NCBI GenBank assembly: GCA_016183365.1
Contig: JACPES010000005.1
Span: 5,895 to 69,894 of the forward strand
Direction of reading: 5' to 3'
Length of the DNA stretch: 64,000 nucleotides
DNA from: Candidatus Collierbacteria bacterium
GTDB lineage: Bacteria > Patescibacteriota > Microgenomatia > UBA1400 > JACPES01
In this document: positions 1 to 64,000 of the stretch, piece after piece
How the letters are laid out: every line of letters begins with the position of its first letter
Numbering within the stretch: the first letter of the stretch is position 1
The notes under the pieces: generated by a model
The model's input: only the letters and a program-made list of their open reading frames with translations
What the model was told of the DNA's origin: nothing
Databases searched by the model: none
Program-made: the position numbers and the translations under genes

Positions 1-576
1 ATCCATGGATCAGTGGAAATTGATGATACCGCGGTGACCGAAAACGAACGGCAGTTGCGGGAAAGAGTAAAACGGCTGATGACGGTTTATAAAGACGATG
101 TCTTAATCGAAGAGTTTATCGCCGGTCGGGAGTTGGCAGCGGTAGTATTTGAGGGAATGAAACGCAAGGTTTATGTCGGTGAAAAAGTTTTCAATCAAGA
201 AATAGGCGGGCAGTATAAAATCTCCAGCTTCTCGGCGGTATGGCAAGAAGACGAGTTGGATAAATCAAAATGGACATACAATTACTCCAAGTACGAGCCG
301 AACGAGGCGCTGAAAGAAGATATTAAGAAATGTTACGAAGTATTAAAAATGGAGGACTACGCTAAACTAGACATCCGTCTCGACCAGTCCGGCCGATATT
401 ATTTTATCGATCCCAACGCCAATCCGGCCTTTGGTCCCAAAGAATCCTTCTGCGCTCTCGGGACCATTATGGATTTGTATGGAATTGACTTCACCCAAAT
501 TCTTAAAAGATTGGCAATCAATACTTTAAATGGGAGTTTGATTCAGGCAAATGGCGAAGCGGCGGCAGAAAACTGA
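1..576 (+). CDS. ATP-grasp domain protein, D-Ala-D-Ala-ligase-like C-terminal half (5' partial, continues upstream of window)
   Basis: Frame is open to the window start. Motifs EEFIAGRE and IDPNANPAFGP resemble the C-terminal ATP-grasp fold of Ddl-type ligases. Confidence 0.5.
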   Translation: MHGSVEIDDTAVTENERQLRERVKRLMTVYKDDVLIEEFIAGRELAAVVFEGMKRKVYVGEKVFNQEIGGQYKISSFSAVWQEDELDKSKWTYNYSKYEPNEALKEDIKKCYEVLKMEDYAKLDIRLDQSGRYYFIDPNANPAFGPKESFCALGTIMDLYGIDFTQILKRLAINTLNGSLIQANGEAAAEN

Positions 577-577
577 A

Positions 578-1135
578 TTACTTCATCTCTAACCCCAGCG
601 CCGGATGCTTTTCCCGTAGAATGGTTTTCAAAATTTTTTTAGCCCTGTATATCTTGCCCTCAACTGCTCTTTCGCTTGATCCTGTCAATTTAGATATTTC
701 TTTAATCGTCATTTCCCGCCAGTAGCGGAATTGCAACAATTTTCTTTTTTCATCCGGCAATAAATCCAAACATTCTCTCATTGCCGCCCGCAATTCAGAT
801 AGAGCCGCCCGCTCGTACGGATCAAGTTGATTGGTATCGGCCTGGGCAATGTCCTCCAAAACCGGCAGGACCCAGCGGGAATTATCGTTGACTTGATCGC
901 GGTAATAATCGGCAATTTTGTTGAGGCCAATCCGGCAAATCCAGGTAAAATAACTTGATTTATGGCGGAAACTATGCCAGCTCTCCCATGCGGCTGAAAT
1001 CGTCCTGGCGAACACTTCTTCTGCCGCGGCCTGATCCCCGCCCATCCGCTTGACGAGGAATTTCAACAGCGGCAAGGCCAGACGGCGATAGACTATCTCG
1101 AAAGATTCGTGGCGGAAAAGTCGTAACGGCATCAA
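578..1135 (-). CDS. RNA polymerase sigma-70 family ECF sigma factor
   Basis: Region 2 like FTWICRIGLNKIADYYR and region 4 like LLPDEKRKLLQFRYWREMTIKEISKLTGSSERAVEGKIYRAKKIL. Confidence 0.8.
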   Translation of the reverse strand: MMPLRLFRHESFEIVYRRLALPLLKFLVKRMGGDQAAAEEVFARTISAAWESWHSFRHKSSYFTWICRIGLNKIADYYRDQVNDNSRWVLPVLEDIAQADTNQLDPYERAALSELRAAMRECLDLLPDEKRKLLQFRYWREMTIKEISKLTGSSERAVEGKIYRAKKILKTILREKHPALGLEMK

Positions 1136-1173
1136 TCATTTGAGTATATCACTGCAGTTTAAGAAAACTACTA

Positions 1174-1191
1174 CAATTATTTAAATAATTG
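1174..1191. promoter_or_regulatory. 18-bp perfect AT palindrome CAATTATTTAAATAATTG, upstream of the ECF sigma gene
   Basis: The identical palindrome recurs at 54436-54453 upstream of sufS. Confidence 0.5.
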
Positions 1192-1335
1192 AAGTGAAGC
1201 TCCACGGCTTCACAGCCATGGCTTCTTCCGATACGGGGTTGTATGGAGCGCAACCCCGCATCGTCCCGCTTAGCGGGACCGGTGCGTGGGTAAAAACCGT
1301 GTGGTTGTTGACTTACTGACGACTAATAGTACAAG

Positions 1336-1614
1336 ATGGCAATTGCTAATCCAGAGTGGTGGAAGAGGGCGGCGATTCCGGCACGACCGGAAATTTCTAT
1401 TTCAGATAGGTTGAAACAGGCGGTGGAATTAATGGCGGCAAATATCGGTCAGGCAATTGGCCGATTAGCCAATCCGCCCTACCCGACTTCCGACGGGAAG
1501 CCACTAAAAGTAGTTTTCTATGATGGACCAAACAGTCCCCAACCATTCATGCCGGAGCAAATAAAACAGCTGGCCGCGATTACCGAAATGTTTTCGGGAA
1601 AGAATCTGAAGTAG
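1336..1614 (+). CDS. hypothetical protein
   Basis: 92-aa ORF with no recognisable motif; its stop overlaps the 3' end of the tRNA. Confidence 0.35.
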   Translation: MAIANPEWWKRAAIPARPEISISDRLKQAVELMAANIGQAIGRLANPPYPTSDGKPLKVVFYDGPNSPQPFMPEQIKQLAAITEMFSGKNLK

Positions 1615-1685
1615 CGGCGGGTGGATTCGAACCACCAACAGACACGCCTTATGAAAGCGCCGCTCTGCCATTGAGCTACGCCGCC
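1612..1685 (-). tRNA. tRNA with CAT anticodon (Met or lysidine-Ile2)
   Basis: Reverse complement reads GGCGGCG-TA-GCTC-AATGGCA-GAGC-G-GCGCT-TTCATAA-GGCGT...GGTGG-TTCGAAT-CCACC-CGCCGCT. It has a cloverleaf with a T-loop GTTCGAATC and a 7-nt anticodon loop U-U-CAU-A-A. Confidence 0.8.
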
Positions 1686-2373
1686 TTTAATTATTTTACA
1701 CCAAATCCTTGTTTTAACCCTTTTATCCAGCCACGCATTTTTCTTAGTCGATCAAGGCTCTTACTAATGTGAATTCTGATTACTCCATAATATTCATTTC
1801 TATTTGAATATTGCTTTTTCCACTGACTGTTCTGAAAAAATGGCTTGGTAAACTGGTTATAAGGCATATCCAAATAGTTAGACCAAAACTCTTCAATTGT
1901 TTTAATTCTATCTTTGTGCGAAATATTCGCAGTAACTCTGAACCTCAAATCTCCAATTGTAATGCCTAAATATTGTTTTAACCAATTCAGTCTTTCGTTA
2001 ACTCATGATATAATAATTTTGTTCTTTAACGTGCGGGTGGGAGGTAAGTATCTCGTGAGGCTTAATTATATGGGTCTCAATAAACTTGGCTATATGCTGG
2101 AAGTCCCGACCCAAAGTCGGGATAATCAGCAGGAAAGATCCCGATTGAATCGGGGAATCCTCAGAGACTACACGCCGAGTCCCGATTTAATCGGGGAAGA
2201 TATAGTCCGACACTCTTAAGTAATGGGAGACAACAATGTGCATAATCTCACTTAATCGGGGAGCGTAACCCCGGACCCGCAACCAGATTTCGCCGGTGAA
2301 TCTTCTTACTGATTTCTTTTTAACGTCTTGAAGGATACAAGGACATGAAGGATATAAAGAGTATAATGCCCCC

Positions 2374-2961
2374 ATGAACATATACAAAGAACTCTTCAGA
2401 AAAGCCCAGGCAATCCGGTCATTGTTTCTTTTCGAAGTAGCGTTTACTCACGATGAGTGGGGCGGAATAATAATGGACGATGGCCAGATTTGGGCTGATG
2501 TTGACCGATTATCGGCTCACTTCAATGGAGATGCCAAAGTTTTCCTTCAGCTGACTGCTCAAGTTCTCGAGGCGGCGGCGGCGGACGCTGGTTTTGGGAA
2601 ATTACGAGTCATTGCTGGAGATTTCGGCAAAATCACCGGCCAAATCACCATCTCAATCCGCGGAGATTTTCCGGCGGTCCCGAGAAAGAATATCCCACCA
2701 GATCAAACGGAACGAATAATGAACCGGAGATCCGGCGTGGACGTAACATTAAGTAATGAAAAGCTCTTCTTAACGCCTTGTGTTGGATGGTTGGATTTGG
2801 GTCAATCCGAACGAACGGAAACGACTTTCCCCATAGGACATGACCCTGATAAATACTTAAGAGAACTGTCAGATGGCCTTGATGAACTTACAAGGTTAGA
2901 TGTCGCCGCCGGGCTTCTTTCCCTGGTTAAAAGCAAAGTTGAAAGAGTCGTTAATTCTTAA
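2374..2961 (+). CDS. hypothetical protein
   Basis: 195-aa ORF with plausible coding composition and no recognisable motif. Confidence 0.4.
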   Translation: MNIYKELFRKAQAIRSLFLFEVAFTHDEWGGIIMDDGQIWADVDRLSAHFNGDAKVFLQLTAQVLEAAAADAGFGKLRVIAGDFGKITGQITISIRGDFPAVPRKNIPPDQTERIMNRRSGVDVTLSNEKLFLTPCVGWLDLGQSERTETTFPIGHDPDKYLRELSDGLDELTRLDVAAGLLSLVKSKVERVVNS

Positions 2962-3341
2962 AACCGAAATCGAATCAATCGTACCCACTTCTGCCAAATT
3001 GACAGTTCTGTTTGTTTATTTTCTTCTTCACTTTGACCTTCACTCTGTTGCTCCGGCAACAAAATGACCGTCTCTCCCTCTTTTTGGAGCAACAGCTTTT
3101 CTCTGGCCATTTTTTCCACGTACTCGTCGGAGCGGTAATATTCCAACTGTTTTTTCAATTCCACTTCTTTAGCCTCTAAATCTTTCACCTCTTTTTGCAT
3201 TTTCCAGACCCGCTGTTTTTGCTGCCATAACTCTAAAATATTCCTGGAAGAACCATAAATGATAAATAGGCCAATGACAATAATGAACAGTTGGTAAAGA
3301 CGCCGCTTCATAATATTGATAATATACCCTTTTGCTTTCAA
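2958..3341 (-). CDS. septum formation initiator family protein (FtsB/DivIC-like)
   Basis: N-terminal TM (LYQLFIIVIGLFIIY) followed by a coiled-coil and a K/E-rich region. The true start may be the internal Met near 3311. Confidence 0.55.
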   Translation of the reverse strand: MKAKGYIINIMKRRLYQLFIIVIGLFIIYGSSRNILELWQQKQRVWKMQKEVKDLEAKEVELKKQLEYYRSDEYVEKMAREKLLLQKEGETVILLPEQQSEGQSEEENKQTELSIWQKWVRLIRFRF

Positions 3342-3497
3342 AATACAAAGGTATAATGCCTAACGAAGCTTTGATTGTATTATGTAATCGACTACTATAT
3401 AAATATAGTTGCCAATTTTGAAAGCTACGGCCGTGCGCCGCCAAAGCCTTGGGCGACGGGGCGTAGGCATATACCAAGATTACAAAATTAAAGCGGA

Positions 3498-4220
3498 GTG
3501 GCATATCACTGTATGGACAATCAAATGCTTATCAAGCGATATCTTAATTCTCTCCGCCAATCCGGCAAATCCATTCTGACTCTCTCTGCTTATGCCACTG
3601 ACTTGAAGCAATTCTCTACTGTAATTTCTCCAACCCCCCTTACCCTTTTAACCAATCTTAAACTAACAACCAACAACCAACAACTTATTTCCCGCTTCTC
3701 CCCCAACTCCCGAGTCCGCAAGCTTACCACCATCCGCGAATTTTTAAAATGGTGTTTTATCAAAGGCTACTTAAAAAAAGATTTATCAGGGATTATAAAA
3801 CCCGTCCGCCGGATAACTATCTCCCCGGCTAAATCATTATCAACTTCCCAATTTTACCGTCTCCGTTCCAAAGCCGATGTTAAAGAAAGGCTGCTATTAG
3901 AACTAATTATTAACATAAATCTAAAACTATCAGCCATCGTCAAATTAAAAATGAAAGATATTACCCCTCTTTTCCTCCGTTCCTGCGGAGCAGGATCCCG
4001 CTTTGTGGGACAATCCTTGGACTACTATCTGGCCCAATTCCCCCGCGGTCCCAAAAGCTATTTATTGGCCAACAAATTCAACCGGCCGATGTCAGTTAGA
4101 ACCTTAAGCTCTATATTAAAAAATTTATCCCGCCGAGCCGGGGTCAAACACGGTACTTTTAGGAATCTGCGGGCCATATATTTTGCCAGTCAAGAAAGGA
4201 CCCGATCATATAAACGATGA
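3498..4220 (+). CDS. tyrosine recombinase/phage-integrase-family protein, divergent XerC/D-like
   Basis: N-terminal SAM-like motif (IKRYLNSLRQSGKSILTLSAYATDLKQF) and a C-terminal region alignable to the integrase catalytic domain, but the active-site R and the terminal Y-motif are not clearly conserved. Confidence 0.45.
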   Translation: MAYHCMDNQMLIKRYLNSLRQSGKSILTLSAYATDLKQFSTVISPTPLTLLTNLKLTTNNQQLISRFSPNSRVRKLTTIREFLKWCFIKGYLKKDLSGIIKPVRRITISPAKSLSTSQFYRLRSKADVKERLLLELIININLKLSAIVKLKMKDITPLFLRSCGAGSRFVGQSLDYYLAQFPRGPKSYLLANKFNRPMSVRTLSSILKNLSRRAGVKHGTFRNLRAIYFASQERTRSYKR

Positions 4221-5707
4221 ATACTCAATTTAATAAAAAAATTATTGGGATCTGCCTGGTTATTTTTGCCGCCGTAATGATCTCCCCCTGGCTCAATCGG
4301 CCATTTACCGGCCATCACGATTTTACCGGCGCTTTCGACAGTTTGATGGCCAGAAATTATCTGCGCTACGGCCTGATACAAACAAAATTAGGCCAAGTTA
4401 CCAGTCTGGCCGGAGTCCAGCCGGAGAATTTTTCCTATCATACTCATCACCCGCCGGGAGTACCGCTACTAATCGCGGCGGTTTACAAAATATTTGGAGA
4501 ACACGAGTGGGCGGCCAGGGCGGAATTTGCCGCTTTTGGCCTGGGATCTGTGTATTTACTATTTCTGTTGGGGAAGAATTTTAGTGGAAATACCGGTTGG
4601 CAAGCGGCGGTTTTAATGTCCTCAACTATTTTGTTTATTTATGTTTCGGTAATGCCGGTGTATGAGTCGCCGGCATTATTTTTGATGCTGATCCAGTTTT
4701 ATGGATTTTGCCGGTTCACGGAAACCGGGAGAAAACGATATCTGGCGCTAATGACGGCGGGAGCTTTCGGCGGCTATATCATCGCCTGGGTAACATATTT
4801 TGCGGCGCCGATACTTTTGGTTAACGAAATCAGGATCAGGCGATGGAAATATATTCGTCTGCTTCTAACATTCATTGGGGCTGGTGCCGGGTTTTTCGGC
4901 CTGCATTTATGGCATACAAAAATTCTAACCGGATCATGGTTTGGCGGCGGCCTGGGAGCGATATTTTTGCACCGTTTGTCCGCGACCGAAGAAACCGACC
5001 CACGCTACGCATTTAATTTAGTAAGTTATGTCACGACTATCGCCAGGCGAATATTCGATTTTTACGGCTGGCCGATTTTAATTGCGGCCGGATTGGGATC
5101 AGCGGTAATCACTACGGATAAAACCCGCAAGAATGAAAGGTGGCTATGGTATGTCTTGTTGGGAACAGCGCTGTCACTGCCGATAGTGTTTAGAAATTAC
5201 GTATTTGTCCATGATTATTTACTATTTTACTTTTCGCCGATCTTGGGATTAAGCGCCGCGGTGGGAATAAATACTATCTTGGGCCGACTGGTACCGAAAT
5301 TTGACGATGGCCGATGGGTTCCGGCTGTGGTGGCGACCGCGGGTTTAGCCCTGGCCGGGTATTTATCAACCAAAATCGTCTGGCAAGACTTAAGAAGCAG
5401 CCTAGAGTGGTACGAAGCCAGCAAAATAATCGGGGAAAGGTTGCGACGCACTACTAAACCGGGACAGATGATTTTAGTAATGAATACCAAGCTTTATGAC
5501 CAAGAAATGCAGATGCAATATTATGCCGACAGGCCAATACTATTCCCTGTCAATGGGGTCGGATCCAAAGCAACCGGCGGCTTGGATCCGGATATTATCG
5601 TGAATGTAACAAGTGATTACCAATTTCCGGCGGCAGCTTTAGAAAAAATTTTGAATGTTTATCGGCTGGAAACCGACTACGGCATCGAGTATTATTACCG
5701 CCGCTGA
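4217..5707 (+). CDS. membrane glycosyltransferase, PMT/ArnT (GT39/GT83-like, GT-C fold) family
   Basis: About 12 TM helices; N-terminal region PWLNRPFTGHHDFTGAFDSLMARNY...HHPPGVPLLIAAVY is typical of ArnT/PMT-family proteins. Confidence 0.65.
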   Translation: MNTQFNKKIIGICLVIFAAVMISPWLNRPFTGHHDFTGAFDSLMARNYLRYGLIQTKLGQVTSLAGVQPENFSYHTHHPPGVPLLIAAVYKIFGEHEWAARAEFAAFGLGSVYLLFLLGKNFSGNTGWQAAVLMSSTILFIYVSVMPVYESPALFLMLIQFYGFCRFTETGRKRYLALMTAGAFGGYIIAWVTYFAAPILLVNEIRIRRWKYIRLLLTFIGAGAGFFGLHLWHTKILTGSWFGGGLGAIFLHRLSATEETDPRYAFNLVSYVTTIARRIFDFYGWPILIAAGLGSAVITTDKTRKNERWLWYVLLGTALSLPIVFRNYVFVHDYLLFYFSPILGLSAAVGINTILGRLVPKFDDGRWVPAVVATAGLALAGYLSTKIVWQDLRSSLEWYEASKIIGERLRRTTKPGQMILVMNTKLYDQEMQMQYYADRPILFPVNGVGSKATGGLDPDIIVNVTSDYQFPAAALEKILNVYRLETDYGIEYYYRR

Positions 5708-5751
5708 ATTACTAGTCGCGATTAATCCTCGGGGAAAGTGTGATTCTTTGT

Positions 5752-5822
5752 GGGCCCGGTAGGATTCGAACCTACGACGTTCGAGGTATAAGCTCGACGC
5801 TCTGCCGCTGAGCTACGGGCCC
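5752..5822 (-). tRNA. tRNA-Ile with UAU anticodon
   Basis: Reverse complement reads GGGCCCG-TA-GCTC-AGCGGCA-GAGC-G-TCGAG-CTTATAC-CTCGA-ACGTC-GTAGG-TTCGAAT-CCTAC-CGGGCCC-A. It is a perfect cloverleaf with anticodon loop C-U-UAU-A-C. Confidence 0.8.
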
Positions 5823-6278
5823 GCTTGTTATTTTACTACGATGCTCCCCTCCTGTCTTTCTTTTCCCTCTATTCCTTCTAATCCCTCTGTATTATTATTG
5901 GTTCGTGTCTTTCGGCTATAAATCTCTACTAAGTTACCAATTGGCAAAAATTGCGTTTGGTTTGGGATGGGAGTTTGTGCCGCTATATTTCGTCGGTTCG
6001 GAGTTTGGTAGGCAACGAGACCAAATTTATCAAGATCTCCGGTCGCATAAACAGAATATCGTGGAAGGATCAGCTGAAAGAAGTCTGTCCAGCAAGTTAA
6101 AACTCTATGACGTCTCTAGATCTTCAGGGCAGGAAGGGCTGGAAGATTTTGAAGATATTTTGCAGTTTGAAAACTTGCCGCGATGGGACAAAAATGATCA
6201 GCGACTAATCAAGCTCCGAAGCATAATTGAAGGTTATTCCCCGTCCCATCCTTCCGGTCCTTCTTTTCCTTCTTCTCC

Positions 6279-8612
6279 CTACAGCTTCGCCCTCTTGATA
6301 ATCTCCGCCTCGACTTCTTCCCTGTCCCGGCCGAATTTTAGACGCGATAGTTGGACAATCGATTTGGATAATTCTTCATTGGCGTATTTCATTTCGGAAG
6401 TTAAATCTCGGGTCAAATCCATCGAAAATGGGGTCTGGGGTTCATTATTAACCACGGTTTTGATAAACACGTGGAACCTTTCAACATTGACCAAATCGGC
6501 TTCGGAAAAAGTCGGCGAGAATTCATGCTGCAGAAAATTAGCATCAGATACCCCAACTCGAAAAGAAATCATTGTGCCGACGTTCCCGAAAACCGCGTTT
6601 TTAACCTCATCGTCAATTTGGCCGATAAACTGGTTGGCGACGGTCAGATTCAACCGATATTTCCGGGCCTCGGACAGAATCTGGGCGAAATCTTGGGTGG
6701 CGAAGTTTTGGAACTCGTCGACGTAGAGGTAGAAATCTTTTCTCTGGTCCATTGGCATATCTTGGCGGGACATGGCAGCCATTAAAATCCGCGGCACCAA
6801 CAGTAGCCCCAAAAACGAACTATTCTCTTCGCCGATCCGCCCCTTGGCGAGATTAATCAATAAAATTTTTCCCTCATCCATTATTTTGCGGAAATTAAAG
6901 CCTGACTGCGACTGACCGATGATATTCCGCATCATCTTGTCGGTCACGAAGCGGCCGAATTTAGACACGATGTAATCTAAAACTTCGGATTTATGGAAAT
7001 CGGAAGTTTGGGCAATCTGGTCAGTCCAATATCGCCGGACCATGGCATCCTGAACTTTGGGCAGCATTTCCTGAACGAATTTAGCGTCGGTCAAAATCCT
7101 GACTATTTCAATAAAAGTATTTCCCGGCTCGCTCATCACCGTCAACATCGCATTCCGGATAGCGTGTTCAAACCGCGGCCCGATAATTCCGGTTTTATGC
7201 GGATCGTAAAGCTTATACATCAAGTTAATAATGGCCGAAGCCACAAAATGTTTTTGCTCTTCGGTATTGGCCTCCAGCATATTCATCCCCAAAGGTCTTT
7301 CGGTGTCGTAAGGGTCGAAATATACCACGTCCTCCGCCCGCTCCGGCGGAATAAATTTTAAGATATCTTCGACCGCGTCGCCGTGGGGGTCAATGAAACA
7401 CAAACCCTTGCCGGCCCGGATATCCTGAAGCGCCATATCTTTTAGGAGTTCGGACTTGCCGACGCCGGTTTTCCCGATGATATACATATGCCGGCGGCGG
7501 TCGTCTTCCGACAGATAAACTTTTTTGGTTAAACCGCGGTATTTCGAAACTCCCAAAAACAAACCGCTGTCGGGAATTTCCGCCGGGGCCGGGGCCCGCT
7601 TGGTTTTTAACCAATGGACGTGAGGGGTTTCAATCGTCTTATTAGGGAAATGATAAATAGTCGCCAACTCTTCGGAGTTTAATAAAAACCGGCCGCGCCA
7701 AATCGGCATATATTTATAGATAAAATCAATCATAAATAATTTTCCGACCAGGATTTTGGAAGTATCAAAACCGGAATGTTCAGATCTGAATTGAGAAAAA
7801 GTCCCCACAATATTATTTATATGCTGTTTAGCCTTGGCCATTGCCGGGGCCACCACCACTATCCGGATGGAAGTTTCAAATCCGGCTTTAGAAGTTTTAT
7901 TGCCTATAGCCTCAAAAGTCTTGGCGTCAGCCGAAAATTTAGCTTCTTTGGGATCGGCTTCCCTTTTTTTGGTTTTGGAGATATAACTTCCGCCTTCAGT
8001 TTGCCAATCGCCGCTAGCCGGTTCGATTAAAACTTGAATCATGGCCGCTTCGCCAGCCTCCATTTTGGCCAAAACCGAGGTAATCGAACTCAAGGGATCG
8101 GTCGAAAGTTCCCGGTAAACTTTTATCGGCTCATATTTAGCTCCGGTGGTTTTTAAAGCCGCAAAAGCCACTTTTCCGCCCTTGCTGAAAATATTCGGTT
8201 CCGGCACTTCCACAATATCCCCGCCGGGCCATGCTCCATTAATTTGTTTTTCCACCAGATCCAATAATTTTCTGGGGCAAGACACGTAAAACCTGATGTC
8301 TTCTTTCTGGGCCACGATTTCAAACGAGAGATGGTCCTGGCGGACTAACCGGTCAAAAATCCACCAACCTTTGCGGCGGATGCTGGCCAACGCGGAAAAC
8401 ACCTGTTCCATGGCGTCAATTTTGACTTCGTTGTCATGCGGAACGGAAACCATAAGCGTCACGAATTCCAATGATTCCTGCTCCCTATCTTTATGCTTCC
8501 ACCATTGGATGCTTAAATAAAAGGCAATCGCCAAAGCTAGCAATCCCAAAGCCACCAACCCCAAAACCGCGGTCCAGAATTCGAGAAGAATGACGATGTT
8601 ACCGAAGGGCAT
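6279..8612 (-). CDS. VirD4/TraG/TraD-family type IV coupling protein-like ATPase
   Basis: N-terminal TM, Walker A IIGKTGVGKSELL, Walker B LYVDEFQNF. Overall architecture matches the T4SS DNA-transfer coupling protein family. Confidence 0.6.
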   Translation of the reverse strand: MPFGNIVILLEFWTAVLGLVALGLLALAIAFYLSIQWWKHKDREQESLEFVTLMVSVPHDNEVKIDAMEQVFSALASIRRKGWWIFDRLVRQDHLSFEIVAQKEDIRFYVSCPRKLLDLVEKQINGAWPGGDIVEVPEPNIFSKGGKVAFAALKTTGAKYEPIKVYRELSTDPLSSITSVLAKMEAGEAAMIQVLIEPASGDWQTEGGSYISKTKKREADPKEAKFSADAKTFEAIGNKTSKAGFETSIRIVVVAPAMAKAKQHINNIVGTFSQFRSEHSGFDTSKILVGKLFMIDFIYKYMPIWRGRFLLNSEELATIYHFPNKTIETPHVHWLKTKRAPAPAEIPDSGLFLGVSKYRGLTKKVYLSEDDRRRHMYIIGKTGVGKSELLKDMALQDIRAGKGLCFIDPHGDAVEDILKFIPPERAEDVVYFDPYDTERPLGMNMLEANTEEQKHFVASAIINLMYKLYDPHKTGIIGPRFEHAIRNAMLTVMSEPGNTFIEIVRILTDAKFVQEMLPKVQDAMVRRYWTDQIAQTSDFHKSEVLDYIVSKFGRFVTDKMMRNIIGQSQSGFNFRKIMDEGKILLINLAKGRIGEENSSFLGLLLVPRILMAAMSRQDMPMDQRKDFYLYVDEFQNFATQDFAQILSEARKYRLNLTVANQFIGQIDDEVKNAVFGNVGTMISFRVGVSDANFLQHEFSPTFSEADLVNVERFHVFIKTVVNNEPQTPFSMDLTRDLTSEMKYANEELSKSIVQLSRLKFGRDREEVEAEIIKRAKL

Positions 8613-8639
8613 GAGAATAGTGTACTACAAATATAGATG

Positions 8640-8756
8640 TCTTGAAGATAGAAATTGGATATTCTTGATTTTGAAATCTTGATGGCTCGATATCTTGAAT
8701 CAAGAATTCAAGTTAATCAAGTTCAAGAACATCAAGAATATCCATCTTCAAGAAAT
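8640..8756. promoter_or_regulatory. array of TCAAGAA/TTCTTGA iteron-like repeats upstream of the VirD4-like gene
   Basis: At least seven copies of TCAAGA(A) in both orientations, including the palindrome TCTTGAATCAAGA and a GAATTC core. Confidence 0.5.
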
Positions 8757-9173
8757 CTATTGCCTATAAAGAGTTCTTCCTGGCGCCATCAATATTACCC
8801 TTCTCACCCATTCATACAGCCATCGCCAAGCCGCAGATGTCGGTTGTTTAGCCCCCTGCTGAAAATCTGACTGTGTCACCGGCAAGACAATATTTGGCTG
8901 CTGCGGGGTGAAAGGGGAAATCGTGACATTTTCGCCTTTATGTTTTCCGACTTCTATCGGCCCCGGCAGTTGGATTTCACCCCGGACGACTTTTTCGACG
9001 TGCTCGGCCAATTCCGGGCTGATTTCCGGAGATTCCGGAATGACCTCTATGTCCGCTTTTTGTTCAACAGCAGGTTCAGTTCCGGGGTTAATTTCCGGAT
9101 GGCCAGAGGAAACCGAAGATTGAGGTGAAAGTTTAGTTTGTTGATCTGCCAAAGAAGACTGAATAAGATCCAT
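8757..9173 (-). CDS. hypothetical protein (Pro/Glu/Ser-rich)
   Basis: 138-aa ORF immediately upstream of the VirD4-like gene on the same strand; no recognisable motif. Confidence 0.3.
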   Translation of the reverse strand: MDLIQSSLADQQTKLSPQSSVSSGHPEINPGTEPAVEQKADIEVIPESPEISPELAEHVEKVVRGEIQLPGPIEVGKHKGENVTISPFTPQQPNIVLPVTQSDFQQGAKQPTSAAWRWLYEWVRRVILMAPGRTLYRQ

Positions 9174-9593
9174 ACCCTAATGGTAGCACAAAAAATGCGA
9201 GGGGGACAAAATTCAGTTACGGGTCTTTCGTTTGGTTGAACCCGAGTCTTTGTAGAAAGCGATATAAACTAGAAGTGCCATAATCATGGTTAACGCGAAC
9301 GCAATCGAAGCTCTAATATTAATGTCCCACACGTTTGGCATTTTTCCTCCTCTTAGACCATTTTTTCAGCCTGACAGCTACAGCCAAACTAACTATACCA
9401 TTGACTATATTTTGCGTCAAGACTATCAAGTTGAACGGAAACTCGAGTCCGGTAAAATTCGGCACGATTGTTACCGAACCAAACCACCCCGCCGCCAAAT
9501 TGATTAACAAATCCGCGATCGCTTACAGCCAATCTGCACCCGGCAATTTTCTCCGAAAATTCACCATAATAATGGTAACATAAAAAAAGAGTT

Positions 9594-11210
9594 ATGAAAA
9601 CCAAGTGGGCAATTCTAATATTAATTTTGGCCGGACTTATTGCTTACGGCAATACTTTAAAAAATGGCTTATTTTGGGACGATGATGAGTTTATTACCAG
9701 AAACGCCTACATCCGGTCTTTCCGCTATCTGCCGCAATGGTTCAGCCAACCGCTGACCGCCGGGGCCGGAGTAAATTCCAACTACTACTGGCCGCTACTG
9801 CAATTATCTTTTGCGGTTGATTACAAACTTTGGGGGTTGTGGCCGGCGGGGTATCACTTTGAGAATTTGCTATGGCATACGGCCGCAGCAATTCTTTTGT
9901 ATTTTTTCCTAAAAGAATTGCTGCAGAAATTCAGTATTCAGCATTCAGTATTCAGTATTGCATCGCTAATCGCTTTCGCGACATCTTTGCTCTGGCTCGT
10001 TCACCCTGCCCAAGTCGAAGCCGTGGCGTACGCTAACTCCCGCGGCGATTCGATGGCGACAGTATTCATTTTGCTGTCGCTGATTTTGTGGATGAGAAAC
10101 AAAATTAAAGGCAGCGCCATAGCTTTCATCTTGGCTTTACTCTCTAAAGAATTCGCCATCATTACCCCGGGACTTATGACCCTGATAAGTTTCGTAAACT
10201 TAACAAATGAGAAGTTTACTGTAAAGGAGACTCCTCGATGTACGTCAAGGAGTCTCCTTATTATGTTTATAATTGCCACTATTTATATTATCCTCCGCCT
10301 CACCGTCCTTAACTTTCAAAACACCCTCAATTTCTACGGTATTGATACGGCCAAAGTTGACCGCAGCCAGCCATTGGCCGTCTACGCCACTTCCCTGCCG
10401 ACGCGGCTAATGACATTTCTAAAAGTTTTACCTATCTATGGGAGCATCCTTATCTGGCCGAATGATTTGCATATGGAGAGAACGGTAAAAATTGCAACAA
10501 TTGCCGCAGATAAAACGGTAATTATAGTCGCGACAGTTATAATTGTTACATTGTTAAATTGCTACATTGCTATCAAAAGAAAAAGGCTTCTCCTGCCTTT
10601 CGCGGTCGGTTGGTTTATGATTTCCATTCTCACCGTCTCCGGCCTGATCCCCATCTCCCAAATCCTGGCGGAACATTTTCTTTATCTACCCAGTATTGGT
10701 TTCTTCCTGCTGGTATCTTGGCTTATCGTTTCTACTATCACCACAACCATAAAATCTAAAAAATGGCAGAGAATCTCATTGCTCATTGTTTTCTGCTCAT
10801 TGCTCATTCCTCTATTGTTCAAAACCATCCGCCAAAACCGGATTTGGCGCGACCCGATTACTTTTTACGAGTACACTCTGTCGCGAACCGTCCCGACAGT
10901 TAGGATTTATAACAATCTGGCTATGGCCTATGCCGATGCCGGAAAACATCAAAAAGCAATTAACAATTACCAATTAGCAATTGAGCTTGGCGACGTTTAC
11001 CCCAATCCTCATTACAACATGGGAAATACGTTAATAGAAATGGGCAAAATCGAAGAAGCGGAAAGAGAGTACAAACGAGCTTTAGAGATTGATCCAAATT
11101 TCCACTATGCTACGTTGAAGTTGGGGCAGATATATATTGATCGGGGAAAAATTGAGGATGCCAAAAAACTGGTCTGTCCGTTCTTCCCCGCCCAACTCCT
11201 ATGCTTGTAA
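9594..11210 (+). CDS. TMTC-like membrane protein: GT-C glycosyltransferase domain (DUF1736-like) with C-terminal TPR repeats
   Basis: N-terminal LFWDDDEF motif and multiple TM helices. C-terminal TPR-like repeats (YNNLAMAYADAGKHQKAINNYQLAIEL..., YNMGNTLIEMGKIEEAEREYKRALEIDPN). Confidence 0.6.
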   Translation: MKTKWAILILILAGLIAYGNTLKNGLFWDDDEFITRNAYIRSFRYLPQWFSQPLTAGAGVNSNYYWPLLQLSFAVDYKLWGLWPAGYHFENLLWHTAAAILLYFFLKELLQKFSIQHSVFSIASLIAFATSLLWLVHPAQVEAVAYANSRGDSMATVFILLSLILWMRNKIKGSAIAFILALLSKEFAIITPGLMTLISFVNLTNEKFTVKETPRCTSRSLLIMFIIATIYIILRLTVLNFQNTLNFYGIDTAKVDRSQPLAVYATSLPTRLMTFLKVLPIYGSILIWPNDLHMERTVKIATIAADKTVIIVATVIIVTLLNCYIAIKRKRLLLPFAVGWFMISILTVSGLIPISQILAEHFLYLPSIGFFLLVSWLIVSTITTTIKSKKWQRISLLIVFCSLLIPLLFKTIRQNRIWRDPITFYEYTLSRTVPTVRIYNNLAMAYADAGKHQKAINNYQLAIELGDVYPNPHYNMGNTLIEMGKIEEAEREYKRALEIDPNFHYATLKLGQIYIDRGKIEDAKKLVCPFFPAQLLCL

Positions 11211-11297
11211 GGTATCTGATACTTTACACATAGCCCAACTTTCTTAATGTATCTTTATGATTTGGGCAGGAGCCCATCGGCCTTTGGTCGAAAAACC

Positions 11298-11825
11298 CTA
11301 TCGATGTCCCAGTGTGTAAAGTGTGTCTAAGTGATTAAATCCAATATTCTGCGGTAGTTTTTTGAAGAATTTAATCTCGGCTGTGTCATCGGCAGGCTTG
11401 GAAGGCCAGGCCTTTCCCGGAAAGGCCTGGCCTTTTTGATCTGGTTTGATGGTGCATCGATATACTAAGTCGACTACGTGACCGCGCGGATCACCGGTTA
11501 GATCGTCAAATGCTTCGGCCAACTTCACATTCTCAACTTTTATCCCCAATTCTTCCTTTGCCACCCGCTTAACGCAATTCATTAACGCTTCGCCTTTCAA
11601 AACAAAACTCCCCGGCAAATGCCAGTAGCCGGCAAACGGCAGCCTTTTGCGTTTGGTCAGCAATACTGCTTTGCTGTTAAGTTTCGCAAACTTCACATTA
11701 GCGGAAGTTTGCGAAACTTCTATATCTTGCTCAATCAGGAGATTCACGGCCACCCGCGGCGCGTATTTAAAACTTCTAAGAAACGTTTGAAAGGGAAGTT
11801 TCTTGGGATTCATATCAATAATCAA
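11298..11825 (-). CDS. NUDIX hydrolase
   Basis: Nudix box GEALMNCVKRVAKEELG (Gx5Ex7REUxEExGU). Carries two in-frame palindromic repeat insertions. Confidence 0.7.
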   Translation of the reverse strand: MIIDMNPKKLPFQTFLRSFKYAPRVAVNLLIEQDIEVSQTSANVKFAKLNSKAVLLTKRKRLPFAGYWHLPGSFVLKGEALMNCVKRVAKEELGIKVENVKLAEAFDDLTGDPRGHVVDLVYRCTIKPDQKGQAFPGKAWPSKPADDTAEIKFFKKLPQNIGFNHLDTLYTLGHR

Positions 11826-12459
11826 GACCCATAACGGCTTTACGGCCAGAATCGAACGGATGTTTGATATTTTTCATCTCCGTTACCAGTTCGGCCAAAT
11901 CAATCAACTGTTTCGGCGCGTTTCTGCCGGTCAAAATAATATGCGTCTGCCCGCGTTTAGAAATTAGATCAATTAAGTCAATCAGATCAATTAATTTATC
12001 ATTGACAGCGTTGATGGCTTCGTCGAGGATTAAAAGAAATAAATGGTTGGGATGGCTTAAATGGTTAAAAGATTTTGTAGCCCTTGTAGCCATTTTGATC
12101 ATTTTTCCGCTTAATAATTCTCTCGTTAATTCCAGCGCTTCTCCCGCCGCTTTCCGGTGTTCATTTGCGCTTGCATGATCCGTCGGCAATTTATAAAATC
12201 CCAGCCCCATTGGATAAATTTCAAAGCTCCCGATTTCCCTTCTTGTGCTTTTTTGTGCTTTTTTGTGCTTTTTTGTGCTTGCCAGCATTTCCGGCAAATT
12301 ATGCTCGCCGATCCTCCATCGTTTCTCCTTATACCATTGGATCATCGCCACCCGCTTCCCCTGCCCCACCGCTCTCATCGCCACCCCAAGCGCTGCACTC
12401 GTTTTCCCCTTTCCATTCCCAGTAAAAATATAAACCAATCCGATGGCATTATCTTTCAT
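11815..12459 (-). CDS. cobA: cob(I)yrinic acid a,c-diamide / cob(I)alamin adenosyltransferase (CobA/BtuR family)
   Basis: P-loop FTGNGKGKTSAALG and ILDE motif. Contains in-frame low-complexity insertions from tandem repeats (KKHKKAQKS, LIDLIDLIDLI, NHLSHPNH). Confidence 0.65.
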   Translation of the reverse strand: MKDNAIGLVYIFTGNGKGKTSAALGVAMRAVGQGKRVAMIQWYKEKRWRIGEHNLPEMLASTKKHKKAQKSTRREIGSFEIYPMGLGFYKLPTDHASANEHRKAAGEALELTRELLSGKMIKMATRATKSFNHLSHPNHLFLLILDEAINAVNDKLIDLIDLIDLISKRGQTHIILTGRNAPKQLIDLAELVTEMKNIKHPFDSGRKAVMGLDY

Positions 12460-12528
12460 TCCCTTATCTTAACACTCGGAAAAGTTATTTTTTATCGTCG
12501 TCTTCCCCGCATCCGCAAGTAGAACACA

Positions 12529-13245
12529 TTATAACCACCCCCCTCCGATTATTAATCCTACAATATAGGCGGCCGCAGCCGCAGTCCCACCGATCAGTAG
12601 CATTTCAATCCCTGACTTGAACCAGTTTTTACCGGTAATCCAGGATCTGGCTGAGCCGACTGAAAATAAAGCCAGAGCCGTAGCCAATATGGCGGCGTAA
12701 AATTTATTAATTGAAAAGTTGAAAACATACGGAATTAATGGCAAAAATCCCGCTGCCACAAAAGCTATAAAGGTGGCAAAAGCGTGACTAATCGGAAAAG
12801 ATTTTTGGGCGGGGATAATTCCCAACTCCCAAACCATCATTTCGTCCACCCAAACCCGTTTTTTTGAAGTGATAATTTTTTCCCATTCGGAAATTCTATC
12901 CGCCGGAATTCCCCTTTTAACGGCTATATTTCTGATTTCCTCCCTCTCTTTTTCCGGAATCTCTCCAATCTCTTTTTCTTCTATCGTCAGGCTATTTTTT
13001 TCAAAATCCGCCTGGCTTTTCGAGCCTAAGTAACTGCCCAAGGCCATGGCTAATCCGTCAGCCAACATGTTGGCTAGCCCCAAAATAATTACTACCGATG
13101 ATCCCATCCCGGCTCCGGCCGCACCGGCTGCCACCGCGAAAGTCGTTATCAGTCCGTCGTTGGCGGAAAACACCACGTCCTTAATATAATTTCCGCCTCT
13201 GGTTATATGAAGCTCTCCCTCGGAATTCCGTTTTAAATTGATCAT
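12529..13245 (-). CDS. VIT1/CCC1 family iron/manganese transporter
   Basis: DVVFSANDGLITTFAVAAGAAGA motif and a C-terminal TM bundle typical of the VIT family. Confidence 0.65.
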   Translation of the reverse strand: MINLKRNSEGELHITRGGNYIKDVVFSANDGLITTFAVAAGAAGAGMGSSVVIILGLANMLADGLAMALGSYLGSKSQADFEKNSLTIEEKEIGEIPEKEREEIRNIAVKRGIPADRISEWEKIITSKKRVWVDEMMVWELGIIPAQKSFPISHAFATFIAFVAAGFLPLIPYVFNFSINKFYAAILATALALFSVGSARSWITGKNWFKSGIEMLLIGGTAAAAAYIVGLIIGGGWL

Positions 13246-13461
13246 GGGAATAATCTATCATTTTCCGCCTTCGCTTGCCATTCGCCTTTAGCAGAACTAT
13301 CCGTTCACGGCTCCTCACTGACGCTTCCCGCTCGGCTTTTCAGTACTATTCGTACACGCCTCGTGGAGCGCGTCTTGTGTGGGGCAGGCATGGCGCGCTA
13401 TCCGGCGGATTTGTTGCTCCTGCTGATTTTTCTTCCAGAAAAATCAGGGATCAACGAAAAT

Positions 13462-13497
13462 AATTAACGCATAATTAACGCATAATTAACGCAAGGG
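13462..13497. repeat. 3x tandem 11-bp repeat (ATAATTAACGC) in the leader of the VIT transporter gene
   Basis: ataattaacgcataattaacgcataattaacgc read directly. It lies in a 369-bp intergenic leader with several hairpins. Confidence 0.8.
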
Positions 13498-13614
13498 GAT
13501 TTTTAAGGCTAAAATACCGCCCCAGCGCCCATCCCAGTAGTACGTTGCTTGCTCCCCCCGATTTAATCGGGACGTCGCAAGGGCGCGACTACGGGACTTC
13601 GCTAGTTTGAATTT

Positions 13615-16170
13615 TTATAACGAACATTTTGAGTATCCACAAGAGTAACAAGTGCTGCACCCACTCTCGGAAGTCATTGCCGCTCCGCATTCCGGACAAT
13701 GGCCGTCGGCCAAATCCTCGGTGATCCGCCGTCTTTCAACCTGATATGCCCTTTGGGACAACGGCGTAATCTTCATCTGACTTTGCATCAGGCGTTGAGA
13801 TTGTTGATTGTTTTTCTCATCTTTCACATCCGCGGCAGTTTTTAATATTTGATTTTCTCTTGATCCGTCGCGATAGACGGTGATGCCTTTGCATCCAAGT
13901 TTCCAAGCGAGTAAATAAGCTTTTTCTACGTCTTTGACTGTGGCGGCACGGGAAAAATTAATGGTCTTGCTGACAGCGTTGTCAGTATATTTTTGAAACG
14001 CGGCCTGCATTTTAACGTGCCAGTCGGGAGAGATTTGGCGGGCGGTGCGGAAGATAGAAGATAAAATAGTCGAATGGTTAAGAGTGTTAAGAGTGTTAGG
14101 ATTGTTATCTACCCGATAACCATCTTTACCATCTCCACCATCTTGCCATCTTTCTATCTCTTTCTTCGCTTTTTCATAATACTTATTCGTATACCTCAAC
14201 CCTTCTTTCTCCACCACGTTTTTTGTATATTCCAAAGCAAAGTATGGTTCTATCCCCGATGAACAACCGGCAATCATGGAGATCGTCCCTGTCGGGGCGA
14301 TAGTTGTTATCGCCACGTTACGCACTTTTCGTCTGCGGCCAAACGGATTCTTGACGCTATTGAAATACGACTGTTTCCAGAGGGGGAATTCCGCCTTTTC
14401 TTTGGATAACTTCTCGCTCTCGTCCCAACTGATTTGCTGAATAAATTTCATGATCGATTCAGCTAATTTTATTCCTTCATCGCTGTCATAGCTTACGCCT
14501 AATTTAACCAACATATCCGCCCAGCCCATCACCCCAAGACCAATCCGCCGGAGTTTATGTGCCATATCGGCAATCTGTGGAATGGGATAGGTTGAGGCAT
14601 CTATGCCGTCGTCAAGAAAGCGGACCGCGGTGCGGATAACCTCTTCAAGACGGGACCGGTTAATATTGTCCAGAACACTCTGAAAACTCTGAAAGCCAGA
14701 CTGTCGGATAATCGGAGAATCGGAATGCCAGATTTTCTGGCTTTCCGGACCCCCGAGTTTTCCGAGTTTTCCGGAATCTTCCCAGAATGGTTTAATCACA
14801 AACTTCGCCAGATTTATGCTACCAAGGTTGCAAACGTCAAAAGGAAACAGAGGCTGTTCACCACATACATTTGTCGCATCTATCCGCCATTTTTTGATTA
14901 GAGGGTTATATTTATTGATAGTATCCAGATAAATCATCCCCGGGTCTCCGGTTAAGTGGGCTAAATTGATCATCTCATTCCATAGCCTCCGGGCCGAAAT
15001 TTTTTGGACCGTTGAGTCGTCGCGAGGATTAACCAATCCCCAGTCGGAATTTTTTTCTACCGCACTCATGAATCTATCAAAAGCGCCGACAGAAATATTG
15101 AAATTGCTAATTTCTCCGTCAACGGATTTGGCGCGGATAAATTCAAAAATATCCGGATGGTCAACGTTTAGGATCCCCATATTGGCGCCGCGGTGTTCGC
15201 CGCCCTGCATCACAATTTGGGTTTCGGCGTCAAACGCTTTCATAAAATTAATCGGACCGGAAGATAAGCCTCCGGAACGGACCGTATCGCCGCGGGGACG
15301 CAAATGAGAAAAATTAAAACCGGTTCCGCCGCCCATTTGATGGATCAGCGCCGCCCATTTGACGGCGTCGAAAATCTTCTCGATTGAATCCTCAACCGGT
15401 AAAACAAAACAATTGGCCAAAGATCCGTTCTGCTTATTTCCTGCCCCCCGGAAATAACACCCGGCCGGAACAAATTCAAAAAAGGTCATAATTTCCAGGT
15501 ACTTGTCCCACCAGTTATGTCTGGAAAGGCCAGGCCTTTTCAAAAAAGGCCTGGCCTTTTTTGATATCTTTTGTTCTACTTCGGCTTTCTCTGTTACAAC
15601 CACAGCGTCTGCGACGCGCCTCATTGCCTCCATGGGTGTTTCGATCACATTCCCCTCTTTATCTTTCCACAAATATCGTTTGGCCATGGCGGCATAGGCG
15701 TTATCCGACATACCAAGGCGAGAAGTGTCTGATAATTGAGAAGTACCAGATACTTCTCGTTGGGCTGCGCGCCGGTTCCGATAAAGAATGTAGGCCTGGG
15801 CCGCATCTTGGTGTCCGGCGGCCAGCAACACCTGTTCGACGATATCCTGAATTTCCTCGACTGTCCACTGATTATGACCGTTGGAACGAATCAGGGTATC
15901 CTCGACGATTTTGGCGAAGCGCTCCGCCTCTTTCCACAACGAAGATTGTTTGTCGGCTTTTTGTCGGGGAACTTCAGTCTCGGCGGCCCGACGGGCAATT
16001 TCGTCAACTCCGGTGATTTGGGAGAATTTTTTTCTTACTTGGGAAACCGCCCACAGCGACTGCCAAGCTGCCATGGTAATTTTGCCGCGGTCGTACTTTT
16101 GTTTCCGGCCGTCGCGCTTGAGGATGGTGTAAATTGGCCTATTGGTTTCTCCGGGTTTTTTATTTGACAT
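13615..16170 (-). CDS. nrdJ: class II (adenosylcobalamin-dependent) ribonucleotide reductase with N-terminal ATP-cone
   Basis: ATP-cone start IYTILKRDGRKQKYDRGKI; RNR core motifs (SLANCFVLP, ATNVCGEQ); C-terminal zinc ribbon CPECGAAMTSESGCSTCYSCGYSKC. Confidence 0.85.
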   Translation of the reverse strand: MSNKKPGETNRPIYTILKRDGRKQKYDRGKITMAAWQSLWAVSQVRKKFSQITGVDEIARRAAETEVPRQKADKQSSLWKEAERFAKIVEDTLIRSNGHNQWTVEEIQDIVEQVLLAAGHQDAAQAYILYRNRRAAQREVSGTSQLSDTSRLGMSDNAYAAMAKRYLWKDKEGNVIETPMEAMRRVADAVVVTEKAEVEQKISKKARPFLKRPGLSRHNWWDKYLEIMTFFEFVPAGCYFRGAGNKQNGSLANCFVLPVEDSIEKIFDAVKWAALIHQMGGGTGFNFSHLRPRGDTVRSGGLSSGPINFMKAFDAETQIVMQGGEHRGANMGILNVDHPDIFEFIRAKSVDGEISNFNISVGAFDRFMSAVEKNSDWGLVNPRDDSTVQKISARRLWNEMINLAHLTGDPGMIYLDTINKYNPLIKKWRIDATNVCGEQPLFPFDVCNLGSINLAKFVIKPFWEDSGKLGKLGGPESQKIWHSDSPIIRQSGFQSFQSVLDNINRSRLEEVIRTAVRFLDDGIDASTYPIPQIADMAHKLRRIGLGVMGWADMLVKLGVSYDSDEGIKLAESIMKFIQQISWDESEKLSKEKAEFPLWKQSYFNSVKNPFGRRRKVRNVAITTIAPTGTISMIAGCSSGIEPYFALEYTKNVVEKEGLRYTNKYYEKAKKEIERWQDGGDGKDGYRVDNNPNTLNTLNHSTILSSIFRTARQISPDWHVKMQAAFQKYTDNAVSKTINFSRAATVKDVEKAYLLAWKLGCKGITVYRDGSRENQILKTAADVKDEKNNQQSQRLMQSQMKITPLSQRAYQVERRRITEDLADGHCPECGAAMTSESGCSTCYSCGYSKCSL
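14671..14790. repeat. ~120-bp palindromic TIR element, in-frame within nrdJ-A
   Basis: CAGAACACTCTGAAAACTC...TTTCCGAGTTTTCCGGAA; same family as the copies in nrdJ-B, nrdJ-C, the two PBP genes and the 60530..62266 membrane-protein gene. Confidence 0.75.
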
Positions 16171-16198
16171 TATCTAGATAGAGCATATAATAAATTTA

Positions 16199-16945
16199 TT
16201 AACTCGTTTGGGATGGACGCTTGCGTCGGTTCCGACGGGTTTTTTCTTGCCAAAATCTTGTCTTGATCTGTTTCCATTTGATCACTCTTTCGGAAACAAT
16301 TTTAGTTCTAATTATTTGATAGAAAACGTTATCCTTTCCTGTCTGCGCCCATAACACGCTCCCGGCCACCATATCAGCAACATTAACCAGCGGTTCCGTT
16401 TGACTATCAACATGAACCGGCGATAACGGCTCGTCCAATAGACTAGTTAATACTTGATTAAATTTGTCTTGATCTATGGTTCTTTGAAAATGGCGGTCGA
16501 GAACGACGTGTTTAATCTGATGTTGATAGTATAAAAGACAATCTTCAAGCAGCAACCAGCAAAGAAGGGCAAAATTCTCCGGAGAATCGGTTATGCTTTG
16601 ATTTTGTTTTTCAACGATTAAAACAAAAATCTCTACGTCTTGAGCAGCCAATTTTTCCAGAAATTTTTTCTTAGTTCTGTCGCCGGCTCGATAAAACTTG
16701 ATTTCCGGCGGATTACTCTTGGCGTAATGTTTCCTGATAATTTTAGTCATGGATTTAAGTCGCTGGGGTGTTTGAGTTGATATGGCAGCTACAACCACAG
16801 CCGGATCCCGGGGATCGGGTAAAGTCCCGGATTCATCCAGATAAACAGTTCTGCCTACTCGCCTGTATTCAACCGCGGTGGGAAGCCGAGGAAATTTCCG
16901 CCCGTCGCGCTTGAGGATGATGGAAATTAACTTTTGGGATTTCAT
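16199..16945 (-). CDS. DUF3800-like protein whose first ~20 codons duplicate the nrdJ ATP-cone start
   Basis: YLDESG motif near the N-terminus (DUF3800 hallmark, recalled from memory). The N-terminus ISIILKRDGRKF and ~35 bp of DNA are near-identical to the nrdJ-A 5' end. Confidence 0.4.
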   Translation of the reverse strand: MKSQKLISIILKRDGRKFPRLPTAVEYRRVGRTVYLDESGTLPDPRDPAVVVAAISTQTPQRLKSMTKIIRKHYAKSNPPEIKFYRAGDRTKKKFLEKLAAQDVEIFVLIVEKQNQSITDSPENFALLCWLLLEDCLLYYQHQIKHVVLDRHFQRTIDQDKFNQVLTSLLDEPLSPVHVDSQTEPLVNVADMVAGSVLWAQTGKDNVFYQIIRTKIVSERVIKWKQIKTRFWQEKTRRNRRKRPSQTS

Positions 16946-17238
16946 TTGGTATATTGATTTATATTATGCCAGCTGGAATTAATGGATCTGAAGAAGATCA
17001 GGGAATATCGCGTCAAGAAACAGACCAGCCCGAAACATCCGAATCGGCAAGAACGTCGTTCCTAACATACATGGCATTTGGGATGCTGGCAATAAATGGG
17101 GCAATTGAAGTCGCCAATGGAATAGCCATGGATGACGGATCGAAAATGTTCTACGGAGGTGTTGACATATTAATTGCTGCTTTGGCATATTTTGCTACTC
17201 CGCATAGATACCGACGTGTTTAGTAGGTGTATCTTTTT

Positions 17239-19302
17239 TTAGACGCTGCATTTTGACCAACCGCAGCTATGGCAAGTGACACAACCATTTTCGGCAATTA
17301 CCGCAGCTCCACACTCCGGACAGACGGCGGCGGGACCGGAGCCGGGACGCAAAGGCAAATGTTGAATGGCAGAATTTTCATTCGTCATTCGTAATTGGTC
17401 ATTCGTCATTGTATCCTTAGCAAGATTCAAAACCTGATCTTTTTTTGAGCCGTCTCTATAAATAGTAATCCCCTTGCAGCCGAGTTTCCAGGCCAGAATG
17501 TAGGCTTTTTCTACATCTTCAACAGTAGTATTATGGGGGAAGTTAATGGTTTTGCTGATTGAGTTATCAAAATGTTTCTGCCAGGCGGCCTGAATCTTAA
17601 CGTGCCACGATGGAGAAATCTCATGGGTGGTAACAAATATCTTATAAAACCAGCCGGGCAAACCTTCGATGGATTTTAATCCGTATTCCGCGACGTGTTT
17701 CAGAACACTCGGAAAACTCGGAGTTTCAGATAAATCAGAAAGTCGGAGAATCGGAAAATCAGAACTTCTGATCTTCTGATTTTCTGACTTTCTGACATTC
17801 CGGCTTTCCGAGTTTTCAGAGTTTTCCGAAATGACTCTCTTTAGTTCTTCTTCAAACACCGGATCGACCATATATATTTCCTTCGTCGGCCTATTTTTTC
17901 TATCGTCTTCAAAGAATGTTCGTCTTTTTGTGACCAACGAAAAAATCGGCTCTATCCCCGAAGTAGTGTCGGCGAGCATCGCCGTAGTCCCAGTGGGGGC
18001 AATCATGGTAGTAGCGCAGTTTCGCATCGGATGCTTGTCAAAATAAATACTCCTGTCCCAGTTGCCGAAGTTGCCGCGGACTTTGGCCAGTTTCATACTC
18101 TCATTTTGGGCAGTTTCCTGGATGAACTTTGCCAATTTTTCCGAAAGCTCCTCCGCTTGACTAGAGTTGTACGGAATACCTAATTTAACCAACATATGGG
18201 AAAATCCCATCACGCCTAATCCAATGCGGCGGTTGCCGTTTTTGACCATCTGCTCAATTTCGGGAATAGCATAGGTATTAACTTCAATCATGTCGTCGAG
18301 AAACCGGACCCCGAGACGGACGCTCTTTTCTAAGTCTTCCCAGTCAACTCCATTCATTGTTTCCTGTTTCTTGCTTCTTGCTTCTTTTATATGATTCTGC
18401 AAGCAAATACTTGTCAAATTGCAACTCTCGTAGGGCAAAAGTCCGATTTCGCCGCAGGGATTAGTCGCTTCTATCCGTCCAATTTGGGGAGTGGGGTTGT
18501 CGCGGTTAAAAGTATCCAAAAACATCAAACCCGGATCGCCGGTTTGATGGGCGTGGTCAACGATCATTTTGAATAATTTCCGGGCTTTTATCTTTCTCAC
18601 CGGCTCCCCGGTTCTGGGGTTAATTAAATTCCACATCTTATCCGCCTGAACCGCTTTCATAAATTCGTCGGTTACTCCAACGGAAATATTAAAGTTCTTG
18701 ATAGTGCCATCCTCGTCTTTAAGGCGAATAAAGTCTTCAATGTCGGGATGGTCGGCGTTTAAAATCCCGATGTTGGCGCCTTGGCGTTTGGCGCCCTGAA
18801 GAATTTTTGACAGGGCGGCGGAATAGGCGGCCAGAAAGTCCACCGGACCGGAGGCGGCGTTGGGGACATTTTTGACTTTGTCGCCGCGGGGACGGATGCG
18901 GGAAAAATTAAAGCCGGTGCCGCCGTTATTTTTATGGACGACGGCAGCGTCACCCAAGGTTTTGAAAATCGACTGAATGTTGTCTTCGACCGGAAGAACG
19001 AAACAGCTGCTCAATTGGCCGGTGCCGCCGGGGTTACCGGCCTCAAACATGGCCTTGCCGGCGCATACGAATTTGAAATTCACCATCCGGTCGTAAAAGG
19101 CGACGGCAATCTCGGCAACTTTCCCGTTTCCGCCATTCCAATTGACTTCGGCTTTAGCCATATGTCTGGCGACCCGCCACAGCATCTCTCCCGGAGTTTC
19201 GATGACTTTTCCGGACATATCGGTGCGGAGATAACGCTTCTGGGAAATCTTTATGGCAGTTGGTGATAGTTTTGGTTCGATGATAGTCATATGTATAGAC
19301 AA
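17239..19302 (-). CDS. nrdJ: class II ribonucleotide reductase paralog (no ATP-cone)
   Basis: SSCFVLP, ATNPCGEIGL, C-terminal CPECGAAVIAENGCVTCHSCGWSKC. Carries a ~135-bp in-frame palindromic element. Confidence 0.85.
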   Translation of the reverse strand: MSIHMTIIEPKLSPTAIKISQKRYLRTDMSGKVIETPGEMLWRVARHMAKAEVNWNGGNGKVAEIAVAFYDRMVNFKFVCAGKAMFEAGNPGGTGQLSSCFVLPVEDNIQSIFKTLGDAAVVHKNNGGTGFNFSRIRPRGDKVKNVPNAASGPVDFLAAYSAALSKILQGAKRQGANIGILNADHPDIEDFIRLKDEDGTIKNFNISVGVTDEFMKAVQADKMWNLINPRTGEPVRKIKARKLFKMIVDHAHQTGDPGLMFLDTFNRDNPTPQIGRIEATNPCGEIGLLPYESCNLTSICLQNHIKEARSKKQETMNGVDWEDLEKSVRLGVRFLDDMIEVNTYAIPEIEQMVKNGNRRIGLGVMGFSHMLVKLGIPYNSSQAEELSEKLAKFIQETAQNESMKLAKVRGNFGNWDRSIYFDKHPMRNCATTMIAPTGTTAMLADTTSGIEPIFSLVTKRRTFFEDDRKNRPTKEIYMVDPVFEEELKRVISENSENSESRNVRKSENQKIRSSDFPILRLSDLSETPSFPSVLKHVAEYGLKSIEGLPGWFYKIFVTTHEISPSWHVKIQAAWQKHFDNSISKTINFPHNTTVEDVEKAYILAWKLGCKGITIYRDGSKKDQVLNLAKDTMTNDQLRMTNENSAIQHLPLRPGSGPAAVCPECGAAVIAENGCVTCHSCGWSKCSV
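17701..17835. repeat. ~135-bp palindromic TIR element, in-frame within nrdJ-B
   Basis: CAGAACACTCGGAAAACTCGGAG...TTTCCGAGTTTTCAGAGTTTTCCGAA; translated as ENSENSESRNVRKSENQKIRSSDFPILRLSDLSETPSFPSVL. Confidence 0.8.
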
Positions 19303-19332
19303 ATTTTAAATTGTAAATTAACTCTCTTGTCC

Positions 19333-21405
19333 TCATACCGAGCATTTACTCCATCCGCATTCCTGACAAGTTGCGCATCCATCCATCAACGTCAGTTCTC
19401 CCCTGCATTCCGGACACACTTCGTCAGGATTTCCTTTAACCGTTAACCTTTGACCTTTGACCTTCCCCACATTGAGCACTTGCTCTCTCCGGCAGCCGTC
19501 GCGATAAACCGTAATTCCTTTACATCCGGTTTCGAAAGCTAATAAATAAGCGTTTTTAATATCGTCGACTGTGGCCGAATTGGGCAAATTAATAGTTTTT
19601 GATACCGCCGCATCTGTATATTTTTGCCATGCGGCTTGCATTTTAATATGCCATCTGTAGGGAATTTCCATGGAGACACGGAAGATATCTCTTACTTCTT
19701 GCGGAATTTCTTTAATATTTTGGCAACTGCCGGACACAGAGACTCTCTCCAGAACACTCGGAAAACTTGGAACATCAGATAAATCAGAAGATCGGAGTTT
19801 CAGAGAACCAGAATTTCTGGTCGTCTGATTGTCTGATTTTCTGATTTTCCGGCTTTCAGAGTTTTCAGAGTTTTCTGAAATTACACCAACTGCTTTTGAA
19901 AATTCTTCGTTAACTTCTAGCAAACTCGTCTTCCCCAAATCTAAAATATTTTCCCTTCTGTACGCCAAGGCAAACAACGGTTCTATTCCACTGGAACAAC
20001 CGGCGATTATGGAAATAGTCCCGGTCGGGGCGACGGTGTTGACCGTTGAATTACGCATATGAGTGAAACCTTGCTTCTGCCAAACGCTATCTTCGAAAGC
20101 CGGGAAAGAACCACGACTTCTAGCCAGTTCCACCGAGGCGTCGCGGGCAGTATCATGGATAAATTTAGCGGTTTTTTTCGCTAGTTTCAACGCCGCTTCC
20201 GAGTCGTAACGAACCCCCAGTTTAATCAACATGTCCGCCCAGCCCATGACGCCGACGCCGATTTTTCTGGTGGTCAGGGCCATTTTTTTTAATTGGGGAA
20301 TCGGATAGTCGCAGAGGTCGATAACGTTGTCCTGAAAGTGAACCCCGAGACGGACGACCTCTTCTAATCGTTTCCAGTTGATTCTTTCCAGAACACTCGG
20401 AAAACTCTGAGAACCAGAGAAATCGGAATATCGGAGGATCGGAGAATCAGACGATCCGGCCTTCTGACTTTCTGATTTTCTGATATTCCGGCTTTCCGAG
20501 TATTCCGAGTTTTCTGAACTTACAAATCTTCCCAGGTTTATATTCCCCAAGTTGCATGACTCATACGGTAATAGGGCTTGTTCGCCACACGGGTTAGTTG
20601 CTTGATATATCCCTAATTTTGGCGTCGGACAATATTTATTCATGACATCTAAAAACACTAATCCCGGGTCGCCGACTTTCCAGGCCTGGGTGGCGATTAA
20701 ATTCCATAACTCCATCACGTCGATATCTTTTTCGGTGGCGCCGTCGTTGGGGTGAAATAAATGAATAGTCCCCTTTTTGGCTTTGACCTTTTCCATAAAT
20801 TCGTCTGTAGCCCCGACGCTGACGTTAAAATGGTAGAGCGTGGACGGATCTTCTTTGGACATAATAAATTCAACGATGTCCGGGTGATCAACCTTCAATA
20901 CTCCCATCAGGGCGGGGCGGCGGGCGCTGGCCTCGGCGATGGTGGCGGCGGAATAATTAAATAACCGCAGGAAAGAAACGGCGCCGGAACTGATGCCGCC
21001 GGTTGATTCCACCAAAGAACCCCGCGGCCTAAGATTTGTCAGCGGGATTCCAATCCCGCCGCCGGTCCGTAAAATCAGGGCCGCGTTGCGCAGTTGATCA
21101 TAAATATCTTCCAAGGAATCGGATAAAGGCAAAACATAGCAAGCCGAAAATTGTTTATGCTTGCGGCCGGCGTTAAGGAGGACCGAGCCGGAAAGATATT
21201 CCAAATTCGACATGGCCCGATAAAAATCATCGGCGACTTTTTTTATCTCCTGATCCGCTTTATCTCCCTTTACTCTTAGATATTTTTTGTCAGCCGACGC
21301 GATTAAGTTAGCTACCCGTCGGAACATCTGATCAGGGATTTCTTTTGGCAAAAGATAGCCGCGTTTTTTCAAAACTACCAAAGCGTTATCGGATAAATTT
21401 GTCAT
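19333..21405 (-). CDS. nrdJ: class II ribonucleotide reductase paralog (no ATP-cone)
   Basis: SACYVLP, ATNPCGEQAL, C-terminal CPECRGELTLMDGCATCQECGWSKC. Carries two in-frame palindromic elements. Confidence 0.85.
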   Translation of the reverse strand: MTNLSDNALVVLKKRGYLLPKEIPDQMFRRVANLIASADKKYLRVKGDKADQEIKKVADDFYRAMSNLEYLSGSVLLNAGRKHKQFSACYVLPLSDSLEDIYDQLRNAALILRTGGGIGIPLTNLRPRGSLVESTGGISSGAVSFLRLFNYSAATIAEASARRPALMGVLKVDHPDIVEFIMSKEDPSTLYHFNVSVGATDEFMEKVKAKKGTIHLFHPNDGATEKDIDVMELWNLIATQAWKVGDPGLVFLDVMNKYCPTPKLGIYQATNPCGEQALLPYESCNLGNINLGRFVSSENSEYSESRNIRKSESQKAGSSDSPILRYSDFSGSQSFPSVLERINWKRLEEVVRLGVHFQDNVIDLCDYPIPQLKKMALTTRKIGVGVMGWADMLIKLGVRYDSEAALKLAKKTAKFIHDTARDASVELARSRGSFPAFEDSVWQKQGFTHMRNSTVNTVAPTGTISIIAGCSSGIEPLFALAYRRENILDLGKTSLLEVNEEFSKAVGVISENSENSESRKIRKSDNQTTRNSGSLKLRSSDLSDVPSFPSVLERVSVSGSCQNIKEIPQEVRDIFRVSMEIPYRWHIKMQAAWQKYTDAAVSKTINLPNSATVDDIKNAYLLAFETGCKGITVYRDGCRREQVLNVGKVKGQRLTVKGNPDEVCPECRGELTLMDGCATCQECGWSKCSV
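19751..19880. repeat. palindromic TIR element copy 1 in nrdJ-C
   Basis: CCAGAACACTCGGAAAACTTGG...TTTCAGAGTTTTCAGAGTTTTCTGAA. Confidence 0.8.
20391..20520. repeat. palindromic TIR element copy 2 in nrdJ-C
   Basis: CCAGAACACTCGGAAAACTCTGAG...TTTCCGAGTATTCCGAGTTTTCTGAA. Confidence 0.8.
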
Positions 21406-21414
21406 ATTTTCTGT

Positions 21415-21545
21415 TATCGGATTTCAGTTTTCTGTTTTCGGTTTTCTGTTTTCAGGTTGACCGGTTTTCTGTTTGCCAGTTCGAAACCGATAAACTGAAG
21501 ACTGACTAACTGCAAACTGATAGCTGACAACCGAGAACTGATAAC
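21415..21545. repeat. degenerate intergenic copy of the same palindromic element (5' leader of nrdJ-C)
   Basis: tcagttttctgttttcggttttctgttttcagg ... gaaaccgataaactgaagactga. It has GTTTTCTG / CAGAAAAC-type dyad symmetry. Confidence 0.5.
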
Positions 21546-21744
21546 CGTATCCGCCCCGCCTAAATTCTTTAGCTTTTGGCGGGGCGGTCTGTTGACCTCA
21601 CCGGTATTCCGACTTTAAGAAATCACCACTGAACCGTCAACTACCAATATCCGTATCAGAGTCAATCACCACTTCCGTTTGAACCAGATTGCCGCAAAAA
21701 CTGCCAATAATAAATAAATCTATATATTAAGTTGAACAATTAAA

Positions 21745-22015
21745 CTAAAGCTGTGCTGCTATATCAATGATTTTAATTAGTACGGACGGATCTGACGGCA
21801 AACAGGCAGGATTCTCCGACGTGTGAAGTTTACGAAACTTCACAATTGCTAATTTCTTGTCCGCAACCTTTCTGACTAATTTTTCATCGGCAGAAACCAA
21901 TATGGCTTTAGCGGCTTTGGCCAAAGTCTGGCGGGAACTATCGTATGCCGACAACTGATATTTTTGGACTAAAGTCAAACATGTTTTATGTTCGTCGGCT
22001 ATCGAGCAGAAAATC
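21745..22015 (-). pseudogene. truncated PIN-domain (VapC) paralog fragment carrying a hairpin-repeat insertion
   Basis: Protein and DNA (aaagtcaaacat..ttcgtcggctatcga) are similar to the C-terminal third of the intact VapC at 23398..23832. It lacks the N-terminal catalytic region and contains a GTGAAGTTTACGAAACTTCAC insert. Confidence 0.45.
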
Positions 22016-22267
22016 TGAACTGTCTCGCGAGGCGATGATTAATTTATGGGAGGTTTATACAACAGGTCTGAAAATTTTCTCCACTCGTCAGGCGATCTTC
22101 TATTTATTTCAGCAGCCAGCATATATAAATTTGTATCCCCTTCGAAAGTTCTTTGGATACGGATATATTTTTCATCCAAAGTTTGTTTTAAGGCCATAAA
22201 ATACGGATTTCCGGATTGAGGGAAAAAGATAAAAACCGGAGGAGAATTTTTTAGCACAGACTCAAAT

Positions 22268-23152
22268 TCATTCCTTAAAATAGGAGACCGGGGGTAGAAC
22301 ATGAAAGGCGGTATAAAACCCGATGTTTAAAGTAGTTATCCGCAAATTCAGAAAAATCAGCAGAAAATAAAATAGGAGAAAAATTACCCCGGTCCGGATT
22401 TTCCTTTGTGATTTGAACAAAATGATTGCGGCGCTGATTATAACCGGGATTAATAATAATAAATAGTAACGGGCAATAACTTGATTTAAGCCTTGCAGAC
22501 TTAAAAATGGATAAATTAAAAAAGAAAAGTAGCTTTGGGCGGTTAATGTTGCTTCATAAGGCAAAAAATACTTGAGATTATTAACCACGGCTTCCTGAAA
22601 CCAACTGAAGAAATTTACTGTGGTAAATAAGATGATGGTTGGAATAAAAAAAGACGACAACACGTCTAAGACCGAAGCTTGTTTTAACATTTTGTATCTT
22701 AAATAGATAAATAAGACTGCGGAAAATAAAAGGAAGGGCCAAGCAGGCAAAAGATTGAAAGCAACCCAAAATATGCAAAATCCGAAAGTATATCCGTCCA
22801 GTCTTAGCCATTTGTTATTTATATTTAAAAAGGCGTATTCTCCTAAAACCCCAGCTAAAAACATTAACGGATAAACGACCAAAGATTCCGCTAAAAGATG
22901 GTAGCCGAAAAGATAGAATTTAATTATTTCAGTAAAAACTGAAGCGATAAAACCTTTCGCGCCAAATCTGACAGTTAAAAGAAAAGCCCCAATAAATGAT
23001 AAAAATAGCATGAATTGGCGGACTCTCTCTATTAGCATAAACAGATTTGTAAATTTAATAATTTTCCAAAAGGCGAATGCCGTAATAATTGGCAGGGGCT
23101 GATGATTGGTGGATAGATCCTGATAAAGAGATTTGTGTTTTTCCGCCATCAT
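22268..23152 (-). CDS. polytopic membrane protein, function unknown
   Basis: At least eight predicted TM helices. A 264-nt ORF (22039..22302) overlaps its 3' end in another frame and may be a frameshifted tail. Confidence 0.45.
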   Translation of the reverse strand: MMAEKHKSLYQDLSTNHQPLPIITAFAFWKIIKFTNLFMLIERVRQFMLFLSFIGAFLLTVRFGAKGFIASVFTEIIKFYLFGYHLLAESLVVYPLMFLAGVLGEYAFLNINNKWLRLDGYTFGFCIFWVAFNLLPAWPFLLFSAVLFIYLRYKMLKQASVLDVLSSFFIPTIILFTTVNFFSWFQEAVVNNLKYFLPYEATLTAQSYFSFLIYPFLSLQGLNQVIARYYLLLLIPVIISAAIILFKSQRKIRTGVIFLLFYFLLIFLNLRITTLNIGFYTAFHVLPPVSYFKE

Positions 23153-23397
23153 CCAAGCCGGAGTCAGATGCTCATTTTCATCGGCGAAATTAAATGATTG
23201 GGTTCTGGGTTTTAAGAATGAAAATTGTAATAGGAAGAATAAAATAAGTAATAAAACGTAAATGCCTAAATGAAACTTTTTAATTCCGATATCATTTTAC
23301 TAAAAAAGCTAAGTCTCTATAGGACACTGCAATTAGAGATTAAGATAAATTTTTAACACGGCCTGATTTGGCGGCAGCCGGGACAAGAATATAAAAG

Positions 23398-23832
23398 TCA
23401 TTCCGTGGACGCGGCGTATTCTTTCAGCCCAATGACCAATCTTGTATCGGCCACTTTTCTAACAAGTTTGGCATCGGCGGAGACCAATGCGGTATTGGCG
23501 GCTTTGGCTAAAGTAAGATAAGAGCCGTCGTATCCCGACAGCTGATATTTTTTGGCTAAAGTCAAACATAATTTATATTCGTCGGCTATCGATAGAAGCT
23601 GTGGTTTTGATTTAAGAAAAAATTTCAGGAATTTCAACGAATTGGAAAAAGTTATTTTATCCCTAGCGACAGCCGTCACTAAAGCATTGACAATTTCGTA
23701 CTCCCATAACAAAGGCGCTAGCAGCGTAACTTTTTTTTCCTCACTGGCTTTAAGAATGGATAGAGCCGCGGACGAGTCCTCTTCGGCAAACAGCCATTTC
23801 AAACAAACCGAGGCGTCAATAACGATATTCAT
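23398..23832 (-). CDS. vapC: PIN-domain ribonuclease toxin VapC
   Basis: MNIVIDASVCLKWL N-terminal PIN acidic motif; 144 aa; immediately downstream of a small RHH-like ORF. Confidence 0.75.
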   Translation of the reverse strand: MNIVIDASVCLKWLFAEEDSSAALSILKASEEKKVTLLAPLLWEYEIVNALVTAVARDKITFSNSLKFLKFFLKSKPQLLSIADEYKLCLTLAKKYQLSGYDGSYLTLAKAANTALVSADAKLVRKVADTRLVIGLKEYAASTE

Positions 23833-24071
23833 TAAATTTTACGGCCAGCCGCTATCAGCTGGGAAACGGGAATATCTATTTTTACCGACATGTTTCCGGC
23901 TTGTTTAGCCAAGCTTAATTGAGACCGAACGGAGATGGTTTTAAGTTTACGATAGGCTCCGGCGGCTTCGCGGATTAAAGCGGCGGTGCTTTTACCTTCG
24001 GAAAGGGCCAATAGCCGCAACGCCAGGTAATCTTCTTTGGGGAAACGAATATTCGTAGCTATTGTTTGCAT
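23832..24071 (-). CDS. vapB: ribbon-helix-helix (CopG/VapB-like) antitoxin
   Basis: 79 aa, IRFPKEDYLALRLLALSEGKSTAALIREAA RHH-like; shares a start/stop junction with vapC. Confidence 0.55.
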   Translation of the reverse strand: MQTIATNIRFPKEDYLALRLLALSEGKSTAALIREAAGAYRKLKTISVRSQLSLAKQAGNMSVKIDIPVSQLIAAGRKI

Positions 24072-24117
24072 AATGATGCTATGGTACTATGGTATGAATT
24101 TATTGTCAAGACCTAGG

Positions 24118-25251
24118 TTAACACGGCCTGATTTGACGGCATCCCGGACAGGTTTCTCCGATCGCGCAAGAAACTGTTTTCTTACAGTTCGGACAGTGAA
24201 CTCGATTGTTTTCTATTCCTAAAACCGGAACTGCTGAAAAAGTTGCCCCGCCAAATCTCGACGGCATTAAACTCCCGATGCAACCCGCAGCCGCTGTCAT
24301 AAAGGCGGCCAGAAAATTTTCTGTTGGAATCCGGCTTAATTTCTCTCTAGCAATCTCCGGAATTTTCTCTTTACCAATTAACTCCAAAACCGATTCAATA
24401 AATCCAAACACCGTTTGGGCCATTCCAATTTGCATTTTTTCGATTTCCCCTTCAGCCGAATTAACTACTTCCGCAATTTTCTTTCCGCCGTCTTTTACAA
24501 CCTGCCGGATTGCCTGCCATATTTCCCCAGAGCCGGCGCCATATAATTTTCCGATTGACACGCCTTCAATCGTCCGGCCAGGACCAAAAACAGTATTACA
24601 TGCCGCGATTAAATCCTTATGGTCGGCCTGAAATACCATTCCGGATAAAATTCTTGGACTAATCTCCGGCGGAACATTCAAGCCTGTTAAATTAGCAATC
24701 AGGCTCCTTAACTCTGGCAATGAAAAATCACTCATATACGAAGAAACGGATAATTTCCGGCTGCCGGAATTGTCTCGGCCGATAGTCCCGATGTTTATAT
24801 ACGCGTGCCGACTGCTGAATCCTTCTTTGGGGCTGGCCCATAAAATATTTTCTCCGTCTTCTTTAGATTTATTTTCATCAGCTAATATTCCGGCCACTTT
24901 TTCTAAGACTAAAAACGCTCCCGCTCCCCGTTCCGGTTCATTTTTGTCAACTCTCGATCTGGCATCGGTAAAATTTCTATTATGGAGATCTTCGCTGGCA
25001 ACGAGTTTTCCGCCGGTTAAATGATAAGAAAAATGATCCGGGGCGTATTGAAGTCTGGTTAAAAGCTCGCGGGGAAATTGAGGTAAAAGCTGTTTGACTA
25101 CTTCCGGTCCTTGCTCGCGGATAAAGTATCTCAAATCCGCAGCTAAACTTTTAATATCAAACCCTTTTGGAGATTCGTAGAATCGAAGATTGAGTGCCGG
25201 ACCTAAAATTTCTGCCATAAGTTTTTGCCCCTGCGGCGGAGGCGGTTTCAA
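24118..25251 (-). CDS. hypothetical protein with C-terminal 4-Cys zinc ribbon
   Basis: 377 aa with no motif I recognise; the C-terminus CPNCKKTVSCAIGETCPGCRQIRPC is a zinc-ribbon signature. It sits in a TA-rich island. Confidence 0.5.
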   Translation of the reverse strand: MKPPPPQGQKLMAEILGPALNLRFYESPKGFDIKSLAADLRYFIREQGPEVVKQLLPQFPRELLTRLQYAPDHFSYHLTGGKLVASEDLHNRNFTDARSRVDKNEPERGAGAFLVLEKVAGILADENKSKEDGENILWASPKEGFSSRHAYINIGTIGRDNSGSRKLSVSSYMSDFSLPELRSLIANLTGLNVPPEISPRILSGMVFQADHKDLIAACNTVFGPGRTIEGVSIGKLYGAGSGEIWQAIRQVVKDGGKKIAEVVNSAEGEIEKMQIGMAQTVFGFIESVLELIGKEKIPEIAREKLSRIPTENFLAAFMTAAAGCIGSLMPSRFGGATFSAVPVLGIENNRVHCPNCKKTVSCAIGETCPGCRQIRPC

Positions 25252-25416
25252 CTTTTTTTGATTTCAGGAGCAAGTTCCCGACTTTCCCGACCCAAGGTCA
25301 AGGATTCACGGTTGCGGCACAGTCCCCGATTTCCACGAGGTTCCTCTGTCTCCCGAAACGGAAAATGTCAACAACAGATTAATAGCATGAAGGAGAATAA
25401 TTAACAAGAGTCTAAT

Positions 25417-25692
25417 TCAGGAGCGGCGATAGACTTGGTCGTGGGTGCCGAGATCGAAAAAATAGAATATTTCATCTTCCAAGATAGCGTATAACATCCG
25501 AACACTGCCGGTGATACTAATGCTCCAAACCTGCTGTTGGCTACCGACGAGTTGATGATTTCTAAGCGAAGGATAATGAGGATTCTGTTGGAAAAGAGCG
25601 AGCTGTTTTTCGATTTTCGCCGACAAACTTTTATCTCTGCGTTTAAGCGACCGGAACCGTTTTAATAAATCTGGAGAAATCTGAATTTCCAT
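25417..25692 (-). CDS. RelE/ParE-family toxin
   Basis: 91 aa; WSISITGSVRMLYAIL...FFDLGTHDQVY matches the RelE/YafQ pattern. Confidence 0.55.
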   Translation of the reverse strand: MEIQISPDLLKRFRSLKRRDKSLSAKIEKQLALFQQNPHYPSLRNHQLVGSQQQVWSISITGSVRMLYAILEDEIFYFFDLGTHDQVYRRS

Positions 25693-25700
25693 TGATTTGA

Positions 25701-25955
25701 TTAAAGGGTTTCGAAAAATTTAGAGACATCATCAACGGCAACCGCCTTATGTCTGTCTTTTAACGCTTTTTTAAGTATTTTCTTGGTTCTATCCGACATT
25801 TCAAACACCGGAAAATCCATCGGGGAGACGTCTTTGATAACTAAATGGCGGACATATCCGGAAATAGGCAGGTCATATTTGGCGGCTTTACTGGCCAAAA
25901 ACTCCCATAGAGCCACCGGCAGATTGACTTTGATTTGAGTCTGCGGAGTAATCAT
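25701..25955 (-). CDS. putative antitoxin of RelE/ParE pair
   Basis: 84-aa ORF directly upstream and co-oriented with the toxin. Confidence 0.45.
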   Translation of the reverse strand: MITPQTQIKVNLPVALWEFLASKAAKYDLPISGYVRHLVIKDVSPMDFPVFEMSDRTKKILKKALKDRHKAVAVDDVSKFFETL

Positions 25956-26379
25956 GGTCTGATATTATCCCCTATTTCAGGACTTGTCAAGGACTTATTT
26001 TTGAATTCCCAGATAATTTACGACCAGGCGGGAGTGGGTTTTGGTGGCGGTCTAGACTATCTAAATCCCGGTATTTTTTATCTCGAATACCAGCGGATCA
26101 AAAGGATCGGAAAAATCAGTAATTCCAAGCGGGACTTGGTTTTAGAATTCCTGATAGCTGGGTTGCTGGTCTGGACCGTGAGCCAAATTACAAAATTCAG
26201 TCCGGGTTTTTGGGGAGACGGAGATTCCGGAGAAGGCGAAGTTTGATTTTTCTTTTCATTGAGGGTTATTATACAGATTTATTAAAAACCGGTTGTCAAG
26301 CAGAAGAAATAAAGGGTAAGCCTAACTTGACATCCATAAATAATCAATGTAATATAGGAGAATATAGACACGTAAATAT

Positions 26380-27510
26380 ATGATATTTAAGAGACTTGTT
26401 GCCAATCTGGTTCAAAAGGTTCTTTTCCAGGGAAAAATCATCGTCCTCTATGGTCCGCGGCGGGTGGGTAAGACTACTTTAGTTAAACAAATTATTGAAC
26501 AATATTCCGACCAAAGCCTTTATCTTAACTGCGATGAACCTGATGTTCGTCAATCCCTGACGGATAAAACCTCGACGGAACTAATAGGTCTGGCGGGAAC
26601 TAAGAAGTTAGTGGTAATCGACGAAGCCCAGAGAATACCCAATATTGGATTAACCCTAAAACTATTGGTGGATAATGCTCCGCAGATCCAGGTCATCGCT
26701 ACCGGTTCCGGTTCTTTCGATCTTTCAAATAAAATCAATGAACCGCTGACCGGCCGCGCCCATCAATTTCTACTTACTCCATTGTCCTTAGGAGAAATAT
26801 ACCCTGATTTGTTGACAGCCAATCGAATGCTCGAAACCCGACTGATTTATGGAGGATATCCGGAGGTAGTCATCCGGCCTGAACAAGCAAATACCTATTT
26901 GCGCGGCCTTTATCAAAACTATCTTTATAAGGACGCCTTGGAATATCAGCATCTGAAAAAACCGGAATTAGTGGACAAATTGCTAAGCGCTTTGGCCCTG
27001 CAAATAGGCGGAGAAGTCAGCCTAACGGAGTTGGGGGGACTTTTGGGCGTGGATAAGACGACGGTCGCCCGCTATATTTATTTACTGGAACAAGCTTTTG
27101 TAATTTTCCGCCTGCCGCCGTTATCGCGTAATTTACGCAAAGAAATTAATAAAACCAGAAAAATCTATTTTTGGGACACGGGGATCCGCAATGCCATCAT
27201 TAATAATTTTAATCCTTTATCTTTAAGAAATGACATCGGAGCTTTATGGGAAAATTTTGTCATCGTCGAAAGGTCCAAGAGAAACATGAATATTGGATCT
27301 TCTCCCAACTGCTACTTTTGGCGGACCTGGACTAAACAAGAAATTGATTATATCGAAGATTCCGGCGGCCAGTTAAAGGCATTTGAAATCAAGTGGCAGA
27401 AGCCCAAAAAAACGGCTCCGTCTTCTTGGAGACAAGCGTATTCCGCCGCCGGCTGGGAAACAATAACAAAGGAAAATTACTGGGATTTTTTGCTTACTCC
27501 AAAAACCTAA
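26380..27510 (+). CDS. AAA+ ATPase (AAA_14 + DUF4143 family, COG1373-like)
   Basis: Walker A YGPRRVGKTT and Walker B VVIDEAQ; C-terminal DUF4143-like region. Confidence 0.65.
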   Translation: MIFKRLVANLVQKVLFQGKIIVLYGPRRVGKTTLVKQIIEQYSDQSLYLNCDEPDVRQSLTDKTSTELIGLAGTKKLVVIDEAQRIPNIGLTLKLLVDNAPQIQVIATGSGSFDLSNKINEPLTGRAHQFLLTPLSLGEIYPDLLTANRMLETRLIYGGYPEVVIRPEQANTYLRGLYQNYLYKDALEYQHLKKPELVDKLLSALALQIGGEVSLTELGGLLGVDKTTVARYIYLLEQAFVIFRLPPLSRNLRKEINKTRKIYFWDTGIRNAIINNFNPLSLRNDIGALWENFVIVERSKRNMNIGSSPNCYFWRTWTKQEIDYIEDSGGQLKAFEIKWQKPKKTAPSSWRQAYSAAGWETITKENYWDFLLTPKT

Positions 27511-27860
27511 GCGTGGACAGGATTTGTTTAAACGTTTCAACCTCTTTCGAAGTGTGGTAATTTCCTGAAATAGTTATTTGATTCTCAAGAGTGAATTGAA
27601 ACCTATAGCGGACAATTTCCATTTTATCAGACCCGTCTCGATATTCATATACGCCCTTAATATTGGTTTCATAATTCTTGCCCAGTATTTTAACCTGCAC
27701 TTTCCCTGTCTCTTGACATTTGCTATTTGCACAAACTGATCCTCCAGCTGTTGAAAAAACCAGATCAGTCCCAATGAACAGAGTTGGCTTATCGTAGTCA
27801 TCAATCGAAAATTTCGATGGAAATATTCTTACCGAATACTCTCTGTAAGAGGGCAGGATT

Positions 27861-27900
27861 AATTTAATATCCAGCGACGATCGTCGCTGGATATTAAATT
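27861..27900. terminator. perfect 40-bp palindrome between convergent genes (probable bidirectional terminator)
   Basis: AATTTAATATCCAGCGACGA|TCGTCGCTGGATATTAAATT followed by ATTTTAAA. Confidence 0.55.
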
Positions 27901-28029
27901 ATTTTAAACACCAGTCAATTTATTATTCTCAAATTTTCCAGACTTCTATCATTTTATTTCATTCAGTCTCAACCTTCCATATCCAATCTACTCTCACTCA
28001 TAATGAAAACTTTTATTCTACAAGCCTAT

Positions 28030-29280
28030 TTACTTCTTCACTCCCAAATACTCCACTACTGTCCGGGCGTAGATTTTGGTGATGTCTTTTAAGCTCCCCA
28101 GATCAACATGTTCATTGGCTCCATGGGCGTTTTCGCCGTCCGGGCCGAACCCGGCTACGGTCGGAATCCCCCGGGTGACCAACATCCAGGCATCGTTCCA
28201 CGGTCCGGCGCCAGCGATTTTGGGTTTCCGGCCGGTAACTTCCAGCATATTTTTTAACAACACATCCACAATTTCTTCGTGCTTAGCTATTTCCACGCTC
28301 GGAACATAAACCAAATCTTCTATTTCATAAATGATGTCGGGACAATGAAGCTTGATAGCTTCTTCCATCCACATCTTGACCTGCTTATCGGAATTTCCCG
28401 GCATCAATCTGACATCGCCTTCGGCCACACACTTATCGGGAACTATATTTATGCTGGTGCCGCCGTTGATATTGGTCGGGAAAGTAAAAACCGGAATCCG
28501 GCCGGGAAAGGCCCGGGCCGGCCGATACGGCATCTCAATCGTCTGCAAAGCTATTATCACTCTAGCCATATCCAGAACCGCATTGCGGCCTTTTTCTTTT
28601 TTCTCCCAAGCCGAAAAACCGGTATGAACCGCTTCACCTGAAGTGGTTAAACGAAAGCGGTAACCCCCGCGGTGACCGATAGAGATTTTTCCCGTCCCCG
28701 GTTCGCCGATAATCGCGGCTTTGGCCGAAATTCCTTTTTTAACCAAATATCCTGTCCCATACTGGCTGGAAGCTCCGGGCTCTTCATCAACCACAAATTC
28801 TAAAATTAACCGGCCGTCAAGCTTAACTTTTTCTGCTACCAAAGCTTTCAAAACAAACATATAAGCCGATAAAGTCCCCTTCATATCTAAAGCTCCGACG
28901 CCATAAAGCCGGCCGTTTTCCACCTCACCGGCAAACGGTTTTCTCGTCCAGGTAGAGACTTGCTCCACCGTATCCATATGACCGTTCAATATTAGGGATT
29001 TCCTGAACCTATCCGGTCCAAAATTACAAACCACATTAGTCCGTTCCCGGCTTTCCCCAATCCGCTTAGGCGATAACCCCATATTTTTTATTTCGCTATA
29101 GATCAGTTTAGCCACTTTGGCTTCAACCGGAATATCTTTGGGCGATAAATCAGGAGTATATTGATTCGTTGATCTGGCTTTAACCAATTTCTGTAAAAGT
29201 TCTATCTGATCGGAGAAATTTTTTTCTATCCGCTTTTCTAACCGCTTGATTAAAGAAGAACTGGGAACCGTCTCTGACAT
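28030..29280 (-). CDS. M20 family metallopeptidase (ArgE/DapE-like)
   Basis: LNGHMDTV, GALDMKG, and E/H ligand spacing typical of M20 peptidases. Confidence 0.7.
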   Translation of the reverse strand: MSETVPSSSLIKRLEKRIEKNFSDQIELLQKLVKARSTNQYTPDLSPKDIPVEAKVAKLIYSEIKNMGLSPKRIGESRERTNVVCNFGPDRFRKSLILNGHMDTVEQVSTWTRKPFAGEVENGRLYGVGALDMKGTLSAYMFVLKALVAEKVKLDGRLILEFVVDEEPGASSQYGTGYLVKKGISAKAAIIGEPGTGKISIGHRGGYRFRLTTSGEAVHTGFSAWEKKEKGRNAVLDMARVIIALQTIEMPYRPARAFPGRIPVFTFPTNINGGTSINIVPDKCVAEGDVRLMPGNSDKQVKMWMEEAIKLHCPDIIYEIEDLVYVPSVEIAKHEEIVDVLLKNMLEVTGRKPKIAGAGPWNDAWMLVTRGIPTVAGFGPDGENAHGANEHVDLGSLKDITKIYARTVVEYLGVKK

Positions 29281-29322
29281 TAAAGTTCATTGTAACACAC
29301 ACAAATAAATACCGAAGATAAT

Positions 29323-29976
29323 TTATCTAAACAGGAATATGGCCAAGCCCCACCCGAAGTGGGAAACCACCGGAGCGATCAAATTCTTGAGCTTCTCTTG
29401 CAAAATCACATTCCCCGTGCCTAAGATAAATAGCATTGTCAGCTGAAAAATTACCGTTTGGGGGGCAAATTTATACCAAAAAATTAAAATCGGAGAGTGA
29501 ACTGCCGCAAACATCGCCGCGGTTAATAGCCGAGGCAGCCAAACACCTTTAATATCAGCCTTAATATGGCTAAAAATATACCCCGGAAACAGCCATTCTT
29601 CCCAAACGGAGGTTAATATGCCGATCAAAGTAAAGGCCAAAATCGAGCTTCCGGTTAACCCTTCCGGCTGAAGATTCCCAAAAGACAGAAAGCTGGAAAA
29701 GCCATAAATCACGACGTATCCTAACCCAAACACCAAACCCCATCCCAAGGCCTTTACCCAATCTCCGCTTCCCCAAACCTCCATAAAGTATTTCAGCCAA
29801 TTTTTAGGCTTTTCAATTAACATCGCTACGCCTACAAATACTATTGGTTTAAGGAAAGTTTCTTCGACTTCCTCCGGAAAGCGGAATACCAGCCTATATA
29901 TCCCCCATAAGACAAATACCACCGCGTAAACCTTAAAAGCGGAATGAAGTTTATTAAAACGCCTGAAGAAAAACAT
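29323..29976 (-). CDS. CPBP-family intramembrane metalloprotease (CAAX protease/Abi)
   Basis: TM protein with EEWLFPGY (EExxxR-like) and FAAVHS motifs. Confidence 0.6.
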   Translation of the reverse strand: MFFFRRFNKLHSAFKVYAVVFVLWGIYRLVFRFPEEVEETFLKPIVFVGVAMLIEKPKNWLKYFMEVWGSGDWVKALGWGLVFGLGYVVIYGFSSFLSFGNLQPEGLTGSSILAFTLIGILTSVWEEWLFPGYIFSHIKADIKGVWLPRLLTAAMFAAVHSPILIFWYKFAPQTVIFQLTMLFILGTGNVILQEKLKNLIAPVVSHFGWGLAIFLFR

Positions 29977-29988
29977 CTTAAAAGTAGC

Positions 29989-30534
29989 CTAGCACAAATT
30001 TTGAGTCCAGTTCAAGTGGCGTGAAATCAGATCAACTTCTTCTTCCGGCGTCATTACTGTCGAGTCCAAAACCAGTTGAAAATATCTGGGGTTAAGAAAG
30101 TCATGATGACCATAGAGATGAGACCATTTTTCTTGGTCCAGTTTTTCCCTGAGAATTAGGAGTTCTTTGGCTTTATCGATAGAATATCCCCGACTGACAG
30201 CGTACCGGCGGATCCGCTCTTCTACCGGGCAGGCAATTAGAATCCGAAGAGCATGACTGATATCGCGGCTTAAAAAACCGGCCAGTTTGGAGGTGACAAC
30301 GACGGAAGACAGAGATTTGAGGGTTGAGATAGTTTCGTTATCTACTTGAAGGTCGATTTCGTCGGCGTATTTTTGAGGATTTTTTTCCAGGTCAAAACCG
30401 GAATGCAGGGAGACATCACGGAAAATTTGACTGGCGTCGCGAAGCGGCCAACCGAGAGTTTGAGATAACTGCTTGACAAGAGTTGACGTCCCGGCTCCGA
30501 TCCTGCCGGAAACGGCGATATTCTTAAACTCCAT
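29989..30534 (-). CDS. archaeal-type cytidylate kinase-like P-loop kinase
   Basis: P-loop SGRIGAGTSTL at the N-terminus, ~180 aa, overall pattern of short archaeal Cmk/AAA kinases. Confidence 0.45.
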   Translation of the reverse strand: MEFKNIAVSGRIGAGTSTLVKQLSQTLGWPLRDASQIFRDVSLHSGFDLEKNPQKYADEIDLQVDNETISTLKSLSSVVVTSKLAGFLSRDISHALRILIACPVEERIRRYAVSRGYSIDKAKELLILREKLDQEKWSHLYGHHDFLNPRYFQLVLDSTVMTPEEEVDLISRHLNWTQNLC

Positions 30535-30576
30535 GGGTTATTTTAACACGCCGGTTGCCGGAAATGTTAAAATCTA

Positions 30577-31020
30577 ATGATTATGAAGTTGAATTTGGAG
30601 CAGAAGCGGAAAATCGTGGATTATTTTAGGCGGCGGCCGGAGGCGGCCGGGGTGTATCTTTACGGATCGCAGACCGGGAGCGGGGCGGGCCCCTTAAGCG
30701 ATGTAGATGTGGCGGTAATAATGTCCGGGGAAACGGCCAAAGACAAATATCTTGATTTTCAACTGGAATATATCAACGAAATCCAATCAATCCTCAAGGT
30801 TGATTTGACCGCCGACGTTAAAATTCTTAACGAAGATTACGCTTTAATTTATCAAGCGTCGGTAATTAACCAGGGCGAATTGATTGTCAATAATCGCCCC
30901 AAAGAAGTCGATCAGTTTGCCCATCGGGTAGGAATACTGTATCCTGATTTTTATCCTGTGCTGTCAAATTACTATTTTAAAATGTACCAACGCTTGGAAG
31001 AAGGGACCTATGCCTCTTGA
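30577..31020 (+). CDS. minimal nucleotidyltransferase (MNT antitoxin-like)
   Basis: GSQTGSGAGPLSDVDVAV matches the GS...DxD nucleotidyltransferase motif. Confidence 0.6.
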   Translation: MIMKLNLEQKRKIVDYFRRRPEAAGVYLYGSQTGSGAGPLSDVDVAVIMSGETAKDKYLDFQLEYINEIQSILKVDLTADVKILNEDYALIYQASVINQGELIVNNRPKEVDQFAHRVGILYPDFYPVLSNYYFKMYQRLEEGTYAS

Positions 31021-31432
31021 CAAAGACCAAATCAGTCAAAAATTAGCGCAGTTGGAAGAATATATTTCTAAAATTAGAAAATATGGTCAAAGCCCGGAAT
31101 CTGAATTCACGGCCGACTCGATGGTGGAAGCGGCGGCGGAAAGGGCAATTTATAAAGCGGCGCAGCAAGTGATTGATATCGCCCAGTCTATCAGCAGCAG
31201 TTTGAGGTTCGGCCCGCCGCGATTTTATCGGGATTTATTTATTCAGCTGGGAGAACGCGGAGTTATTTCTAAAGAACTGCAACCTAAACTTGAAGCGATG
31301 GCCGGGTTAAGAAATAAACTGGCTCATGAATATGCCGTGATTAATCCGAAAGAAATTTATCAAGTGGCAAAACAAGATTATCAAGACCTGGTTGAGTTTG
31401 CCAAACAGGTGGCATCTTACCTGCAAAAATAA
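31010..31432 (+). CDS. HEPN-domain protein (DUF86/HepT-like)
   Basis: R-x4-H motif LRNKLAHEY; overlaps and is co-oriented with the MNT gene. Confidence 0.6.
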   Translation: MPLDKDQISQKLAQLEEYISKIRKYGQSPESEFTADSMVEAAAERAIYKAAQQVIDIAQSISSSLRFGPPRFYRDLFIQLGERGVISKELQPKLEAMAGLRNKLAHEYAVINPKEIYQVAKQDYQDLVEFAKQVASYLQK

Positions 31433-31437
31433 ACTTC

Positions 31438-31932
31438 CTATATCCGGCAGGAGAGGACGGCGGCCATGGAGGCGGCTAATTGATTTAGGCGGGCGTTGGC
31501 TTCGGGGAGAGTCAAGAAATACCGGTGATGAGGAAAATAATGGAAGGCGAGATTGCGGCTTTGTTTCCAACATTGCCAGAGCTGATCGGACAAATGGGGG
31601 TCGGGGCAGGCGGCCACAATTTGGTCATAGACGTAACCATCATTCTTGAAGCGGGCCGGCAGACTGGGATTTAAGGCCTTGCCGATGCGGAAGTGATCGC
31701 TTTTATACTGATATTCGGTAATAAAGGCATTGGCAAAAAACCATTTCTTTAGGAATCCTTCGTAGGCCTTGGCCATAGGAAAGACGATAAACGAGAAATC
31801 ATGGATTTCTCTAATTTTCAATTTACAATTTTCAACTTTCAATGAGTCAAAAAGCAAATAAGAGAGATTGACCAGGTCGCGCATGCCTTCGTCGAGAAAT
31901 TGATACCAGGGTTGATGGTTAAAATCCGGCAT
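31438..31932 (-). CDS. hypothetical protein
   Basis: 164-aa ORF, no recognisable motif. Confidence 0.35.
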   Translation of the reverse strand: MPDFNHQPWYQFLDEGMRDLVNLSYLLFDSLKVENCKLKIREIHDFSFIVFPMAKAYEGFLKKWFFANAFITEYQYKSDHFRIGKALNPSLPARFKNDGYVYDQIVAACPDPHLSDQLWQCWKQSRNLAFHYFPHHRYFLTLPEANARLNQLAASMAAVLSCRI

Positions 31933-31941
31933 AGTACTATT

Positions 31942-33066
31942 TTATATATCATGCCAGCGCTGGTGGGAAGCGGCAATGCCAAGAGTTAGCCAGAAGATAA
32001 CTTCTGTGGCAATGGAAGTAATGTTGGTTTGGGAATAGAAAAGGTATAGGATCAGCGGCAGGAAAACGGCAGTACGGCGCGCCAGCCAAACTGCCCGACC
32101 AATGAGAAGAAGATAAATTGCCAATCCGATAACTCCGGTAGTCGTAAAAACTTCAAGGATGACGCCATGAGCTTTGTCCAGATAAATATCCGGCTGGAAC
32201 TTCATCGGCCAGGGATTAGCGTCAAAAGCATAGTCAACGTTAGCCCAGCCCCAGCCAAATAGCGGCCGCCGGAGCGCTCCATTTAAGACGCTGCGGATAA
32301 TTCTTTCCCGGCTTTCGGGGACAAACTGGCGACTCGGGTACGGCCGGGACCAGGCGGCTTGCCAAAAGTAAACAGCGGCAAATATCATCATGATTCCCAA
32401 CGCAGACACGATGGCTAATTGAATCTGTCGAGACATTTTTTTGACGGCCAGATAAGTGAAAAATATTATGATACCGAGAAGTCCGCCCCAAGATTTAGTT
32501 ATGGCGATAGCCGCAATCGGAAATATGACGGCAATTTTGGACCATCTGTTGCGAAGCATTTCCCAGACGAACGGCAGGGTTACCGTCAGGTAACCGGCAA
32601 GAAAGTTGGGCTGGCCGAAAGCAGTCCGGCCGAAAATAGCTAATATACCGGCTGCCAACGAACCGGTGGCAATGATTTGAAAAGTAAATTTTTGCCATGA
32701 TGATCGCCAAAATAGGGCGGTGAAAAGAAATAGTCCGATTAAATGAGCTAAAGTGAAAAGGCCGTCGCCGCGATAGTAATTCCCCCAGATGCTTTTGAGG
32801 AGATCGGCGCCTAAAATTGAGGCGACTACTGCCCAAAGAAAAAAAGCGATCACCAATCCTAGAAGTTTGCCGTCAATTTTAGAGTTAATAGCGGCCGGAT
32901 TTTTAGCCAATAGGTTGATTAGGGCTGCCAAACCCAGAAGTTCCAGCCAACGACTGATAAACCAGACGCGAGGGATTTCGTAAGGGATTTTCGCCCACGG
33001 CCAAAAAATAAAAGGAGAGGCGGCCAAACCAATGAATAAAACAAATTTGACTTTTTTGGGTTTCAT
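31942..33066 (-). CDS. O-antigen ligase/polymerase-like (Wzy_C) membrane protein
   Basis: About 10 TM helices with a large periplasmic loop pattern typical of WaaL/O-antigen ligase family proteins. Confidence 0.5.
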   Translation of the reverse strand: MKPKKVKFVLFIGLAASPFIFWPWAKIPYEIPRVWFISRWLELLGLAALINLLAKNPAAINSKIDGKLLGLVIAFFLWAVVASILGADLLKSIWGNYYRGDGLFTLAHLIGLFLFTALFWRSSWQKFTFQIIATGSLAAGILAIFGRTAFGQPNFLAGYLTVTLPFVWEMLRNRWSKIAVIFPIAAIAITKSWGGLLGIIIFFTYLAVKKMSRQIQLAIVSALGIMMIFAAVYFWQAAWSRPYPSRQFVPESRERIIRSVLNGALRRPLFGWGWANVDYAFDANPWPMKFQPDIYLDKAHGVILEVFTTTGVIGLAIYLLLIGRAVWLARRTAVFLPLILYLFYSQTNITSIATEVIFWLTLGIAASHQRWHDI

Positions 33067-33083
33067 ATGTATAATGCCGCCCT

Positions 33084-33671
33084 ATGACAAACGGTATGAA
33101 ATACTATAGCGTTTTGATAATGGCTTTGACAAGTTTAGCTATGCCCGGATGGTTTAAAAGATTGCGTTCCCAGCTTCCCCATTGGAACGCTATGAATAAT
33201 TCCCAAAAAGTGGCATTGATATCATTTGTTTCGCTATCACTGCTGCTACCGATTATTACATTGGCGACATTGGAAGGCACACGGCTGGCATCCCGGGCCG
33301 ATATGCCAGTAACTCCTCCGGTAACGCCGACCCCGACACCCACCCCTATTCCTAATCCACGACGTTGTCTTGCATCAAATTTTGATCTTCCTAATATTAT
33401 GAAAACTAATAATCGCTATGATGGATATTTCTATATAATCAATGGAACCGACGAAACTATCTGGTACAACATCGTATTTAAATCAAATTTAGGCTCCTTT
33501 GGTCCGATTAGCGCTCAAGTCATGGGATTACCACGAAAGAAAACTGCTGTTGGGTTTGCGATTTACAAGGTTGACTCTTCTAAAGCTCTTGGAACGATAA
33601 CTGCGACTACTACTGTTGAAGGAGATTCTACCCCCTGTGACAGTGAAGTACACAGAGTCAAGGTGAAATAA
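33084..33671 (+). CDS. secreted hypothetical protein with PT-rich linker
   Basis: Signal/TM at the N-terminus, then a PVTPPVTPTPTPTPIP linker and a beta-rich C-terminal domain. Confidence 0.4.
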   Translation: MTNGMKYYSVLIMALTSLAMPGWFKRLRSQLPHWNAMNNSQKVALISFVSLSLLLPIITLATLEGTRLASRADMPVTPPVTPTPTPTPIPNPRRCLASNFDLPNIMKTNNRYDGYFYIINGTDETIWYNIVFKSNLGSFGPISAQVMGLPRKKTAVGFAIYKVDSSKALGTITATTTVEGDSTPCDSEVHRVKVK

Positions 33672-33829
33672 ACTCACTGATAAATTCTTTTTTATTTATG
33701 ATAATTTCTTGAGGCGATTTGCTCTTCTATGTTATTCCAACCGCACTAATCCGTTTTCCTTCCGCTTGCTTATTAAATAATTCATAAAACCGCTAAATTT
33801 GTTTATATATTTTATATATAATATTCCAC

Positions 33830-36355
33830 ATGGCGAAGACAAAACCAAGGAAGAAGGTAGAAAGTAGAAGAAAGAATGATAAGAATAAATCACTATTATT
33901 GTGGCAAAAATTTAAAAAATTTGCCTTTACTTTTGAATTGACACCGGAGAATATCCGGAGATCGTGGACTCGAAAAGGGCTAAGGGCCAAGGGCCAAGGG
34001 CCAAGGGCCAAAACTCGCCGCCGATTTCTTATTTACTCATTAGTATTTATTAGTTTATTCGTAATTATTAGTATTTATTTATTACGGGATATTCCCTCTC
34101 CAACCAAACTCGCTTCCGGCAACTTTCCGGTTTCGACTCAAATTTTCGACCGCAACGGCCAACTGTTGTACGAAATTTACGCCGACCAGAACCGGACGCC
34201 GATTAAACTTAAGGATCTGCCGCCGTTTGTCTTGCAGGCGACGATTGCGATTGAGGACAAGAATTTTTACCGGCATTTTGGGATTGATATTTTTGGAGTC
34301 GCCCGGGCGGCGGTGAAAACCCTGACCGGACAGCGGCTGGAGGGCGGATCGACGATTACCCAGCAATTGGTCAAAATGACGCTGTTGACGCCGGAGCGAA
34401 GTTTGAGCCGGAAAATTCGGGAGGCGGCGCTGGCGGTAGCGACGGAAGTTTTATATTCTAAAGATCAAATATTGGAGATGTATTTGAACCACGCGCCTTA
34501 CGGCGGAACGGCTTATGGAATCGAGCAGGCAGCCAAAAGATATTTTGGCAAAAGCGCCAAGGATTTGAGTTTGCCGGAGGCAGCCCTTCTGGCAGGATTG
34601 CCGCAGGCGCCATCAGCGTATTCGCCATTCGGGTCGCGGCCGGAGAACGCCAAACAACGGCAAAAAGATGTGTTGCGGCGGATGAAAGAAGATAGATATA
34701 TCACTTCCCAGGAAGAGAGGGAAACGGAAGAGGCGGTTTTGGAATATTCTACTGCGAATATTCCGATTCGGGCGCCACATTTTGTGTTATGGATAAAGGA
34801 TTTATTGATTGAAAAATTCGGCCAAAAAACAGTAGAGGGTGGAGGATTAAGTGTGACAACAACGCTGGACTTGGCGATTCAAGAAATGGCTCAAGCCAGC
34901 GTGTCAGCCGAGGTAAAAAAACTAAAAAGTTTGCGGGTGGGCAACGGAGCGGCGTTGGTCACCAATCCGGGGACCGGAGAAATTTTAGCGATGGTGGGGT
35001 CAAAAGATTATTTTGATACGGAAAACGACGGCAATGTCAATGTGACAATTCGGCCGCGCCAACCGGGATCCTCCATTAAGCCCGTTATGTACGCTGGCGG
35101 TTTTTCGACCGGAAAACTTACTCCCTCCACTATGTTGATTGATGCGCCGACCTGTTTCAGAGTTCTCAACCAACCGGATTATTGTCCCCAAAATTATGAC
35201 GGTCAGTCCCATGGTCCGGTTCAAATCAGGTTTGCTCTGGGCAATTCTTACAATATTCCGGCGGTAAAATCCCTGGCATATATCGGCCTGGAGGATATGA
35301 TCGCGACGGCGTCGGCAATGGGAATCTCGACTTTTACCGATCCCTCCCGCTATGGTTTGTCGTTAACCTTGGGCGGCGGAGAAGTTACTATGTCCGATAT
35401 GGCCACGGCTTTTGGAACCCTGGCAAATAACGGGGTAAAAGTGCCGCTAAACCCGTTTTTGAAGATAGAAAATTATAGAGGAGAGGTTTTATACCAACGG
35501 ACTACGGAGGAACGACTAAATGATCTTCGGAACACTCAGAATACTCAGAAAGCCAGAGAATCAGACAATCAGAAATTCGGAGAATCAGAGTCTCTGGACT
35601 TCCGATCCTCAGATTCTCTGATAATCCGGTCCTCTGAGTTTTCCGAGTTTTCTGAAATCATCCAGGCTATTCCGGCAGAAGCAGCATACTTGGTCAGTCA
35701 TATTCTCCTGGACAATAACGCCCGGACCGCCGCATTTGGGCCGAGTTCGCAACTGGTAATACCGGGGCAAGTGGTTTCGGTAAAGACCGGAACTACCAAT
35801 GACCTTCGGGACAACTGGACTTTGGGGTACACCCCGGAACGGCTAGTGGCGGTATGGGTGGGAAATAATGATAATAAACCAATGAACCAAGCTCTGGTTT
35901 CTGGCATCACCGGGGCAGCGCCGATTTGGCACAACATCATGAGACAACTGCTATGGAGTCGAAGGCCTATTTGGCCGGAAAGACCGGAAGGGGTGGTCGG
36001 AAAAGATGTCTGCGTTCTGACCGGTCTCTTACCGACGCCAGGAAATTTATGCGATACTCGGCATGAATTTTTCTGGGATAAGTTCTTGCCCGCGAATAAT
36101 TATCCCCTCCAACGGGAGATCTGGATTCGCAAAGATACCGGGACGCCGATTGATCCCAATATTCCGCTGGACCAGCAAGGAGAGTTAGAATTGCAAAACC
36201 ATACGGTTATTTCCGACCCGCTGGTGCCGGAATTCTGTTTGGACTGCGCGTATCCGGTAATTCAGGAGTTAAATCCCGACGGATCGGTGAAAGAGGAGCG
36301 GATCAATTACCCCGGGTCGGTGATTAACACTACGTCATTGCGAGCCCCGCCGTAG
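33830..36355 (+). CDS. class A penicillin-binding protein (transglycosylase + transpeptidase)
   Basis: EDKNFYRHFGIDIFGVARA, GGSTITQQLVK (GT51); SIKP, SYN, KTGT transpeptidase motifs. Contains a ~135-bp in-frame repeat, and its stop codon lies inside a repeat. Confidence 0.85.
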   Translation: MAKTKPRKKVESRRKNDKNKSLLLWQKFKKFAFTFELTPENIRRSWTRKGLRAKGQGPRAKTRRRFLIYSLVFISLFVIISIYLLRDIPSPTKLASGNFPVSTQIFDRNGQLLYEIYADQNRTPIKLKDLPPFVLQATIAIEDKNFYRHFGIDIFGVARAAVKTLTGQRLEGGSTITQQLVKMTLLTPERSLSRKIREAALAVATEVLYSKDQILEMYLNHAPYGGTAYGIEQAAKRYFGKSAKDLSLPEAALLAGLPQAPSAYSPFGSRPENAKQRQKDVLRRMKEDRYITSQEERETEEAVLEYSTANIPIRAPHFVLWIKDLLIEKFGQKTVEGGGLSVTTTLDLAIQEMAQASVSAEVKKLKSLRVGNGAALVTNPGTGEILAMVGSKDYFDTENDGNVNVTIRPRQPGSSIKPVMYAGGFSTGKLTPSTMLIDAPTCFRVLNQPDYCPQNYDGQSHGPVQIRFALGNSYNIPAVKSLAYIGLEDMIATASAMGISTFTDPSRYGLSLTLGGGEVTMSDMATAFGTLANNGVKVPLNPFLKIENYRGEVLYQRTTEERLNDLRNTQNTQKARESDNQKFGESESLDFRSSDSLIIRSSEFSEFSEIIQAIPAEAAYLVSHILLDNNARTAAFGPSSQLVIPGQVVSVKTGTTNDLRDNWTLGYTPERLVAVWVGNNDNKPMNQALVSGITGAAPIWHNIMRQLLWSRRPIWPERPEGVVGKDVCVLTGLLPTPGNLCDTRHEFFWDKFLPANNYPLQREIWIRKDTGTPIDPNIPLDQQGELELQNHTVISDPLVPEFCLDCAYPVIQELNPDGSVKEERINYPGSVINTTSLRAPP
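35526..35662. repeat. palindromic TIR element in-frame within PBP gene 1
   Basis: GGAACACTCAGAATACTCAGAAAG...GAGTTTTCCGAGTTTTCTGAA; translated as RNTQNTQKARESDNQKFGESESLDFRSSDSLIIRSSEFSEFSE. Confidence 0.8.
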
Positions 36356-36788
36356 GCGGGGCGTGGCAATCTAAAGTCATTGCGAGCGACCGGAGGGAGC
36401 GCGGCAATCTAAAAATTTGATGCAAGAACAGTCCTTCTGTGTTTATTTGATGAGCAATCCCGGCAGAACGGTACTTTATACCGGTGTAACCCGAAACTTG
36501 ATAAAACGGGTATGGCAACATAAAGAGAAAGTCGCTGATGGTTTTACCAAGAAATACAATGTTACCGATATGGTCTATTACGAAATCCTTGATTCACCGA
36601 TTGAAGCAATCGAACGCGAAAAGCAAATTAAGAGTTGGTCGAGAAAAAGGAAAAATCGCTTGGTAGAAGCGGAAAATTCTTCATGGAAAGATTTATACGA
36701 TGAAATCGTATCATGGTGAGTAATGCAAGAGGGATGACGCTAAAGCGTCAGATTGCCACGCCCCGCCGGTAGCGGGGCTCGCAATGAC
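36344..36788. mobile_element. GIY-YIG gene cassette bounded by ~39-bp terminal inverted repeats
   Basis: Left GTCATTGCGAGCCCCGCCGTAGGCGGGGCGTGGCAATCT (36344-36382, plus a second partial tandem copy 36377-36410). Right AGATTGCCACGCCCCGCCGGTAGCGGGGCTCGCAATGAC (36750-36788) is its reverse complement. Confidence 0.65.
36417..36719 (+). CDS. GIY-YIG nuclease family protein (YhbQ/Slx1-like small form)
   Basis: FCVYLMSNPGRTVLYTGVTRNLIKRVWQHKE is a GIY-YIG motif; 100 aa. Confidence 0.7.
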   Translation: MMQEQSFCVYLMSNPGRTVLYTGVTRNLIKRVWQHKEKVADGFTKKYNVTDMVYYEILDSPIEAIEREKQIKSWSRKRKNRLVEAENSSWKDLYDEIVSW

Positions 36789-36797
36789 GATACTTCT

Positions 36798-37094
36798 CTA
36801 GGCTTTTTCAACCAATTCATAGGCCTTTTCTTCTGTCAGCTTATCTAAATTAATTCCCCGCTTTTTGGCCCAGCGGCGGCCGACTTTTTTGCCTGCTGCC
36901 ATCATTCGGTCAAACCGCAGCCTCCACATTTTCTCTTTTGCCTGCTCGGTTTCCAGAATTCGTCTATAAGACAGCAGTACCGCTTCCGGGACGCTATCTC
37001 GAACAATTACTACCGAAGTATCCTGTTGGGAAACATCGGCCACTAATCTGCTCAAGTTATTTCTGGCATCGGTGATACTGACTATCTGTTGCAT
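36798..37094 (-). CDS. Phd/YefM-family antitoxin (no cognate toxin adjacent)
   Basis: N-terminal ISITDARNNLSRLVADV...VVIVRDSVPEAVLLSY matches the Phd/YefM pattern. Confidence 0.55.
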   Translation of the reverse strand: MQQIVSITDARNNLSRLVADVSQQDTSVVIVRDSVPEAVLLSYRRILETEQAKEKMWRLRFDRMMAAGKKVGRRWAKKRGINLDKLTEEKAYELVEKA

Positions 37095-37292
37095 ACAACG
37101 TACATTGTAAACGACAATAATAATTTGTCAAGAAGATAAATTTCGGAATATATCGTAACGAAGCCAAATCCCTACGAGTCGGTGATTGACGTGACCGGAC
37201 TGGGCCGATAAGCAATCGGCACCATTTCGGCGGGTGTCAAATTTTTAATTTACTTCTTGTGAGTTAACCGGCCAACTTTTATAATCCTGCCC

Positions 37293-39665
37293 ATGGACAG
37301 AAGGCGCCGCCGCGTTGGTTTTGACGTAGATGTTTTTTCCGGATTCAGGTTATTAGGTAAACCCCTTTATTACTTTCTATTTTTGGCGCTGCCATCCGGC
37401 ATTCTTTTAATTACCAGTCTTGCCGCTAGACTAAAAACTAATTCCCAAAAATATTCAAAAGGGGCCATCAGGAAAACCCGCAAGACTGCCAAACGGCTTG
37501 GTTTTCCAAAAATTGTTATTCCAAAAATTTCATTGCCGCCTATATCGATTTTCTATGCCGCAATTTTTTTATCTATTATTGGCATTCTATGGATGTTTTA
37601 TTTTTATATCTTCAAAGATCTTCCCACCCCTTATGATTTAAAAAAACACCAGCCAAAACTCAGTACCCATATTTTGGACCGCAATGAACAAGAGCTGTAT
37701 AAAATCTATAAGGACGAAAACCGGTCATTGATAAAAATAGATGAGCTCCCGTCATACTTAATTGACGCTACGGTTTCTATCGAAGATAAAGAATTTTGGA
37801 ATCATGCGGGTTTTTCACCCACTGGCATCATTCGAGCAATTTACCACAATTGGTTTATCTCCTTAGCCCTTAGCCCTAGACCCTCGACTCTTGCTACGCA
37901 GGGCGGATCTACCATCACCCAACAGCTAATAAAAAATACATTGTTAACTCCGGAAAAAACTATAAGACGAAAGGTGCGAGAATTAATTCTGTCCGTATGG
38001 GTAGAACGGGTATTTTCTAAAAAAGAAATTTTGGAAATGTATCTTAACGAAGTAAGCTTTGGCGGCACGGCTTACGGAATCCAGGAAGCCTCACAACAGT
38101 ATTTCGGAAAGAATGCCGTCTCCTTATCACTGGCTGAAGCCGCTTTATTAGCCGGTTTACCGGCCGCTCCGACCGCCTATTCTCCTTTCGGAATCAACCA
38201 AGGAAAAGCTAAAGAACGACAAGCCGATGTTTTAAGGAGGATGGCAGAAGACAAAAATATTTCTGCGGAATCAGCGGAAGAAGCCCTAAGGGAAGAACTT
38301 AAATTTTCCCAAAATTCGACCAATATTAAAGCCCCGCATTTTGTGATGTACGTCCGCGACTGGTTGGCTTCAAAGTTTGGAGAGGATATGGTAAACAACG
38401 GCGGCCTTAAAGTTATTACCACTCTTGATCTGGATTTACAGGAATTTGTTCAAAAAACGGTAACTGACGAAGTAGCCAGCCTAAAAAAATTAAAGGTTAC
38501 CAATGGAGCGGCGTTAGTGACTGATCCTAAAAGCGGGGAAATCTTGAGCCTGGTAGGTTCCCAAAATTATTTCGACTTTCAACATGACGGTCAAGTCAAC
38601 GTTGTTTTCCGTCCGCGCCAACCGGGATCGTCCATTAAGCCCATAATGTACGCTGCGGCATTCCAGAAAGGTTTTACCCCGGCCTCGGTGATTCTCGACG
38701 CCCCGATATCTTTTTCAACTCCCGGTTCTAAACCATACAGTCCGGTTAATTACGATGGTAAATTTCATGGCCCGATCCCAATTAGGACCGCTTTAGCCAG
38801 TTCTTACAATGTTCCGGCAGTTAAAGTTCTGTCAACTATCGGAGTTAATATTATGATAGATCAAGGAGAAGCCATGGGGATAAACACCTGGGGCGACAGA
38901 AAAAGGTTTGGTTTATCGCTGACTTTGGGTGGCGGAGAAATTACCATGGCAGATATGGCGGAAGCATACGGAACGATAGCAAATTATGGGGTCTATGTTC
39001 CGCTAAATCCAATACTCAAAGTTGAAAATAGTCAGGGAAAAGTGTTGTTTCAGAAAACTCCGAATAGTCAGAATGTCGGAACGTCAGACAGTCAGACAGT
39101 CGGAAATTCTGATTCTCAGATTTTTCCGAGTATTCCGAACAGGGCTATGCCCGCCGGAGTAGCTTTTCAATTAATTGATATCTTGTCTGACCCGATCGCC
39201 CGAGCTCCGGCATTCGGGACCAGATCAGTCTTAAATATCCCTGGCCATCAGGTGGCGGTTAAAACCGGCACTACCAATAATCTTCGGGACAACTGGACAT
39301 TCGGCTTTACGACTGACTTCGTAGTATCTGCCTGGGTGGGCAATAACGATAATTCTCCGATGAGCTATATTGCTTCCGGAATTACCGGGGCATCTCCGAT
39401 TTGGTCAAGAATTACCCAAGGCATTTTAAGCCAGAGAAAAACTCCGCACGTCTTTCCCCAACCCCAAGATTTAGTGACTATAAAAATCTGCGCTCTAACC
39501 GGACAATTAGCATGCGAAGATTGTCCGGTCCGGGAAGAATTTTTTATTCCCGGGACTGAACCCAAAACCGCCTGCCGTCCGGAGACGATCGATGAAATCA
39601 GACGCAAACAGGAAGAATCAAAAAATAAAGACCGGATTCTGGATGGGGCTGCCTCCAGACGCTAA
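37293..39665 (+). CDS. class A penicillin-binding protein paralog
   Basis: EDKEFWNHAGF, GGSTITQQLIK; SIKP, SYN, KTGT. Contains an ~80-bp in-frame repeat (39061-39140). Confidence 0.85.
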   Translation: MDRRRRRVGFDVDVFSGFRLLGKPLYYFLFLALPSGILLITSLAARLKTNSQKYSKGAIRKTRKTAKRLGFPKIVIPKISLPPISIFYAAIFLSIIGILWMFYFYIFKDLPTPYDLKKHQPKLSTHILDRNEQELYKIYKDENRSLIKIDELPSYLIDATVSIEDKEFWNHAGFSPTGIIRAIYHNWFISLALSPRPSTLATQGGSTITQQLIKNTLLTPEKTIRRKVRELILSVWVERVFSKKEILEMYLNEVSFGGTAYGIQEASQQYFGKNAVSLSLAEAALLAGLPAAPTAYSPFGINQGKAKERQADVLRRMAEDKNISAESAEEALREELKFSQNSTNIKAPHFVMYVRDWLASKFGEDMVNNGGLKVITTLDLDLQEFVQKTVTDEVASLKKLKVTNGAALVTDPKSGEILSLVGSQNYFDFQHDGQVNVVFRPRQPGSSIKPIMYAAAFQKGFTPASVILDAPISFSTPGSKPYSPVNYDGKFHGPIPIRTALASSYNVPAVKVLSTIGVNIMIDQGEAMGINTWGDRKRFGLSLTLGGGEITMADMAEAYGTIANYGVYVPLNPILKVENSQGKVLFQKTPNSQNVGTSDSQTVGNSDSQIFPSIPNRAMPAGVAFQLIDILSDPIARAPAFGTRSVLNIPGHQVAVKTGTTNNLRDNWTFGFTTDFVVSAWVGNNDNSPMSYIASGITGASPIWSRITQGILSQRKTPHVFPQPQDLVTIKICALTGQLACEDCPVREEFFIPGTEPKTACRPETIDEIRRKQEESKNKDRILDGAASRR
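39061..39140. repeat. short copy of the palindromic TIR element in PBP gene 2
   Basis: GTCAGAATGTCGGAACGTCAGACAGTCAGACAGTCGGAAATTCTGATTCTCAGATTTTTCCGAGTATTCCGAAC. Confidence 0.65.
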
Positions 39666-39838
39666 ATTATTCACCCCCCTTAAGGTAAAAAAATAAAGAC
39701 ACCAAAAGAGTAACTATAAATAAAAACAATCCGGCCCACCTTGGACCGGAGGTTTCTTTAGCTCTTTTTCTTCTATTACTGGCCCGATCCGACAACTTAA
39801 GCTCCACCTGTTGTCTCCTGACCAGCTTTAAATTATTA

Positions 39839-40543
39839 TTATCTTTTAGGCCATCCATACTTTAACCTTTCTTTGGCTAATCTGACAATCTTGTCAACCA
39901 CTTCTGCAATCGTCATATCGCTGGTATCGATTGCGACGGCGCCGGCGGCCTTTTTTAGCGGCCGGAGGGGCCGAGTGATATCTTGATTATCCCTGTCGAT
40001 TAATTCTTTCAGAACTTGATTAAAAATCGGGTTTAAGCCGCGAGCTATTAACTCTTGACGCCGCCTTTTGGCCCTGATTTCAGGCGCGGCGGTGAGAAAA
40101 ATCTTTAATTGGGCGTCAGGAATGACAAAAGTGCCAATGTCCCGACCCTCCATAACAACATTTTGATTTTTGGCTAACAATCTTTGAATTTCAGTCAGAT
40201 AATCGCGGACGCAAAGATATTTGCTTACTAATGAGGATCCGCGGCTACTTTCTTCGGAGCGAATTTCCCAGGAGACATCTTTCCCTTCCAAAATAACGGT
40301 ACATAGCCGGCCATCTTGTTCGTTTTCGGTCGGAGGACGCAATTCCAATTTAGGGGTTAGTTTTTCGATCAAAGAACAAACTGCCGCCTCATCGGTTTTG
40401 TTAACTCTATCCCAATCGCATAAAACTGAAATAGCCCTATACATGGCTCCGGTGTCAACGTAAAGAAAGCCTAATTTTTCGGCGACTTGCTTGGCGATTG
40501 TCCCCTTCCCGGCAGCGATGGGCCCATCAATAGCAATCTGCAT
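39839..40543 (-). CDS. cmk: cytidylate kinase
   Basis: IAIDGPIAAGKGT, DTGAMYRA, GRDIGTFV, KIFLTAAPEIRAKRR. Confidence 0.8.
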   Translation of the reverse strand: MQIAIDGPIAAGKGTIAKQVAEKLGFLYVDTGAMYRAISVLCDWDRVNKTDEAAVCSLIEKLTPKLELRPPTENEQDGRLCTVILEGKDVSWEIRSEESSRGSSLVSKYLCVRDYLTEIQRLLAKNQNVVMEGRDIGTFVIPDAQLKIFLTAAPEIRAKRRRQELIARGLNPIFNQVLKELIDRDNQDITRPLRPLKKAAGAVAIDTSDMTIAEVVDKIVRLAKERLKYGWPKR

Positions 40544-40601
40544 AAAGGGAATTTTACCACGGATTTATTAACCCCGGTGTAAAGCATCAGATACTTTACA
40601 C

Positions 40602-41567
40602 TTATACCGGATTAACGGGAGGTTTACCGGAAAGTACGGTCAAAACATTTTCCACCGCAATTTTGGTCATTTCCTCTCTGGCCTCAATCGTAGCTGAACC
40701 GATATGAGGCGTCATAATAATATTGGGCAGCTTAGTCATCTTCCACCAAGTAGAGTCATCTGCTAATCCGGTTTCATTTTCATAGACGTCAATAGCCGCT
40801 CCCCAAATTCGCCTATTCACCAAGGCTTCATATAACGCTGCCTCATTTATCACCGGTCCCCTGGAAGTATTGATTAAAATAGCCGATGGTTTCATTAAAT
40901 CTAACTGATCCTTCCCGATCATATGCCTGGTTTTCGGCGTCAAAGGCACGTGCAGACTAATCACATCAACTTCAGACAACAACTGTGGAAGCTTCTCAAA
41001 CCTCCAGCCAGGAACCGCTGCCTCCGGCTTTTCTGACCGGGCGGTGTAGACCACTTTCATTCCCAAAACCGAATCAGCCAGCCGGGCAGTCGCCAGTCCT
41101 ATAGTCCCCAAGCCGACGATGCCAATAGTTTTCTCCGACAAATCCAGTCCCAGAAACAAGCTCGGATCCCAGGCCGTGTAGTTTCCTTCCCGCATCCATT
41201 TATCCGACTCCACGATCCTTCTGGACAACGCCAAAATCAAGGCAATAGTCAACTCGGCGACTGAATCGCCTAAATGGCTGGGGGTATTGGTAACGGCAAT
41301 ATTTTTTTGAGAAGCGGCGTCTAGATCTATATTGTCAAAGCCAACGGCATAATTGGCGACAATTTTAAGATCCGGACCGGCCTTGTCAAAAAATTCAGAG
41401 TCCATTTTTTCCGTCAGCATCGGAATTACCGCGCTGGTTCCGGCTGTTTTTTTTAATAAAATATCACGGGGAATTATCCCCGGCCCTGGCCAAATTTCGA
41501 CCTCATGGATTTTTTTCAATTCTTCAAGCGCTTTCCCCGGAATTTGTCTGGTAATAAAAATCTTCAT
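40602..41567 (-). CDS. D-isomer-specific 2-hydroxyacid dehydrogenase (glyoxylate/hydroxypyruvate reductase-like)
   Basis: NAD-binding GIVGLGTIG and catalytic R/E/H region (NTSRGPVI...MTPHIGSAT). Confidence 0.75.
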   Translation of the reverse strand: MKIFITRQIPGKALEELKKIHEVEIWPGPGIIPRDILLKKTAGTSAVIPMLTEKMDSEFFDKAGPDLKIVANYAVGFDNIDLDAASQKNIAVTNTPSHLGDSVAELTIALILALSRRIVESDKWMREGNYTAWDPSLFLGLDLSEKTIGIVGLGTIGLATARLADSVLGMKVVYTARSEKPEAAVPGWRFEKLPQLLSEVDVISLHVPLTPKTRHMIGKDQLDLMKPSAILINTSRGPVINEAALYEALVNRRIWGAAIDVYENETGLADDSTWWKMTKLPNIIMTPHIGSATIEAREEMTKIAVENVLTVLSGKPPVNPV

Positions 41568-42544
41568 AAGTGAGTCAAACCTTTCTTTGCCCCAATAAAC
41601 TTAACTACATTCGCCGCCTGTTTTTTCCCCAATTCAACAGATTCTTCAATTGATTTCCCTCTCATAAATCCGACCACAAACCCAGAACCGAAAGCGTCGC
41701 CGGCGCCGGTAGAATCAACCATTTTGGTTTTAATTCCTTTATACCAGAAGCAATTTCCATTGTGACAAATCCGCCCTCCCCTTTTACCGTCGGTGATTAC
41801 CAAAATCGTTTCCGGCAAAATAGGGCAATGGTCAGCTTTCCAAACCGTTTCATCAATATAATTAACGCCAAAAAATTCTGTGGCTTCTTGACGATTCAAT
41901 TGCAAAACCTTGACGGCGTCTATTAAGGCCTGGCCTTGTCCAAACAATCCAGACAAGAATCCAGACAAGGCCAGGCCTTTTCTGACAACAGCAATTTCGG
42001 CTACACCAGGATTCCAGAAAACCTTCCTTTCCTTCTCCTTTCCCCAAACCAAAACTTTTTCCACTAATTCCATATCCCCGCCGACGCTGGTTAAATAAAT
42101 CCAACCCCCGGGCTTTAAAATCATTCCCAATTTGTCAAACGGAATATCACCGGCGATCAACATTTTTGAAGCCCCACGATAGGTAACAATCGAATTCTTT
42201 CCCTCGCTGGACAATAAAATTACCGATACGGCCGTAGTCTCGTTTTCTTCCTGAGTAACAAAAGACCGATCCAAACCCTCACGTTCAAGTTCAATTAAAA
42301 TTGTTGCTGACGCCGGGTCTTTGCCTATTTCAATAATCGGCGCCGCCTGAAAACCGTTTCTGGCAAAAGCCACCGCTGAATTGGTCGCGCCGCCGCCACT
42401 GGTCATCACTAATTCCTGGGCTTCGATCTTACCTTCATATTTCTCGCAAAGATAAACGCCCCGCTCGTGGTGATCAATCTTAAATTGGTCTGATTTTAGG
42501 AAAATATCCAATGTCGCCGAGCCGATGGAAACCACATCAAGCAT
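41564..42544 (-). CDS. PfkB-family carbohydrate kinase (ribokinase-like)
   Basis: C-terminal DSTGAGDAFGSGFV motif and N-terminal GGGATN. Confidence 0.7.
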   Translation of the reverse strand: MLDVVSIGSATLDIFLKSDQFKIDHHERGVYLCEKYEGKIEAQELVMTSGGGATNSAVAFARNGFQAAPIIEIGKDPASATILIELEREGLDRSFVTQEENETTAVSVILLSSEGKNSIVTYRGASKMLIAGDIPFDKLGMILKPGGWIYLTSVGGDMELVEKVLVWGKEKERKVFWNPGVAEIAVVRKGLALSGFLSGLFGQGQALIDAVKVLQLNRQEATEFFGVNYIDETVWKADHCPILPETILVITDGKRGGRICHNGNCFWYKGIKTKMVDSTGAGDAFGSGFVVGFMRGKSIEESVELGKKQAANVVKFIGAKKGLTHL

Positions 42545-42566
42545 GAGTCTATGCTATCAAAATAAA

Positions 42567-43004
42567 CTAAGAGATAGAAGTAGGAAGTAAAACTTTAATG
42601 TCTTTCATTGGAAAGTCTTTGTAATTTCTTGTGACCAAAGTTAGATTGTACAATTTAGCTGTAGCGGCGATAAAACAAGCTAATAAGTAAACGCGTTTTT
42701 TCTTGCGGGCAAAATCTTTTCGATACTTCCCGGCGATTTCCGCCACAACTTGATCGACTGCTAACGCTCCGAATCTGCTGACTAGTAAATCCAATTTTTC
42801 TTTCTCGATCACAGAAGCCTTGCTGACTATCTCGGCAACGGTCACCGCAGACAGGGCAATTTCTCCACTTTCAATCCAAGATTTAACTCGTGAAGCGATT
42901 GGCTCTTCTCCGTGGAAAGCCTCCAGCATCACGTTGGTATCTAATAGATATTTAGGGGCGGTGCCGATCTTCATCTTTTCGCAATTTCCTTTGCCACTCG
43001 CCAA
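42567..43004 (-). CDS. vapC: PIN-domain toxin VapC
   Basis: KYLLDTNVMLEAF PIN motif; paired with a small upstream ORF. Confidence 0.6.
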   Translation of the reverse strand: MASGKGNCEKMKIGTAPKYLLDTNVMLEAFHGEEPIASRVKSWIESGEIALSAVTVAEIVSKASVIEKEKLDLLVSRFGALAVDQVVAEIAGKYRKDFARKKKRVYLLACFIAATAKLYNLTLVTRNYKDFPMKDIKVLLPTSIS

Positions 43005-43239
43005 TATTTTTTACGTTTTTCCATCCGCTTTTCGACTTGGGGACACTGCCTATCACCGTTTGGGCTATCAATTTAAGATCGTTCCTTTCCACGTCTTCAA
43101 TCGCCATTCTCAGAACCGCAGCTCGTCGAAGATATTCGCTGAGACTTTCGTTCGATATGGTACTCCGCGTCTCTACCAACTTCTTTAACGCCGGTGACAA
43201 AGATATCTGGGTTCTGGTGGGGTAAATCGCCGTATTCAT
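42952..43239 (-). CDS. putative RHH-type antitoxin (VapB-like)
   Basis: 95-aa ORF upstream of, and overlapping, the PIN gene; SLSEYLRRAAVLRM is RHH-like. Confidence 0.45.
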   Translation of the reverse strand: MNTAIYPTRTQISLSPALKKLVETRSTISNESLSEYLRRAAVLRMAIEDVERNDLKLIAQTVIGSVPKSKSGWKNVKNIGEWQRKLRKDEDRHRP

Positions 43240-43354
43240 AATGATGTAATGTTAATACATCATTATATTGAAGTCAAGACACATTATTGGCGTTGTTTTA
43301 GTAAAATAAAACAAACTGCAATCGCTCTGATATTTCATCCCAATTAATCATTTT

Positions 43355-44170
43355 TTAATCAAACAATATTTTAGCTATTTGTTTGGCGAATTCGACAGGA
43401 TTGGGGCGCTGCCAGATGTTGCGGCCCACGGCCATGCCGGCGGCGCCGGCGGCTTTGACTACTTTCGCCAATTGAAGTACTTGATCGTCTGGAATTTTTG
43501 AGCCGCCACTAATAAAAACTTTACACTTGCCGGCATTTTGGATTATCCAGCCAAGATTTTTAATGTCCTGGTCTTGGTTATCGCCAAGAGTAAATTGGAG
43601 TTTGACGGCGTCGGCACCAAGCTCTAATGCCAACCGAGCGGCATACGCCAATTTTTCCGGATCGTGAGGATTGATAATATGTTCTCCCCGTAAATAAAAC
43701 CAGCCGATAGTCGGAATTCCTTTTTGATTGCATTCCCTGACAACCCTGCCAAAAGTTTCCGTCATTTCGGCCTCGCGTTCACTGCCAACGTAAACCGTGT
43801 AACCAACGCCGCTTGCCCCCAACCCCAAAGCCTCATCAACCGAACATAACAATGGCGCGAATGGTTCTTCGCCGACATGAAAAGCGGTCTTGCCGTTGAG
43901 TTTTATTATTAACGGCGGCAAATCATTGCTTTTTGCTTCTTGCTTCTTGCTTCTTGGATAATATCTCTCCGCTATTCCCTTTTGAAAAATGACTCCGGTA
44001 AAAACCCCGGATTTCTTGGCAATATCTAAAATATATGCCGGATCAACGTTTTTAGCGTTAAAATCGCTCGGCCCATGCTCAAAACCCTGATCATAAGCCA
44101 AAAACAAGCCGTGATTATTTCTTAAAAATTTATCCACTTTGAAAGAACAAAAAGCAAAAAACGGAATCAA
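43355..44170 (-). CDS. class I fructose-bisphosphate aldolase, archaeal DhnA type
   Basis: LAYDQGFEHGP, Schiff-base region VKLQF, and DhnA-family length. Contains an in-frame (TGCTTCT)n-derived insertion. Confidence 0.65.
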   Translation of the reverse strand: MIPFFAFCSFKVDKFLRNNHGLFLAYDQGFEHGPSDFNAKNVDPAYILDIAKKSGVFTGVIFQKGIAERYYPRSKKQEAKSNDLPPLIIKLNGKTAFHVGEEPFAPLLCSVDEALGLGASGVGYTVYVGSEREAEMTETFGRVVRECNQKGIPTIGWFYLRGEHIINPHDPEKLAYAARLALELGADAVKLQFTLGDNQDQDIKNLGWIIQNAGKCKVFISGGSKIPDDQVLQLAKVVKAAGAAGMAVGRNIWQRPNPVEFAKQIAKILFD

Positions 44171-44184
44171 TTGTTTTTTGTTTT

Positions 44185-45216
44185 TTACTTTACCACTTCC
44201 AACACAGACTTGAAAATATTTTCCGCCGTCATTTCATACCTTTCCAATAATTCTCCCGCCTCTCCTGATTCTCCGAAACAATCCTTCATCCCGACTCTTT
44301 TTATCGGGACAGGACAAAATTCAGACAAAACTTCAGCCACCGCCCCACCCAAACCTCCTGTAATCTGATGTTCTTCCACCGTCACCACCCGGCCGGTTTT
44401 GCGGGCGGATTTGACGATGGTCTGGACATCGAGCGGCTTAATGGTGGAAACGTTGATAACTTCTGCAGAAAGTGGACTACTAAAATGGTTAGAATGGCTA
44501 GAATGGTCAAAATGGCTAGAAGCCCGCAACTTATCTTTATAACCATTTAAGCCATTTAAACCATTGTAACCATTTTGTAGCGCTTCTGCCGCTTTTATCG
44601 CCTCATACACCAACGGCCCGCAAGCCACAATTGTAACGTCTGTTCCTTCTTTCAATATTTCGGCTTTTCCGATCCGAAAAGGGATATCGCGATGGCAAAA
44701 AACTGGCGTTTTTTCCCGAGTCAGGCGAATGTAAATCGGACCCTTGTTTTCCGCCGCCGCTAGGGTTGCCGCCCGGGCCTGATTATAATCGGCCGGAACC
44801 AGAACTGTCATATTCGGCAACACCCGAGCCAAAGCGATATCTTCCAATCCTTGATGGGTAGCCCCGTCCGGCCCATTAGATAAGCCGGAATGCCCGCCGA
44901 TGATTTTGACATTAAGATTTGCATAACAAATTGAAGCCCTAATCTGCTCCCAATTCCTCCCCGGATTAAAAACTGCAAAACTGGTTATAAAAGGAATAAA
45001 TCCCTCTGCCGCCAGCCCGGCGGCAATTCCGGCCATATTCTGCTCGGCTACTCCGACTTGAATAAATCGATCCGGAAATTGTTTGGCAAAATCAGTTACC
45101 TTCAAACTTTCACCTAAATCCGCCGTTAAAACCACCACTTGACGGTCGGTTTTCCCCAATTCCACCAAAGCCTCTCCAAAACCGTCTCTTGTCGCTTTCA
45201 TATCATTACTTTTCAT
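44185..45216 (-). CDS. transketolase C-terminal subunit (pyrimidine-binding + C-terminal domains)
   Basis: GVAEQNMAGIAAGLA, PDGATHQGLEDIA; with an in-frame NGYNGLNGLNGYK...HSSHSNH repeat-derived insert. Confidence 0.8.
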   Translation of the reverse strand: MKSNDMKATRDGFGEALVELGKTDRQVVVLTADLGESLKVTDFAKQFPDRFIQVGVAEQNMAGIAAGLAAEGFIPFITSFAVFNPGRNWEQIRASICYANLNVKIIGGHSGLSNGPDGATHQGLEDIALARVLPNMTVLVPADYNQARAATLAAAENKGPIYIRLTREKTPVFCHRDIPFRIGKAEILKEGTDVTIVACGPLVYEAIKAAEALQNGYNGLNGLNGYKDKLRASSHFDHSSHSNHFSSPLSAEVINVSTIKPLDVQTIVKSARKTGRVVTVEEHQITGGLGGAVAEVLSEFCPVPIKRVGMKDCFGESGEAGELLERYEMTAENIFKSVLEVVK

Positions 45217-46156
45217 AGATCCCCGGAAATCCTTCCCCCAATGTCCTTAGCCGATTAAGTTCTGCCAAAGCCTCTACCGCCTGACCCTTTTCCATCGGCG
45301 GAATCCCATGCCAATTTGGCATATTTTCCATAAATGCAACGCCTTTTCCCGGAATAGTATTGGCCATAATCCACACTGGCTTTCGATGGATACTTAAATC
45401 AAAATCTAAAGCATTTGAAATCTCCTGAAAATTGTGACCATTGATAGACAAAACATGGAAACCAAACGCTCCCAGTTTTTCCGCCAGTGGTTCCAATGGC
45501 ATTATTTCTTCTGTGAATCCGCCGATTTGGATATGATTTCTATCGGTAATAAAAGTCAGATGATCCAAATTATTTTTGGAAGCGAACATCGCCGCTTCCC
45601 AAGTTTGCCCTTCCTGTAACTCGGCATCGGAGGTGAAACAAATGACACGGGGGAGATGAACAAGAGAATGGCTAGAATGGTTAGAATGGCTATAAAGGTT
45701 TTTTTCTTTCTGACCATTTAAACCATTGTAACCATTTTTAACCATTTCCTGTTTTTTTCTCACCGCCATCGCTACTCCGACTGCCGTGCTCACTCCCTGA
45801 CCCAATGGACCGGAAGTATTTTCTATCCCCGGGGCGCTTCTGAAATGCGGATGACCTTGTAGTCTGGAATTAATCTTTCTAAAAGTCAGCAGTTCTTCTT
45901 TCGGAAAATAACCGGCATGAGCTAAAGCCGCATACCACACCGGACAAATATGACCATTGGATAATATAATTCTATCCCGATTTTCATCCCACGGATTTTT
46001 CGGATCAAGATTCAGCTTACCCCCGAAATAAACAGCGGTAAATACATCCGCCATTCCCAAAGATCCGGCAGAATGACCGGAACCGGCGGAGACAAGCATT
46101 TTAATTACGTCTTGTCTAATTTCGTTGGCCTTGTCTTGGAGTTCTTCGAGAGTCAT
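45206..46156 (-). CDS. transketolase N-terminal subunit (TPP-binding)
   Basis: GHSAGSLGMADV, ILSNGH, GPLGQG; with an in-frame NGYNGLNGQ...HSNHSSHS insert. Confidence 0.8.
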   Translation of the reverse strand: MTLEELQDKANEIRQDVIKMLVSAGSGHSAGSLGMADVFTAVYFGGKLNLDPKNPWDENRDRIILSNGHICPVWYAALAHAGYFPKEELLTFRKINSRLQGHPHFRSAPGIENTSGPLGQGVSTAVGVAMAVRKKQEMVKNGYNGLNGQKEKNLYSHSNHSSHSLVHLPRVICFTSDAELQEGQTWEAAMFASKNNLDHLTFITDRNHIQIGGFTEEIMPLEPLAEKLGAFGFHVLSINGHNFQEISNALDFDLSIHRKPVWIMANTIPGKGVAFMENMPNWHGIPPMEKGQAVEALAELNRLRTLGEGFPGIYEK

Positions 46157-46223
46157 AATTAAGAAATCTAAGTCTGTGCTAATCGATCCTAATCTACGAA
46201 TCCTTAAATATTCGGATCGCGAT

Positions 46224-46877
46224 TTAAGTCATAAACGCTTTCTCTCCGCACACTTTGCAATGTTTATGATCCACTTGCTTCAATCTCCATTCAAAATGCT
46301 CTATCGCCGGCAACACTTTCTCAATTCTGTCCACAATCGCAAAAACATCCAATTCTTTCTTATCAATATTAAGATTCTCTTTAATAGCCGATATAACCGG
46401 ATACCAAAACTCTCCGAATAAAACAAACGGCTTATGATGGCCATAATAAAGCTTGGCCAACACCCATGCCGTTCCCAATTCGCTGATAGTCCCGGTTCCG
46501 CCCTTAAAAATTATAAATAAGTCCGAATGCTCCAACAATTTAAACATCCTGGTAATGTAATTAGTAGTTTTAATCTCTTTATCCGTCACATTGCCTAAAT
46601 ATCTGCCTTCAAATCCGGGGGCGTCTTCGGGGTAAAAAGTTATCGAAATTGTTTCTCCGCCGGCTTCCTTGGCGCCTTTGGTAGAAGCGTCCATCACTCC
46701 CGGGCCGCCGCCGTTGACAATGGTAAAGCCGTTAGCCGCCAATATTTTGGCCGTTTCGAAGGCATCTTTATATATCCGACCATTTTCCGGCACGTCGGAG
46801 TCTCCGAAAAAAGCAATATTCTTGATTAAAGGACGCAAAGTATGCGGTTTCAGCGGCATAATAATTTTATTCAACAA
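46224..46877 (-). CDS. LOG family protein (TIGR00730 Rossmann-fold nucleotide-binding / cytokinin riboside 5'-monophosphate phosphoribohydrolase-like)
   Basis: NGGGPGVMDA and FKGGTGTISELG motifs. Confidence 0.65.
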   Translation of the reverse strand: MLNKIIMPLKPHTLRPLIKNIAFFGDSDVPENGRIYKDAFETAKILAANGFTIVNGGGPGVMDASTKGAKEAGGETISITFYPEDAPGFEGRYLGNVTDKEIKTTNYITRMFKLLEHSDLFIIFKGGTGTISELGTAWVLAKLYYGHHKPFVLFGEFWYPVISAIKENLNIDKKELDVFAIVDRIEKVLPAIEHFEWRLKQVDHKHCKVCGEKAFMT

Positions 46878-47520
46878 ATTTGTTTAATTCCTTAATCGCC
46901 AAGGCTATGTCTTTATGTTCCCACAACCAACTCCCGACTGCAAATTGGTCAGCCCCGGCTAATTTACTCATTTTAATATGGATCGGATCTTCGCCGCCGT
47001 CAATAATTAAATTGCCTTTATTCCCGAACATTGTTAATTCTTTGATTTTTTCTATGATACGGTGAATAAAATATTGACCTGAATATCCGGCTTTAACCGA
47101 CATTGCCAAAACGCCATCTCCGGTTGTCAATGCTGCCATTGCCCGTTTATCCAAAGAAGTTGCCGGAGTATAAACGTCTAAGGCTAAACCGGCGCTGCAA
47201 CCGACGCTATGCGCCTGCGATATAAAATCTTCTTGGTTGCTCATTCTCTCAATCTGCCCAATTATCCTCAAATTTTGAACTTTTTCCTTTAACTCGAGGC
47301 AATCTGCCAAAAAAACTATAGGGTCAACTGTCATTAAATGTATGTCCAAAGACAATTCCGCAAGATCTAACTCCAGCAAATCCCCAGGTTCCGAGGTAAT
47401 TTCATTTCCAAAAATTCCGTCGTAAATATCAATTTGAATCCGATCAACCAAGCCGGAAACTAAATTTATTTTTTTTTGAATTTCATCGATGGAGTTTTCT
47501 AGAATTGCCGGAATGATCAT
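46867..47520 (-). CDS. rpe: ribulose-phosphate 3-epimerase-like
   Basis: IIPAILEN...IQIDIYDGIF...AVGSWLW resembles RPE family TIM-barrel motifs. Confidence 0.55.
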   Translation of the reverse strand: MIIPAILENSIDEIQKKINLVSGLVDRIQIDIYDGIFGNEITSEPGDLLELDLAELSLDIHLMTVDPIVFLADCLELKEKVQNLRIIGQIERMSNQEDFISQAHSVGCSAGLALDVYTPATSLDKRAMAALTTGDGVLAMSVKAGYSGQYFIHRIIEKIKELTMFGNKGNLIIDGGEDPIHIKMSKLAGADQFAVGSWLWEHKDIALAIKELNKFVE

Positions 47521-47559
47521 GATAAAACAATGGCTAAAATGGTTAAATGGCTACAATGG

Positions 47560-48045
47560 CTAAAAGTGATTTGCTTCAATCTTACGAATTTCATCAAGCC
47601 GTCGTTCATATCGCTTCTCTTTCACGTATGGTGTCGCGAGAAACATCCCGACCAATTTTTTTGCGCCAGCGAACTTAATTTCATCCGACGGCAAAATCAA
47701 GACATTCATGTCGTCATCGTGCCGACCGGCGCGGACTTGATTTGCCGAAAAGCCGATTGCCGCTCTGATTCCATCAATTTTGTTTACCGCCGCCGACGCC
47801 CCCACCCCGGAACCGCACAATAAAATTCCCATTGACCCCGAAGTATTTGTTACCGCTTTCCCCAGTTTTTCCGCGACCAATGGGTAATCATCGTTTGGAT
47901 CGAAAACCACTGCTCCCATATCAACTACTTCATATCCCAAGTTAATCAACCAAAGTTTAAGCTCTTCTTTTAATTTAAATCCCCGATGATCCGCCCCAAT
48001 ATAAATTTTCATGCTTTTTGAGCCAATGTAACCATTTTTAGCCAT
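47560..48045 (-). CDS. rpiB: ribose-5-phosphate isomerase B
   Basis: MKIYIGADHRGFKLKEEL core. The first 11 codons (MAKNGYIGSKS) are encoded by an AATGG-repeat, so the true start is probably Met12 (48012). Confidence 0.75.
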   Translation of the reverse strand: MAKNGYIGSKSMKIYIGADHRGFKLKEELKLWLINLGYEVVDMGAVVFDPNDDYPLVAEKLGKAVTNTSGSMGILLCGSGVGASAAVNKIDGIRAAIGFSANQVRAGRHDDDMNVLILPSDEIKFAGAKKLVGMFLATPYVKEKRYERRLDEIRKIEANHF

Positions 48046-48408
48046 TCAGCTAAAGCCGAGTTCGGCTTTAGCTCTTTCGCTCATCATATCCTGATGCCAA
48101 GGGGGATCGAAGATCAATTCCAGTCTTAAATCCTTATATGGATCAAAACCCGGAATATCCGCCAATGCCTGTCTGATCATTGGTTGGAAAACGGCCGCCA
48201 GCGGACACCCCGGAGAGGTTAGGGTCATGGTGATAGCTATGAGTTGTTGGTTATTAGTTATTGGTTGATGATCGTTTTTTGTTTTTTGTTTTTTGTTTTT
48301 TGTTAATTTAATCTCGTATACCAGTCCCAAATCCACGATATTCATTCCCAGCTCCGGATCAATCACTTGCCGCAATCGACCTTCAATTAGTTTTTTGGTT
48401 ATTACCAT
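48046..48408 (-). CDS. DUF59/MIP18-family (SufT-like) Fe-S assembly protein
   Basis: IDPELGMNIVDLGLVY...SPGCP motif. Has an in-frame KNKKQKTKN insert from a (GTTTTTT)n run. Confidence 0.55.
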   Translation of the reverse strand: MVITKKLIEGRLRQVIDPELGMNIVDLGLVYEIKLTKNKKQKTKNDHQPITNNQQLIAITMTLTSPGCPLAAVFQPMIRQALADIPGFDPYKDLRLELIFDPPWHQDMMSERAKAELGFS

Positions 48409-48533
48409 AATTGTCTTAAGATTTTCTTAAGCTTTAGCTTTAATTTCAAATCACTCACGGTGAAATTACTTGCTCGATGCGATACGAATAACACGAATTA
48501 TCATCCGAATACCACGAATTTTCGACATTCGCA

Positions 48534-49277
48534 TCATTCGTATGTCATTTGCAGATTAGTATCGCTATCAACACATTCTAGCAACTTTTTGACTTTTTCC
48601 CAACTCACCTGTTCAAACTGTCGATAATAAATCCCTACCGTCCCCAAGTAGGGATCTTTATGAAGAATCACAACTTGATCCGCTACCTGTCGCAACATAT
48701 CCGCCGCTTCGGTTGAAGCCACCGGCAAACCAACGATTATTTGATAAGATCTAACCTTGCCGTACGGAAAGGTTAGATCTTTTTTGACTGATTTTTGGAT
48801 CCCTTTGAGCGCGGCCATCATCGAAATTCCCGTCGCCGCCCCGTCGTCAACTAAAACAATATTTCCCGATTTTGGCGGTCTGATGTTTTTGGTAATTCCG
48901 ATTTTTCTTATATATTCTGATATTTCAATCTTTTTGTCATCTATCTGCTGTTTTTGCCATTCTTTATCCAGCCGCCAGCGTCGCAATATCTCTTTATTCC
49001 ACCAAACTACAATATCCGGCCGCAAAGTTTGGGAAGTTTGCGAAACTTCCCATTTCGGAATCTCCGCCACCGCCCCGACAGCAAACTCCGGATTTCCCGG
49101 GGCGCCAACCTTTCTGACGATCAACGTTTCAAGCGGCGATTCCAAAATTCTGGCGACTTCAGCCGCCACCACGACTCCACCCCGAGCCAAGCCGAAAACT
49201 ATATCCGGACTAATTCCCCGCCGCTTTAACTCTTCCCCCAACAGTATGCCTGCCTGTGACCGCGAATCAAATACCAT
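48534..49277 (-). CDS. phosphoribosyltransferase-domain protein
   Basis: PRPP-binding VLVDDGAATG and GLARGGVVVAAEVA motifs. Contains an in-frame GGAAGTTTGCGAAACTTCC hairpin insert. Confidence 0.55.
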   Translation of the reverse strand: MVFDSRSQAGILLGEELKRRGISPDIVFGLARGGVVVAAEVARILESPLETLIVRKVGAPGNPEFAVGAVAEIPKWEVSQTSQTLRPDIVVWWNKEILRRWRLDKEWQKQQIDDKKIEISEYIRKIGITKNIRPPKSGNIVLVDDGAATGISMMAALKGIQKSVKKDLTFPYGKVRSYQIIVGLPVASTEAADMLRQVADQVVILHKDPYLGTVGIYYRQFEQVSWEKVKKLLECVDSDTNLQMTYE

Positions 49278-49296
49278 CAGGTATACTTTACTCTAA

Positions 49297-50136
49297 ATGA
49301 ACAGGGTTCCATTTTTTTCTGTTGTCGTTCCCACTCTCAATGAAGAAAAATACCTCCCAAAGCTTCTTCACTGTCTAGTAAACCAAATCGACAAGAACTT
49401 TGAGGTTATCGTGGTTGATGGCCAGTCAGAAGATAGAACCGTTGAAGTCGCCAAAAATTTTCTTCTCTCTATACTTCCCCTTGCTGTTCTTAACGCAACT
49501 AAGCGCAATGTAAGCTATCAGAGAAACTTGGGTTCCAAACATGCCAAAGGGAAATTTTTGGTTTTTCTTGATGCAGATACCCAAATACCATTTAATTTCC
49601 TTAGTCAAGTTCATCACTATCTCCTGGAAAATAGAAATTGTAACCTTCTTACTACCTGGATGAAGCCAGACTCGAAAAGTAAAGCCGATCAAGCATTGAT
49701 TGCTATCGCCAATACTCTTATTGAACTTGCCAAGACTGTCGATAAACCATTTATGGGGGGGTTCAATGTTGTTATCAAAAAATTAACCTTTAGGCAAGTC
49801 CATGGTTTTGACGAAAAGCTTAGGCTTGCCGAAGACCATGATTTGGCCCAGCGCCTTCTAAAGTCTAAGGTTATTCTCCATATTCTAAAAGAGCCAAAAG
49901 TGACTATATCTTTGAGAAGATTTCGTCGTGAAGGCACCCTCAGTCTTCTCCGCAAATACGCGATGGTGACTTCCAAACTTCTTTTCGAAGGCCCAATAAC
50001 CGATCAGCTTTTCGATTATCCCATGGGTGGCAAAGTCTCCCGGGGGAAAAATAAGACCATCAAACTCAAATTTAATCAGCGTTTAAATAAGCTCAAAAGG
50101 TACCTTAATCGAATAAACCTTTCTTTGGATTTCTAG
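49297..50136 (+). CDS. family 2 glycosyltransferase
   Basis: FSVVVPTLNEEKYL...EVIVVDGQSEDRT...FLDAD, the GT2 DxD region. Confidence 0.7.
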   Translation: MNRVPFFSVVVPTLNEEKYLPKLLHCLVNQIDKNFEVIVVDGQSEDRTVEVAKNFLLSILPLAVLNATKRNVSYQRNLGSKHAKGKFLVFLDADTQIPFNFLSQVHHYLLENRNCNLLTTWMKPDSKSKADQALIAIANTLIELAKTVDKPFMGGFNVVIKKLTFRQVHGFDEKLRLAEDHDLAQRLLKSKVILHILKEPKVTISLRRFRREGTLSLLRKYAMVTSKLLFEGPITDQLFDYPMGGKVSRGKNKTIKLKFNQRLNKLKRYLNRINLSLDF

Positions 50137-50234
50137 GTTGACCCATCAACTCTAAATTAGCCCACAGGAACATTCCGGCAGCCCAGGCAAAGCGGCAAAA
50201 AACCCGTCTCTGGCCCAATAATCAGATAAAATCC

Positions 50235-50705
50235 TCATTTAAACTCCCCCCGCAACACCACTGTTTCGCCGCGCAAGACTTCGACGGTTTTATAAACCAT
50301 GGGATCCATGGAAACCGTTTTCTCCAACAACCACCCGGCTTTAGCGATAGTCAGCTGCCCCAGTTGAATGGTGTCACCGTTACCACTCAACCTGGCTGTG
50401 TATTTTTCTTTTTCGGTCAAATTCGGCAGGTTGGCCAGAATCGTTACCAGCCTGCGGTCGTCGCGGGTGGCCAAACCGGAAGCTGCCGAACCGTCAACCG
50501 GATTCAGCGCCGTTTTCTGGACGTCTTCCGGGATCGTCACCCCAAACTGTTTTTGAATTTGACTCACCCGATCCTCAATTTCCACTCCTTCGCCCCCTCC
50601 GGCCGCTTCTTTACCCACCCCTTCCGGCTTGCCTTTATGAAAACACCCCGCCAAAACTAAACCTGCGGTCAGGACCAATAGAATTTTTGATTTCATTGTT
50701 ATCAC
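50235..50705 (-). CDS. putative lipoprotein
   Basis: Signal peptide with lipobox LAGC. Confidence 0.4.
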   Translation of the reverse strand: MITMKSKILLVLTAGLVLAGCFHKGKPEGVGKEAAGGGEGVEIEDRVSQIQKQFGVTIPEDVQKTALNPVDGSAASGLATRDDRRLVTILANLPNLTEKEKYTARLSGNGDTIQLGQLTIAKAGWLLEKTVSMDPMVYKTVEVLRGETVVLRGEFK

Positions 50706-50723
50706 CTCCTTTGGGCAGGAGGA

Positions 50724-51365
50724 TCACTGTGGCTTAGATAATACTTCTTCTACAGCTAATTTCAATCCACTTGCCGAAACCTTCTTCCCATTCACAAAAA
50801 ACGTCGGGGTGGCGTTAATCCCCAATTGATTCCCAAAGCTCATGTCAGCCAGAATCAGGTCTTTTTTTAATTGCTTGGATATTTCGCTTTTGAACTTATC
50901 TAAATCCGGGACCCCCGATTCTCTAGCCAAATTGATAAATAAATCTTGCGGGCTTCCCAGTTGTTCCCAAGTGTTTTGATTATCAAATAAAACCCTGGAG
51001 TATTCCCAAAATTTTCCTTGGCTATCCGCCGCCTCCGACGCTATAGAAGCCGCTAGAGCGTTTTTATGAATAGATGTCAAAGGAAAATGCCTATAAATAA
51101 ACCTTATTTTCCCTTCGTGCTTTACCATCAATTCATCAAGAGTTAAAGCTGCCAAGCGGCAGGCCGGACACTGGAAGTCAGAAAATTCAACCACGGTCAC
51201 CGGAGCGTTTTCTTCGCCAAGAACATGAGTGGCTCCCAAAACCAATTTTTGAGAGTCAATAGCGGCTGAAGAATTATTGACGGGTTTAGATAAAAAAAGA
51301 GAGGCTCCAATTATAATTAGAACGGTTCCGCCTATCATAGAGATTATGATTTTCCAGTTAATCAT
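50724..51365 (-). CDS. DsbA-like thioredoxin-fold thiol:disulfide oxidoreductase
   Basis: N-terminal TM, then FSDFQCPACR CxxC motif. Confidence 0.65.
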   Translation of the reverse strand: MINWKIIISMIGGTVLIIIGASLFLSKPVNNSSAAIDSQKLVLGATHVLGEENAPVTVVEFSDFQCPACRLAALTLDELMVKHEGKIRFIYRHFPLTSIHKNALAASIASEAADSQGKFWEYSRVLFDNQNTWEQLGSPQDLFINLARESGVPDLDKFKSEISKQLKKDLILADMSFGNQLGINATPTFFVNGKKVSASGLKLAVEEVLSKPQ

Positions 51366-51466
51366 TTGGTTGCAAATTTATTAATTATTAAATTGTTATA
51401 TTGCTAAATTTGTTCCGGTACAATCAGCAATTTAACAATCTAGCAATGTAGCAATGTAGCAATTTT

Positions 51467-51691
51467 TCATAGTGGCCAAATTTTCTTGCCGCTTTCATCA
51501 TAAACTTCAATCGCTGCCGTCGGACAGCTCTGGGCGGCCAATAAAATGGCATCGTCCGCATCCTTATCCCCGGTTGATTTGATAACCACCGCTTTGTTTT
51601 GGCTATCCAATTTAAATGTTTTTGGGGCTACGGCCACACAACTGGCGGCGCCGATGCATTTGTCACGCAAAACTTTGACAGAATAAGACAT
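51467..51691 (-). CDS. ferredoxin (single [3Fe/4Fe-4S] cluster type)
   Basis: 74 aa with CIGAASC...CP cysteine pattern. Confidence 0.6.
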   Translation of the reverse strand: MSYSVKVLRDKCIGAASCVAVAPKTFKLDSQNKAVVIKSTGDKDADDAILLAAQSCPTAAIEVYDESGKKIWPL

Positions 51692-51727
51692 ATAATTGTT
51701 ATAACCTTTATAACTGATAGAGATTAA

Positions 51728-52513
51728 TTAAAAAAACTTTTCCGTGTGAATATGTTCTTTGTTTATACCAACTTCGGCAAGTTTTGTCGATAGCTCTTCA
51801 ATCATGAATTTATTCCCGCAGAGATAGAAACACATTGTTGATTGTTGATTGTCCCGGCTTTGCCGAGGATCCCGCTTCGCCCTGTACCAGACGGTACGGG
51901 GCTTCGCGGGATTGATTGTTGATTGTTTTGTATATTCGATTAGATGTTGAGTCACGTGCCCGAAGTGGAGAGGCCAATTTTTCGGCGGACGGGACAGTAT
52001 CAAGTCCCACTTGAAATTCTGATATTCTTTTTCCAGATTATCGAAGTCTTCAACCCAGAAACAGTCCTCCTGCCGCCTCATCCCCCACCAGAGACGAATC
52101 GGCCCTTGATGTTTTTTGGTTATGAGCAGGTCAAGAATCATTGATCTTATTGGCGAAATTCCGGAACCGGTGGCGACAAAAAGCAATTGGTGATTAACGC
52201 AAGCGTCCTGGACAACGAAATTGCCGAAGGGGGCGACAAATTTCACTTGCTCTCCCGGTTTTAAGTTTTTAAGATATTGGGATCCTGATCCTTGAGGCTT
52301 GACGTCAACCAGTAACTCAACCGCGTGACTCATCTCCGGCCGGGAAGCGATGGAATAGTTGCGGCGAATACCCTTGGCGGCTTCAACAGTTAAAATCAGA
52401 TACTGGCCGGCCTGAAATTCGATTTTGTCGGGATTCACTAACTCCAGATGAAGATACTGGAAAGAACCGGCGATAAGTTGATGTTCGGAAACACGAGCGG
52501 TGAATGATTGCAT
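51728..52513 (-). CDS. FAD/NAD(P)-binding oxidoreductase (ferredoxin-NADP reductase-like)
   Basis: RNYSIAS (RxYS FAD motif), GSGISP NAD(P) motif. Start chosen at the internal Met abutting sufU. Contains a GC-rich palindromic in-frame insert. Confidence 0.6.
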   Translation of the reverse strand: MQSFTARVSEHQLIAGSFQYLHLELVNPDKIEFQAGQYLILTVEAAKGIRRNYSIASRPEMSHAVELLVDVKPQGSGSQYLKNLKPGEQVKFVAPFGNFVVQDACVNHQLLFVATGSGISPIRSMILDLLITKKHQGPIRLWWGMRRQEDCFWVEDFDNLEKEYQNFKWDLILSRPPKNWPLHFGHVTQHLIEYTKQSTINPAKPRTVWYRAKRDPRQSRDNQQSTMCFYLCGNKFMIEELSTKLAEVGINKEHIHTEKFF

Positions 52514-52515
52514 TG

Positions 52516-52911
52516 TTATATTGCTACATTGCGAATCGCTTTTTGCAAAGCAACAAGCGGTAGGATAGCACATTTAATTCTAGCATGAGAGATGTCGCCG
52601 CCAAGCAACTCGACCATGCCAGCTTGACTTATTTGACTAATTTGGCTAATGCGCCGAATTTGCTTGACCCTTTCCGACAGGAGCGACGCTCCGGCAGTGC
52701 TTATGGCGCACCCTACTCCTCTCCAGGCAATTTCGCCAATCTCTGTTCTCTGTTCTCTGTTCGCTGATCTCTTTACTCTAACCTGAAACTCAATCAAGTC
52801 TCCGCAGCTGGCGTTGGCTTCTTGGACGACAGCATCGGGATTTTTTAACTCACCGAAGTTGCGGGGGTGTTGATAGTGGTCGATGATGAGATCGTGATAG
52901 ATGTTGGACAT
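52516..52911 (-). CDS. sufU: SUF-system NifU/IscU-like scaffold (SufU)
   Basis: NASCGD and GCAIS cysteine motifs. Has an in-frame ISQISQISQ insert from a tandem 9-mer. Confidence 0.75.
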   Translation of the reverse strand: MSNIYHDLIIDHYQHPRNFGELKNPDAVVQEANASCGDLIEFQVRVKRSANREQRTEIGEIAWRGVGCAISTAGASLLSERVKQIRRISQISQISQAGMVELLGGDISHARIKCAILPLVALQKAIRNVAI

Positions 52912-52986
52912 TGTTAGATTGTTAGATTGTTAGATTGTTTTTGTTAACAATCCAGCAATTTAGCAATGTAGCAATTTTACTCGACA

Positions 52987-54366
52987 TTAACCGAATATTT
53001 TCGGTATTAAATTTAAAGCTTTGATAAATCGGTTGATATCCTCTTTCGTATTGTAAATCCCAAAACTTACTCTGGTGGTTGCCGCTAAGCCCAATTTAGC
53101 GTGCAGCGGCATGACGCAGTGGTGGCCGGAGCGGACGGCGATACCTTGGCTATCTAAAACCTGGGCCACATCATGGCCATGGATTTCTTTGCTGTTAGCG
53201 CTCAAGGTAAATGCAACTAGTCCACTTCTGTCTTGCGCATTTTTTGGGCCAAGAATGTTTATTAATAACCCGTCATTCCGAGCAAGGAGTCTGCGACGAG
53301 CCGACCCGCCCGCCTCGCTACGCGAAGCGTTGCGGGCAGGGGAATCTAGCGAAGCGATCAAATGTCTGGTCAATTCTATCTCGTGTTTTCTGATATTTTC
53401 CATTCCGATTCCCTGCAAATATTTGACTGCTGCCGCCAGTCCTACAGCGCCGGCGACGTTGGGGGTGCCGGCTTCAAATTTATCGGGTAAACCGGTAAAG
53501 GTCGTTTCCTGCCAATCTACGGTATTTATCATCCCGCCGCCGGTTAAAAACGGCGGCATGTTCTTCAGAATTTCTCTTTTTCCCCAAAGACACCCGATCC
53601 CCATCGGGCCATACATTTTATGCCCGGAAAAAGCGTAAAAATCGCAGCCCAAGTCTTTGACGTTGACCGGCGTGTGGGGAACGGCCTGGGCCCCGTCGAC
53701 TAGCAATAAGGGGTAAGAGCTAAGGGATAAGGGTTGAAGGAAACGCTTGTTTTTTGTCCCGCGGAGCGGGATCCTGCTTTGCAGGATTTTTTGTTTTTTG
53801 ATCATTTCCGCAATTTTTTTAATCGGATTTATCGTTCCCAAAAAATTGCTGACGTGGACGACGGAAACGAGTTTAGTTCGAGGAGAAAGTTTACGCTTCA
53901 AATCCAAAATATCCAGCTTGCCGTTTTTATCTACTTTAATATATTGAAGCGTGGCTTTTTGCCGCTCGGCAAGCATTTGCCAGGGAACTAAATTGCTGTG
54001 ATGTTCCATTTCTGAAATCAGAATTTCGTCTCCGGCGTTGACGTTCTGCCTACCCCAAGAGTAAGCGACCAAATTAATGGCTTCGGTGGAGTTGCGGACA
54101 AAAATTAATTCATTAGGATCTTTGGCGCCGATGAAACCGGAGACGGTTTTTCTGGATTCTTCATATAATCTGGTTGACTCATCACCTAAAGTATGAATGC
54201 CGCGGTGAACATTGGCGTTGTGATTCCAGTAATAATCGACCACCGCGTCAATCACTTCTTGAGGCTTTTGGGAAGTGGCGGCACTATCCAAATAGACTAA
54301 CGGTTGACCATTTATTTGACGATTAAAAATCGGAAAATCTTTTTTTATTAAATTTATGAACTTCAT
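52987..54366 (-). CDS. sufS: cysteine desulfurase SufS (class V aminotransferase)
   Basis: FSGHKMYGPMGIG PLP-lysine motif and HHCV-like region RSGHHC. Two GC-rich in-frame inserts. Confidence 0.85.
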   Translation of the reverse strand: MKFINLIKKDFPIFNRQINGQPLVYLDSAATSQKPQEVIDAVVDYYWNHNANVHRGIHTLGDESTRLYEESRKTVSGFIGAKDPNELIFVRNSTEAINLVAYSWGRQNVNAGDEILISEMEHHSNLVPWQMLAERQKATLQYIKVDKNGKLDILDLKRKLSPRTKLVSVVHVSNFLGTINPIKKIAEMIKKQKILQSRIPLRGTKNKRFLQPLSLSSYPLLLVDGAQAVPHTPVNVKDLGCDFYAFSGHKMYGPMGIGCLWGKREILKNMPPFLTGGGMINTVDWQETTFTGLPDKFEAGTPNVAGAVGLAAAVKYLQGIGMENIRKHEIELTRHLIASLDSPARNASRSEAGGSARRRLLARNDGLLINILGPKNAQDRSGLVAFTLSANSKEIHGHDVAQVLDSQGIAVRSGHHCVMPLHAKLGLAATTRVSFGIYNTKEDINRFIKALNLIPKIFG

Positions 54367-54432
54367 TTTGACTAATATATTTTGTTAACCAATGAGATAC
54401 AAACGTATTTTACTCTTCACCATCATAAAAAC

Positions 54433-54456
54433 TTCAATTATTTAAATAATTGAAGT
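54433..54456. promoter_or_regulatory. CTTCAATTATTTAAATAATTGAAG palindrome in the sufD-sufS spacer
   Basis: 24-bp perfect palindrome; its core is identical to the site at 1174-1191. Confidence 0.5.
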
Positions 54457-54475
54457 TTTTTAGTAAATTAATAAA

Positions 54476-54940
54476 TTATTTTACTAAAAAGCCCTCTGCT
54501 ATCATATCTTTTGCCTGCTTCAATTTTATCCCCCGGTTTTGCAGATAAAAGATTTCTTCCTCGTCTATTTTGCCAACTGTAGCGGCATGAGAACATTTAA
54601 CTTCGTCTGTTTCAATTTCTAAATTTGGAACCGCTTCGGCTTTGGCGTTTTCCGATACCAACAATATTCTTTCTTCCAAAAAAGCCTCTGTTCCCTTCGC
54701 TTCCGGCAAAACTTTTATTGTCCCAAAAACAGAAGTTCTGGCCGAGCCATCAACAACACCTTTAATATTGGTTCTAGAACTGGTGTTGGGAGCAGCATGG
54801 ATTATTTCGATATCCCAACGACCGACTTCTTTTCCCTTGAGCTTAAAACGACCGACAACCTCCAACTCTTGGCCTTCTTGGTCAAGGACGAAGCGATAAC
54901 TGCCGGGTTTGTTGATGATCTGCTTCATAATTCCTTTCAT
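54476..54940 (-). CDS. sufD: SufD-like Fe-S assembly protein (short form)
   Basis: C-terminal beta-helix region homologous to SufB/SufD (CSHAATVGKIDEEEIFYLQNRGI). Start set at the internal Met; upstream codons are repeat-derived. Confidence 0.5.
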   Translation of the reverse strand: MKGIMKQIINKPGSYRFVLDQEGQELEVVGRFKLKGKEVGRWDIEIIHAAPNTSSRTNIKGVVDGSARTSVFGTIKVLPEAKGTEAFLEERILLVSENAKAEAVPNLEIETDEVKCSHAATVGKIDEEEIFYLQNRGIKLKQAKDMIAEGFLVK

Positions 54941-55059
54941 TTTGCTGACGGGCCCTGATTTTTCGATGAGAAAAATCAGCAGGCACGCCAGCACCCCGTA
55001 CCGACGCTCTTCGCGAGCGTGGACGTAGACCACGGCGCGAAGTAAGTCTGGCACTGGGG

Positions 55060-56493
55060 CTACCCAACGCTTCCACTTATCTCTAAATCTATTAATCTGT
55101 TCATTTCAACGGCATATTCCAGCGGCAGTTTTTTGACCAACGGATCGACGAATCCCTGAACGATCATTTTGCCGGCTTCATTTTCAGGAATTCCTCTGTT
55201 CATTAAATAAAACAGCTGCTCTTCTCCGATTCTGGAGACGCTGGCTTCGTGTTCCAGAGTAACATCGGAATTAAAAATTTTATTGGTGGGATAAGTGTCG
55301 GAACGGCTTAACGGATCAAGAATCAAGGCGTCGCAGACCACTTTACTTTTAGAGTGATGAGCATTTGGCCCGATATTCACCATCCCCCGATAGCTCGTCC
55401 GTCCGCCACCGCGGCTGATTGACTTGCTGATAATAGCACTCGATGTATACGGCGCTAAATGAATGGCTTTACTACCTGTATCCAATTGTTGACCGGGACC
55501 GGCCATGGCCATTGATAATGTTTCTCCGACAGCTCCCTTTCCGGCTAAAATGAATCCCGGATATTTCATCGTCGCCTTACTTCCCATATTAAAATCTGTC
55601 CAAATCATCCGGCCTTCTTCTTCTACCCAGGCACGCTTTGTCACCAAGTTGTAGACATTTCGGTACCAGTTTTGAACCGTCGTATATTGAATGGTTGCGC
55701 CTTTTTTGACAAAGATTTCTACTACTGCCGAGTGTAGTGATCCGTCGGAAAACGCCGGGGCCGTACAGCCTTCAATGTAGTGAACTTTTGCCCCTTCATC
55801 GGCAATAATTAAGGTCCTTTCAAACTGTCCGGCGTTGGGAGAATTAATTCTAAAATACGCTTGAAGGGGCAAACCAACGTCGACATTTTTGGGGACGTAA
55901 ACGAAAGAACCGCCGCTCCAGACGGCTGTGTTGAGGGCGGCAAATTTATTGTCGCCAACCGGAATAAGAGAAGCAAAATATTCTCTGATCAAATCGGGAT
56001 ATTGTTTTAATCCGTCGTCCATTCCCAAAAAGACAACGCCTTTGTCGGCCAACATTTTCTTGATTGATCCATACACTACGGTGCTGTCGAACTGGGTTTT
56101 AACTCCGGCTAGAGCTTTCCGTTCCGCTTCGGGAATGCCCAAACGCTCGAATGTTTGTTTGATCTCGGTCGGGACCTCATCCCATGTCCTGCTTTCTCCG
56201 GCGGTGGGCTTAAGATAATAGTGAAGATTGTCAAAATCGATAGCGGATAAGTCGGCGCCCCAGGCCGGCATTGGCCTTGAATCAAAAATCTTAAGACCTT
56301 CCAAACGCATTTGGCGCATCCAGTCGGGTTCAAATTTTCGCGAGCTGATGTCTTCAACTACTCGGCTTGACAATCCTTTTCCGGATTTATAGGCATATTT
56401 ATCCGTCGGAGTATGGAAACCGTAACGATAGTTGTCGTCGGTTAAACCTTTAATTTCTGGTCGTGGTGGTTGGATGGGGGCGAAGCGAGACAC
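55060..56493 (-). CDS. sufB: Fe-S cluster assembly protein SufB
   Basis: Typical SufB length, with conserved C-terminal region ...TLEHEASVSRIGEEQLFYLMNRGI. Confidence 0.85.
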   Translation of the reverse strand: MSRFAPIQPPRPEIKGLTDDNYRYGFHTPTDKYAYKSGKGLSSRVVEDISSRKFEPDWMRQMRLEGLKIFDSRPMPAWGADLSAIDFDNLHYYLKPTAGESRTWDEVPTEIKQTFERLGIPEAERKALAGVKTQFDSTVVYGSIKKMLADKGVVFLGMDDGLKQYPDLIREYFASLIPVGDNKFAALNTAVWSGGSFVYVPKNVDVGLPLQAYFRINSPNAGQFERTLIIADEGAKVHYIEGCTAPAFSDGSLHSAVVEIFVKKGATIQYTTVQNWYRNVYNLVTKRAWVEEEGRMIWTDFNMGSKATMKYPGFILAGKGAVGETLSMAMAGPGQQLDTGSKAIHLAPYTSSAIISKSISRGGGRTSYRGMVNIGPNAHHSKSKVVCDALILDPLSRSDTYPTNKIFNSDVTLEHEASVSRIGEEQLFYLMNRGIPENEAGKMIVQGFVDPLVKKLPLEYAVEMNRLIDLEISGSVG

Positions 56494-56494
56494 G

Positions 56495-57316
56495 CTATTT
56501 GTATCCTTCTTTCTCTATTCTCTCCGCCAGTTCTTTTCCGCCGGTTTCAACAATTCTTCCGTTTTTCATAATATGGACGTAGTCAGGTTGTAGATATTGA
56601 AGAAGTTTGGCGTAATGAGTAATCACAAGAATCCCGGGTTTCTGAAGGACAAAGGACGACCTGCCCGCCAGTCGCCTGACGGCTCCAGCCGGATGGCAGG
56701 CGGGAGGACGAAGGACGAAGGATTTAATATTTTCGGCGATGGTTAGCAAGGCGTCAATGTCCAAACCGCTGTCTGTTTCGTCAAGAATGGCGTATTTTGG
56801 TTGAAGCACCAACATTTGCAAAACCTCCAACCGCTTTTTCTCTCCTCCGGAAAAACCGACGTTGATGCCGCGGCGCAAGAGTTCCGGCTTCACTCCGACT
56901 TTTTTGGCAAGCTTTTCTAAGTCTTTTCTGAATTTGAGGACGTCAAGATGCGATTGCTGATTGTTGTTATAGGCTATTTTTTCTTGAAGAGAGCGCCATA
57001 GTAGTTGTTCGACAGTTACGCCCTCCACCCCCACCGGATATTGCACCGCCAAAAACAACCCCATCCTCGCCCTCTCATCCGGTGTCTTGACCGTTATGTC
57101 CTCTCCATCAAGCTCAACTGTCGATGTCCTTTGTTTTTTGTTTCTTGTCTGGTAACGCGGATGTCCCATCAGCGCCATCGCCAGCGATGACTTACCGCTG
57201 CCGTTTGGCCCCATCAGGGCGTGAATCTCACCGAGCTTTATCGTTAAGGTTACGCCCTTGACGATTTCTTTACCATCTATGGTGACAAATAAGTTATTTA
57301 TTTTTAACATATTCAT
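56495..57316 (-). CDS. sufC: Fe-S cluster assembly ATPase SufC
   Basis: Walker A GPNGSGKSS, ABC signature FSGGEKKR, Walker B ILDETDSGLD. Carries a ~66-bp GC-rich in-frame insert (56646-56722). Confidence 0.85.
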   Translation of the reverse strand: MNMLKINNLFVTIDGKEIVKGVTLTIKLGEIHALMGPNGSGKSSLAMALMGHPRYQTRNKKQRTSTVELDGEDITVKTPDERARMGLFLAVQYPVGVEGVTVEQLLWRSLQEKIAYNNNQQSHLDVLKFRKDLEKLAKKVGVKPELLRRGINVGFSGGEKKRLEVLQMLVLQPKYAILDETDSGLDIDALLTIAENIKSFVLRPPACHPAGAVRRLAGRSSFVLQKPGILVITHYAKLLQYLQPDYVHIMKNGRIVETGGKELAERIEKEGYK

Positions 57317-57421
57317 TCACAACACGGGTCCTTGAACCCGCAGTTGGGACAGATAGATTCCTTCATGCCGACGACGGCGCCAATGAGGCGACCGCATTGA
57401 GGACAGGGTTGCGTCGGATAA

Positions 57422-58027
57422 TCAGGCCGCTTCTTCAAATCTTTTGGCGACCTCATCCCAGTTGACGACGTTCCACCAGGCTTTAAGGTATTCATCTCTC
57501 TTATTTTGATACTTCAGGTAATAAGCATGCTCCCAAACGTCAACGCCCAGAATTGGGATATCGCCGTTCATCAACGGGCTATCTTGATTAGCAGTAGCAT
57601 AGGCTTTGAGTTTGTCACCGGAAACTACTAACCAGCTCCAACCGCTGCCGAATTGACCCATTCCATTGACGGTTATCAATTCCATCAATTTATCAAGAGA
57701 ACCAAAAGTTTTATTTATCGCCTCAGACAAAACTGTTGACGGCTTTCTGTTTTTTGGCGTCATTATTTCCCAAAATAACGAATGGTTGGCGTGCCCGCCA
57801 CCGTGATTTTTGACGGCAGTCCGGATGTCTTCAGGGATATTGTTTAAATCCTTCAATAATTCCTCAACTGACTTACTCCCTAATTCCGGATGCTTGGCAA
57901 CCGCGTCATTTAGTTTCGCGACATAAGCCGCGTGATGTTTATCGTGGTGAATCTCCATGGTCTTGGCGTCAATTACCGGCTCAAGAGCATCAAAAGAATA
58001 TAGTAATTCTGGTAATTCAAATGGCAT
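57422..58027 (-). CDS. sod: Fe/Mn superoxide dismutase
   Basis: HHDKHHAAYV and DVWEHAYY motifs. Confidence 0.85.
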   Translation of the reverse strand: MPFELPELLYSFDALEPVIDAKTMEIHHDKHHAAYVAKLNDAVAKHPELGSKSVEELLKDLNNIPEDIRTAVKNHGGGHANHSLFWEIMTPKNRKPSTVLSEAINKTFGSLDKLMELITVNGMGQFGSGWSWLVVSGDKLKAYATANQDSPLMNGDIPILGVDVWEHAYYLKYQNKRDEYLKAWWNVVNWDEVAKRFEEAA

Positions 58028-58403
58028 TATGACTCACCTCCAATCCGGACAGACTGTCATTGGTTATACCGACTAATTTAGCTTCTATTTCTTTTTGAAC
58101 ACATTCCGCTCCGCCATGACAATCGCTGGGGAAATGACAAGAGATCAAATCGATTTTACGCCCCAACGCCAAATAAATATCAGCCAAAGAAAGAATCTTT
58201 CCATCATTTAATCCGTATCCGCCGTTCCGGCCGCGAGAAACCCATAAAATTCCAGACAGCCGTAATTTCCCGACTATCTGCTCCAAAAACTTAAATGAAA
58301 GATGGTGTGCGGTGGCAATTTTCTTGACCGTCACCGGCCCCTGCCCAGATTGCTTGGCAATCTCTGCTAAAAATATTAACGCGTAACGTACGTCTTGTGT
58401 CAT
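58017..58403 (-). CDS. Rrf2-family transcriptional regulator (IscR/SufR-like, three-Cys cluster ligand motif)
   Basis: N-terminal wHTH (VRYALIFLAEIAKQ) and CHFPSDCHGGAEC cysteine motif. Confidence 0.7.
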   Translation of the reverse strand: MTQDVRYALIFLAEIAKQSGQGPVTVKKIATAHHLSFKFLEQIVGKLRLSGILWVSRGRNGGYGLNDGKILSLADIYLALGRKIDLISCHFPSDCHGGAECVQKEIEAKLVGITNDSLSGLEVSHNAI

Positions 58404-58446
58404 AAACTTTATTTTCCCCTAGTAACTTAGTAGGAATATATCATTC

Positions 58447-58719
58447 TTGACAAGAATATCAAGATGGAATATTATAAATTTTGAAATGTCTAGATTAGTT
58501 CAGCACAATTCCACAGCTCCGGTGCCGATCAAATCCCCGGCCGACGGCTCGCCGACGTGGATCTGCCAGTGCGGCTTATCCAAAAACCAACCCCTCTGCG
58601 ACGGCTCGCACCAGGCCTGTAAAGATGAAGACAGTAACAAACTCTACGAGTACAACGAAAAGCTGGAAAGAAACGAATTGTCTCAGTCTCCAAGGCCGTC
58701 TTCTGTTTATAAATCTTAA
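58447..58719 (+). CDS. CDGSH iron-sulfur domain protein
   Basis: CQCGLSKNQPLCDGSH motif. Confidence 0.65.
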   Translation: MTRISRWNIINFEMSRLVQHNSTAPVPIKSPADGSPTWICQCGLSKNQPLCDGSHQACKDEDSNKLYEYNEKLERNELSQSPRPSSVYKS

Positions 58720-58738
58720 AGAGTAATCCGCTGGTATA

Positions 58739-59824
58739 ATGCCCCTAATGGACGGCTCAATCGGTAAACAATATCTTAAGGATTATCTGGACAAATCCGA
58801 TCCCTTGTTTGAGGAACATCTTCAGAAAAAGATTGACGAGGCGCGAGAAATCAGCAAAATTCCGGCCGAGTTGTTGAAAAGATTTTTAGACACTGCCAGA
58901 CGGGGAAAGAAAATCCGAGGGGCGCTGGTGACACTGGGATATAAAGTCGCCGGAGGGACGGATGAGATGACGGCACTTCAAGCGGGACTTGTAATGGAAC
59001 TGTTTCATACCGCACTACTGATTCAGGACGACGTTATGGATCAAGACAATCTTCGGCGAGAATTGCCTGCGCTACACCATCAATTTAAACAATTCGGGAA
59101 AAAATTAACTGTCAGAGGGGACTTTTTGCATTACGGCGAGTCGATGGTTTCTTGCGTTACCGACGCTATTTTTTACTTATCTTGGGAAAAACTTCTGGAA
59201 TTAAATGTTGATAGTAAAAACATTATCGCCGCCGGAAAAACCTATGCTCAATATGCGGTCAGAACCGCTTGGGGACAAGCTCTTGACATCACTACTACCG
59301 CACTGGGCGAAATCAAAGAAAAAGACGCCATGGCCATTCTCCGCTATAAATCAGCCGAATATACCGGAGTGTTGCCTCTTTTGGCTGGAGCGGCTCTGGC
59401 GGGAGAAAAAGACGAGAAAAAACTTCGGGCGATCAAAGATTACGGTTTGGCTTTTGGCTGGGCGTTTCAAATCCAGGACGACATTTTAGGGATGTTTGGT
59501 GATGAAGAAAAAGTCGGTAAGCCAGTGGGATCGGATTTGCGGGAGGGGAAAAATACGCTGCTAATGCTTCATCTGGCGCAAAAGGGAACACCGGAGCAGC
59601 GGGCATTCCAAAGAAAAGTTTTGGGGAATAAAAATATCACCAAAGACGATGTGTTGAAAATGCGCCAGATTCTCCGCGACGCCAGATCCTACCAACACGT
59701 CGTCGATCTGGGTTGGAAATACGTTGACGAAGGCAAAAAACAAATTCCGTTAATCACTGCCGACAAAAAATTACAAGCAATATTGGAGTCATTGATAGTT
59801 TATATGATGGAGAGGGTGAAATAG
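58739..59824 (+). CDS. polyprenyl (geranylgeranyl/farnesyl) diphosphate synthase
   Basis: First DDxxD LLIQDDVMD and second QIQDDILG motifs. Confidence 0.8.
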   Translation: MPLMDGSIGKQYLKDYLDKSDPLFEEHLQKKIDEAREISKIPAELLKRFLDTARRGKKIRGALVTLGYKVAGGTDEMTALQAGLVMELFHTALLIQDDVMDQDNLRRELPALHHQFKQFGKKLTVRGDFLHYGESMVSCVTDAIFYLSWEKLLELNVDSKNIIAAGKTYAQYAVRTAWGQALDITTTALGEIKEKDAMAILRYKSAEYTGVLPLLAGAALAGEKDEKKLRAIKDYGLAFGWAFQIQDDILGMFGDEEKVGKPVGSDLREGKNTLLMLHLAQKGTPEQRAFQRKVLGNKNITKDDVLKMRQILRDARSYQHVVDLGWKYVDEGKKQIPLITADKKLQAILESLIVYMMERVK

Positions 59825-60208
59825 TTAAGCGTTGAAGAATTTTAGGCCCGGGATTCCCTGAAAATGTTTTTTATTTCTGGTCGCTAGCTGAACTTTGAGC
59901 CAGATTGAGGTTGCTCCAATAATAAAATCTGAAGTTTGGATAGCCAATTTCCGTTCCCGCCTAAGTTCGCCGCTAAATCTGGCAAGCACTTTGTCAAATG
60001 TAACAACCTTGAAGCTGTCAATAAATTTCTCGAGGGTGACAGCGGTTTCGGCTGAAGATTTACCGGCAAACAATTCCATCACGGTAATGCTGGAAAGATA
60101 AAGTTCAATTTGGCGTTGTTTTTGCAGCCCGATCAGCGCAGGAAACGATCCCCGTCCGGAGCGGAAAAAATCAATTAATATATCGGTATCCACCAATACC
60201 TTCTTCAT
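59825..60208 (-). CDS. vapC: PIN-domain toxin VapC
   Basis: MKKVLVDTDILIDFF PIN motif. Confidence 0.7.
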   Translation of the reverse strand: MKKVLVDTDILIDFFRSGRGSFPALIGLQKQRQIELYLSSITVMELFAGKSSAETAVTLEKFIDSFKVVTFDKVLARFSGELRRERKLAIQTSDFIIGATSIWLKVQLATRNKKHFQGIPGLKFFNA

Positions 60209-60492
60209 TAACTCTCTCCCAGATGTTTCATATATTCTCTTTCTTTTTTGTTTCTGAAAAGCTTTCTATCGAAAGTAATTTTGCCCACCAATTTTTCTGC
60301 CAGCTCGAGCGCTCTTCCAGCCCTAGCTTCTAAGTCGTCATCCATTTTTGTAACTTTGAAGATTTTCCTGCCCTTGTTTTCAACTTCAACTTCGTAGCCC
60401 TCCAGCGATACCAAACCGGCATACTTGAATAAATCTTTTCTGAATGCGGTAATCGGCACGGTCGTAATCATATGTACATAAGTGTACACCAT
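60208..60492 (-). CDS. putative antitoxin paired with VapC
   Basis: 94-aa ORF abutting the PIN gene on the same strand; the start may be an internal Met. Confidence 0.45.
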   Translation of the reverse strand: MVYTYVHMITTVPITAFRKDLFKYAGLVSLEGYEVEVENKGRKIFKVTKMDDDLEARAGRALELAEKLVGKITFDRKLFRNKKEREYMKHLGES

Positions 60493-60529
60493 CCGTCAGG
60501 TTTGTCAATATCCCCTATAATGACTTATC

Positions 60530-62266
60530 ATGATACCTAAATCCTATCAATGGCTTTTGTGGGGTAGTTTTATTTTTTTCCTGGGGGCAATGCTATTGCG
60601 TCAGGAATCGGCAATAACTCAAGACTTAGGCCGGCATTTAAGATTAGGAGAAATGATTGTGGCCGGCGGAGACGAAAGAAAATGCGCGCTGTTTAGCAAC
60701 TGCCTGACGTTTACACACCCCGACTATCTGTTTGTTAACCATCACTGGGGAAGTGAGATAATCTTTTACCTCATCCATAAATGGGCAGGATTTTCCGGAA
60801 TCATCATTTTCAAAGCAATTATTCTGGGGCTGACGTTTTTAATTACAGTTCTCCATGCATCACAGTTTCTGAACACTCTGAAAACTCAGAGAACCGGAGA
60901 TCCAGAGAATCGGATAATCAGAAAATCAGATATCCGACTGTCCGGCGTTCTGAATTTCCGACAATCTGGATTTCTGAGCATTCCGAGTTTTCCGAACCTT
61001 GCCATCGCCGTCGCGCTGACATTTCTCTCCATCCAAATGATGGCCGATCGGCTAACGACCAGGCCGGAAATTTTTGGATATTTGCTGTTCGCGATATTGT
61101 TTTGGGTGTTGGACAGACGTAAAGAGAGATTGCCACGTCATCCCTCGACAAGCTTGGGACTCCTCGCAATGACGGTAACGACCTCCTTGATAATTTTAAT
61201 TTGGGTGAATTTACATATCTCTTTTATTTTTGGCTTGATTTTGGTTTGGATTTGGGCAGGGAGTCGACTATTAACGTCATTGCGAGGGAACGTTAGCGAC
61301 CGCGGCAATCTCCAAGATCGCCATGTCCCGATTTCATCGGGGCTCTCGATGACTCCGGTGGCGATTGCAACTGCGTCTACTATTGCGTCTACTATGATAA
61401 TCATTTTCAACCCTTCCGGCCTCCGCGGCGCCCTAATGCCGCTATCAATTCTCAAGGATTACGGGTACACCGTCGTTGAAAACATGACTCCGTTTTTCCT
61501 TTCTGCCTTTAAGCCTCAACCGGAATATTGGATTTACACCCTATTGTTGCTAACTGTCACTGTTTTATTAATTATTTCCCCAAAGAAACCGCCTCTCTTC
61601 TCTATCTTGACCTTTTATATCTTTTCTATCTTTCCGTTGATAGCCGTGAGGCACTTGCCGTTTTTTGGCTTGACGACGGTACCGATTTTAACCCTGTTGG
61701 TTGCTGTGAAGTTTCGCAAACTTCACAATGATGAAAAGTTTGCGAAACTGCCGATTCTAGTGGCGAGTAGTTTGCTAATCGCGGCGTTGACCAATCCAAT
61801 TCCGCTCGTTTATGGCAAATTGTCACCGATTGGTTTGACAATAGATTCGCGACACAATCAGGCCATTGACTTTGTTAAGCAAAATAATCTTCAGGGGCAA
61901 ATGTGGAACAATTACGATATCGGCAGTTTCCTGGAATGGGCTATCCCTGAACATAAAACCTTTGTCGACGGACGGCCGGAAGCGTTTCCGGTCGGATTTT
62001 TCCAAGATGTCTATATCCCGATGCAAGAGGATAAAACAGCTTGGGATTTGGTAGCAACTAAATACGATATCCAGTGGATATTCGTAGCCCTGACTGACGC
62101 CACCCCCTGGTTTATCAAATGGTGGCAGATGATCCGAGACCATAAAGATTGGCGAATTGTATATATTGATAACTTCAGCGCTGTTTTGGTCAAAGTCGAT
62201 AGTCAGAACAACTTGATTGGACCTCAAGGGAAAACCAAAATTCTGAACATCAATAGTCTGGATTGA
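60530..62266 (+). CDS. polytopic membrane protein, probable GT-C-fold glycosyltransferase
   Basis: More than 10 TM helices and a C-terminal soluble domain. Contains at least three different in-frame repeat insertions (60868-60990, 61276-61353, 61706-61749). Confidence 0.45.
   Translation: MIPKSYQWLLWGSFIFFLGAMLLRQESAITQDLGRHLRLGEMIVAGGDERKCALFSNCLTFTHPDYLFVNHHWGSEIIFYLIHKWAGFSGIIIFKAIILGLTFLITVLHASQFLNTLKTQRTGDPENRIIRKSDIRLSGVLNFRQSGFLSIPSFPNLAIAVALTFLSIQMMADRLTTRPEIFGYLLFAILFWVLDRRKERLPRHPSTSLGLLAMTVTTSLIILIWVNLHISFIFGLILVWIWAGSRLLTSLRGNVSDRGNLQDRHVPISSGLSMTPVAIATASTIASTMIIIFNPSGLRGALMPLSILKDYGYTVVENMTPFFLSAFKPQPEYWIYTLLLLTVTVLLIISPKKPPLFSILTFYIFSIFPLIAVRHLPFFGLTTVPILTLLVAVKFRKLHNDEKFAKLPILVASSLLIAALTNPIPLVYGKLSPIGLTIDSRHNQAIDFVKQNNLQGQMWNNYDIGSFLEWAIPEHKTFVDGRPEAFPVGFFQDVYIPMQEDKTAWDLVATKYDIQWIFVALTDATPWFIKWWQMIRDHKDWRIVYIDNFSAVLVKVDSQNNLIGPQGKTKILNINSLD
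60868..60990. repeat. palindromic TIR element in-frame in the 60530..62266 membrane-protein gene
   Basis: TCTGAACACTCTGAAAACTCAGAG...GCATTCCGAGTTTTCCGAAC. Confidence 0.8.
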
Positions 62267-63018
62267 CAAAGAGTCAGGTTTCGGTTACCCTCTTTGACAA
62301 GATGACAGAATCTCCCGGAAACAAAAATATCTTAATTGCCCTTTTAGTCGTAGCGGCTTTTTTGATCGGAGCCTTGACGACCGAAGTCCGTTATCTCAAA
62401 AAATCCAATAGCCAAAATAGCCAGTCGCTAAACAACGCCCAAAATGTCGCCAAAGAAGAAAATATCTCCGCCCCGCCGCTGACTGATTCCGACCATGTTT
62501 TAGGCAATCGGAATTCCAGACTGCTATTTATAGTGTATTCTGACCTGGAATGCCCGTTCTGCAAACTTTTTCACCATACCACCAAACAAATTCTGGAAGA
62601 ATATAAGGATAATTTGGCAATTGTATACCGGCATTTCCCCTTGGATATTCATCCAAAAGCCAGGAAGGAAGCTGAAGCGGTCGAATGCGCCCAAGAAATT
62701 GGCAAACCTGATGATTTCTGGAAATTGGTGGATAAAATTTTCGAAGTTACCCCGTCCAACAACGGTTTAAACCCTGACGATCTGCCAAAGTTAGCCATGC
62801 AAATCGGTTTGAATGAAAATAAATTCAAAGATTGTCTGTCCAGTGGGAAATTCGCCCAAAGGGTAGAAAGCGACTATAGTCAAGGTTCTCGAGCCGGGAT
62901 ATCGGCCACCCCCAGTAGTGTCATTATTGATACCAAAACCGGAAAAACTAAAACTATAACCGGCGCTGTTCAGGCAAACCAAATCAAGTCAGTAATAGAT
63001 TCTATGCTAAAAGAATAG
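62263..63018 (+). CDS. DsbA-like thiol:disulfide oxidoreductase
   Basis: N-terminal TM and DLECPFCK CxxC motif. Confidence 0.65.
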   Translation: MTKSQVSVTLFDKMTESPGNKNILIALLVVAAFLIGALTTEVRYLKKSNSQNSQSLNNAQNVAKEENISAPPLTDSDHVLGNRNSRLLFIVYSDLECPFCKLFHHTTKQILEEYKDNLAIVYRHFPLDIHPKARKEAEAVECAQEIGKPDDFWKLVDKIFEVTPSNNGLNPDDLPKLAMQIGLNENKFKDCLSSGKFAQRVESDYSQGSRAGISATPSSVIIDTKTGKTKTITGAVQANQIKSVIDSMLKE

Positions 63019-63669
63019 ATGAATCATCTATTGAAAAAATTAAGCTTCGTTCTTCTGGCTGTTTTAATTACGGCCGGGGGAATTTTTGCTCTCAGCCGAA
63101 AACCTAAAACGGTTGAAGGAATAGAAACATTCTCTGATCAAGGCCGCAACCACGTCCCAGACGGAACCGTAGTGGAATATAACAGCAACCCTCCCACATC
63201 CGGACCTCACTCCGCCATATGGGAAAAACCGGGAATATACAACAATGTTCTTGAAGACGGAAAATTAATTCATTCGCTTGAACACGGCTATGTAATAATT
63301 TCGTATAACTGCGATAAAAAACAGGCCTTTAGCCCTTGGCTTTTAGCCCTTGGCCTTAATGTTTATGCCCATGAGACAGACGAACCCCATGAAGAAATTC
63401 CGGCCTCTGACAGTGCCGAGATTAAAACCGGAAATATTTCTGGCTGGAAAGACGATCCCGATTGTCAAAATTTAGTCGGGCAAATAAAACAAATAACCAA
63501 AAAAACCGGAATTAACCGGCTGATTGTGGTACCACGGCCAAATCTGGATGCGCCAATCGCCATGACTGCATGGACAAAGTTAATGAAACTGAATACTGCG
63601 GAAGAAGATAAAATTATTGAATTTATCAAATTGTTCCGCAATAAAGGCCCTGAAAAAACCATGGAATGA
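63019..63669 (+). CDS. DUF3105-like protein
   Basis: NPPTSGPH...LEHGYV motifs; directly follows the DsbA-like gene. Confidence 0.5.
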   Translation: MNHLLKKLSFVLLAVLITAGGIFALSRKPKTVEGIETFSDQGRNHVPDGTVVEYNSNPPTSGPHSAIWEKPGIYNNVLEDGKLIHSLEHGYVIISYNCDKKQAFSPWLLALGLNVYAHETDEPHEEIPASDSAEIKTGNISGWKDDPDCQNLVGQIKQITKKTGINRLIVVPRPNLDAPIAMTAWTKLMKLNTAEEDKIIEFIKLFRNKGPEKTME

Positions 63670-64000
63670 CAGATTTTTTTCAACAAGTCTACGCTCTAAC
63701 TTCTAAAGTCCCAAAAGGCAAAGTAACTACCTATGGAACAATTGCCAAATCCATTTCAACCCGCAACGCCCGCAGAGTTGGCCATGCCCTCCACTCCAAT
63801 AAAAACAGTCGGGTTCCTTGCCACCGGGTAGTCTTTGCAAACGGTTCTTTGGCCCCCGGATACGCTTTCGGAGGACCAACGGTTCAAAAGAAAAAGCTGT
63901 TGTCGGAAGGAGTTGGTTTTACCACCGACGGAAAGGTGGATCTAAATCGGTTCTTTTTCCAACTTGGAGATTTTAAACAATCTGAAAATATTCCCGATTA
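63666..64000 (+). CDS. methylated-DNA-protein-cysteine methyltransferase DNA-binding domain protein (Ogt-like), 3' partial at window end
   Basis: ATG overlaps the previous stop (ATGA). PCHRVV active-site motif. The frame is open to the window end. Confidence 0.6.
   Translation, partial: MTDFFQQVYALTSKVPKGKVTTYGTIAKSISTRNARRVGHALHSNKNSRVPCHRVVFANGSLAPGYAFGGPTVQKKKLLSEGVGFTTDGKVDLNRFFFQLGDFKQSENIPD

Follow-up and report, generated by a model that had tools for sequence, protein, structure and literature searches.

REPINs, the closest described relatives of the sequences considered here, consist of two inverted REPs separated by a variable spacer, with singlets present as remnants. Each REP is a palindrome of ~14 bp whose imperfect centre marks its orientation, and of the two possible doublet configurations one is common and the other rare. 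REPINs are ~100 bp long, typically number hundreds per genome, and are almost exclusively extragenic [bioRxiv 10.1101/2021.07.10.451892; PMC3337134]. Together with the REP-associated tyrosine transposases (RAYTs), REPs and REPINs make up the "REPtrons" of Gammaproteobacteria and others [Bertels & Rainey PMC3116915, PMC3337134; bioRxiv 10.1101/2021.07.10.451892; Di Nocera et al. PMC3733652]. A RAYT is held to be a single-copy gene that is inherited vertically and does not occur on mobile vectors. The E. coli RAYT needs a GTAG or a CGTC tag for cleavage [PMC3733652]. Palindromic repeats can also lie within genes. The Rickettsia palindromic elements RPE-1, RPE-4, and RPE-6 and intragenic REPs have been described [PMC3733652] and mentioned [PMC1779305], and in recB of Xanthomonas different REPs are present at about the same site in related species [PMC3733652]. 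The searched literature contains nothing relevant on a RAYT or REPIN in Patescibacteria/CPR, on the AAGGCCWGGCCTT motif, or on palindromes within CPR coding sequence.

The window analyzed here, a 64-kb stretch of DNA from a Collierbacteria genome that is ~87% coding, contains three doublets of the 13-nt palindrome AAGGCCWGGCCTT, and all six units are perfect. The unit has the consensus AAGGCC-W-GGCCTT and carries no stop codon in any of the six frames. Doublet A (11402-11434) lies inside a NUDIX gene, with units at 11402-11414 and 11422-11434; doublet B (15525-15559) lies inside nrdJ-A, with units at 15526-15538 (AAGGCCAGGCCTT) and 15546-15558 (AAGGCCTGGCCTT). Both have the A..T configuration of central bases and a 3-nt loop, with a stem of 15 bp in doublet A and 16 bp in doublet B. 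TTTGAT adjoins both of these sites. Doublet C (41925-41979), inside a gene for a PfkB-family kinase, has the rare T..A configuration, in which a unit with a central T (41925-41937) is followed by one with a central A (41967-41979), and its 16-nt arms reach out to ...GTC/GAC.... The spacer of doublet C, which is 29 nt between the 13-nt units and 23 nt between the 16-nt arms, includes a 12-nt tandem duplication of AATCCAGACAAG (41946-41957 and 41958-41969). The three doublets are 33, 35, and 55 bp long. At each of the three sites, two arms of 16 nt show 100% complementarity, which extends to the central W; the complementary centers within each doublet yield a hairpin of 15-17 bp. Folding of the sites as single-stranded DNA gives stems of this same length, with energies of -18.4 to -19.1 kcal/mol (z ~ -6). 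A preliminary description had reported two of these sites as paired, self-palindromic units, and each doublet is indeed two inverted copies of the 13-nt palindrome. Both of the sequences that it quoted are present at the positions given, apart from a trivial shift of one base in the first, and both sites are real; however, the PfkB doublet was overlooked, and the proposed stem-loop of ~40 bp gives way to hairpins of 33-35 nt at sites A and B.

A search of the window for AAGGCCWGGCCTT with up to two mismatches returns six matches, all of them exact, versus 1.42 expected, and six matches are reached in none of 100 shuffles. The core GGCCWGGCC is likewise found six times versus 0.46 expected. Single or degenerate copies are absent from the window at this threshold (≤2 mismatches). 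Six independent Logan assemblies agree with the window at 100% identity from 31564 to 48302, a segment that includes site C; thus, the doublets are not an assembly artefact. All six being identical, no polymorphism for excision or insertion is seen among them.

The AAGGCCWGGCCTT-type doublet is present in 115 copies in 105 stretches of GTDB genomes, mostly from Patescibacteria and representing ~35 genomes. Counted as exact doublets, there are 6-18 copies per ~1-Mb MAG. The centers are complementary in 107 of the 115 doublets, and the A..T configuration (87 copies) prevails over T..A (20 copies) whichever strand is read. The units are exact, and the spacers range from 0 to 30 nt with many different sequences and modes at 7, 12, and 20-23 nt; no conservation is seen in the flanks of the 115 doublets. 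Solo units also occur at orthologous sites. In addition, variant units with paired changes recur at several loci of a single genome or of closely related MAGs. For example, AAGGTCAGGCCTT..AAGGCCTGACCTT is found seven times in WY3 and WY5, two MAGs related to each other, GGCCSGGCC four times in JACRNH01, and GGACWGTCC three times in L109. In JACRNH01, a genome of the Collierbacteria type, about 14-15 of the 18 copies are inside real genes, as are all three in the window; coding sequence is not avoided in Collierbacteria. The extragenic copies of Gottesmanbacteria and of WY3/WY5 lie 5-30 nt past the ends of ORFs. The genes that carry a doublet are unrelated in function (RNR, NUDIX, kinase, Fpg, FolD, P-type ATPase, and glycosyltransferases), and the position of the doublet along them is inconsistent. 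A search of 2.9 million viral contigs for the doublet gave no match, which fits with elements that are chromosomal and vertically kept.

Genes for a Y1 transposase (Y1_Tnp, PF01797) are present above the Pfam gathering score in four of the stretches (L031, L038, L068, and L072), and a homolog is present in a fifth (L078). Four complete transposase genes (L031, L038, L072, and L078) have AAGGCCWGGCCTT units or doublets on both sides, 10-72 nt away, and none of the 8-kb blocks contains any further unit. Under random placement such an arrangement has a probability of 0.014-0.029 per locus (product ~2e-7). The best NCBIfam match of four of the transposases is NF047646, the REP-associated tyrosine transposase, with scores of 30-58 bits that lie below the cut-off of 80 for the RAYT family proper. 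The proteins carry a tyrosine region of the YIHxNP type and match the RAYT model better than IS200 proper. They form a distant clade, remotely related to the described RAYTs. A search of the PDB with one RAYT-like protein found no match, and a profile of five sequences found only a weak match to ISDra2 TnpA (E = 0.014). No TnpB partner lies beside the transposase gene at L078, the locus for which flanking ORFs are listed. A Y1 transposase is absent both from the 64-kb window (tblastn) and from 112 kb of JACRNH01, the closest genome that carries these elements. Nevertheless, the linked transposase is the likely mobilizer of the element, and we infer that such an enzyme is, or formerly was, present in the genome from which the window derives.

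The resemblance to REPINs and their RAYTs extends to many features. These include inverted REPs made of short palindromes with an asymmetric center, variable spacers next to conserved REPs, one common and one rare configuration of the centers, lone REPs that are remnants, the coexistence of several sister families in a genome, extragenic copies that lie just past the ends of ORFs, absence from viral contigs, and REPs on either side of a Y1/HUH transposase gene, seen in four other Patescibacteria MAGs. The window family differs in its length (33-55 bp rather than ~100 bp), in its tens rather than hundreds of copies per genome, in its Patescibacteria/CPR host, in its failure to avoid coding sequence in Collierbacteria, and in linked transposases that score below the NCBIfam RAYT cut-off. 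Furthermore, its unit ends in AAGG/CCTT and has neither of the tetranucleotide tags, conserved at one end of the palindrome, that define the GTAG and CGTC superfamilies of REPs [PMC3733652]. Taken as a whole, each site is best read as a copy of a short REP/REPIN-type element, probably copied by a REP-associated tyrosine transposase, a reading to which we give a probability of about 0.75. The elements represent a new family of an already known type of selfish DNA, and intragenic REPs were known before.

Among intragenic repeats, the Rickettsia elements and intragenic REPs are similar in that palindromic repeats, commonly as dimers, are in frame within housekeeping genes of a reduced genome and supply 10-30 extra residues. 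As here, those repeats are found in genes of known function and in tolerant parts of the protein, are absent from distant orthologs, and can differ near one site of a gene in related species. The literature on them tends towards tolerated selfish DNA, and the same reading is taken here. However, RPE-1 is 100-150 bp, the CGTC REPs have no dedicated transposase, the host phylum is different, and the AAGGCCWGGCCTT unit is unrelated to the CGTC-tagged RPE-4 and RPE-6 [PMC3733652]; in addition, intragenic copies are the majority in one lineage here and a minority there. IS200/IS605 elements and their palindrome-associated miniature derivatives also combine a HUH/Y1 transposase with flanking subterminal hairpins, and their single-stranded "peel and paste" chemistry is the mechanism that the window family would use; unlike these elements, there is no TnpB partner at L078, and the transposases best match the RAYT model. 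The coding palindromes of Nematomorpha mitochondria [PMC6649704] and the hairpin elements of organelles [PMC2800124] are likewise perfect inverted repeats, in frame, in compact genomes. However, these are long repeats (up to 284 bp) of eukaryotic organelles, with neither a shared 13-nt unit nor a linked transposase.

All three window doublets are mid-gene and in frame, at residues ~130 (A), 205 (B), and 190 (C) of their host ORFs, each of which is on the minus strand. The NUDIX hydrolase (11298-11825) matches an NCBI protein from Candidatus Collierbacteria (P0121) with 100% identity, NrdJ-A (13615-16170) is an 851-aa ribonucleotide reductase of class II (B12), and the PfkB-family carbohydrate kinase (41564-42544; 326 aa) is identical to P0204. 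The first two inserts are in frame, as the preliminary description had stated, in genes that are intact, with Pfam matches to NUDIX and to Ribonuc_red_lgC/ATP-cone (NrdJ), and the translations that it gave, KKARPFLKRPGLS for NrdJ (read from the minus strand) and QKGQAFPGKAWPSKPAD for NUDIX, are exact. Doublet A itself reads KGQAFPGKAWP, and doublet C, which encodes residues ~187-207 of PfkB, reads KGLALSGFLSGLFGQGQAL. The suggestion that the inserts might correspond to loops holds for NUDIX and PfkB. In AlphaFold2 models, the NUDIX insert lies between the strands E117-126 and E148-154 in a block with a pLDDT of 53, and PfkB residues 192-202 (pLDDT <50) lie between the helices 181-193 and 203-209. 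Doublet B is found in the all-alpha N-terminal region of NrdJ-A, in a segment rich in indels and directly before the conserved FEFVPAG motif. Peptides that span the inserts are KGQAFPGK, ARPFLK, and GLALSGFLSGLFGQGQAL, and the inserts are presumably translated in the cell.

Two further hairpins in the window are probable relatives of the AAGGCCWGGCCTT family. The first (10224-10259), which lies in frame within a TPR protein (ORF 9594-11210, + strand), pairs two copies of the variant unit AAGGAG(A/T)CTCCTT, the left one imperfect. The second (48746-48781), AAGATCTAACCTTGCCGT/ACGGAAAGGTTAGATCTT, is in frame in a phosphoribosyltransferase (ORF 48534-49277, - strand) and resembles the AAGGTCTAACCTT..AAGGTTAGACCTT doublets found twice in L113. 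In L108, the NUDIX loop is filled by a variant with the core GGAGWCTCC, flanked by CA...TG. This core is the same as that of the 10224-10259 doublet, whose flanks are AA...TT.

Comparison of orthologous sites bears on how the doublets are maintained and replaced. The element of doublet A is present at the orthologous NUDIX codons in L073, L106, and L107. The REP units are conserved above the coding background: those in the window and in either L073 or L106 are identical at 26 of 26 positions, versus 72-77% identity for the rest of the gene. At the PfkB site, the window and L180 differ by six substitutions in the REPs, all of which keep both levels of palindromy, and doublet and singlet forms are related by indels of 21, 42, and 42 nt with identical flanks. 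Most relatives at the level of Collierbacteria retain a perfect hairpin in the same NUDIX, NrdJ, and PfkB loops, even where its sequence differs. This perfection, together with the identity of the NUDIX units and the preserved palindromy of the variants, could mean that the hairpin is a functional, cis-acting DNA or RNA structure under selection (the site of a dimeric protein, a translational pause, or a signal for mRNA processing) and that its spread reflects recruitment. We consider this unlikely. The host genes are functionally unrelated and the position within them varies, some close orthologs have just a solo unit or no insert, and in a relative that is ~80% identical (L181) the same loop has been taken by other families or by plain tandem repeats. 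In addition, the linkage to transposase genes is what a mobile family predicts, and a scan of 11000-16500 against Rfam returned nothing but generic hairpins, which scored far short of the gathering thresholds. A functional hairpin is nevertheless compatible with the REPIN reading; REPINs themselves have been argued to be beneficial.

Alternatively, the palindromes could arise and be perfected locally and de novo, again and again, at fragile sites that encode loops, by template switching during replication (quasi-palindrome correction or fold-back priming), with neither a mobile element nor a transposase involved. The window is full of other in-frame palindromes whose sequences are unrelated, each doublet is built of units that are themselves palindromes and is palindromic as a whole, as would result from iterated fold-back, the spacer of site C grew through its 12-nt tandem duplication, and singlet and doublet forms interconvert at the PfkB site. 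Yet this explanation, which we regard as very unlikely, accounts neither for an identical 13-mer at more than 100 unrelated loci in ~35 genomes, nor for the recurrence, at several loci within a genome, of variant units with identical paired changes, nor for the units that flank the Y1 transposase genes. Local template switching may, however, contribute to the perfection of the arms and to the turnover between singlets and doublets.

Selection for a peptide motif, such as a linker of the KGQA/RPGL type, can be set aside as highly improbable. The inserts are in frame, and KGQAF.GKAWP recurs in several NUDIX orthologs. However, the unit is read as GGC-CAG-GCC in NUDIX and PfkB and as G-GCC-AGG-CC in NrdJ, and across the family all three frames are used, giving unrelated peptides (for example, KGQAF, KARPF, RPGL, KAWP, and KGLAL). 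Thus, the conserved object is the DNA and not the peptide, which bears out the earlier suggestion of a family defined at the DNA level. Moreover, there are copies outside of genes, and the inserts occupy low-confidence loops. The possibility, raised at the outset, that the motif is a coding feature shared by orthologs in unrelated taxa also fails: at these positions the inserts are missing from distant orthologs of NrdJ, NUDIX, and PfkB, and the NUDIX and PfkB copies are common only to Collierbacteria-level relatives.

CPR bacteria are thought to take up DNA, and the uptake sequences of Neisseria and Haemophilus lie in coding regions and also occur as inverted pairs. Despite these parallels, and although the unit contains GGCC, CCWGG, and AGGCCT sites, a DNA uptake signal or a restriction-modification-related site enriched throughout the genome is just as improbable, given the low density in the window (6 units/64 kb, in inverted pairs only), the complementarity of the centers, which an uptake signal does not need, the mild under-representation of GGCC (300 observed vs 397 expected), and a frequency of CCWGG near expectation.

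Further candidates were weighed, and most were rejected. An intrinsic terminator is a G+C-rich hairpin that closes a transcription unit and precedes a T run; the window copies are mid-gene, and the coding strand has no T run after either site B (CCAGACA) or site A (CCAAGC). A core for a tyrosine recombinase (lox/dif-like), as the 13-7-13 geometry might suggest, fits poorly with spacers of 0-30 nt, and tens of such sites would be expected to scramble the genome. The WY3/WY5 copies that lack a frame and the Gottesmanbacteria copies are intergenic, just past the ends of ORFs, which argues against ribosome bypass or an intron-like interruption of genes, and the absence of matches in viral contigs argues against a phage vector. 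TTTGAT, which looked like an ISDra2-type target, is not conserved across the 115 doublets. By inspection, no target-site duplication is visible in the flanks of the three window sites or of the 115 doublets. The arms could be read as the terminal inverted repeats of a MITE; however, the linked enzyme is HUH, not DDE. The flanks in the singlet/doublet comparisons at the PfkB site, being identical, bear on the same question.

In the REP/REPIN-type reading, the element is made up of two inverted 13-nt REP units and a variable spacer, which can form a hairpin when single-stranded. Action on single-stranded hairpins has been demonstrated biochemically for the E. coli RAYT and for IS200/IS605 enzymes, and a Y1/HUH transposase of the REP-associated type most likely copies the present element by acting on the same form. 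Copies that land within genes would survive only if the added length is a multiple of three, if no stop codon is introduced, and if the site is a tolerant surface loop; these limits would explain why the window copies are read through as 11-20 extra residues in loops. The resulting peptide would be a by-product. Deletion between the two near-identical units would convert a doublet to a solo unit, and sister REP variants would re-occupy or overwrite the same loops in other lineages.

It is possible, if on balance doubtful, that an active REPIN-RAYT-type system in Collierbacteria and their relatives has moved its main niche from intergenic DNA into coding loops. If so, the same loops of essential enzymes (RNR, NUDIX, PfkB, FolD, and Fpg) would be repeatedly rewritten by the REP variant then current in the respective genome. 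The insertions that set CPR proteins apart would come in large part, and still today, from hairpin repeats, and it would be the transposase system, not selection on the protein, that keeps intragenic units perfect. The finding gives the odd in-frame palindromes of a CPR genome a testable identity, that of a REP/REPIN-type family with a candidate transposase, and extends REP-RAYT systems to the Patescibacteria. The AAGGCCWGGCCTT doublets provide a short diagnostic motif for locating the associated transposases. For annotation and structure prediction there is also a warning, since loop insertions of 10-20 residues in CPR proteins can be repeat DNA and not functional sequence. Finally, it seems to be compaction of the genome that has driven these selfish hairpins into loops on the surface of housekeeping enzymes.

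The repeat unit is a 13-nt palindrome, AAGGCCWGGCCTT, which occurs six times in the window; all matches are exact, though up to 2 mismatches were allowed. Shuffled sequences give 1.42 expected matches, with six or more in 0 of 100 shuffles, and the GGCCWGGCC core is observed 6 times versus 0.46 expected. The units pair up as three "doublets", each consisting of two inverted units and a spacer. The preliminary description had correctly quoted and placed two of these: doublet A (11402-11434), within a NUDIX gene (11298-11825, minus strand), and doublet B (15525-15559), within the gene for a class II ribonucleotide reductase (RNR), NrdJ-A (13615-16170, minus strand). It had missed a third, doublet C (41925-41979), within a PfkB-family kinase gene (41564-42544, minus strand). 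The arms at all three sites are 16 nt and 100% complementary, central W included, and the single-stranded DNA is predicted to fold into 15-17 bp stems of -18.4 to -19.1 kcal/mol (z ~ -6 relative to shuffles). Positions 31564-48302, which include doublet C, are 100% identical in six independent Logan assemblies; thus, this region is not an assembly artefact. Logan contigs end at ~44476 (L187), 48282 (L184), and 48302 (L183 and L186). The first, from an independent short-read assembly, stops tens of bases from a palindromic repeat at 44493, and the other three stop ~175-200 nt ahead of another at 48477, which suggests that palindromic repeats fragment assemblies of such genomes.

As had been claimed for NUDIX and NrdJ-A, the doublets are read through as open frame, and the PfkB doublet is likewise. 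The unit is free of stop codons in all six frames. It is read as GGC-CAG-GCC in NUDIX and PfkB, but as G-GCC-AGG-CC in NrdJ; since the frames differ between host genes, it is the DNA rather than the peptide that is conserved. NCBI proteins from a Candidatus Collierbacteria MAG match the window NUDIX and PfkB proteins at 100% identity, and the closest NrdJ relatives, from Collierbacteria and Microgenomates, share 66-68% identity. In ortholog alignments, each doublet falls within an indel-rich segment, and inserts at these positions are absent from distant orthologs of all three proteins. A correspondence of the sites to protein loops, raised in the preliminary description, is borne out by AlphaFold2 models of NUDIX and PfkB. 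The NUDIX insert is placed in a loop joining strands 117-126 and 148-154 (pLDDT block 53), and the core residues of the PfkB insert (192-202, pLDDT <50) have helices 181-193 and 203-209 on either side.

The window also contains other palindromes. NUDIX has a second one at 11679-11719 (AAGTTTCGCAAACTTC...GAAGTTTGCGAAACTT), in a loop bounded by strands 24-35 and 51-59 (pLDDT 59-73), and NrdJ-A has an imperfect 19-nt inverted repeat at 15719-15759; both are unrelated to the GGCC unit, and a sister hairpin, AAGTTTACGAAACTT, is present at other loci. NrdJ-A is the first of three tandem class II RNR paralogues (13615-16170, 17239-19302, and 19333-21405, all minus strand), each of which carries in-frame palindromic inserts. 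All have Ribonuc_red_lgC and lgN domains, the first alone has an ATP-cone, and some NrdJ homologs elsewhere contain inteins (proteins P0002 and P0004). Palindromes whose arms are degenerate 8-nt repeats, TCAGAAAA/TCGGAGAA, followed by an inverted copy, lie at 17735-17800, 19781-19847, 20397-20517, and 35554-35620. They keep the frame open within two RNR paralogues and one class A penicillin-binding protein, where their peptides include SENSESRNVRKSENQKIRSSDFPILRLSD; a comparable insert, GPESQKIWHSDSPIIRQSGFQSFQS, is present in NrdJ-A. These are probably the "first" palindrome family of the preliminary description. In a transketolase, AATGGCT/AGCCATT-type repeats form an in-frame palindrome (44493-44574; peptide NGYNGLNG...SSHSNHF). 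This is another shared family, since very similar peptide repeats, NGYNGEMATMANHSNHS, are present in a RecF-like ORF (L051, 602-1741) of JACRNH01, a Collierbacteria MAG. Perfect zero-spacer palindromes of 42 nt (27860-27901, TAATTTAATATCCAGCGACGA|TCGTCGCTGGATATTAAATTA) and 34 nt (54427-54460, AAAAACTTCAATTATTT|AAATAATTGAAGTTTTT) lie outside any long open frame. A different 13-nt unit, CCGATT(G/T)AATCGG, occurs at 2141-2153, 2182-2194, and 13558-13570, two copies being 41 nt apart. Pfam matches to the called genes of L183 mark small ORFs amid or adjoining housekeeping genes: GIY-YIG nuclease-like (~36450-36720), PhdYeFM-type antitoxin (~36800-37090), and PIN-domain with a small upstream ORF (~42567-43240).

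Ortholog DNA for NUDIX, NrdJ, and PfkB was obtained by a metagenome scan and exact-protein look-ups. Close relatives have perfect 15-17 bp hairpins at the matching loops, built of the GGCCWGGCC-type unit or of sister units (form AAGG-xy-N-y'x'-CCTT) with cores GGCCSGGCC, GGACWGTCC, GGTCSGACC, and GGAGWCTCC. At the NUDIX site, neither L073 nor L106 differs from the window at any of the 26 repeat (REP) positions, with 72-77% identity in the remaining gene. At the PfkB site, six substitutions separate the window from L180, and all six keep palindromy at both levels. A solo unit is present here in relatives L177 and L178, and doublets in the window, L179, and L182; the indels between these forms (21, 42, and 42 nt) are multiples of three with identical flanks. 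In some relatives, ~80% identical (L181), an unrelated tandem repeat occupies this position. Such differing occupants of matching loops indicate that the loops are hot spots with turnover. Nested hairpins are seen in an NrdJ ortholog (L110, ~2392-2520) and in the PfkB ortholog of L182. In both, an outer AAGGTCSGACCTT doublet has a further GC-rich, CCTGCCGGCTGGGCAGG-like palindrome in its spacer, resembling the insertion of one element into another's loop.

When a single genome from each GTDB species was scanned for pairs of units ≤30 nt apart, 105 stretches with a doublet emerged. By recorded title, the hosts are almost all Patescibacteria MAGs, with a few titled otherwise; named groups are Collier-, Gottesman-, Davies-, Woyke-, and Curtissbacteria, Paceibacteria, Jorgensenbacteria, and Saccharibacteria. 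Counted as exact matches in species-representative genomes, there are 6-18 doublets per MAG; 2.9 million viral contigs contain 0 copies. The centres are complementary in 107 of 115 doublets, with configuration A..T (n=87) or T..A (n=20) whichever strand is read, and spacers are 0-30 nt (modes 7, 12, and 20-23). Long-spacer copies lie 5-30 nt 3' of ORF ends in Gottesmanbacteria and the related MAGs WY3 and WY5. In JACRNH01, ~14-15 of 18 copies are within real genes (FolD, twice; P-type ATPase; GT4 glycosyltransferases; Fpg; methyltransferase), a fraction close to that expected for random placement given the coding density (~87%). Variant units with matching changes in both arms recur within one genome or closely related MAGs: AAGGTCAGGCCTT..AAGGCCTGACCTT 7 times in WY3 and WY5 together, GGCCSGGCC 4 times in JACRNH01, and GGACWGTCC 3 times on a single 7-kb contig. 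This recurrence argues that entire hairpins are copied from locus to locus.

Some of the loci also encode a transposase. Y1/HUH transposase genes were identified by a motif scan in four of them (L031, L038, L068, and L072) and by tblastn in two more (L078 and L105); no homolog was found by tblastn in the 64-kb window. The four transposases tested (those of the motif scan) all pass the Pfam Y1_Tnp gathering score, and their top NCBIfam match is "REP-associated tyrosine transposase", but below the model cut-off. Each of the four complete genes (L031, L038, L072, and L078) has AAGGCCWGGCCTT units or doublets on either side, 10-72 nt away, which are the sole units in their respective 8-kb blocks. 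With random placement, the chance of units <100 nt from both gene ends is 0.014-0.029 per locus (product ~2e-7). The L078 gene (6410-7102) itself contains an in-frame solo unit (KRPQGLALGEV), and the L031 ORF (6819-7424) reads through a complete doublet at its 3' end.

Both the doublet anatomy and the linkage to a transposase agree with REPINs and their cognate RAYT transposases as described in the literature. A REPIN pairs two REPs in inverted orientation across a variable spacer, and every REP is a short palindrome whose centre is asymmetric; one configuration is common and the other rare, and singlets are decaying remnants (bioRxiv 10.1101/2021.07.10.451892; PMC3337134). All of these doublet features are shared by the Patescibacteria family, as are singlets and, in four of its MAGs, a REP-flanked transposase gene, an arrangement termed a "REPtron" (PMC3733652). 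However, the unit has neither a GTAG nor a CGTC tag, the elements measure just 33-55 bp and are of modest copy number, Collierbacteria copies do not avoid coding sequence, the transposases are only distantly related to curated RAYTs, and the hosts belong to the CPR lineage. The searched literature contains neither the full 13-nt unit nor a link of REPINs or RAYTs to CPR. Intragenic in-frame REPs and REP dimers are already known, as are different REPs near one shared gene site in related species (PMC3733652), and Rickettsia RPE elements are an earlier example of intragenic repeats (PMC3733652; mentioned in PMC1779305). Thus, the family is a new case, intragenic REPs as such being known.

Local template switching and deletion between near-identical units probably help to keep the arms perfect and contribute to the turnover between singlets and doublets. 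They cannot account for dispersed identical units or for the transposase linkage. By analogy with the established activity of RAYT in E. coli and of IS200/IS605 enzymes, the candidate Y1 transposase would most likely move such elements through hairpin-specific single-strand cleavage and joining. That copies in protein loops persist in frame is the expected outcome of purifying selection in a genome where intergenic space is scarce.

Follow-up and report, generated by a model that had tools for sequence, protein, structure and literature searches.

Genomes with more than one gene for a class II ribonucleotide reductase (RNR), NrdJ, have already been described. Schell et al. (2021, J Biol Chem, PMC8365446) counted 1108 multi-nrdJ genomes among 24,059 GTDB genomes, of which 69% combine predicted NDP with NTP types, and co-occurring NrdJs usually mix specificities. 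The same work gave the meaning of the apical loop for NDP or NTP preference and assigned more than 97% of NrdJ sequences to one of two loop types, PNSP or PAGR; its text and one supplementary file make no mention of Patescibacteria. T. maritima has one dimeric class II NrdJ (PDB 1XJE and 3O0N), whose apical loop is the canonical PNSP and whose loop 2 reads KQGSRRRGA. The window studied here (the whole 64-kb stretch of Collierbacteria DNA that was analysed) holds three nrdJ genes, a number that the first-pass annotation had deemed unusual for a small genome, an opinion that found no support. Its three co-oriented ORFs were found again on the minus strand with 851, 687 and 690 aa (A, B and C, respectively), part of the length difference being due to in-frame palindromic insertions (see below). 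The genes of the locus are:

11298-11825, minus strand: NUDIX hydrolase gene, overlapping the end of cobA
11815-12459, minus strand: cobA/btuR-type ATP:corrinoid adenosyltransferase gene (PF02572, E = 6e-46), downstream of the array
12529-13245, minus strand: VIT1-family transporter gene, situated between nrdJ-A and cobA; the Collierbacteria relative L017 has it too
13615-16170, minus strand: nrdJ-A, 851 aa, the sole paralog with an N-terminal ATP-cone
16199-16945, minus strand: DUF3800 ORF between nrdJ-B and nrdJ-A
16954-17223, plus strand: 89-aa ORF between nrdJ-B and nrdJ-A
17239-19290, minus strand: nrdJ-B, 683 aa from the ATG at 19290, the ORF being open back to a TTG at 19302
19333-21405, minus strand: nrdJ-C, 690 aa, leading gene of the array, without an ATP-cone

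The genes had been called tandem and cobA had been placed just downstream. Co-orientation and the downstream position are correct, but the genes are not strictly adjacent: the DUF3800 ORF and the small opposite-strand ORF part B from A, and the VIT1-family gene intervenes between A and cobA. A role of this transporter gene in the RNR system is only putative. The 687-aa ORF of nrdJ-B exists as annotated, but its most likely start is the ATG at 19290 (683 aa) because the same call is found on other contigs and in orthologs. An independent assembly of other sequencing runs recovered the order C-B-DUF3800-A, which is therefore no assembly artefact. The opening ~20 codons of the DUF3800 ORF (16895-16941) are a duplicate, 81% identical, of the nrdJ-A 5′ end (16102-16148), and the cassette (16199-17223) was found in none of the arrays of relatives.

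Thirteen related loci from GTDB, all from Patescibacteria, were compared. Three adjacent nrdJ genes stand on all related contigs that cover enough of the region, which makes the array the norm of the lineage and no oddity: the three copies are apparently intact, as first annotated, and stand in what is the standard arrangement there rather than an unusual one. The usual order is nrdR-nrdJ-nrdJ-nrdJ...cobA, the nrdJ genes being spaced by −10 to +11 nt or overlapping, with B followed by A in all loci examined. The nrdR gene (zinc ribbon and ATP-cone) lies directly upstream of the array in 10 of the 13 relatives and at loci L140-L142, and cobA lies downstream of it in seven (L007, L012, L013, L014, L016, L017, L018). 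NUDIX, MazG and Maf genes recur nearby. A 777-kb contig and a Chisholmbacteria-like variant have the same array. No nrdR gene was found in the whole 64-kb window, nor any match within 3 mismatches to the NrdR-box consensus. The cobA assignment at 11815-12459 was confirmed by PF02572 (157 bits versus a cut-off of 25.7) while the TIGR00708 score of 133.7 bits lies below the cut-off of 167.75; the CobA protein has extra inserted segments. The proposal that CobA supplies adenosylcobalamin (AdoCbl) gained support from the conservation of the linkage in relatives, which fits the role of the enzyme, and AdoCbl dependence of the three NrdJs would be in line with their homology to T. maritima NrdJ and with the cobA linkage.

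The protein sequences of the three window paralogs are only ~45% identical. In a neighbour-joining tree (597 columns) their orthologs fall in clades A, B and C, and a clade D is found in relatives; identity is 40–46% between clades and 63–72% inside them. Orthologs in other genera are closer to each window protein than its paralogs are (B 55–77%, A 45–66%, C 47–82%). Clades A and D have full bootstrap support (100) and clade B nearly so (96), against only 51 for C, and each clade is nearer to NrdJ representatives outside clades A-D than to the other clades. The question whether the copies are old or new, which had been left to a phylogeny, is thus answered in favour of ancient paralogy.

The Pfam domains Ribonuc_red_lgN and Ribonuc_red_lgC were found in all three proteins, which exceed by far the NCBIfam cut-off (399.95 bits) of TIGR02504 NrdJ_Z, the dimeric NrdJ type (A 650.5, B 629.5 and C 607.7 bits). 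The best sequence match of nrdJ-B is T. maritima NrdJ (E = 3e-99). The AF2 model of nrdJ-C (pLDDT 84.5, pTM 0.84), which has T. maritima NrdJ 1XJE as its top hit in the PDB (E = 8e-49, TM 0.83), is a predicted ten-stranded α/β barrel like that of the solved NrdJ, a fold that we infer also for A and B from their sequences. The functional elements map as follows:

15766-16128, minus strand: ATP-cone of NrdJ-A, aa 15-135 (PF03477, 55.8 bits versus a cut-off of 25.8)
15397-15414, minus strand: first redox Cys of A
18991-19008, minus strand: first redox Cys of B
21127-21144, minus strand: first redox Cys of C
14830-14871, minus strand: active-site motif N-V-C-G-E...C of A (thiyl-radical Cys, Asn, Glu and second redox Cys)
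18421-18462, minus strand: equivalent active-site motif of B
20554-20595, minus strand: equivalent active-site motif of C
13624-13698, minus strand: six-cysteine C-terminal domain (CRD) of A
17248-17322, minus strand: CRD of B
19342-19416, minus strand: CRD of C

The radical-site NxCGE motif is kept in each copy, as the first-pass annotation had it (NVCGE in A, NPCGE in B and C); in many orthologs inteins split it between NP and CGE. The thiyl-radical Cys, the Asn, the Glu and the redox Cys pair (equivalents of T. maritima C134/C333) are present in A, B and C and throughout clades A-D, and the loss of catalytic cysteines in two copies, which would have marked pseudogenised duplicates, was seen in no clade. 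The C-terminus had been described as a Cys4 zinc ribbon: it is Cys-rich but not a plain Cys4, being a six-cysteine domain with the spacing C-x2-C-x9-C-x2-C-x2-C-x4-C in all three proteins, a putative electron-relay domain of each NrdJ. Judged by their sequences, all three paralogs hence retain the radical and redox residues and a CRD of their own, and orthologs of each occur in several CPR lineages. The restriction of the ATP-cone to A was also borne out (PF03477, E = 7e-15; none in B and C). This cone holds a ~35 aa insertion relative to the Pfam model that is common to the Collierbacteria relative L017.

The differences between paralogs reach past the ATP-cone to the phosphate-binding apical loop and the specificity loop 2, the latter with a distinct clade-specific signature in each paralog:

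21181-21192, minus strand: nrdJ-C apical loop S-G-S-V, aa 72-75, non-canonical
20902-20940, minus strand: nrdJ-C loop 2 IAEASARRPALMG, aa 156-168, divergent
19054-19065, minus strand: nrdJ-B apical loop C-A-G-K
18766-18804, minus strand: nrdJ-B loop 2 ILQGAKRQGANIG
15457-15468, minus strand: nrdJ-A apical loop P-A-G-C
15175-15213, minus strand: nrdJ-A loop 2 VMQGGEHRGANMG

The apical loop is PAG[C/G/R/T] in clade A, CAGK, CSGK or PGGK in clade B and PNGR in clade D; in clade C, orthologs of the Beckwithbacteria type have PNSP and those of Collierbacteria have SGSV. Of 51 NrdJ representatives from outside these clades, 45 have P-N-S-P or P-N-T-P. The NDP-type P-N-S-P motif is absent from C of the window (SGSV, with a one-residue deletion) as well as from A and B. 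Compared with the NTP-type motif, P-[ASG]-G-R or the variants PSMR and PQGSP, A has P-A-G-C (PAGR in three orthologs) and B has C-A-G-K, the Gly being kept and the Arg replaced by Cys in A or Lys in B. An NDP or NTP assignment of the window genes is an extrapolation, PAGC, CAGK and SGSV being outside the experimentally characterised motifs. Clade-conserved replacements at positions that are conserved elsewhere in the family are enriched in residues B79-178, a region picked after the data were seen (21 of 50 conserved columns versus 11 of 145 elsewhere; Fisher p = 1.5e-7). Their concentration in the apical loop and loop 2 argues for a division of labour. The C-type motifs are invariant among Collierbacteria orthologs 63–81% identical, an indication of purifying selection.

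The three genes are also hosts of palindromic elements. A type-1 element of 110–145 nt, built from TCNGAAAA/TTTTCNGA octamers, has four in-frame copies in the nrdJ genes and three copies in further ORFs (two in PBP1A and one in a membrane protein), every ORF remaining open through it:

14671-14781, minus strand: type-1 element in nrdJ-A, loop position 1, aa 464-500 (hairpin z = −5.2)
15523-15561, minus strand: second kind of in-frame palindrome (AAGGCC) in nrdJ-A, AAAGGCCAGGCCTTTT / AAAAGGCCTGGCCTTT, encoding KKARPFLKRPGLS (z = −6.4)
17692-17836, minus strand: type-1 element in nrdJ-B, loop position 2, aa 491-534 (z = −8.6)
19741-19885, minus strand: type-1 element in nrdJ-C, loop position 2, aa 509-552
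20380-20524, minus strand: type-1 element in nrdJ-C, loop position 1, aa 296-339
21407-21545, minus strand: heptamer-built palindromic hairpin in the nrdJ-C 5′ leader, abutting the start codon

The seven elements, whose arms are inverted repeats by construction, account for 14 arm matches versus 0 expected in 100 shuffles; hairpin z is −4.6 to −8.6 for the six full-length copies and −3.6 for a degraded one. No target-site (terminal) duplication was recognisable at the four NrdJ copies. In the AF2 model of nrdJ-C the inserts coincide with low pLDDT (aa 317-334 and aa 530-543). C orthologs 72–81% identical have no insert or another insert at both loops: only some of the Collierbacteria orthologs carry the one at 19741-19885, and at the 20380-20524 site orthologs have other inserts or none. 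The closest A ortholog (L017) has neither the type-1 element nor the AAGGCC palindrome, and the type-1 element was found in no relative among L007-L019. Several unrelated palindrome families occupy the same two NrdJ loops across genomes. A GC-rich hairpin (~21555-21592) precedes the heptamer-built one upstream of nrdJ-C, and no riboswitch was found in this leader. CPR genomes probably harbour elements like the Rickettsia palindromic elements (RPEs) that settle again and again in the same insertion-tolerant loops of essential enzymes.

On balance we hold it probable that the locus is the Collierbacteria form of a Microgenomates-wide cluster in which three non-redundant, anciently diverged NrdJs of the dimeric type share dNTP supply and are followed by CobA. 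The three would act as isozymes that split the work. The C type may derive from an NDP-type (PNSP) ancestor, and A, B and D would have a Gly-containing, NTP-like apical loop. Each paralog would have its own specificity relay, A only being under ATP/dATP on/off control, and CobA would adenosylate scavenged corrinoid to the AdoCbl cofactor. In this genome the layout appears eroded, nrdR having gone from the locus and the DUF3800 cassette parting B from A, and palindromic selfish elements seem to have settled in two surface loops of the enzymes that tolerate insertions, leaving the reading frames intact.

A serious rival to isozymes is an obligate or preferential hetero-oligomer, for example heterodimers across the specificity-site helix bundle, whose protomers differ in substrate or phosphate preference and whose assembly is controlled by the ATP-cone of A. 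It owes this rank to the translational coupling in relatives and to a natural NrdJ-NrdJ fusion in a similar cluster. The tight spacing of the genes behind one nrdR in relatives is a pattern of stoichiometric subunits, more typical of one complex than of isozymes, and the unchanging B-then-A order points the same way. Many clade-specific replacements lie in the αA/loop 1/αB region, which we take to be the dimer interface in the T. maritima NrdJ structure. Inter-subunit electron transfer via the CRD is reported to be possible (Loderer et al. 2017, PMC5704485). The proteins P0121 and P0122 are each two complete NrdJ barrels fused, with two NxCGE motifs and one C-terminal CRD, and P0122 belongs to a cluster nrdR - nrdJ - [nrdJ-nrdJ] - cobA with a TAATG stop/start overlap. 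However, the two fusions are singletons, from one assembly each, and being ~40% identical to the window paralogs and outside clades A-D they may represent an independent solution. Furthermore, each paralog has a complete catalytic set and its own CRD with no visible dependence on a partner, three paralogs make an uneven pairing, and the 1-kb cassette uncouples A from B in this genome. We regard hetero-oligomers as rather unlikely, and as slightly less likely still the specific proposal that the three Microgenomates NrdJs, instead of being alternative isozymes, together make up a single hetero-oligomeric class II RNR with NDP-like and NTP-like protomers, different specificity loops and a single controlling ATP-cone protomer. 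The RPE-like colonisation of CPR genomes is a more probable novelty than such a single enzyme.

Redundancy might also serve as insurance, spare copies shielding an essential function from selfish elements that hit the lineage's RNR genes hard, namely active-site inteins and palindromic insertions. The split active-site motifs of many orthologs, the four type-1 insertions and one AAGGCC palindrome across the three window genes, and the different inserts at the two loops in different genomes would agree with this idea. It is nevertheless improbable: redundant copies are expected to drift or vanish, whereas each clade has long been kept with a conserved functional-loop signature, and inteins and in-frame elements normally leave the host protein active. 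Still less credit is due to the view that one or two paralogs are catalytically dead, either as pseudoenzyme regulators or scaffolds or as decaying duplicates. C is the furthest from consensus, with GG[IV]G[IV]PL[ST] in place of GGTGFxFS, Glu for Gln and Pro or Val for Gly in loop 2, and an apical loop without both prolines in Collierbacteria, and A of the window and of L017 has His at the loop-2 Arg position of other NrdJs. The sequences disfavour this view, as the catalytic Cys, Asn and Glu, the redox pair and the six CRD Cys are kept in all three and across clades A, B and C, the ORFs are unbroken even through the inserted elements, the scores are far over the curated cut-off and the odd motifs of C are conserved among its orthologs. 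A recent tandem duplication in this genome, followed by ATP-cone loss in two copies, could be read from the co-oriented neighbouring genes and from short DNA stretches 70–80% identical between copies, but the most similar stretches are the inserted palindromic element and the gene bodies are less so. The ~45% protein identity, the closer orthologs elsewhere and the clade bootstraps refute it, and it can hardly be credited.

CPR bacteria get by with minimal genomes, for the most part without de novo synthesis of nucleotides. To hold three large RNR genes in a fixed array despite a minimal genome is a strong statement on dNTP pool balance. The enzymes of the array offer natural PAGC, CAGK, PNGR and SGSV apical loops, outside the two types that cover nearly all NrdJs, and three different loop-2 solutions within one cell. 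The array also makes testable the question of Schell et al. why both NDP- and NTP-reducing NrdJs are kept. If heteromers were true, they would be a new quaternary architecture, undescribed for any RNR class. As to the palindromes, selfish DNA of the Rickettsia type would also shape essential proteins in CPR bacteria, and in-frame elements inflate and confound paralog comparison and gene annotation in their genomes.

The elements of the window resemble the RPEs of Ogata et al. 2000 as described in PMC10969869: these are palindromes of ~110–150 nt, in many copies and in frame within unrelated, often essential genes, whose ORFs stay open and whose insertions fall in loops. The host phylum (CPR) is different and the likeness is one of features. 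NrdR-controlled nrd operons have their counterpart in the relatives, with nrdR upstream of the array, and differ from the window, which has neither nrdR nor a box match. The split NrdJa/NrdJb of P. aeruginosa (PMC4520616) spreads a class II RNR over adjacent genes and is a precedent for a multi-polypeptide NrdJ; there one enzyme is cut into complementary halves, whereas the window and the fused relatives have a full catalytic barrel in every unit. The CRD of Stackebrandtia nassauensis NrdJd (Loderer et al. 2017, PMC5704485) has the spacing C-x2-C-x9-C-x2-C-x2-C-x5-C, with x4 at the last step in the window; that study concerns one enzyme per genome, and the window has three, for which zinc binding and electron relay are putative. 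T. maritima NrdJ is the best sequence and fold match, with the same catalytic residues and domain order. The window proteins differ from it by altered apical loops and loop 2, by the CRD, by the ATP-cone in A only and by the inserted repeat peptides; note that its crystal construct (644 residues) stops soon after the barrel and that its C-terminus gives no CRD comparison. Like the multi-NrdJ genomes of Schell et al. 2021 (PMC8365446), the window has several class II RNR genes, a PNSP-derived copy standing beside Gly-containing NTP-like copies. Its PAGC, CAGK and SGSV loops and the PNGR of relatives fall outside the characterised set of PNSP, PAGR, PSMR and PQGSP (PMC8365446). Unlike those genomes, the lineage of the window has a fixed three-gene array with nrdR and cobA, translationally coupled and conserved across a CPR lineage.

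The three class II RNR genes of the window, nrdJ-A, nrdJ-B and nrdJ-C (A, B and C hereafter), are encoded by the minus strand in a segment with the following features:

21405-19333, minus strand, nrdJ-C (690 aa), first in transcription order
19290-17239, minus strand, nrdJ-B (683 aa from ATG; the open frame extends upstream to a TTG at 19302)
16954-17223, plus strand, small ORF between nrdJ-B and the DUF3800 ORF
16945-16199, minus strand, DUF3800 ORF between the small plus-strand ORF and nrdJ-A
16170-13615, minus strand, nrdJ-A (851 aa)
13245-12529, minus strand, VIT1-family gene between nrdJ-A and cobA
12459-11815, minus strand, cobA, after the VIT1-family gene
11825-11298, minus strand, NUDIX gene overlapping cobA

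The A, B and C products feature the RNR all-alpha and barrel domains (Pfam) and score 650, 629 and 608 bits, respectively, with the NCBIfam NrdJ_Z model (curated cut-off 400). Among them only NrdJ-A has a Pfam ATP-cone. T. maritima NrdJ aligns to B with E = 3e-99 and is the top PDB match (TM 0.83) of the AlphaFold model of C (pLDDT 84.5). The first redox cysteine (T. maritima C134), the N-x-C-G-E motif with the thiyl-radical cysteine and the second redox cysteine (C333) are found in A, B and C, as are six cysteines at the C-terminus (C-x2-C-x9-C-x2-C-x2-C-x4-C); the loss of catalytic cysteines expected of pseudogenised duplicates is thus not observed. Domains, NrdJ_Z scores and retained motifs confirm the three intact, co-oriented NrdJ copies of the first-pass annotation. 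The C-terminal Cys4 zinc ribbon that it described is to be amended: the cysteines are present in all three proteins but form a six-cysteine domain (CRD), more than a Cys4 ribbon. The sequence suggests that this CRD is the counterpart of the cysteine-rich electron-relay/zinc domain of S. nassauensis NrdJd (C920, C923, C933, C936, C939 and C945; PMC5704485). An identical C protein and the C-B-DUF3800-A order were recovered on contigs of several independent sequencing runs. CobA has a tandem repeat (DLIDLIDLI) and ~36 residues more than the Pfam model, which may account for its score below the NCBIfam equivalog cut-off.

The A, B and C proteins share ~45% identity. A neighbour-joining tree of 86 NrdJ sequences (597 columns) has four clades, A, B, C and D, with bootstrap values of 100, 96, 51 and 100, respectively. 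Clade D, a divergent NrdJ type, occupies the first array position in Woesebacteria-like genomes. Members of one clade share 63-72% identity and members of different clades 40-46%, and every clade is nearer to NrdJ representatives outside A-D than to the remaining clades. By these sequence comparisons A, B and C are old paralogs, which answers in favour of ancient paralogy the question initially put to phylogeny. Recent duplication is less likely, and was rejected on the basis of the ~45% identity, the phylogeny and the conservation of motifs.

The search for relatives, with B as query and one genome per GTDB species, returned 13 loci, all from Patescibacteria (Collier-, Beckwith- and Woesebacteria, Microgenomates group). 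Three adjacent nrdJ genes are present in each contig that reaches far enough, always with a first-position gene followed by the B ortholog (55-77% identical) and then by the ATP-cone-bearing A ortholog (45-66%). On a 777-kb contig the genes run nrdR - nrdJ (C type) - nrdJ (B type, intein) - nrdJ (A type, ATP-cone) ... Maf - cobA, and adjacent genes either overlap or stand 1-8 nt apart. A Chisholmbacteria-like contig has a variant array: two of its nrdJ copies bear an ATP-cone, and NUDIX/MazG genes are interspersed. The linkage to cobA is real, this gene being found downstream of the array at seven of the 13 loci. With nrdR, NUDIX, MazG, Maf, cytidylate kinase and NDK as conserved neighbours, the array belongs to a nucleotide-pool island. 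Three NrdJ copies had been considered unusual for a small genome; they are the norm of this lineage, since its members share the three-gene array and its old clades. More than one nrdJ is found in 1108 of 24,059 GTDB genomes (Schell et al. 2021, PMC8365446), so that multiple NrdJs per genome are a known general phenomenon. The literature searched yielded nothing relevant on NrdJ in Patescibacteria (CPR), and the fixed, coupled three-gene array throughout Microgenomates is apparently new. LAGLIDADG-type inteins are inserted in the active-site motif of nrdJ orthologs, precisely at the NP|CGE junction, in L014 (8078-11179), L017 (481-3705) and L141 (10904-13828), three loci of relatives or metagenomes, and in many other homologues; none of the three nrdJ genes of the window has one.

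The paralogs diverge most visibly around the phosphate-binding apical loop and loop 2. In NrdJs at large the apical loop is P-N-S-P for NDP or P-A-G-R for NTP, the two types accounting together for >97% of sequences, and 69% of multi-nrdJ genomes combine both (Schell 2021, PMC8365446). P-N-S-P or P-N-T-P is found in 45 of our 51 NrdJ representatives outside clades A-D. Clade A features P-A-G-[C/G/R/T] (PAGC in the window), clade B C-A-G-K, C-S-G-K or P-G-G-K, and clade D P-N-G-R. In clade C, the Beckwithbacteria type has PNSP, but the Collierbacteria proteins, that of the window among them, are one residue shorter here and read S-G-S-V. Loop 2, which we take to relay effector identity to the active site as in the T. 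maritima and E. coli structures, reads [IV]KQGG[TR]RRGANMGIL outside the clades, VMQGGxx[RM]GANMGIL in clade A, ILQG[AS]KRQGANI in clade B, I[ASN]E[AG]SxRR[PV]A[LM]M in clade C and IGQGGGRRSA[CA]M in clade D. Columns were scored for clade-conserved replacement of residues otherwise at least 80% conserved. Such replacements affect 21 of 50 conserved columns within B residues 79-178 (apical loop, first-Cys neighbourhood, helix A / loop 1 / helix B and loop 2) versus 11 of 145 elsewhere (odds ratio 8.8, p = 1.5e-7, an optimistic value because this segment was delimited after viewing the replacement list). Orthologs that share 63-81% identity all keep the odd motifs of Collierbacteria C unchanged, a sign of selection and not of decay. 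The earlier proposal that the paralogs differ in regulation gains support, and the clade-specific differences extend beyond the ATP-cone of A to the apical loop and loop 2. These non-canonical variants of the Microgenomates array are apparently new.

With moderate confidence, we favour reading A, B and C as isozymes, all catalytically competent and none redundant. Their preferences for substrate phosphate would differ, as would their specificity regulation, with activity control by ATP/dATP acting on A only. All three would depend on AdoCbl, made by the linked CobA out of scavenged corrinoid. Redundancy of the three copies is less likely, as is the presence of pseudoenzymes among them; the grounds given above against recent duplication (identity, phylogeny and conserved motifs) also led to the rejection of pseudogenisation.

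The main rival, to which we give a distinctly lower probability, is a heteromeric NrdJ enzyme. The nrdJ genes of relatives are translationally coupled behind a single nrdR, and two database proteins consist of two complete NrdJ barrels fused, with one C-terminal CRD. One fusion is encoded within a cluster of dCMP deaminase, nrdR, nrdJ (C-like loop 2, VNEASMRRGALMGVM), fused nrdJ-nrdJ and cobA genes. However, these fusions are singletons, each from a single assembly, they are ~40% identical to the window NrdJs and fall outside clades A-D, and each window paralog has its own CRD. Nothing relevant on NrdJ heterodimers was found in the literature searched; the lead towards heteromeric or fused NrdJ is apparently new. 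Separate isozymes remain our preferred reading. Locus L140 (5397-12668; Logan SRR22387926) carries an analogous cluster, with nrdR, an nrdJ of 720 aa with a TSCPD domain and without CRD, a fused nrdJ-nrdJ (1351 aa) and cobA, flanked by a dCMP deaminase gene upstream and two NDK genes downstream.

In 10 of the 13 relatives, and in L140-L142, nrdR immediately precedes the array, but it was not found anywhere in the 64-kb window; neither was an NrdR-box-like site (NrdR-box consensus, up to 3 mismatches). The small ORFs upstream of the array (23398-25955), on the side where nrdR stands in relatives, match genes predicted on contig L001 whose similarity to YafQ toxin and PIN domains is weak; they are probably toxin-antitoxin modules. 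The nrdJ-C 5′ leader has a GC-rich hairpin and a heptamer-built palindrome (21407-21545) abutting the start codon. Rfam searches for riboswitches or known RNAs upstream of nrdJ-C (window at gathering threshold; 21300-22350 at E <= 5) gave only chance miRNA-like matches on the palindrome. The DUF3800 ORF and the small divergent ORF (16199-17223), which split nrdJ-B from nrdJ-A, form a cassette absent from relatives. Over its first ~20 codons the DUF3800 ORF duplicates the 5′ end of nrdJ-A at 81% identity, and this copy takes in the beginning of the ATP-cone, ILKRDGRK. PADLOC matches of the cassette to defence systems are weak (E ~ 3e-4) and were not taken as evidence.

Several families of palindromic repeats seem abundant in this genome. 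Tandem-heptamer hairpins with their complements are found within a transketolase-like ORF (44493-44574), between NifU-like and cysteine-desulfurase-like ORFs (52908-52969) and at the nrdJ-C start. A family shorter than the type-1 element (below), with AAGGCCAGGCCTT arms, is found in the NUDIX ORF (11402-11434), in nrdJ-A (15525-15559), where it contributes 14 aa that the closest relative lacks, and in a PfkB-family kinase ORF (41925-41979). The MTNDQLRMTN segment of the NrdJ-B linker was rejected as a further palindrome (no significant hairpin; z = -0.5). Elsewhere in the window, a group I catalytic intron (2053-2228, plus strand; Rfam RF00028, 66 bits, gathering score 50) is found near tRNA-Met (1611-1685), and ARAGORN called a tRNA-Ile with anticodon TAT (5750-5822, minus strand). 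This anticodon is uncommon in bacteria, in which AUA is usually read by a modified CAT anticodon.

Another family, the type-1 element, is an imperfect palindrome of 110-145 nt built of TCNGAAAA/TTTTCNGA octamers, present in seven copies in the 64 kb versus none expected by chance. It is inserted in-frame once in nrdJ-A, once in nrdJ-B and twice in nrdJ-C, as well as in two PBP1A paralogs and one membrane protein. The six full-length copies form long predicted hairpins (z = -4.6 to -8.6); the seventh, degraded copy (z = -3.6) belongs to the second PBP1A gene. In the predicted structure of C both inserts are the sole low-confidence regions within the barrel. The two NrdJ loops concerned, one after NLGxxNLxxFV and one before the last barrel helices, are, in Collierbacteria C and A orthologs, either empty or filled with the type-1 element or with unrelated inserts, and are therefore permissive hot-spots. 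The PBP1A (transglycosylase/transpeptidase) ORFs 33830-36355 and 37293-39665 carry the element at a homologous loop (35530-35652 and 39053-39135), and homologous positions are likewise used in the NrdJ paralogs; site preference, gene conversion or few permissive loops may be asked about. The copy at 60871-60992, in a 578-aa multi-pass membrane protein (ORF 60530-62266, no Pfam match), shifts frame internally but remains open.

No type-1 element was found in L007-L019, contigs or loci of relatives or metagenomes, and no target-site duplication is recognisable at the element ends. A protein-level profile search with the element peptide gave 21 candidates and one 41-aa match, without a list of host genes; the element is thus rare in this frame in public data. 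A metagenome-wide scan with the element-arm DNA pattern yielded mostly chance single matches, and properly paired arms on three contigs only (L072, L077 and L127). These copies look intergenic; the family thus also occurs outside genes. The literature searched holds no report of MITEs or RPE-like palindromic elements in CPR bacteria, and such colonisation of essential nrdJ genes is apparently new. As far as the summary in PMC10969869 describes them, Rickettsia palindromic elements (RPE) show a behaviour that is matched by the type-1 element of this CPR genome.

Follow-up and report, generated by a model that had tools for sequence, protein, structure and literature searches.

A duplicated ribonucleotide reductase gene start beside a DUF3800 gene and a hairpin small RNA in a Collierbacteria genome, probable junction copies of a mobile cassette

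The 5' end of the ribonucleotide reductase gene nrdJ-A occurs twice in the window (the whole 64,000-nucleotide stretch of the Candidatus Collierbacteria contig that was analyzed), and the two copies flank a DUF3800 gene. They are best explained, with a probability of roughly 0.6, as junction copies left by a mobile cassette of ~0.73-0.75 kb (about 16164-16894) that integrated in the first ~17 codons of nrdJ-A. As predicted from the sequence, this cassette consists of the DUF3800 gene, a convergent hairpin small RNA and a terminal TTGACA box. As read from the sequences, the left copy carries the native nrdJ-A upstream region, ribosome entry site and ATG, which now drive DUF3800, and the right copy restores nrdJ-A from a new start codon, the ATG of ATGTCA at the extreme end of the cassette.

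The target gene, nrdJ-A (13615-16170, minus strand), was kept whole through the duplication and encodes an intact class II ribonucleotide reductase with an ATP-cone (Pfam ATP-cone, lgN and lgC matches); its orthologues begin M-x(3-5)-ILKRDGRK. The left border is formed by the upstream nrdJ-B (17239-19302, minus strand), a class II paralogue lacking the ATP-cone (Pfam Ribonuc_red_lgC and lgN), and the DUF3800 open reading frame (ORF; 16199-16945, minus strand, 248 amino acids) sits between the two. The spacer from nrdJ-B to the native nrdJ-A start (16946-17238, minus strand) was characterized by promoter scan and spacer comparison. A weak promoter-like site (16963-16992, minus strand) lies just ahead of the ATG at 16945. 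The spacer as a whole exceeds the 76-120 nt found in relatives. An 89-aa plus-strand ORF within this spacer had no Pfam match and was not conserved in the related locus L037.

The repeat spans 47 nt at 81% identity (16102-16148 and 16895-16941, 793 nt from start to start) with a core of 34 nt at 91% identity, bearing out the proposal in the earlier note that the ATP-cone start of nrdJ is duplicated. The two 33-mers given there are indeed copies of one another, differing by 3 mismatches, and were placed 6-8 nt away from their true positions, 16102-16134 and 16895-16927. On the gene strand the homology has a sharp edge after ...CGGAAA and decays gradually on the upstream side. The left copy (16895-16945, minus strand) contains the original nrdJ-A 5' end, an ATG with 16 further codons (MKSQKLISIILKRDGRK), and is now the translation start of the DUF3800 ORF; the right copy (16102-16170, minus strand; repeat proper 16102-16148) is the re-supplied nrdJ-A 5' end (MSNKKPGETNRPIYTILKRDGRK) and begins at the cassette-borne ATGTCA. 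The copies agree at 30/33 positions and are closer to each other than either is to any relative. Apart from the short length of the repeat, nothing spoke for a chance similarity or an assembly chimera, and the probability left to either is negligible. A 24-mer from the repeat core matched the 64 kb at these two places only (up to 3 mismatches) and had no match in any of 100 shuffled sequences, by which chance similarity was ruled out. The arrangement recurs, with the locus identical, in 10 contigs that were assembled independently and came from different sequencing runs, and an assembly artefact or chimera is thereby excluded.

Related genomes were compared at the same site. Three loci of Collierbacteria relatives (L120, L121 and L122) with the same nrdJ-C/B/A-VIT1-CobA synteny have 76-120 nt between nrdJ-B and nrdJ-A, with neither a DUF3800 gene nor a match to the RNA model; in L039 the two genes overlap, the start of nrdJ-A with the stop of nrdJ-B. 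At L036 and L038, a cassette occupies the same nrdJ-A codons as in the window with different junctions: in L036 the junction reads MITFILKRDGRK followed by a new ATG, and in L038 it reads MVKFIFKRGGRKQKYHRD followed by a stop, with the DUF3800 ATG 3 nt further on. In both, nrdJ-A initiates at ATGTCA, as in the window. Since relatives of the same synteny have empty sites and others have the same site filled through different junctions, the window cassette appears to have arisen by insertion into nrdJ-A. The earlier note had read the locus as the footprint of an insertion or recombination event that copied its target, and the empty and differently filled sites, polymorphic among relatives, agree with that reading. 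A circular or excised form of the cassette, or an empty site in the same population, was not found.

The left copies of L036 and L038 are contiguous with the native B-A spacer known from the empty sites of L121 and L122, and the left copy must therefore be the start of nrdJ-A itself. This bears on a non-mobile origin, in which the upstream ATP-cone piece would be a relic of another nrdJ paralogue, or of a tandem duplication, fused to a resident DUF3800 gene. Three tandem nrdJ paralogues already stand at the locus, so duplication is common there. However, relatives hold exactly three paralogues and a short B-A spacer, the left copy in L036 and L038 comes straight after that native spacer, flanks of this architecture are found again at unrelated genes, and cassette divergence is decoupled from flank divergence; a non-mobile origin is accordingly very improbable.

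The cassettes of L036 and L038 are 96-98.6% identical (dS 0.064), whereas the nrdJ-A genes downstream of them are just 65% identical. Within a 33-nt ATP-cone block, their right copies agree at 29/33 positions and their left copies at 20/33. With about 50 nt of adjacent sequence, these cassettes are thus far more alike than the remainder of the gene, in the manner of a co-conversion tract, and this pattern would also be produced by homing, in which a DUF3800 nuclease cuts cassette-free alleles near the ATP-cone start and break repair copies in the cassette together with adjacent sequence, in the manner of free-standing homing endonuclease genes in ribonucleotide reductase operons. A carrier would be made immune by its recoded right copy and split left copy, and the right copies do carry many synonymous differences from the native sequence. 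As with homing endonuclease genes and inteins in ribonucleotide reductases, the insertion lies at a highly conserved site of such a gene, is patchy among relatives and is more alike between genomes than its flanks; LAGLIDADG inteins occur in the nrdJ genes of relatives, so the nrdJ locus attracts homing elements. On the other hand, the DUF3800 protein resembles RNase H2 and falls in none of the known homing-endonuclease families, Pfam giving DUF3800 only, and the target is duplicated, not split. Many unrelated genes hold DUF3800 cassettes, and with unrelated target sequences a single nuclease specificity would be insufficient. Homing does not account for the origin of the duplication, and it is judged a poor candidate overall.

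Under the preferred reading, a cassette inserted into nrdJ-A, both genes have acquired new starts. The ORF begins MKSQKLISIILKRDGRKF, an ATP-cone sequence, and continues with YLDESG, as the earlier note described; the gene fusion that it offered as an alternative is equally real, the opening 17 codons of nrdJ running in frame into DUF3800. The fusion is translational, because the nrdJ-derived ATG at 16945 is followed by no further in-frame ATG, GTG or TTG before the DUF3800 core is reached. The nrdJ remnant and the core are joined by a non-conserved linker, FPRLPTAVEYRRVGRTVYL (16838-16894, minus strand), within which the cassette's own DUF3800 ATG has been lost; homologues begin ~8 residues ahead of IDESG, residues 1-30 of the AlphaFold2 model have pLDDT <50, and no conserved sequence was found when the junction upstream of DUF3800 was compared across loci. 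The DUF3800 start is an in-frame fusion in the window and a stop-restart coupling or a new ATG in relatives. A Shine-Dalgarno-like motif precedes the DUF3800 ATG in just 6/74 loci, and the gene has no evident promoter or Shine-Dalgarno site of its own in the few checks made, this 74-locus survey among them. The nrdJ-A start codon (16170-16168) lies inside ATGTCA, the complement of the -35 box TTGACA of the small RNA, and is now supplied by this terminal box of the cassette. The NTG of the box is in frame with a long ORF at 17/27 loci.

The search with the DUF3800 profile that had been proposed as a check was positive (PF12686, 39.8 bits, curated gathering cut-off 21, E 9.7e-10, residues 34-198), and the best homologues likewise carry PF12686. 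Pfam reported DUF3800 alone in the window protein, with no known homing-endonuclease domain. The core (16199-16837, minus strand) starts at D37 in the DESG motif and ends with the stop codon; its final ~45 nt are shared with the small-RNA gene, which is encoded on the other strand. Invariant in 29 homologues are D37, E38, D120, D150, H152, H178 and D191. The conserved C-terminal motif is here N-x-A-D (VNVADMVAG), N replacing the Q of QxxD, the described C-terminal DUF3800 motif; the DUF3800 proteins of type VII retrons also lack this Q (PMC7736814). The AlphaFold2 model (pLDDT 85.4) has an RNase HII/H2-like nuclease fold and matched RNase HII/H2 best in the PDB (E 8e-6, TM about 0.5), in keeping with the RNase H fold described for DUF3800 (PMC10910872, PMC7736814); retroviral integrase appeared at no better than E about 0.02. 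Models of defence proteins matched the protein weakly (E about 3e-4). Against L036 and L038, dN/dS was 0.13-0.15.

A sigma-70-type promoter (16164-16191, plus strand; TTGACA at 16164-16169, 16-nt spacer, TATAAT at 16186-16191) matches the consensus at 12/12 positions and is directed into the DUF3800 3' end, and its -35 box and -10 element occur at identical spacing in all related loci. It would transcribe a small RNA of about 45-50 nt (16198-16250, plus strand), antisense to the DUF3800 3' end, that consists of a long hairpin followed by U6. The hairpin is ordered P1, GGAU/GUUC, a G.G mismatch, P2 and tetraloop, and has the form of an intrinsic terminator (MFE -21.6 kcal/mol, z -4.6). P2 is 100% paired with compensatory changes (covariation score 0.52 vs 0.30 in shuffles), and G.U pairs number 83 on the RNA strand vs 1 on the other (mean MFE -21.6 vs -11.8). 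A covariance model gave a single match in the window (16179-16255, 70 bits), and a search of 98 sources found the module once per DUF3800 locus in 90 of them, in each case antisense and 3'-terminal. The hairpin RNA is thus predicted to be an independently transcribed companion of this DUF3800 subfamily.

Eleven RNA motifs whose role is not known, DUF3800-I to -XI, have been linked to DUF3800 genes (Weinberg et al. 2017, PMC5737381); DUF3800-II (Rfam RF02961) and DUF3800-IX (RF02968) are two of them. Like these motifs, which often end in an intrinsic terminator and may be encoded on the opposite strand, the window RNA is a structured small RNA adjoining a DUF3800 gene, and RNA structure differs by DUF3800 subfamily. 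In contrast to them, it has no match to any Rfam family; a search of 15800-17400 with E up to 10 returned no DUF3800 RNA family, so the RNA would represent a further structural class. In the literature searched, DUF3800-RNA modules were not described as promoter-less mobile cassettes with target duplications, and no function was proposed.

Flanking repeats were surveyed at 96 loci, some of them redundant, 95 of which had enough flanking sequence. Direct repeats of 23-209 nt, mostly 86-97% identical, were detected at 39 of these 95, and about 60% of loci had no detectable flanking repeat. The duplicated flanks are local DNA, often the first codons of genes, at many unrelated loci, and include the starts of atpG, mtnP-like, mazG-like and membrane-protein genes (the mtnP-like and mazG-like names were read by eye from translations, with no family search). 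Although detected at 39/95 loci, the duplication appears from these comparisons to be a general property of the DUF3800 cassette family across many unrelated genes. No conserved left-end sequence was found across the surveyed loci, nor terminal inverted repeats at the cassette ends in the window; the lack of a conserved left end and the variable repeat length fit recombination and not a ruler-like transposase. Left and right copies differ by 44 synonymous and 51 non-synonymous changes (23% synonymous expected, p 6e-7), a bias that would follow from separate evolution of the two copies, as functional orthologues, in different genomes. Horizontal movement of the cassette is indicated by the near-identity of the L036 and L038 cassettes against their diverged nrdJ-A genes, and by the L090 and L092 cassettes, 99.3% identical over 725 nt on opposite sides of a gene.

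Arrays occur at some loci, each made up of 2-4 different DUF3800 cassettes, with no cassettes of another kind seen; in L019, L099 and L100 the arrays contain repeated target copies and the cassette order is reshuffled. Array neighbours in L099 and L019 gave weak Rfam matches, below gathering scores, to DUF3800-II (34.4 bits) and DUF3800-IX (27.7 bits), and their RNAs have the same antisense, 3'-adjacent placement. The exclusive occupation of arrays by DUF3800 hints that the cassette acts in its own integration. Taken furthest, DUF3800, with or without its RNA, would be an integrase that makes variably wide staggered cuts in transcribed gene starts, gap repair leaving a long target-site duplication, and the cassette would be an autonomous transposon of a novel type. 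The RNase H-like fold is common to DDE transposases and integrases, although the integrase matches are weak (E about 0.02), near-identical copies with sharp edges are present in the window and several other loci, and the cassettes of L090 and L092 form a discrete 725-nt unit that is 99.3% identical yet lies on opposite sides of one gene. Against this, repeat length is not fixed as it is for insertion sequences and DDE transposons (23-209 nt), terminal inverted repeats and a conserved left end are lacking, and the top structural matches are RNase HII/H2 and not transposases. The right copy of L036 and L038 groups with the cassette and not with the resident gene, copy divergence is biased to synonymous changes, and hardly any repeat pair is 100% identical even where the cassette is recent. 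In L083, L099, L100 and L056 the duplication takes in the small-RNA promoter itself, which counts against a simple integrase and complicates any simple model. An integrase is considered unlikely.

In Campbell-type insertion-duplication, and in phages 21 and e14, which bring a replacement gene end with them when they integrate into icd, the insert lies between two diverged copies of a target piece, one of them element-borne, and the target gene stays intact, as here. The DUF3800 cassette differs in duplicating the 5' and not the 3' end, in its size (about 0.75 kb) and lack of an integrase, and in supplying a start codon while taking the displaced native start for its own gene. Between genomes, a 'cassette + short target copy' would recombine with the conserved 5' end of the gene already present. 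The incoming DNA would be a Campbell-type circle or a transformed linear molecule, in the latter case joined by homology at one end and illegitimately at the other. Direct repeats that vary in length would follow automatically, with one copy brought by the donor and the other resident. Of the mechanisms considered, spread by host homologous recombination in this form fits best, and it is given an even chance. It accounts for spread to orthologous sites and not for the first capture of a new target copy, and the likeness of the two window copies (30/33) could equally reflect de novo duplication, gene conversion or donor import.

The function of the pair is addressed more tentatively. DUF3800 and its RNA may form a specific protein-RNA pair of toxin-antitoxin or defence type and not recombination machinery, a view held at somewhat less than even confidence. 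DUF3800 proteins are effectors of type VII retrons (PMC7736814) and accessory proteins in some CRISPR loci (PMC10910872, PMC12669027), and, as antitoxins do, one strain-specific DUF3800 gene scored as essential (bioRxiv 10.1101/2020.10.01.323287). As in type III toxin-antitoxin systems (ToxIN type) and type VII retrons, the partners are a nuclease-fold protein and its cognate small structured nucleic acid, which occur 1:1 and co-diversify. Unlike in type III systems, the RNA here is one downstream, convergent hairpin with its own promoter and not a repeat array upstream of the toxin, and unlike in retrons no reverse transcriptase accompanies the DUF3800 cassette.

Integron cassettes are the other close parallel. 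They share with the DUF3800 cassette an ORF without an evident promoter that is expressed from an upstream one, an imperfect 3' palindrome, and stacking in a single orientation in arrays whose order varies between relatives. However, the attC R''/R' consensus (RYYYAAC / GTTRRRY) is absent here, a conserved GAACC/GGTTC lying inside the small-RNA hairpin and not at its base, and the palindrome is a transcribed RNA gene, the strand with the wobble pairs having its own promoter and ending in a U-tract. DUF3800 units are separated by copies of host-gene 5' ends and not by attC alone, and no integron integrase was present among the neighbourhood gene calls inspected. DUF3800 and its cognate RNA could be a self-mobilizing, integrase-free cassette system, although this is improbable. 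In such a system the RNase H2-like enzyme would act on an RNA-DNA hybrid formed by its RNA, or at a transcribed gene start, and the resulting break or primer would serve to copy the cassette into an expressed gene at its 5' end. This would duplicate the start of that gene, and integron-like arrays would accumulate.

The pairing of DUF3800 genes with many unrelated companion RNAs has been unexplained since 2017. The window locus and about 100 related ones suggest that, in Patescibacteria at least, protein and RNA form a compact cassette that moves horizontally, has no evident promoter of its own, occupies the initial codons of host genes (frequently housekeeping ones) and borrows their expression signals. 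The damage would be mended by the duplicated gene start and the cassette's own start codon, and different DUF3800/RNA types accumulate in arrays at one spot. For annotation, short N-terminal fragments and 'fusion' ORFs beside DUF3800 genes should be read as probable junction scars, and the annotated start of a gene downstream of a cassette may be cassette-derived. If the self-mobilizing reading were true, it would give a function to the eleven-plus orphan DUF3800 RNA motifs and define a new class of mobile element.

A DUF3800 open reading frame (16199-16945, minus strand, 248 aa) lies in the window between two class II ribonucleotide reductase genes, nrdJ-B (17239-19302, minus strand), from which it is separated by a 293-nt spacer, and nrdJ-A (13615-16170, minus strand), the sole ATP-cone carrier among three nrdJ paralogues (nrdJ-C, 19333-21405, minus strand). 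The earlier note had reported that the nrdJ ATP-cone start is repeated on either side of this frame, and the repeat is real: a 47-nt direct repeat (16102-16148 and 16895-16941) showed 81% identity, rising to 91% over its 34-nt core, and the identical arrangement was present in ten independent assemblies. A 24-mer of the core, searched with up to 3 mismatches, occurred at two places only in the window and was matched in 0 of 100 shuffles. On the gene strand, the similarity ended sharply after CGGAAA (the Lys of ILKRDGRK) and faded gradually upstream. The assignment of the frame to DUF3800 held, with a profile match to PF12686 of 39.8 bits against a cut-off of 21, as did the proposed gene fusion: the frame starts with MKSQKLISIILKRDGRK, followed by a 19-residue linker and then, in frame, by the DUF3800 protein. 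After the ATG at 16945, the frame has no further ATG, GTG or TTG codon ahead of the DESG motif, so the window DUF3800 protein can be made only as a fusion to the nrdJ-derived start. The insert between the two nrdJ-A starts (~0.73 kb, about 16164-16894) is referred to as the cassette, the start fused to DUF3800 as the left copy and the 5' end of the intact nrdJ-A as the right copy.

The three tandem paralogues (window 13615-21405; relatives' loci L120-L123) are kept across Collierbacteria, and synteny with VIT1, CobA/BtuR, NUDIX and TPR genes is conserved with them. LAGLIDADG inteins were found in relatives' nrdJ-B and/or nrdJ-A and not in the window copies. Small genes with weak YafQ-toxin and PIN-domain matches a few kb upstream of nrdJ-C (L001:991-3548, on the same contig) place the cluster in a neighbourhood with other toxin-antitoxin-like genes. 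A ~135-nt palindromic repeat was present in at least 7 copies in the window (17680-17835, 19750-19884, 20386-20518, ~14671-14777, 35526-35658, 39046-39139 and 60865-60996; 70-84% identical). Four copies within nrdJ-A, nrdJ-B and nrdJ-C are in frame, since the reading frames stay open across them; the nrdJ-B copy encodes 'SENSENSESRNVRKSENQKIRSSDFPILRLSDLSETPSFPSVL', and a 156-nt stretch containing it folds at -67.6 kcal/mol. The repeat is similar to the Rickettsia palindromic elements, which are tolerated inside open reading frames. An 89-aa plus-strand frame called by some gene callers at 16954-17223 had no Pfam match and was unlike the frame at the same place in L037, and it was discarded as spurious.

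A source entry for the identical DUF3800 protein names a Candidatus Collierbacteria bacterium (Patescibacteria). Homologues of the protein numbered 217 at E ≤ 0.001, the named ones belonging to Microgenomates-type Patescibacteria. They are 205-230 aa long and start ~8 residues ahead of IDESG, so the first ~28 residues of the window protein are extra. Residues D37, E38, D120, D150, H152, H178 and D191 were invariant. An AlphaFold2 model (mean pLDDT 85.4, residues 1-30 disordered) gave archaeal and human RNase HII/H2 as its top solved-structure matches (E 8e-6 to 4e-4, TM ~0.5), in agreement with the RNase H-type fold stated for DUF3800 (PMC7736814, PMC10910872). Matches to defence-protein models were weak (PDC-M04A and DUF3800_VII, E ~3e-4). 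A dN/dS of 0.13-0.15 against the two closest relatives indicates purifying selection on the gene, whose product is a new DUF3800 member. Its homologues end in three types of C-terminal tail (...NRRKRPSKTS, ...EPAQAPIQT and ...RTGASTHP), which read as a single conserved nucleotide sequence translated in three reading frames.

Alignment of the gene ends from 23 genomes revealed a module in all 23, consisting on the gene strand of an A-run, a variable stem, GAACC, a short hairpin, CATCC and the complementary stem, and ending in a TATAAT-like element and TGTCAA at fixed spacing. On the opposite strand, it reads as a promoter, then a hairpin, then a U-tract. The window promoter (TTGACA 16164-16169, 16-nt spacer, TATAAT 16186-16191, plus strand) matched 12 of 12 consensus positions, and the hairpin folded at -21.6 kcal/mol (z -4.6). 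The inner helix was paired in 100% of alignment cells, with compensatory changes, and its covariation score of 0.52 (0.30 in shuffles) was reached by 0 of 500 shuffles. Per-sequence folds contained 83 G.U pairs on the antisense strand (mean -21.6 kcal/mol) and 1 on the sense strand (mean -11.8 kcal/mol). A covariance model built from 26 module copies gave a single match in the window (16179-16255, plus strand, 70 bits) and exactly one in 90 of 98 other sources, always antisense and 3'-adjacent to the DUF3800 gene; at the loci without a cassette it gave zero matches. The helix covariation, the strand bias of G.U pairs and folds, and the covariance-model matches are evidence that the module is a plus-strand RNA gene, as predicted from sequence. 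Its predicted transcript would be ~45-50 nt long, beginning near 16198 and terminating in the U-tract near 16245.

A cmscan of 15800-17400 at E ≤ 10 returned no riboswitch, ribozyme, intron or DUF3800 motif, and the window RNA had no match in Rfam. Eleven unrelated RNA motifs are described as adjoining DUF3800 genes, several of them terminator-ended and none with a proposed function (PMC5737381), and the window RNA is a further, new class of such RNA. At L035:1709-1972, an internally deleted DUF3800 gene (74 aa, N-terminus kept) runs straight into an intact RNA module (57 bits), and the RNA gene can thus outlive the protein gene. Two further candidates were rejected: a second, solo RNA module past the nrdJ-B stop (promoter-like 17162-17191 plus hairpin) folded no better than shuffles (z -0.78) and had no covariance-model match, and for a guide-RNA role of the variable P1 stem, comparison with the target by eye yielded only a 6-nt CGACGG match in the window and none at locus L017.

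The earlier reading of the segment as an insertion footprint was borne out when presence or absence was checked in relatives. Collierbacteria loci L120, L121 and L122 share the nrdJ-C, nrdJ-B, nrdJ-A, VIT1 and CobA/BtuR synteny, and an empty gap of just 76-120 nt separates their nrdJ-B from nrdJ-A; in L039 nrdJ-B overlaps nrdJ-A. The DUF3800 homologues nearest to that of the window (85-87% identical) occupy the same nrdJ-A codons in loci L036 and L038 with different junctions: in L036 a new ATG and a fragment of another DUF3800 N-terminus come after the remnant MITFILKRDGRK, and in L038 a longer remnant, MVKFIFKRGGRKQKYHRD, is followed by a stop and, 3 nt on, the DUF3800 ATG. The fragment in L036 (203-260, N-terminus MNYFIDQSGKIED) has the appearance of the decayed, FIDESG-like first codons of a different, earlier DUF3800 gene, which suggests that recombination inside the conserved IDESG-coding stretch may have replaced one cassette by another. 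The left remnants of L036 and L038 lie directly 3' of the native B-A spacer, which resembles the empty-site spacers, and the intact nrdJ-A of L036, L038 and the window starts at ATGTCA, the complement of the -35 box of the RNA promoter. On these grounds the left copy is read as the native nrdJ-A start and the right copy as a re-supplied one; the cassette was inserted, the target start duplicated and the native start taken over by DUF3800.

The L036 and L038 cassettes were 96-98.6% identical (dS 0.064) and the downstream nrdJ-A genes only 65%; over the 33 nt encoding I-x-x-I-L-K-R-D/G-G-R-K, their right copies matched at 29 of 33 positions and their left copies at 20. The cassette, together with its adjacent right copy, has therefore been transferred between lineages that differ in their nrdJ-A alleles. 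In the window, left and right copies matched at 30 of 33 positions, better than either against any relative, which fits local duplication, gene conversion and a close donor equally. Exact look-ups of the DUF3800 and nrdJ-B proteins for a cassette-free variant in the same population gave filled sites only, and 0 of 76 candidate stretches of viral contigs encoded a relative.

DNA upstream and downstream of the cassette was compared in 96 loci drawn from one-genome-per-species and metagenome collections. Flanking direct repeats (E < 0.001) were detected in 39 of the 95 loci with enough flank, some of them redundant; they were 23-209 nt long, mostly 86-97% identical and almost never perfect. Coding repeats usually covered the first 9-35 codons of the downstream gene, beginning near its start codon, and their targets included atpG (L019), mtnP-like (L027) and mazG-like (L017) genes, both labels being read by eye from the translation, and membrane-protein genes (L099, L100 and L111). 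At L040 the native start was again fused in frame with DUF3800. Synonymous changes were over-represented among the differences between left and right copies (44, with 51 non-synonymous; expected synonymous share 23%; p 6e-7); by eye, transitions and transversions were mixed with no adenine bias, and DGR-like directed mutagenesis was rejected as their source.

The left repeat ended 0-50 nt ahead of the DUF3800 ATG, with no conserved sequence at the left junction across loci, and the right repeat began 0-40 nt past the TGTCAA box or included the box and promoter; terminal inverted repeats were not found. Of the 27 loci with any long frame downstream, 17 had the NTG of the box in frame with one of 60 codons or more (p 0.0015), and 10 of 14 ATGTCAA boxes started such a frame. 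The cassette thus has three parts: the DUF3800 gene, a small-RNA gene convergent with it, and a box at its end that also provides a start codon. An upstream frame ended between -25 and +15 nt of the DUF3800 ATG in 48 of 74 loci (a raw count), and a Shine-Dalgarno-like motif preceded the ATG in 6 of 74. The rarity of this motif and the dependence on a host start in the window suggest that DUF3800 has neither its own promoter nor its own ribosome-binding site.

Same-strand TGTCAA boxes were enriched in the 400 nt upstream of the DUF3800 core (23 in 73 non-redundant loci against 9.4 by expectation; Poisson p 1.3e-4), and several of them, as at ~17162-17191 in the window, have a -10-like element at the distance typical of promoters. 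In L083 and L099 the entire small-RNA promoter lies within the duplicated segment. These may be left over from earlier cassettes. An apparent recent indel at the cassette left end, L041 against L043, proved to be an unrelated 3.4-kb element with a 566-aa serine recombinase, inserted in a tRNA 3' end immediately left of the cassette (L041:606-4003); in L043, without it, the tRNA 3' end is immediately followed by the DUF3800 ATG.

Cassettes were also found in dissimilar surroundings. Those of L090 and L092 shared 725 nt at 99.3% identity, beginning 13 nt ahead of the ATG and ending 10 nt beyond the box, and lay on opposite sides of a gene; those of L017, L018, L071 and L073 were 84-92% identical in unrelated contexts. 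The cassette moves horizontally, and it also forms arrays: two to four different DUF3800 genes stood in tandem in one orientation at atpG (L019) and at a membrane-protein gene (L099, L100), and a second DUF3800-type frame lay beside the family cassette in L092 (Pfam-confirmed) and L031 (motif only). All 7 extra frames tested in L019, L092, L099 and L100 scored above the Pfam cut-off. In L019 and L100 every gene inspected had an antisense promoter and a structured RNA of its own after it, and between the units lay further copies of the host gene's 5' segment; cassette order differed between L099 and L100. Two array RNAs matched Rfam DUF3800-IX (27.7 bits) and DUF3800-II (34.4 bits), both below the gathering thresholds, at exactly the expected place and strand. 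These arrays tie the window cassette to known DUF3800/RNA systems and indicate that several DUF3800 subfamilies sit in genomes in the same way. A ~32-nt promoter-like motif, GTGGATAACTCATCCTGAAAGTGGTAAAAT, ahead of several cassette-neighbour genes in two related genomes (L090:2838-2870 and 3680-3710; L092:3536-3567 and 3893-3924) may be a lineage-specific promoter or regulatory box.

We infer that the cassette would travel with a short copy of its target and that host homologous recombination would integrate it at the conserved start of the gene. It could arrive as a circle (Campbell-type insertion-duplication) or as linear transformed DNA joined by one homologous and one illegitimate joint, and recombination between the two copies would excise the cassette, leaving nrdJ-B and nrdJ-A adjacent with a hybrid start, MKSQKLISIILKRDGRKQKYD... 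Such recombination would account for the variable repeat length and absence of defined ends, the grouping of the right copy with the cassette, the synonymous-biased divergence of the copies, left/right identities typical of related strains rather than perfect, and the reshuffled arrays. It does not explain the first capture of a new target copy or the DUF3800-only arrays, and the RNase H2-like protein and its RNA may therefore take an active part, whether with DUF3800, alone or with the RNA, as an integrase, through homing-type spread by a DUF3800 nuclease, or as a self-mobilising protein-RNA cassette system.

As to function, a putative toxin-antitoxin or defence-type protein-RNA pair is tentatively favoured, at a probability of about 0.4, because protein and RNA co-diversify 1:1 and because DUF3800 serves as an effector in retrons and as an accessory protein of CRISPR (PMC7736814, PMC12669027) and a Legionella DUF3800 gene behaves as essential in an antitoxin-like manner (bioRxiv 10.1101/2020.10.01.323287). 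In its behaviour, the cassette is mobile, takes over a gene start, duplicates its target, provides a start codon and forms arrays; no description of such behaviour was found in the literature searched. For the host, transcription of nrdJ-A must pass through DUF3800 against a consensus convergent promoter, and the first ~13 residues of the window's nrdJ-A are new.
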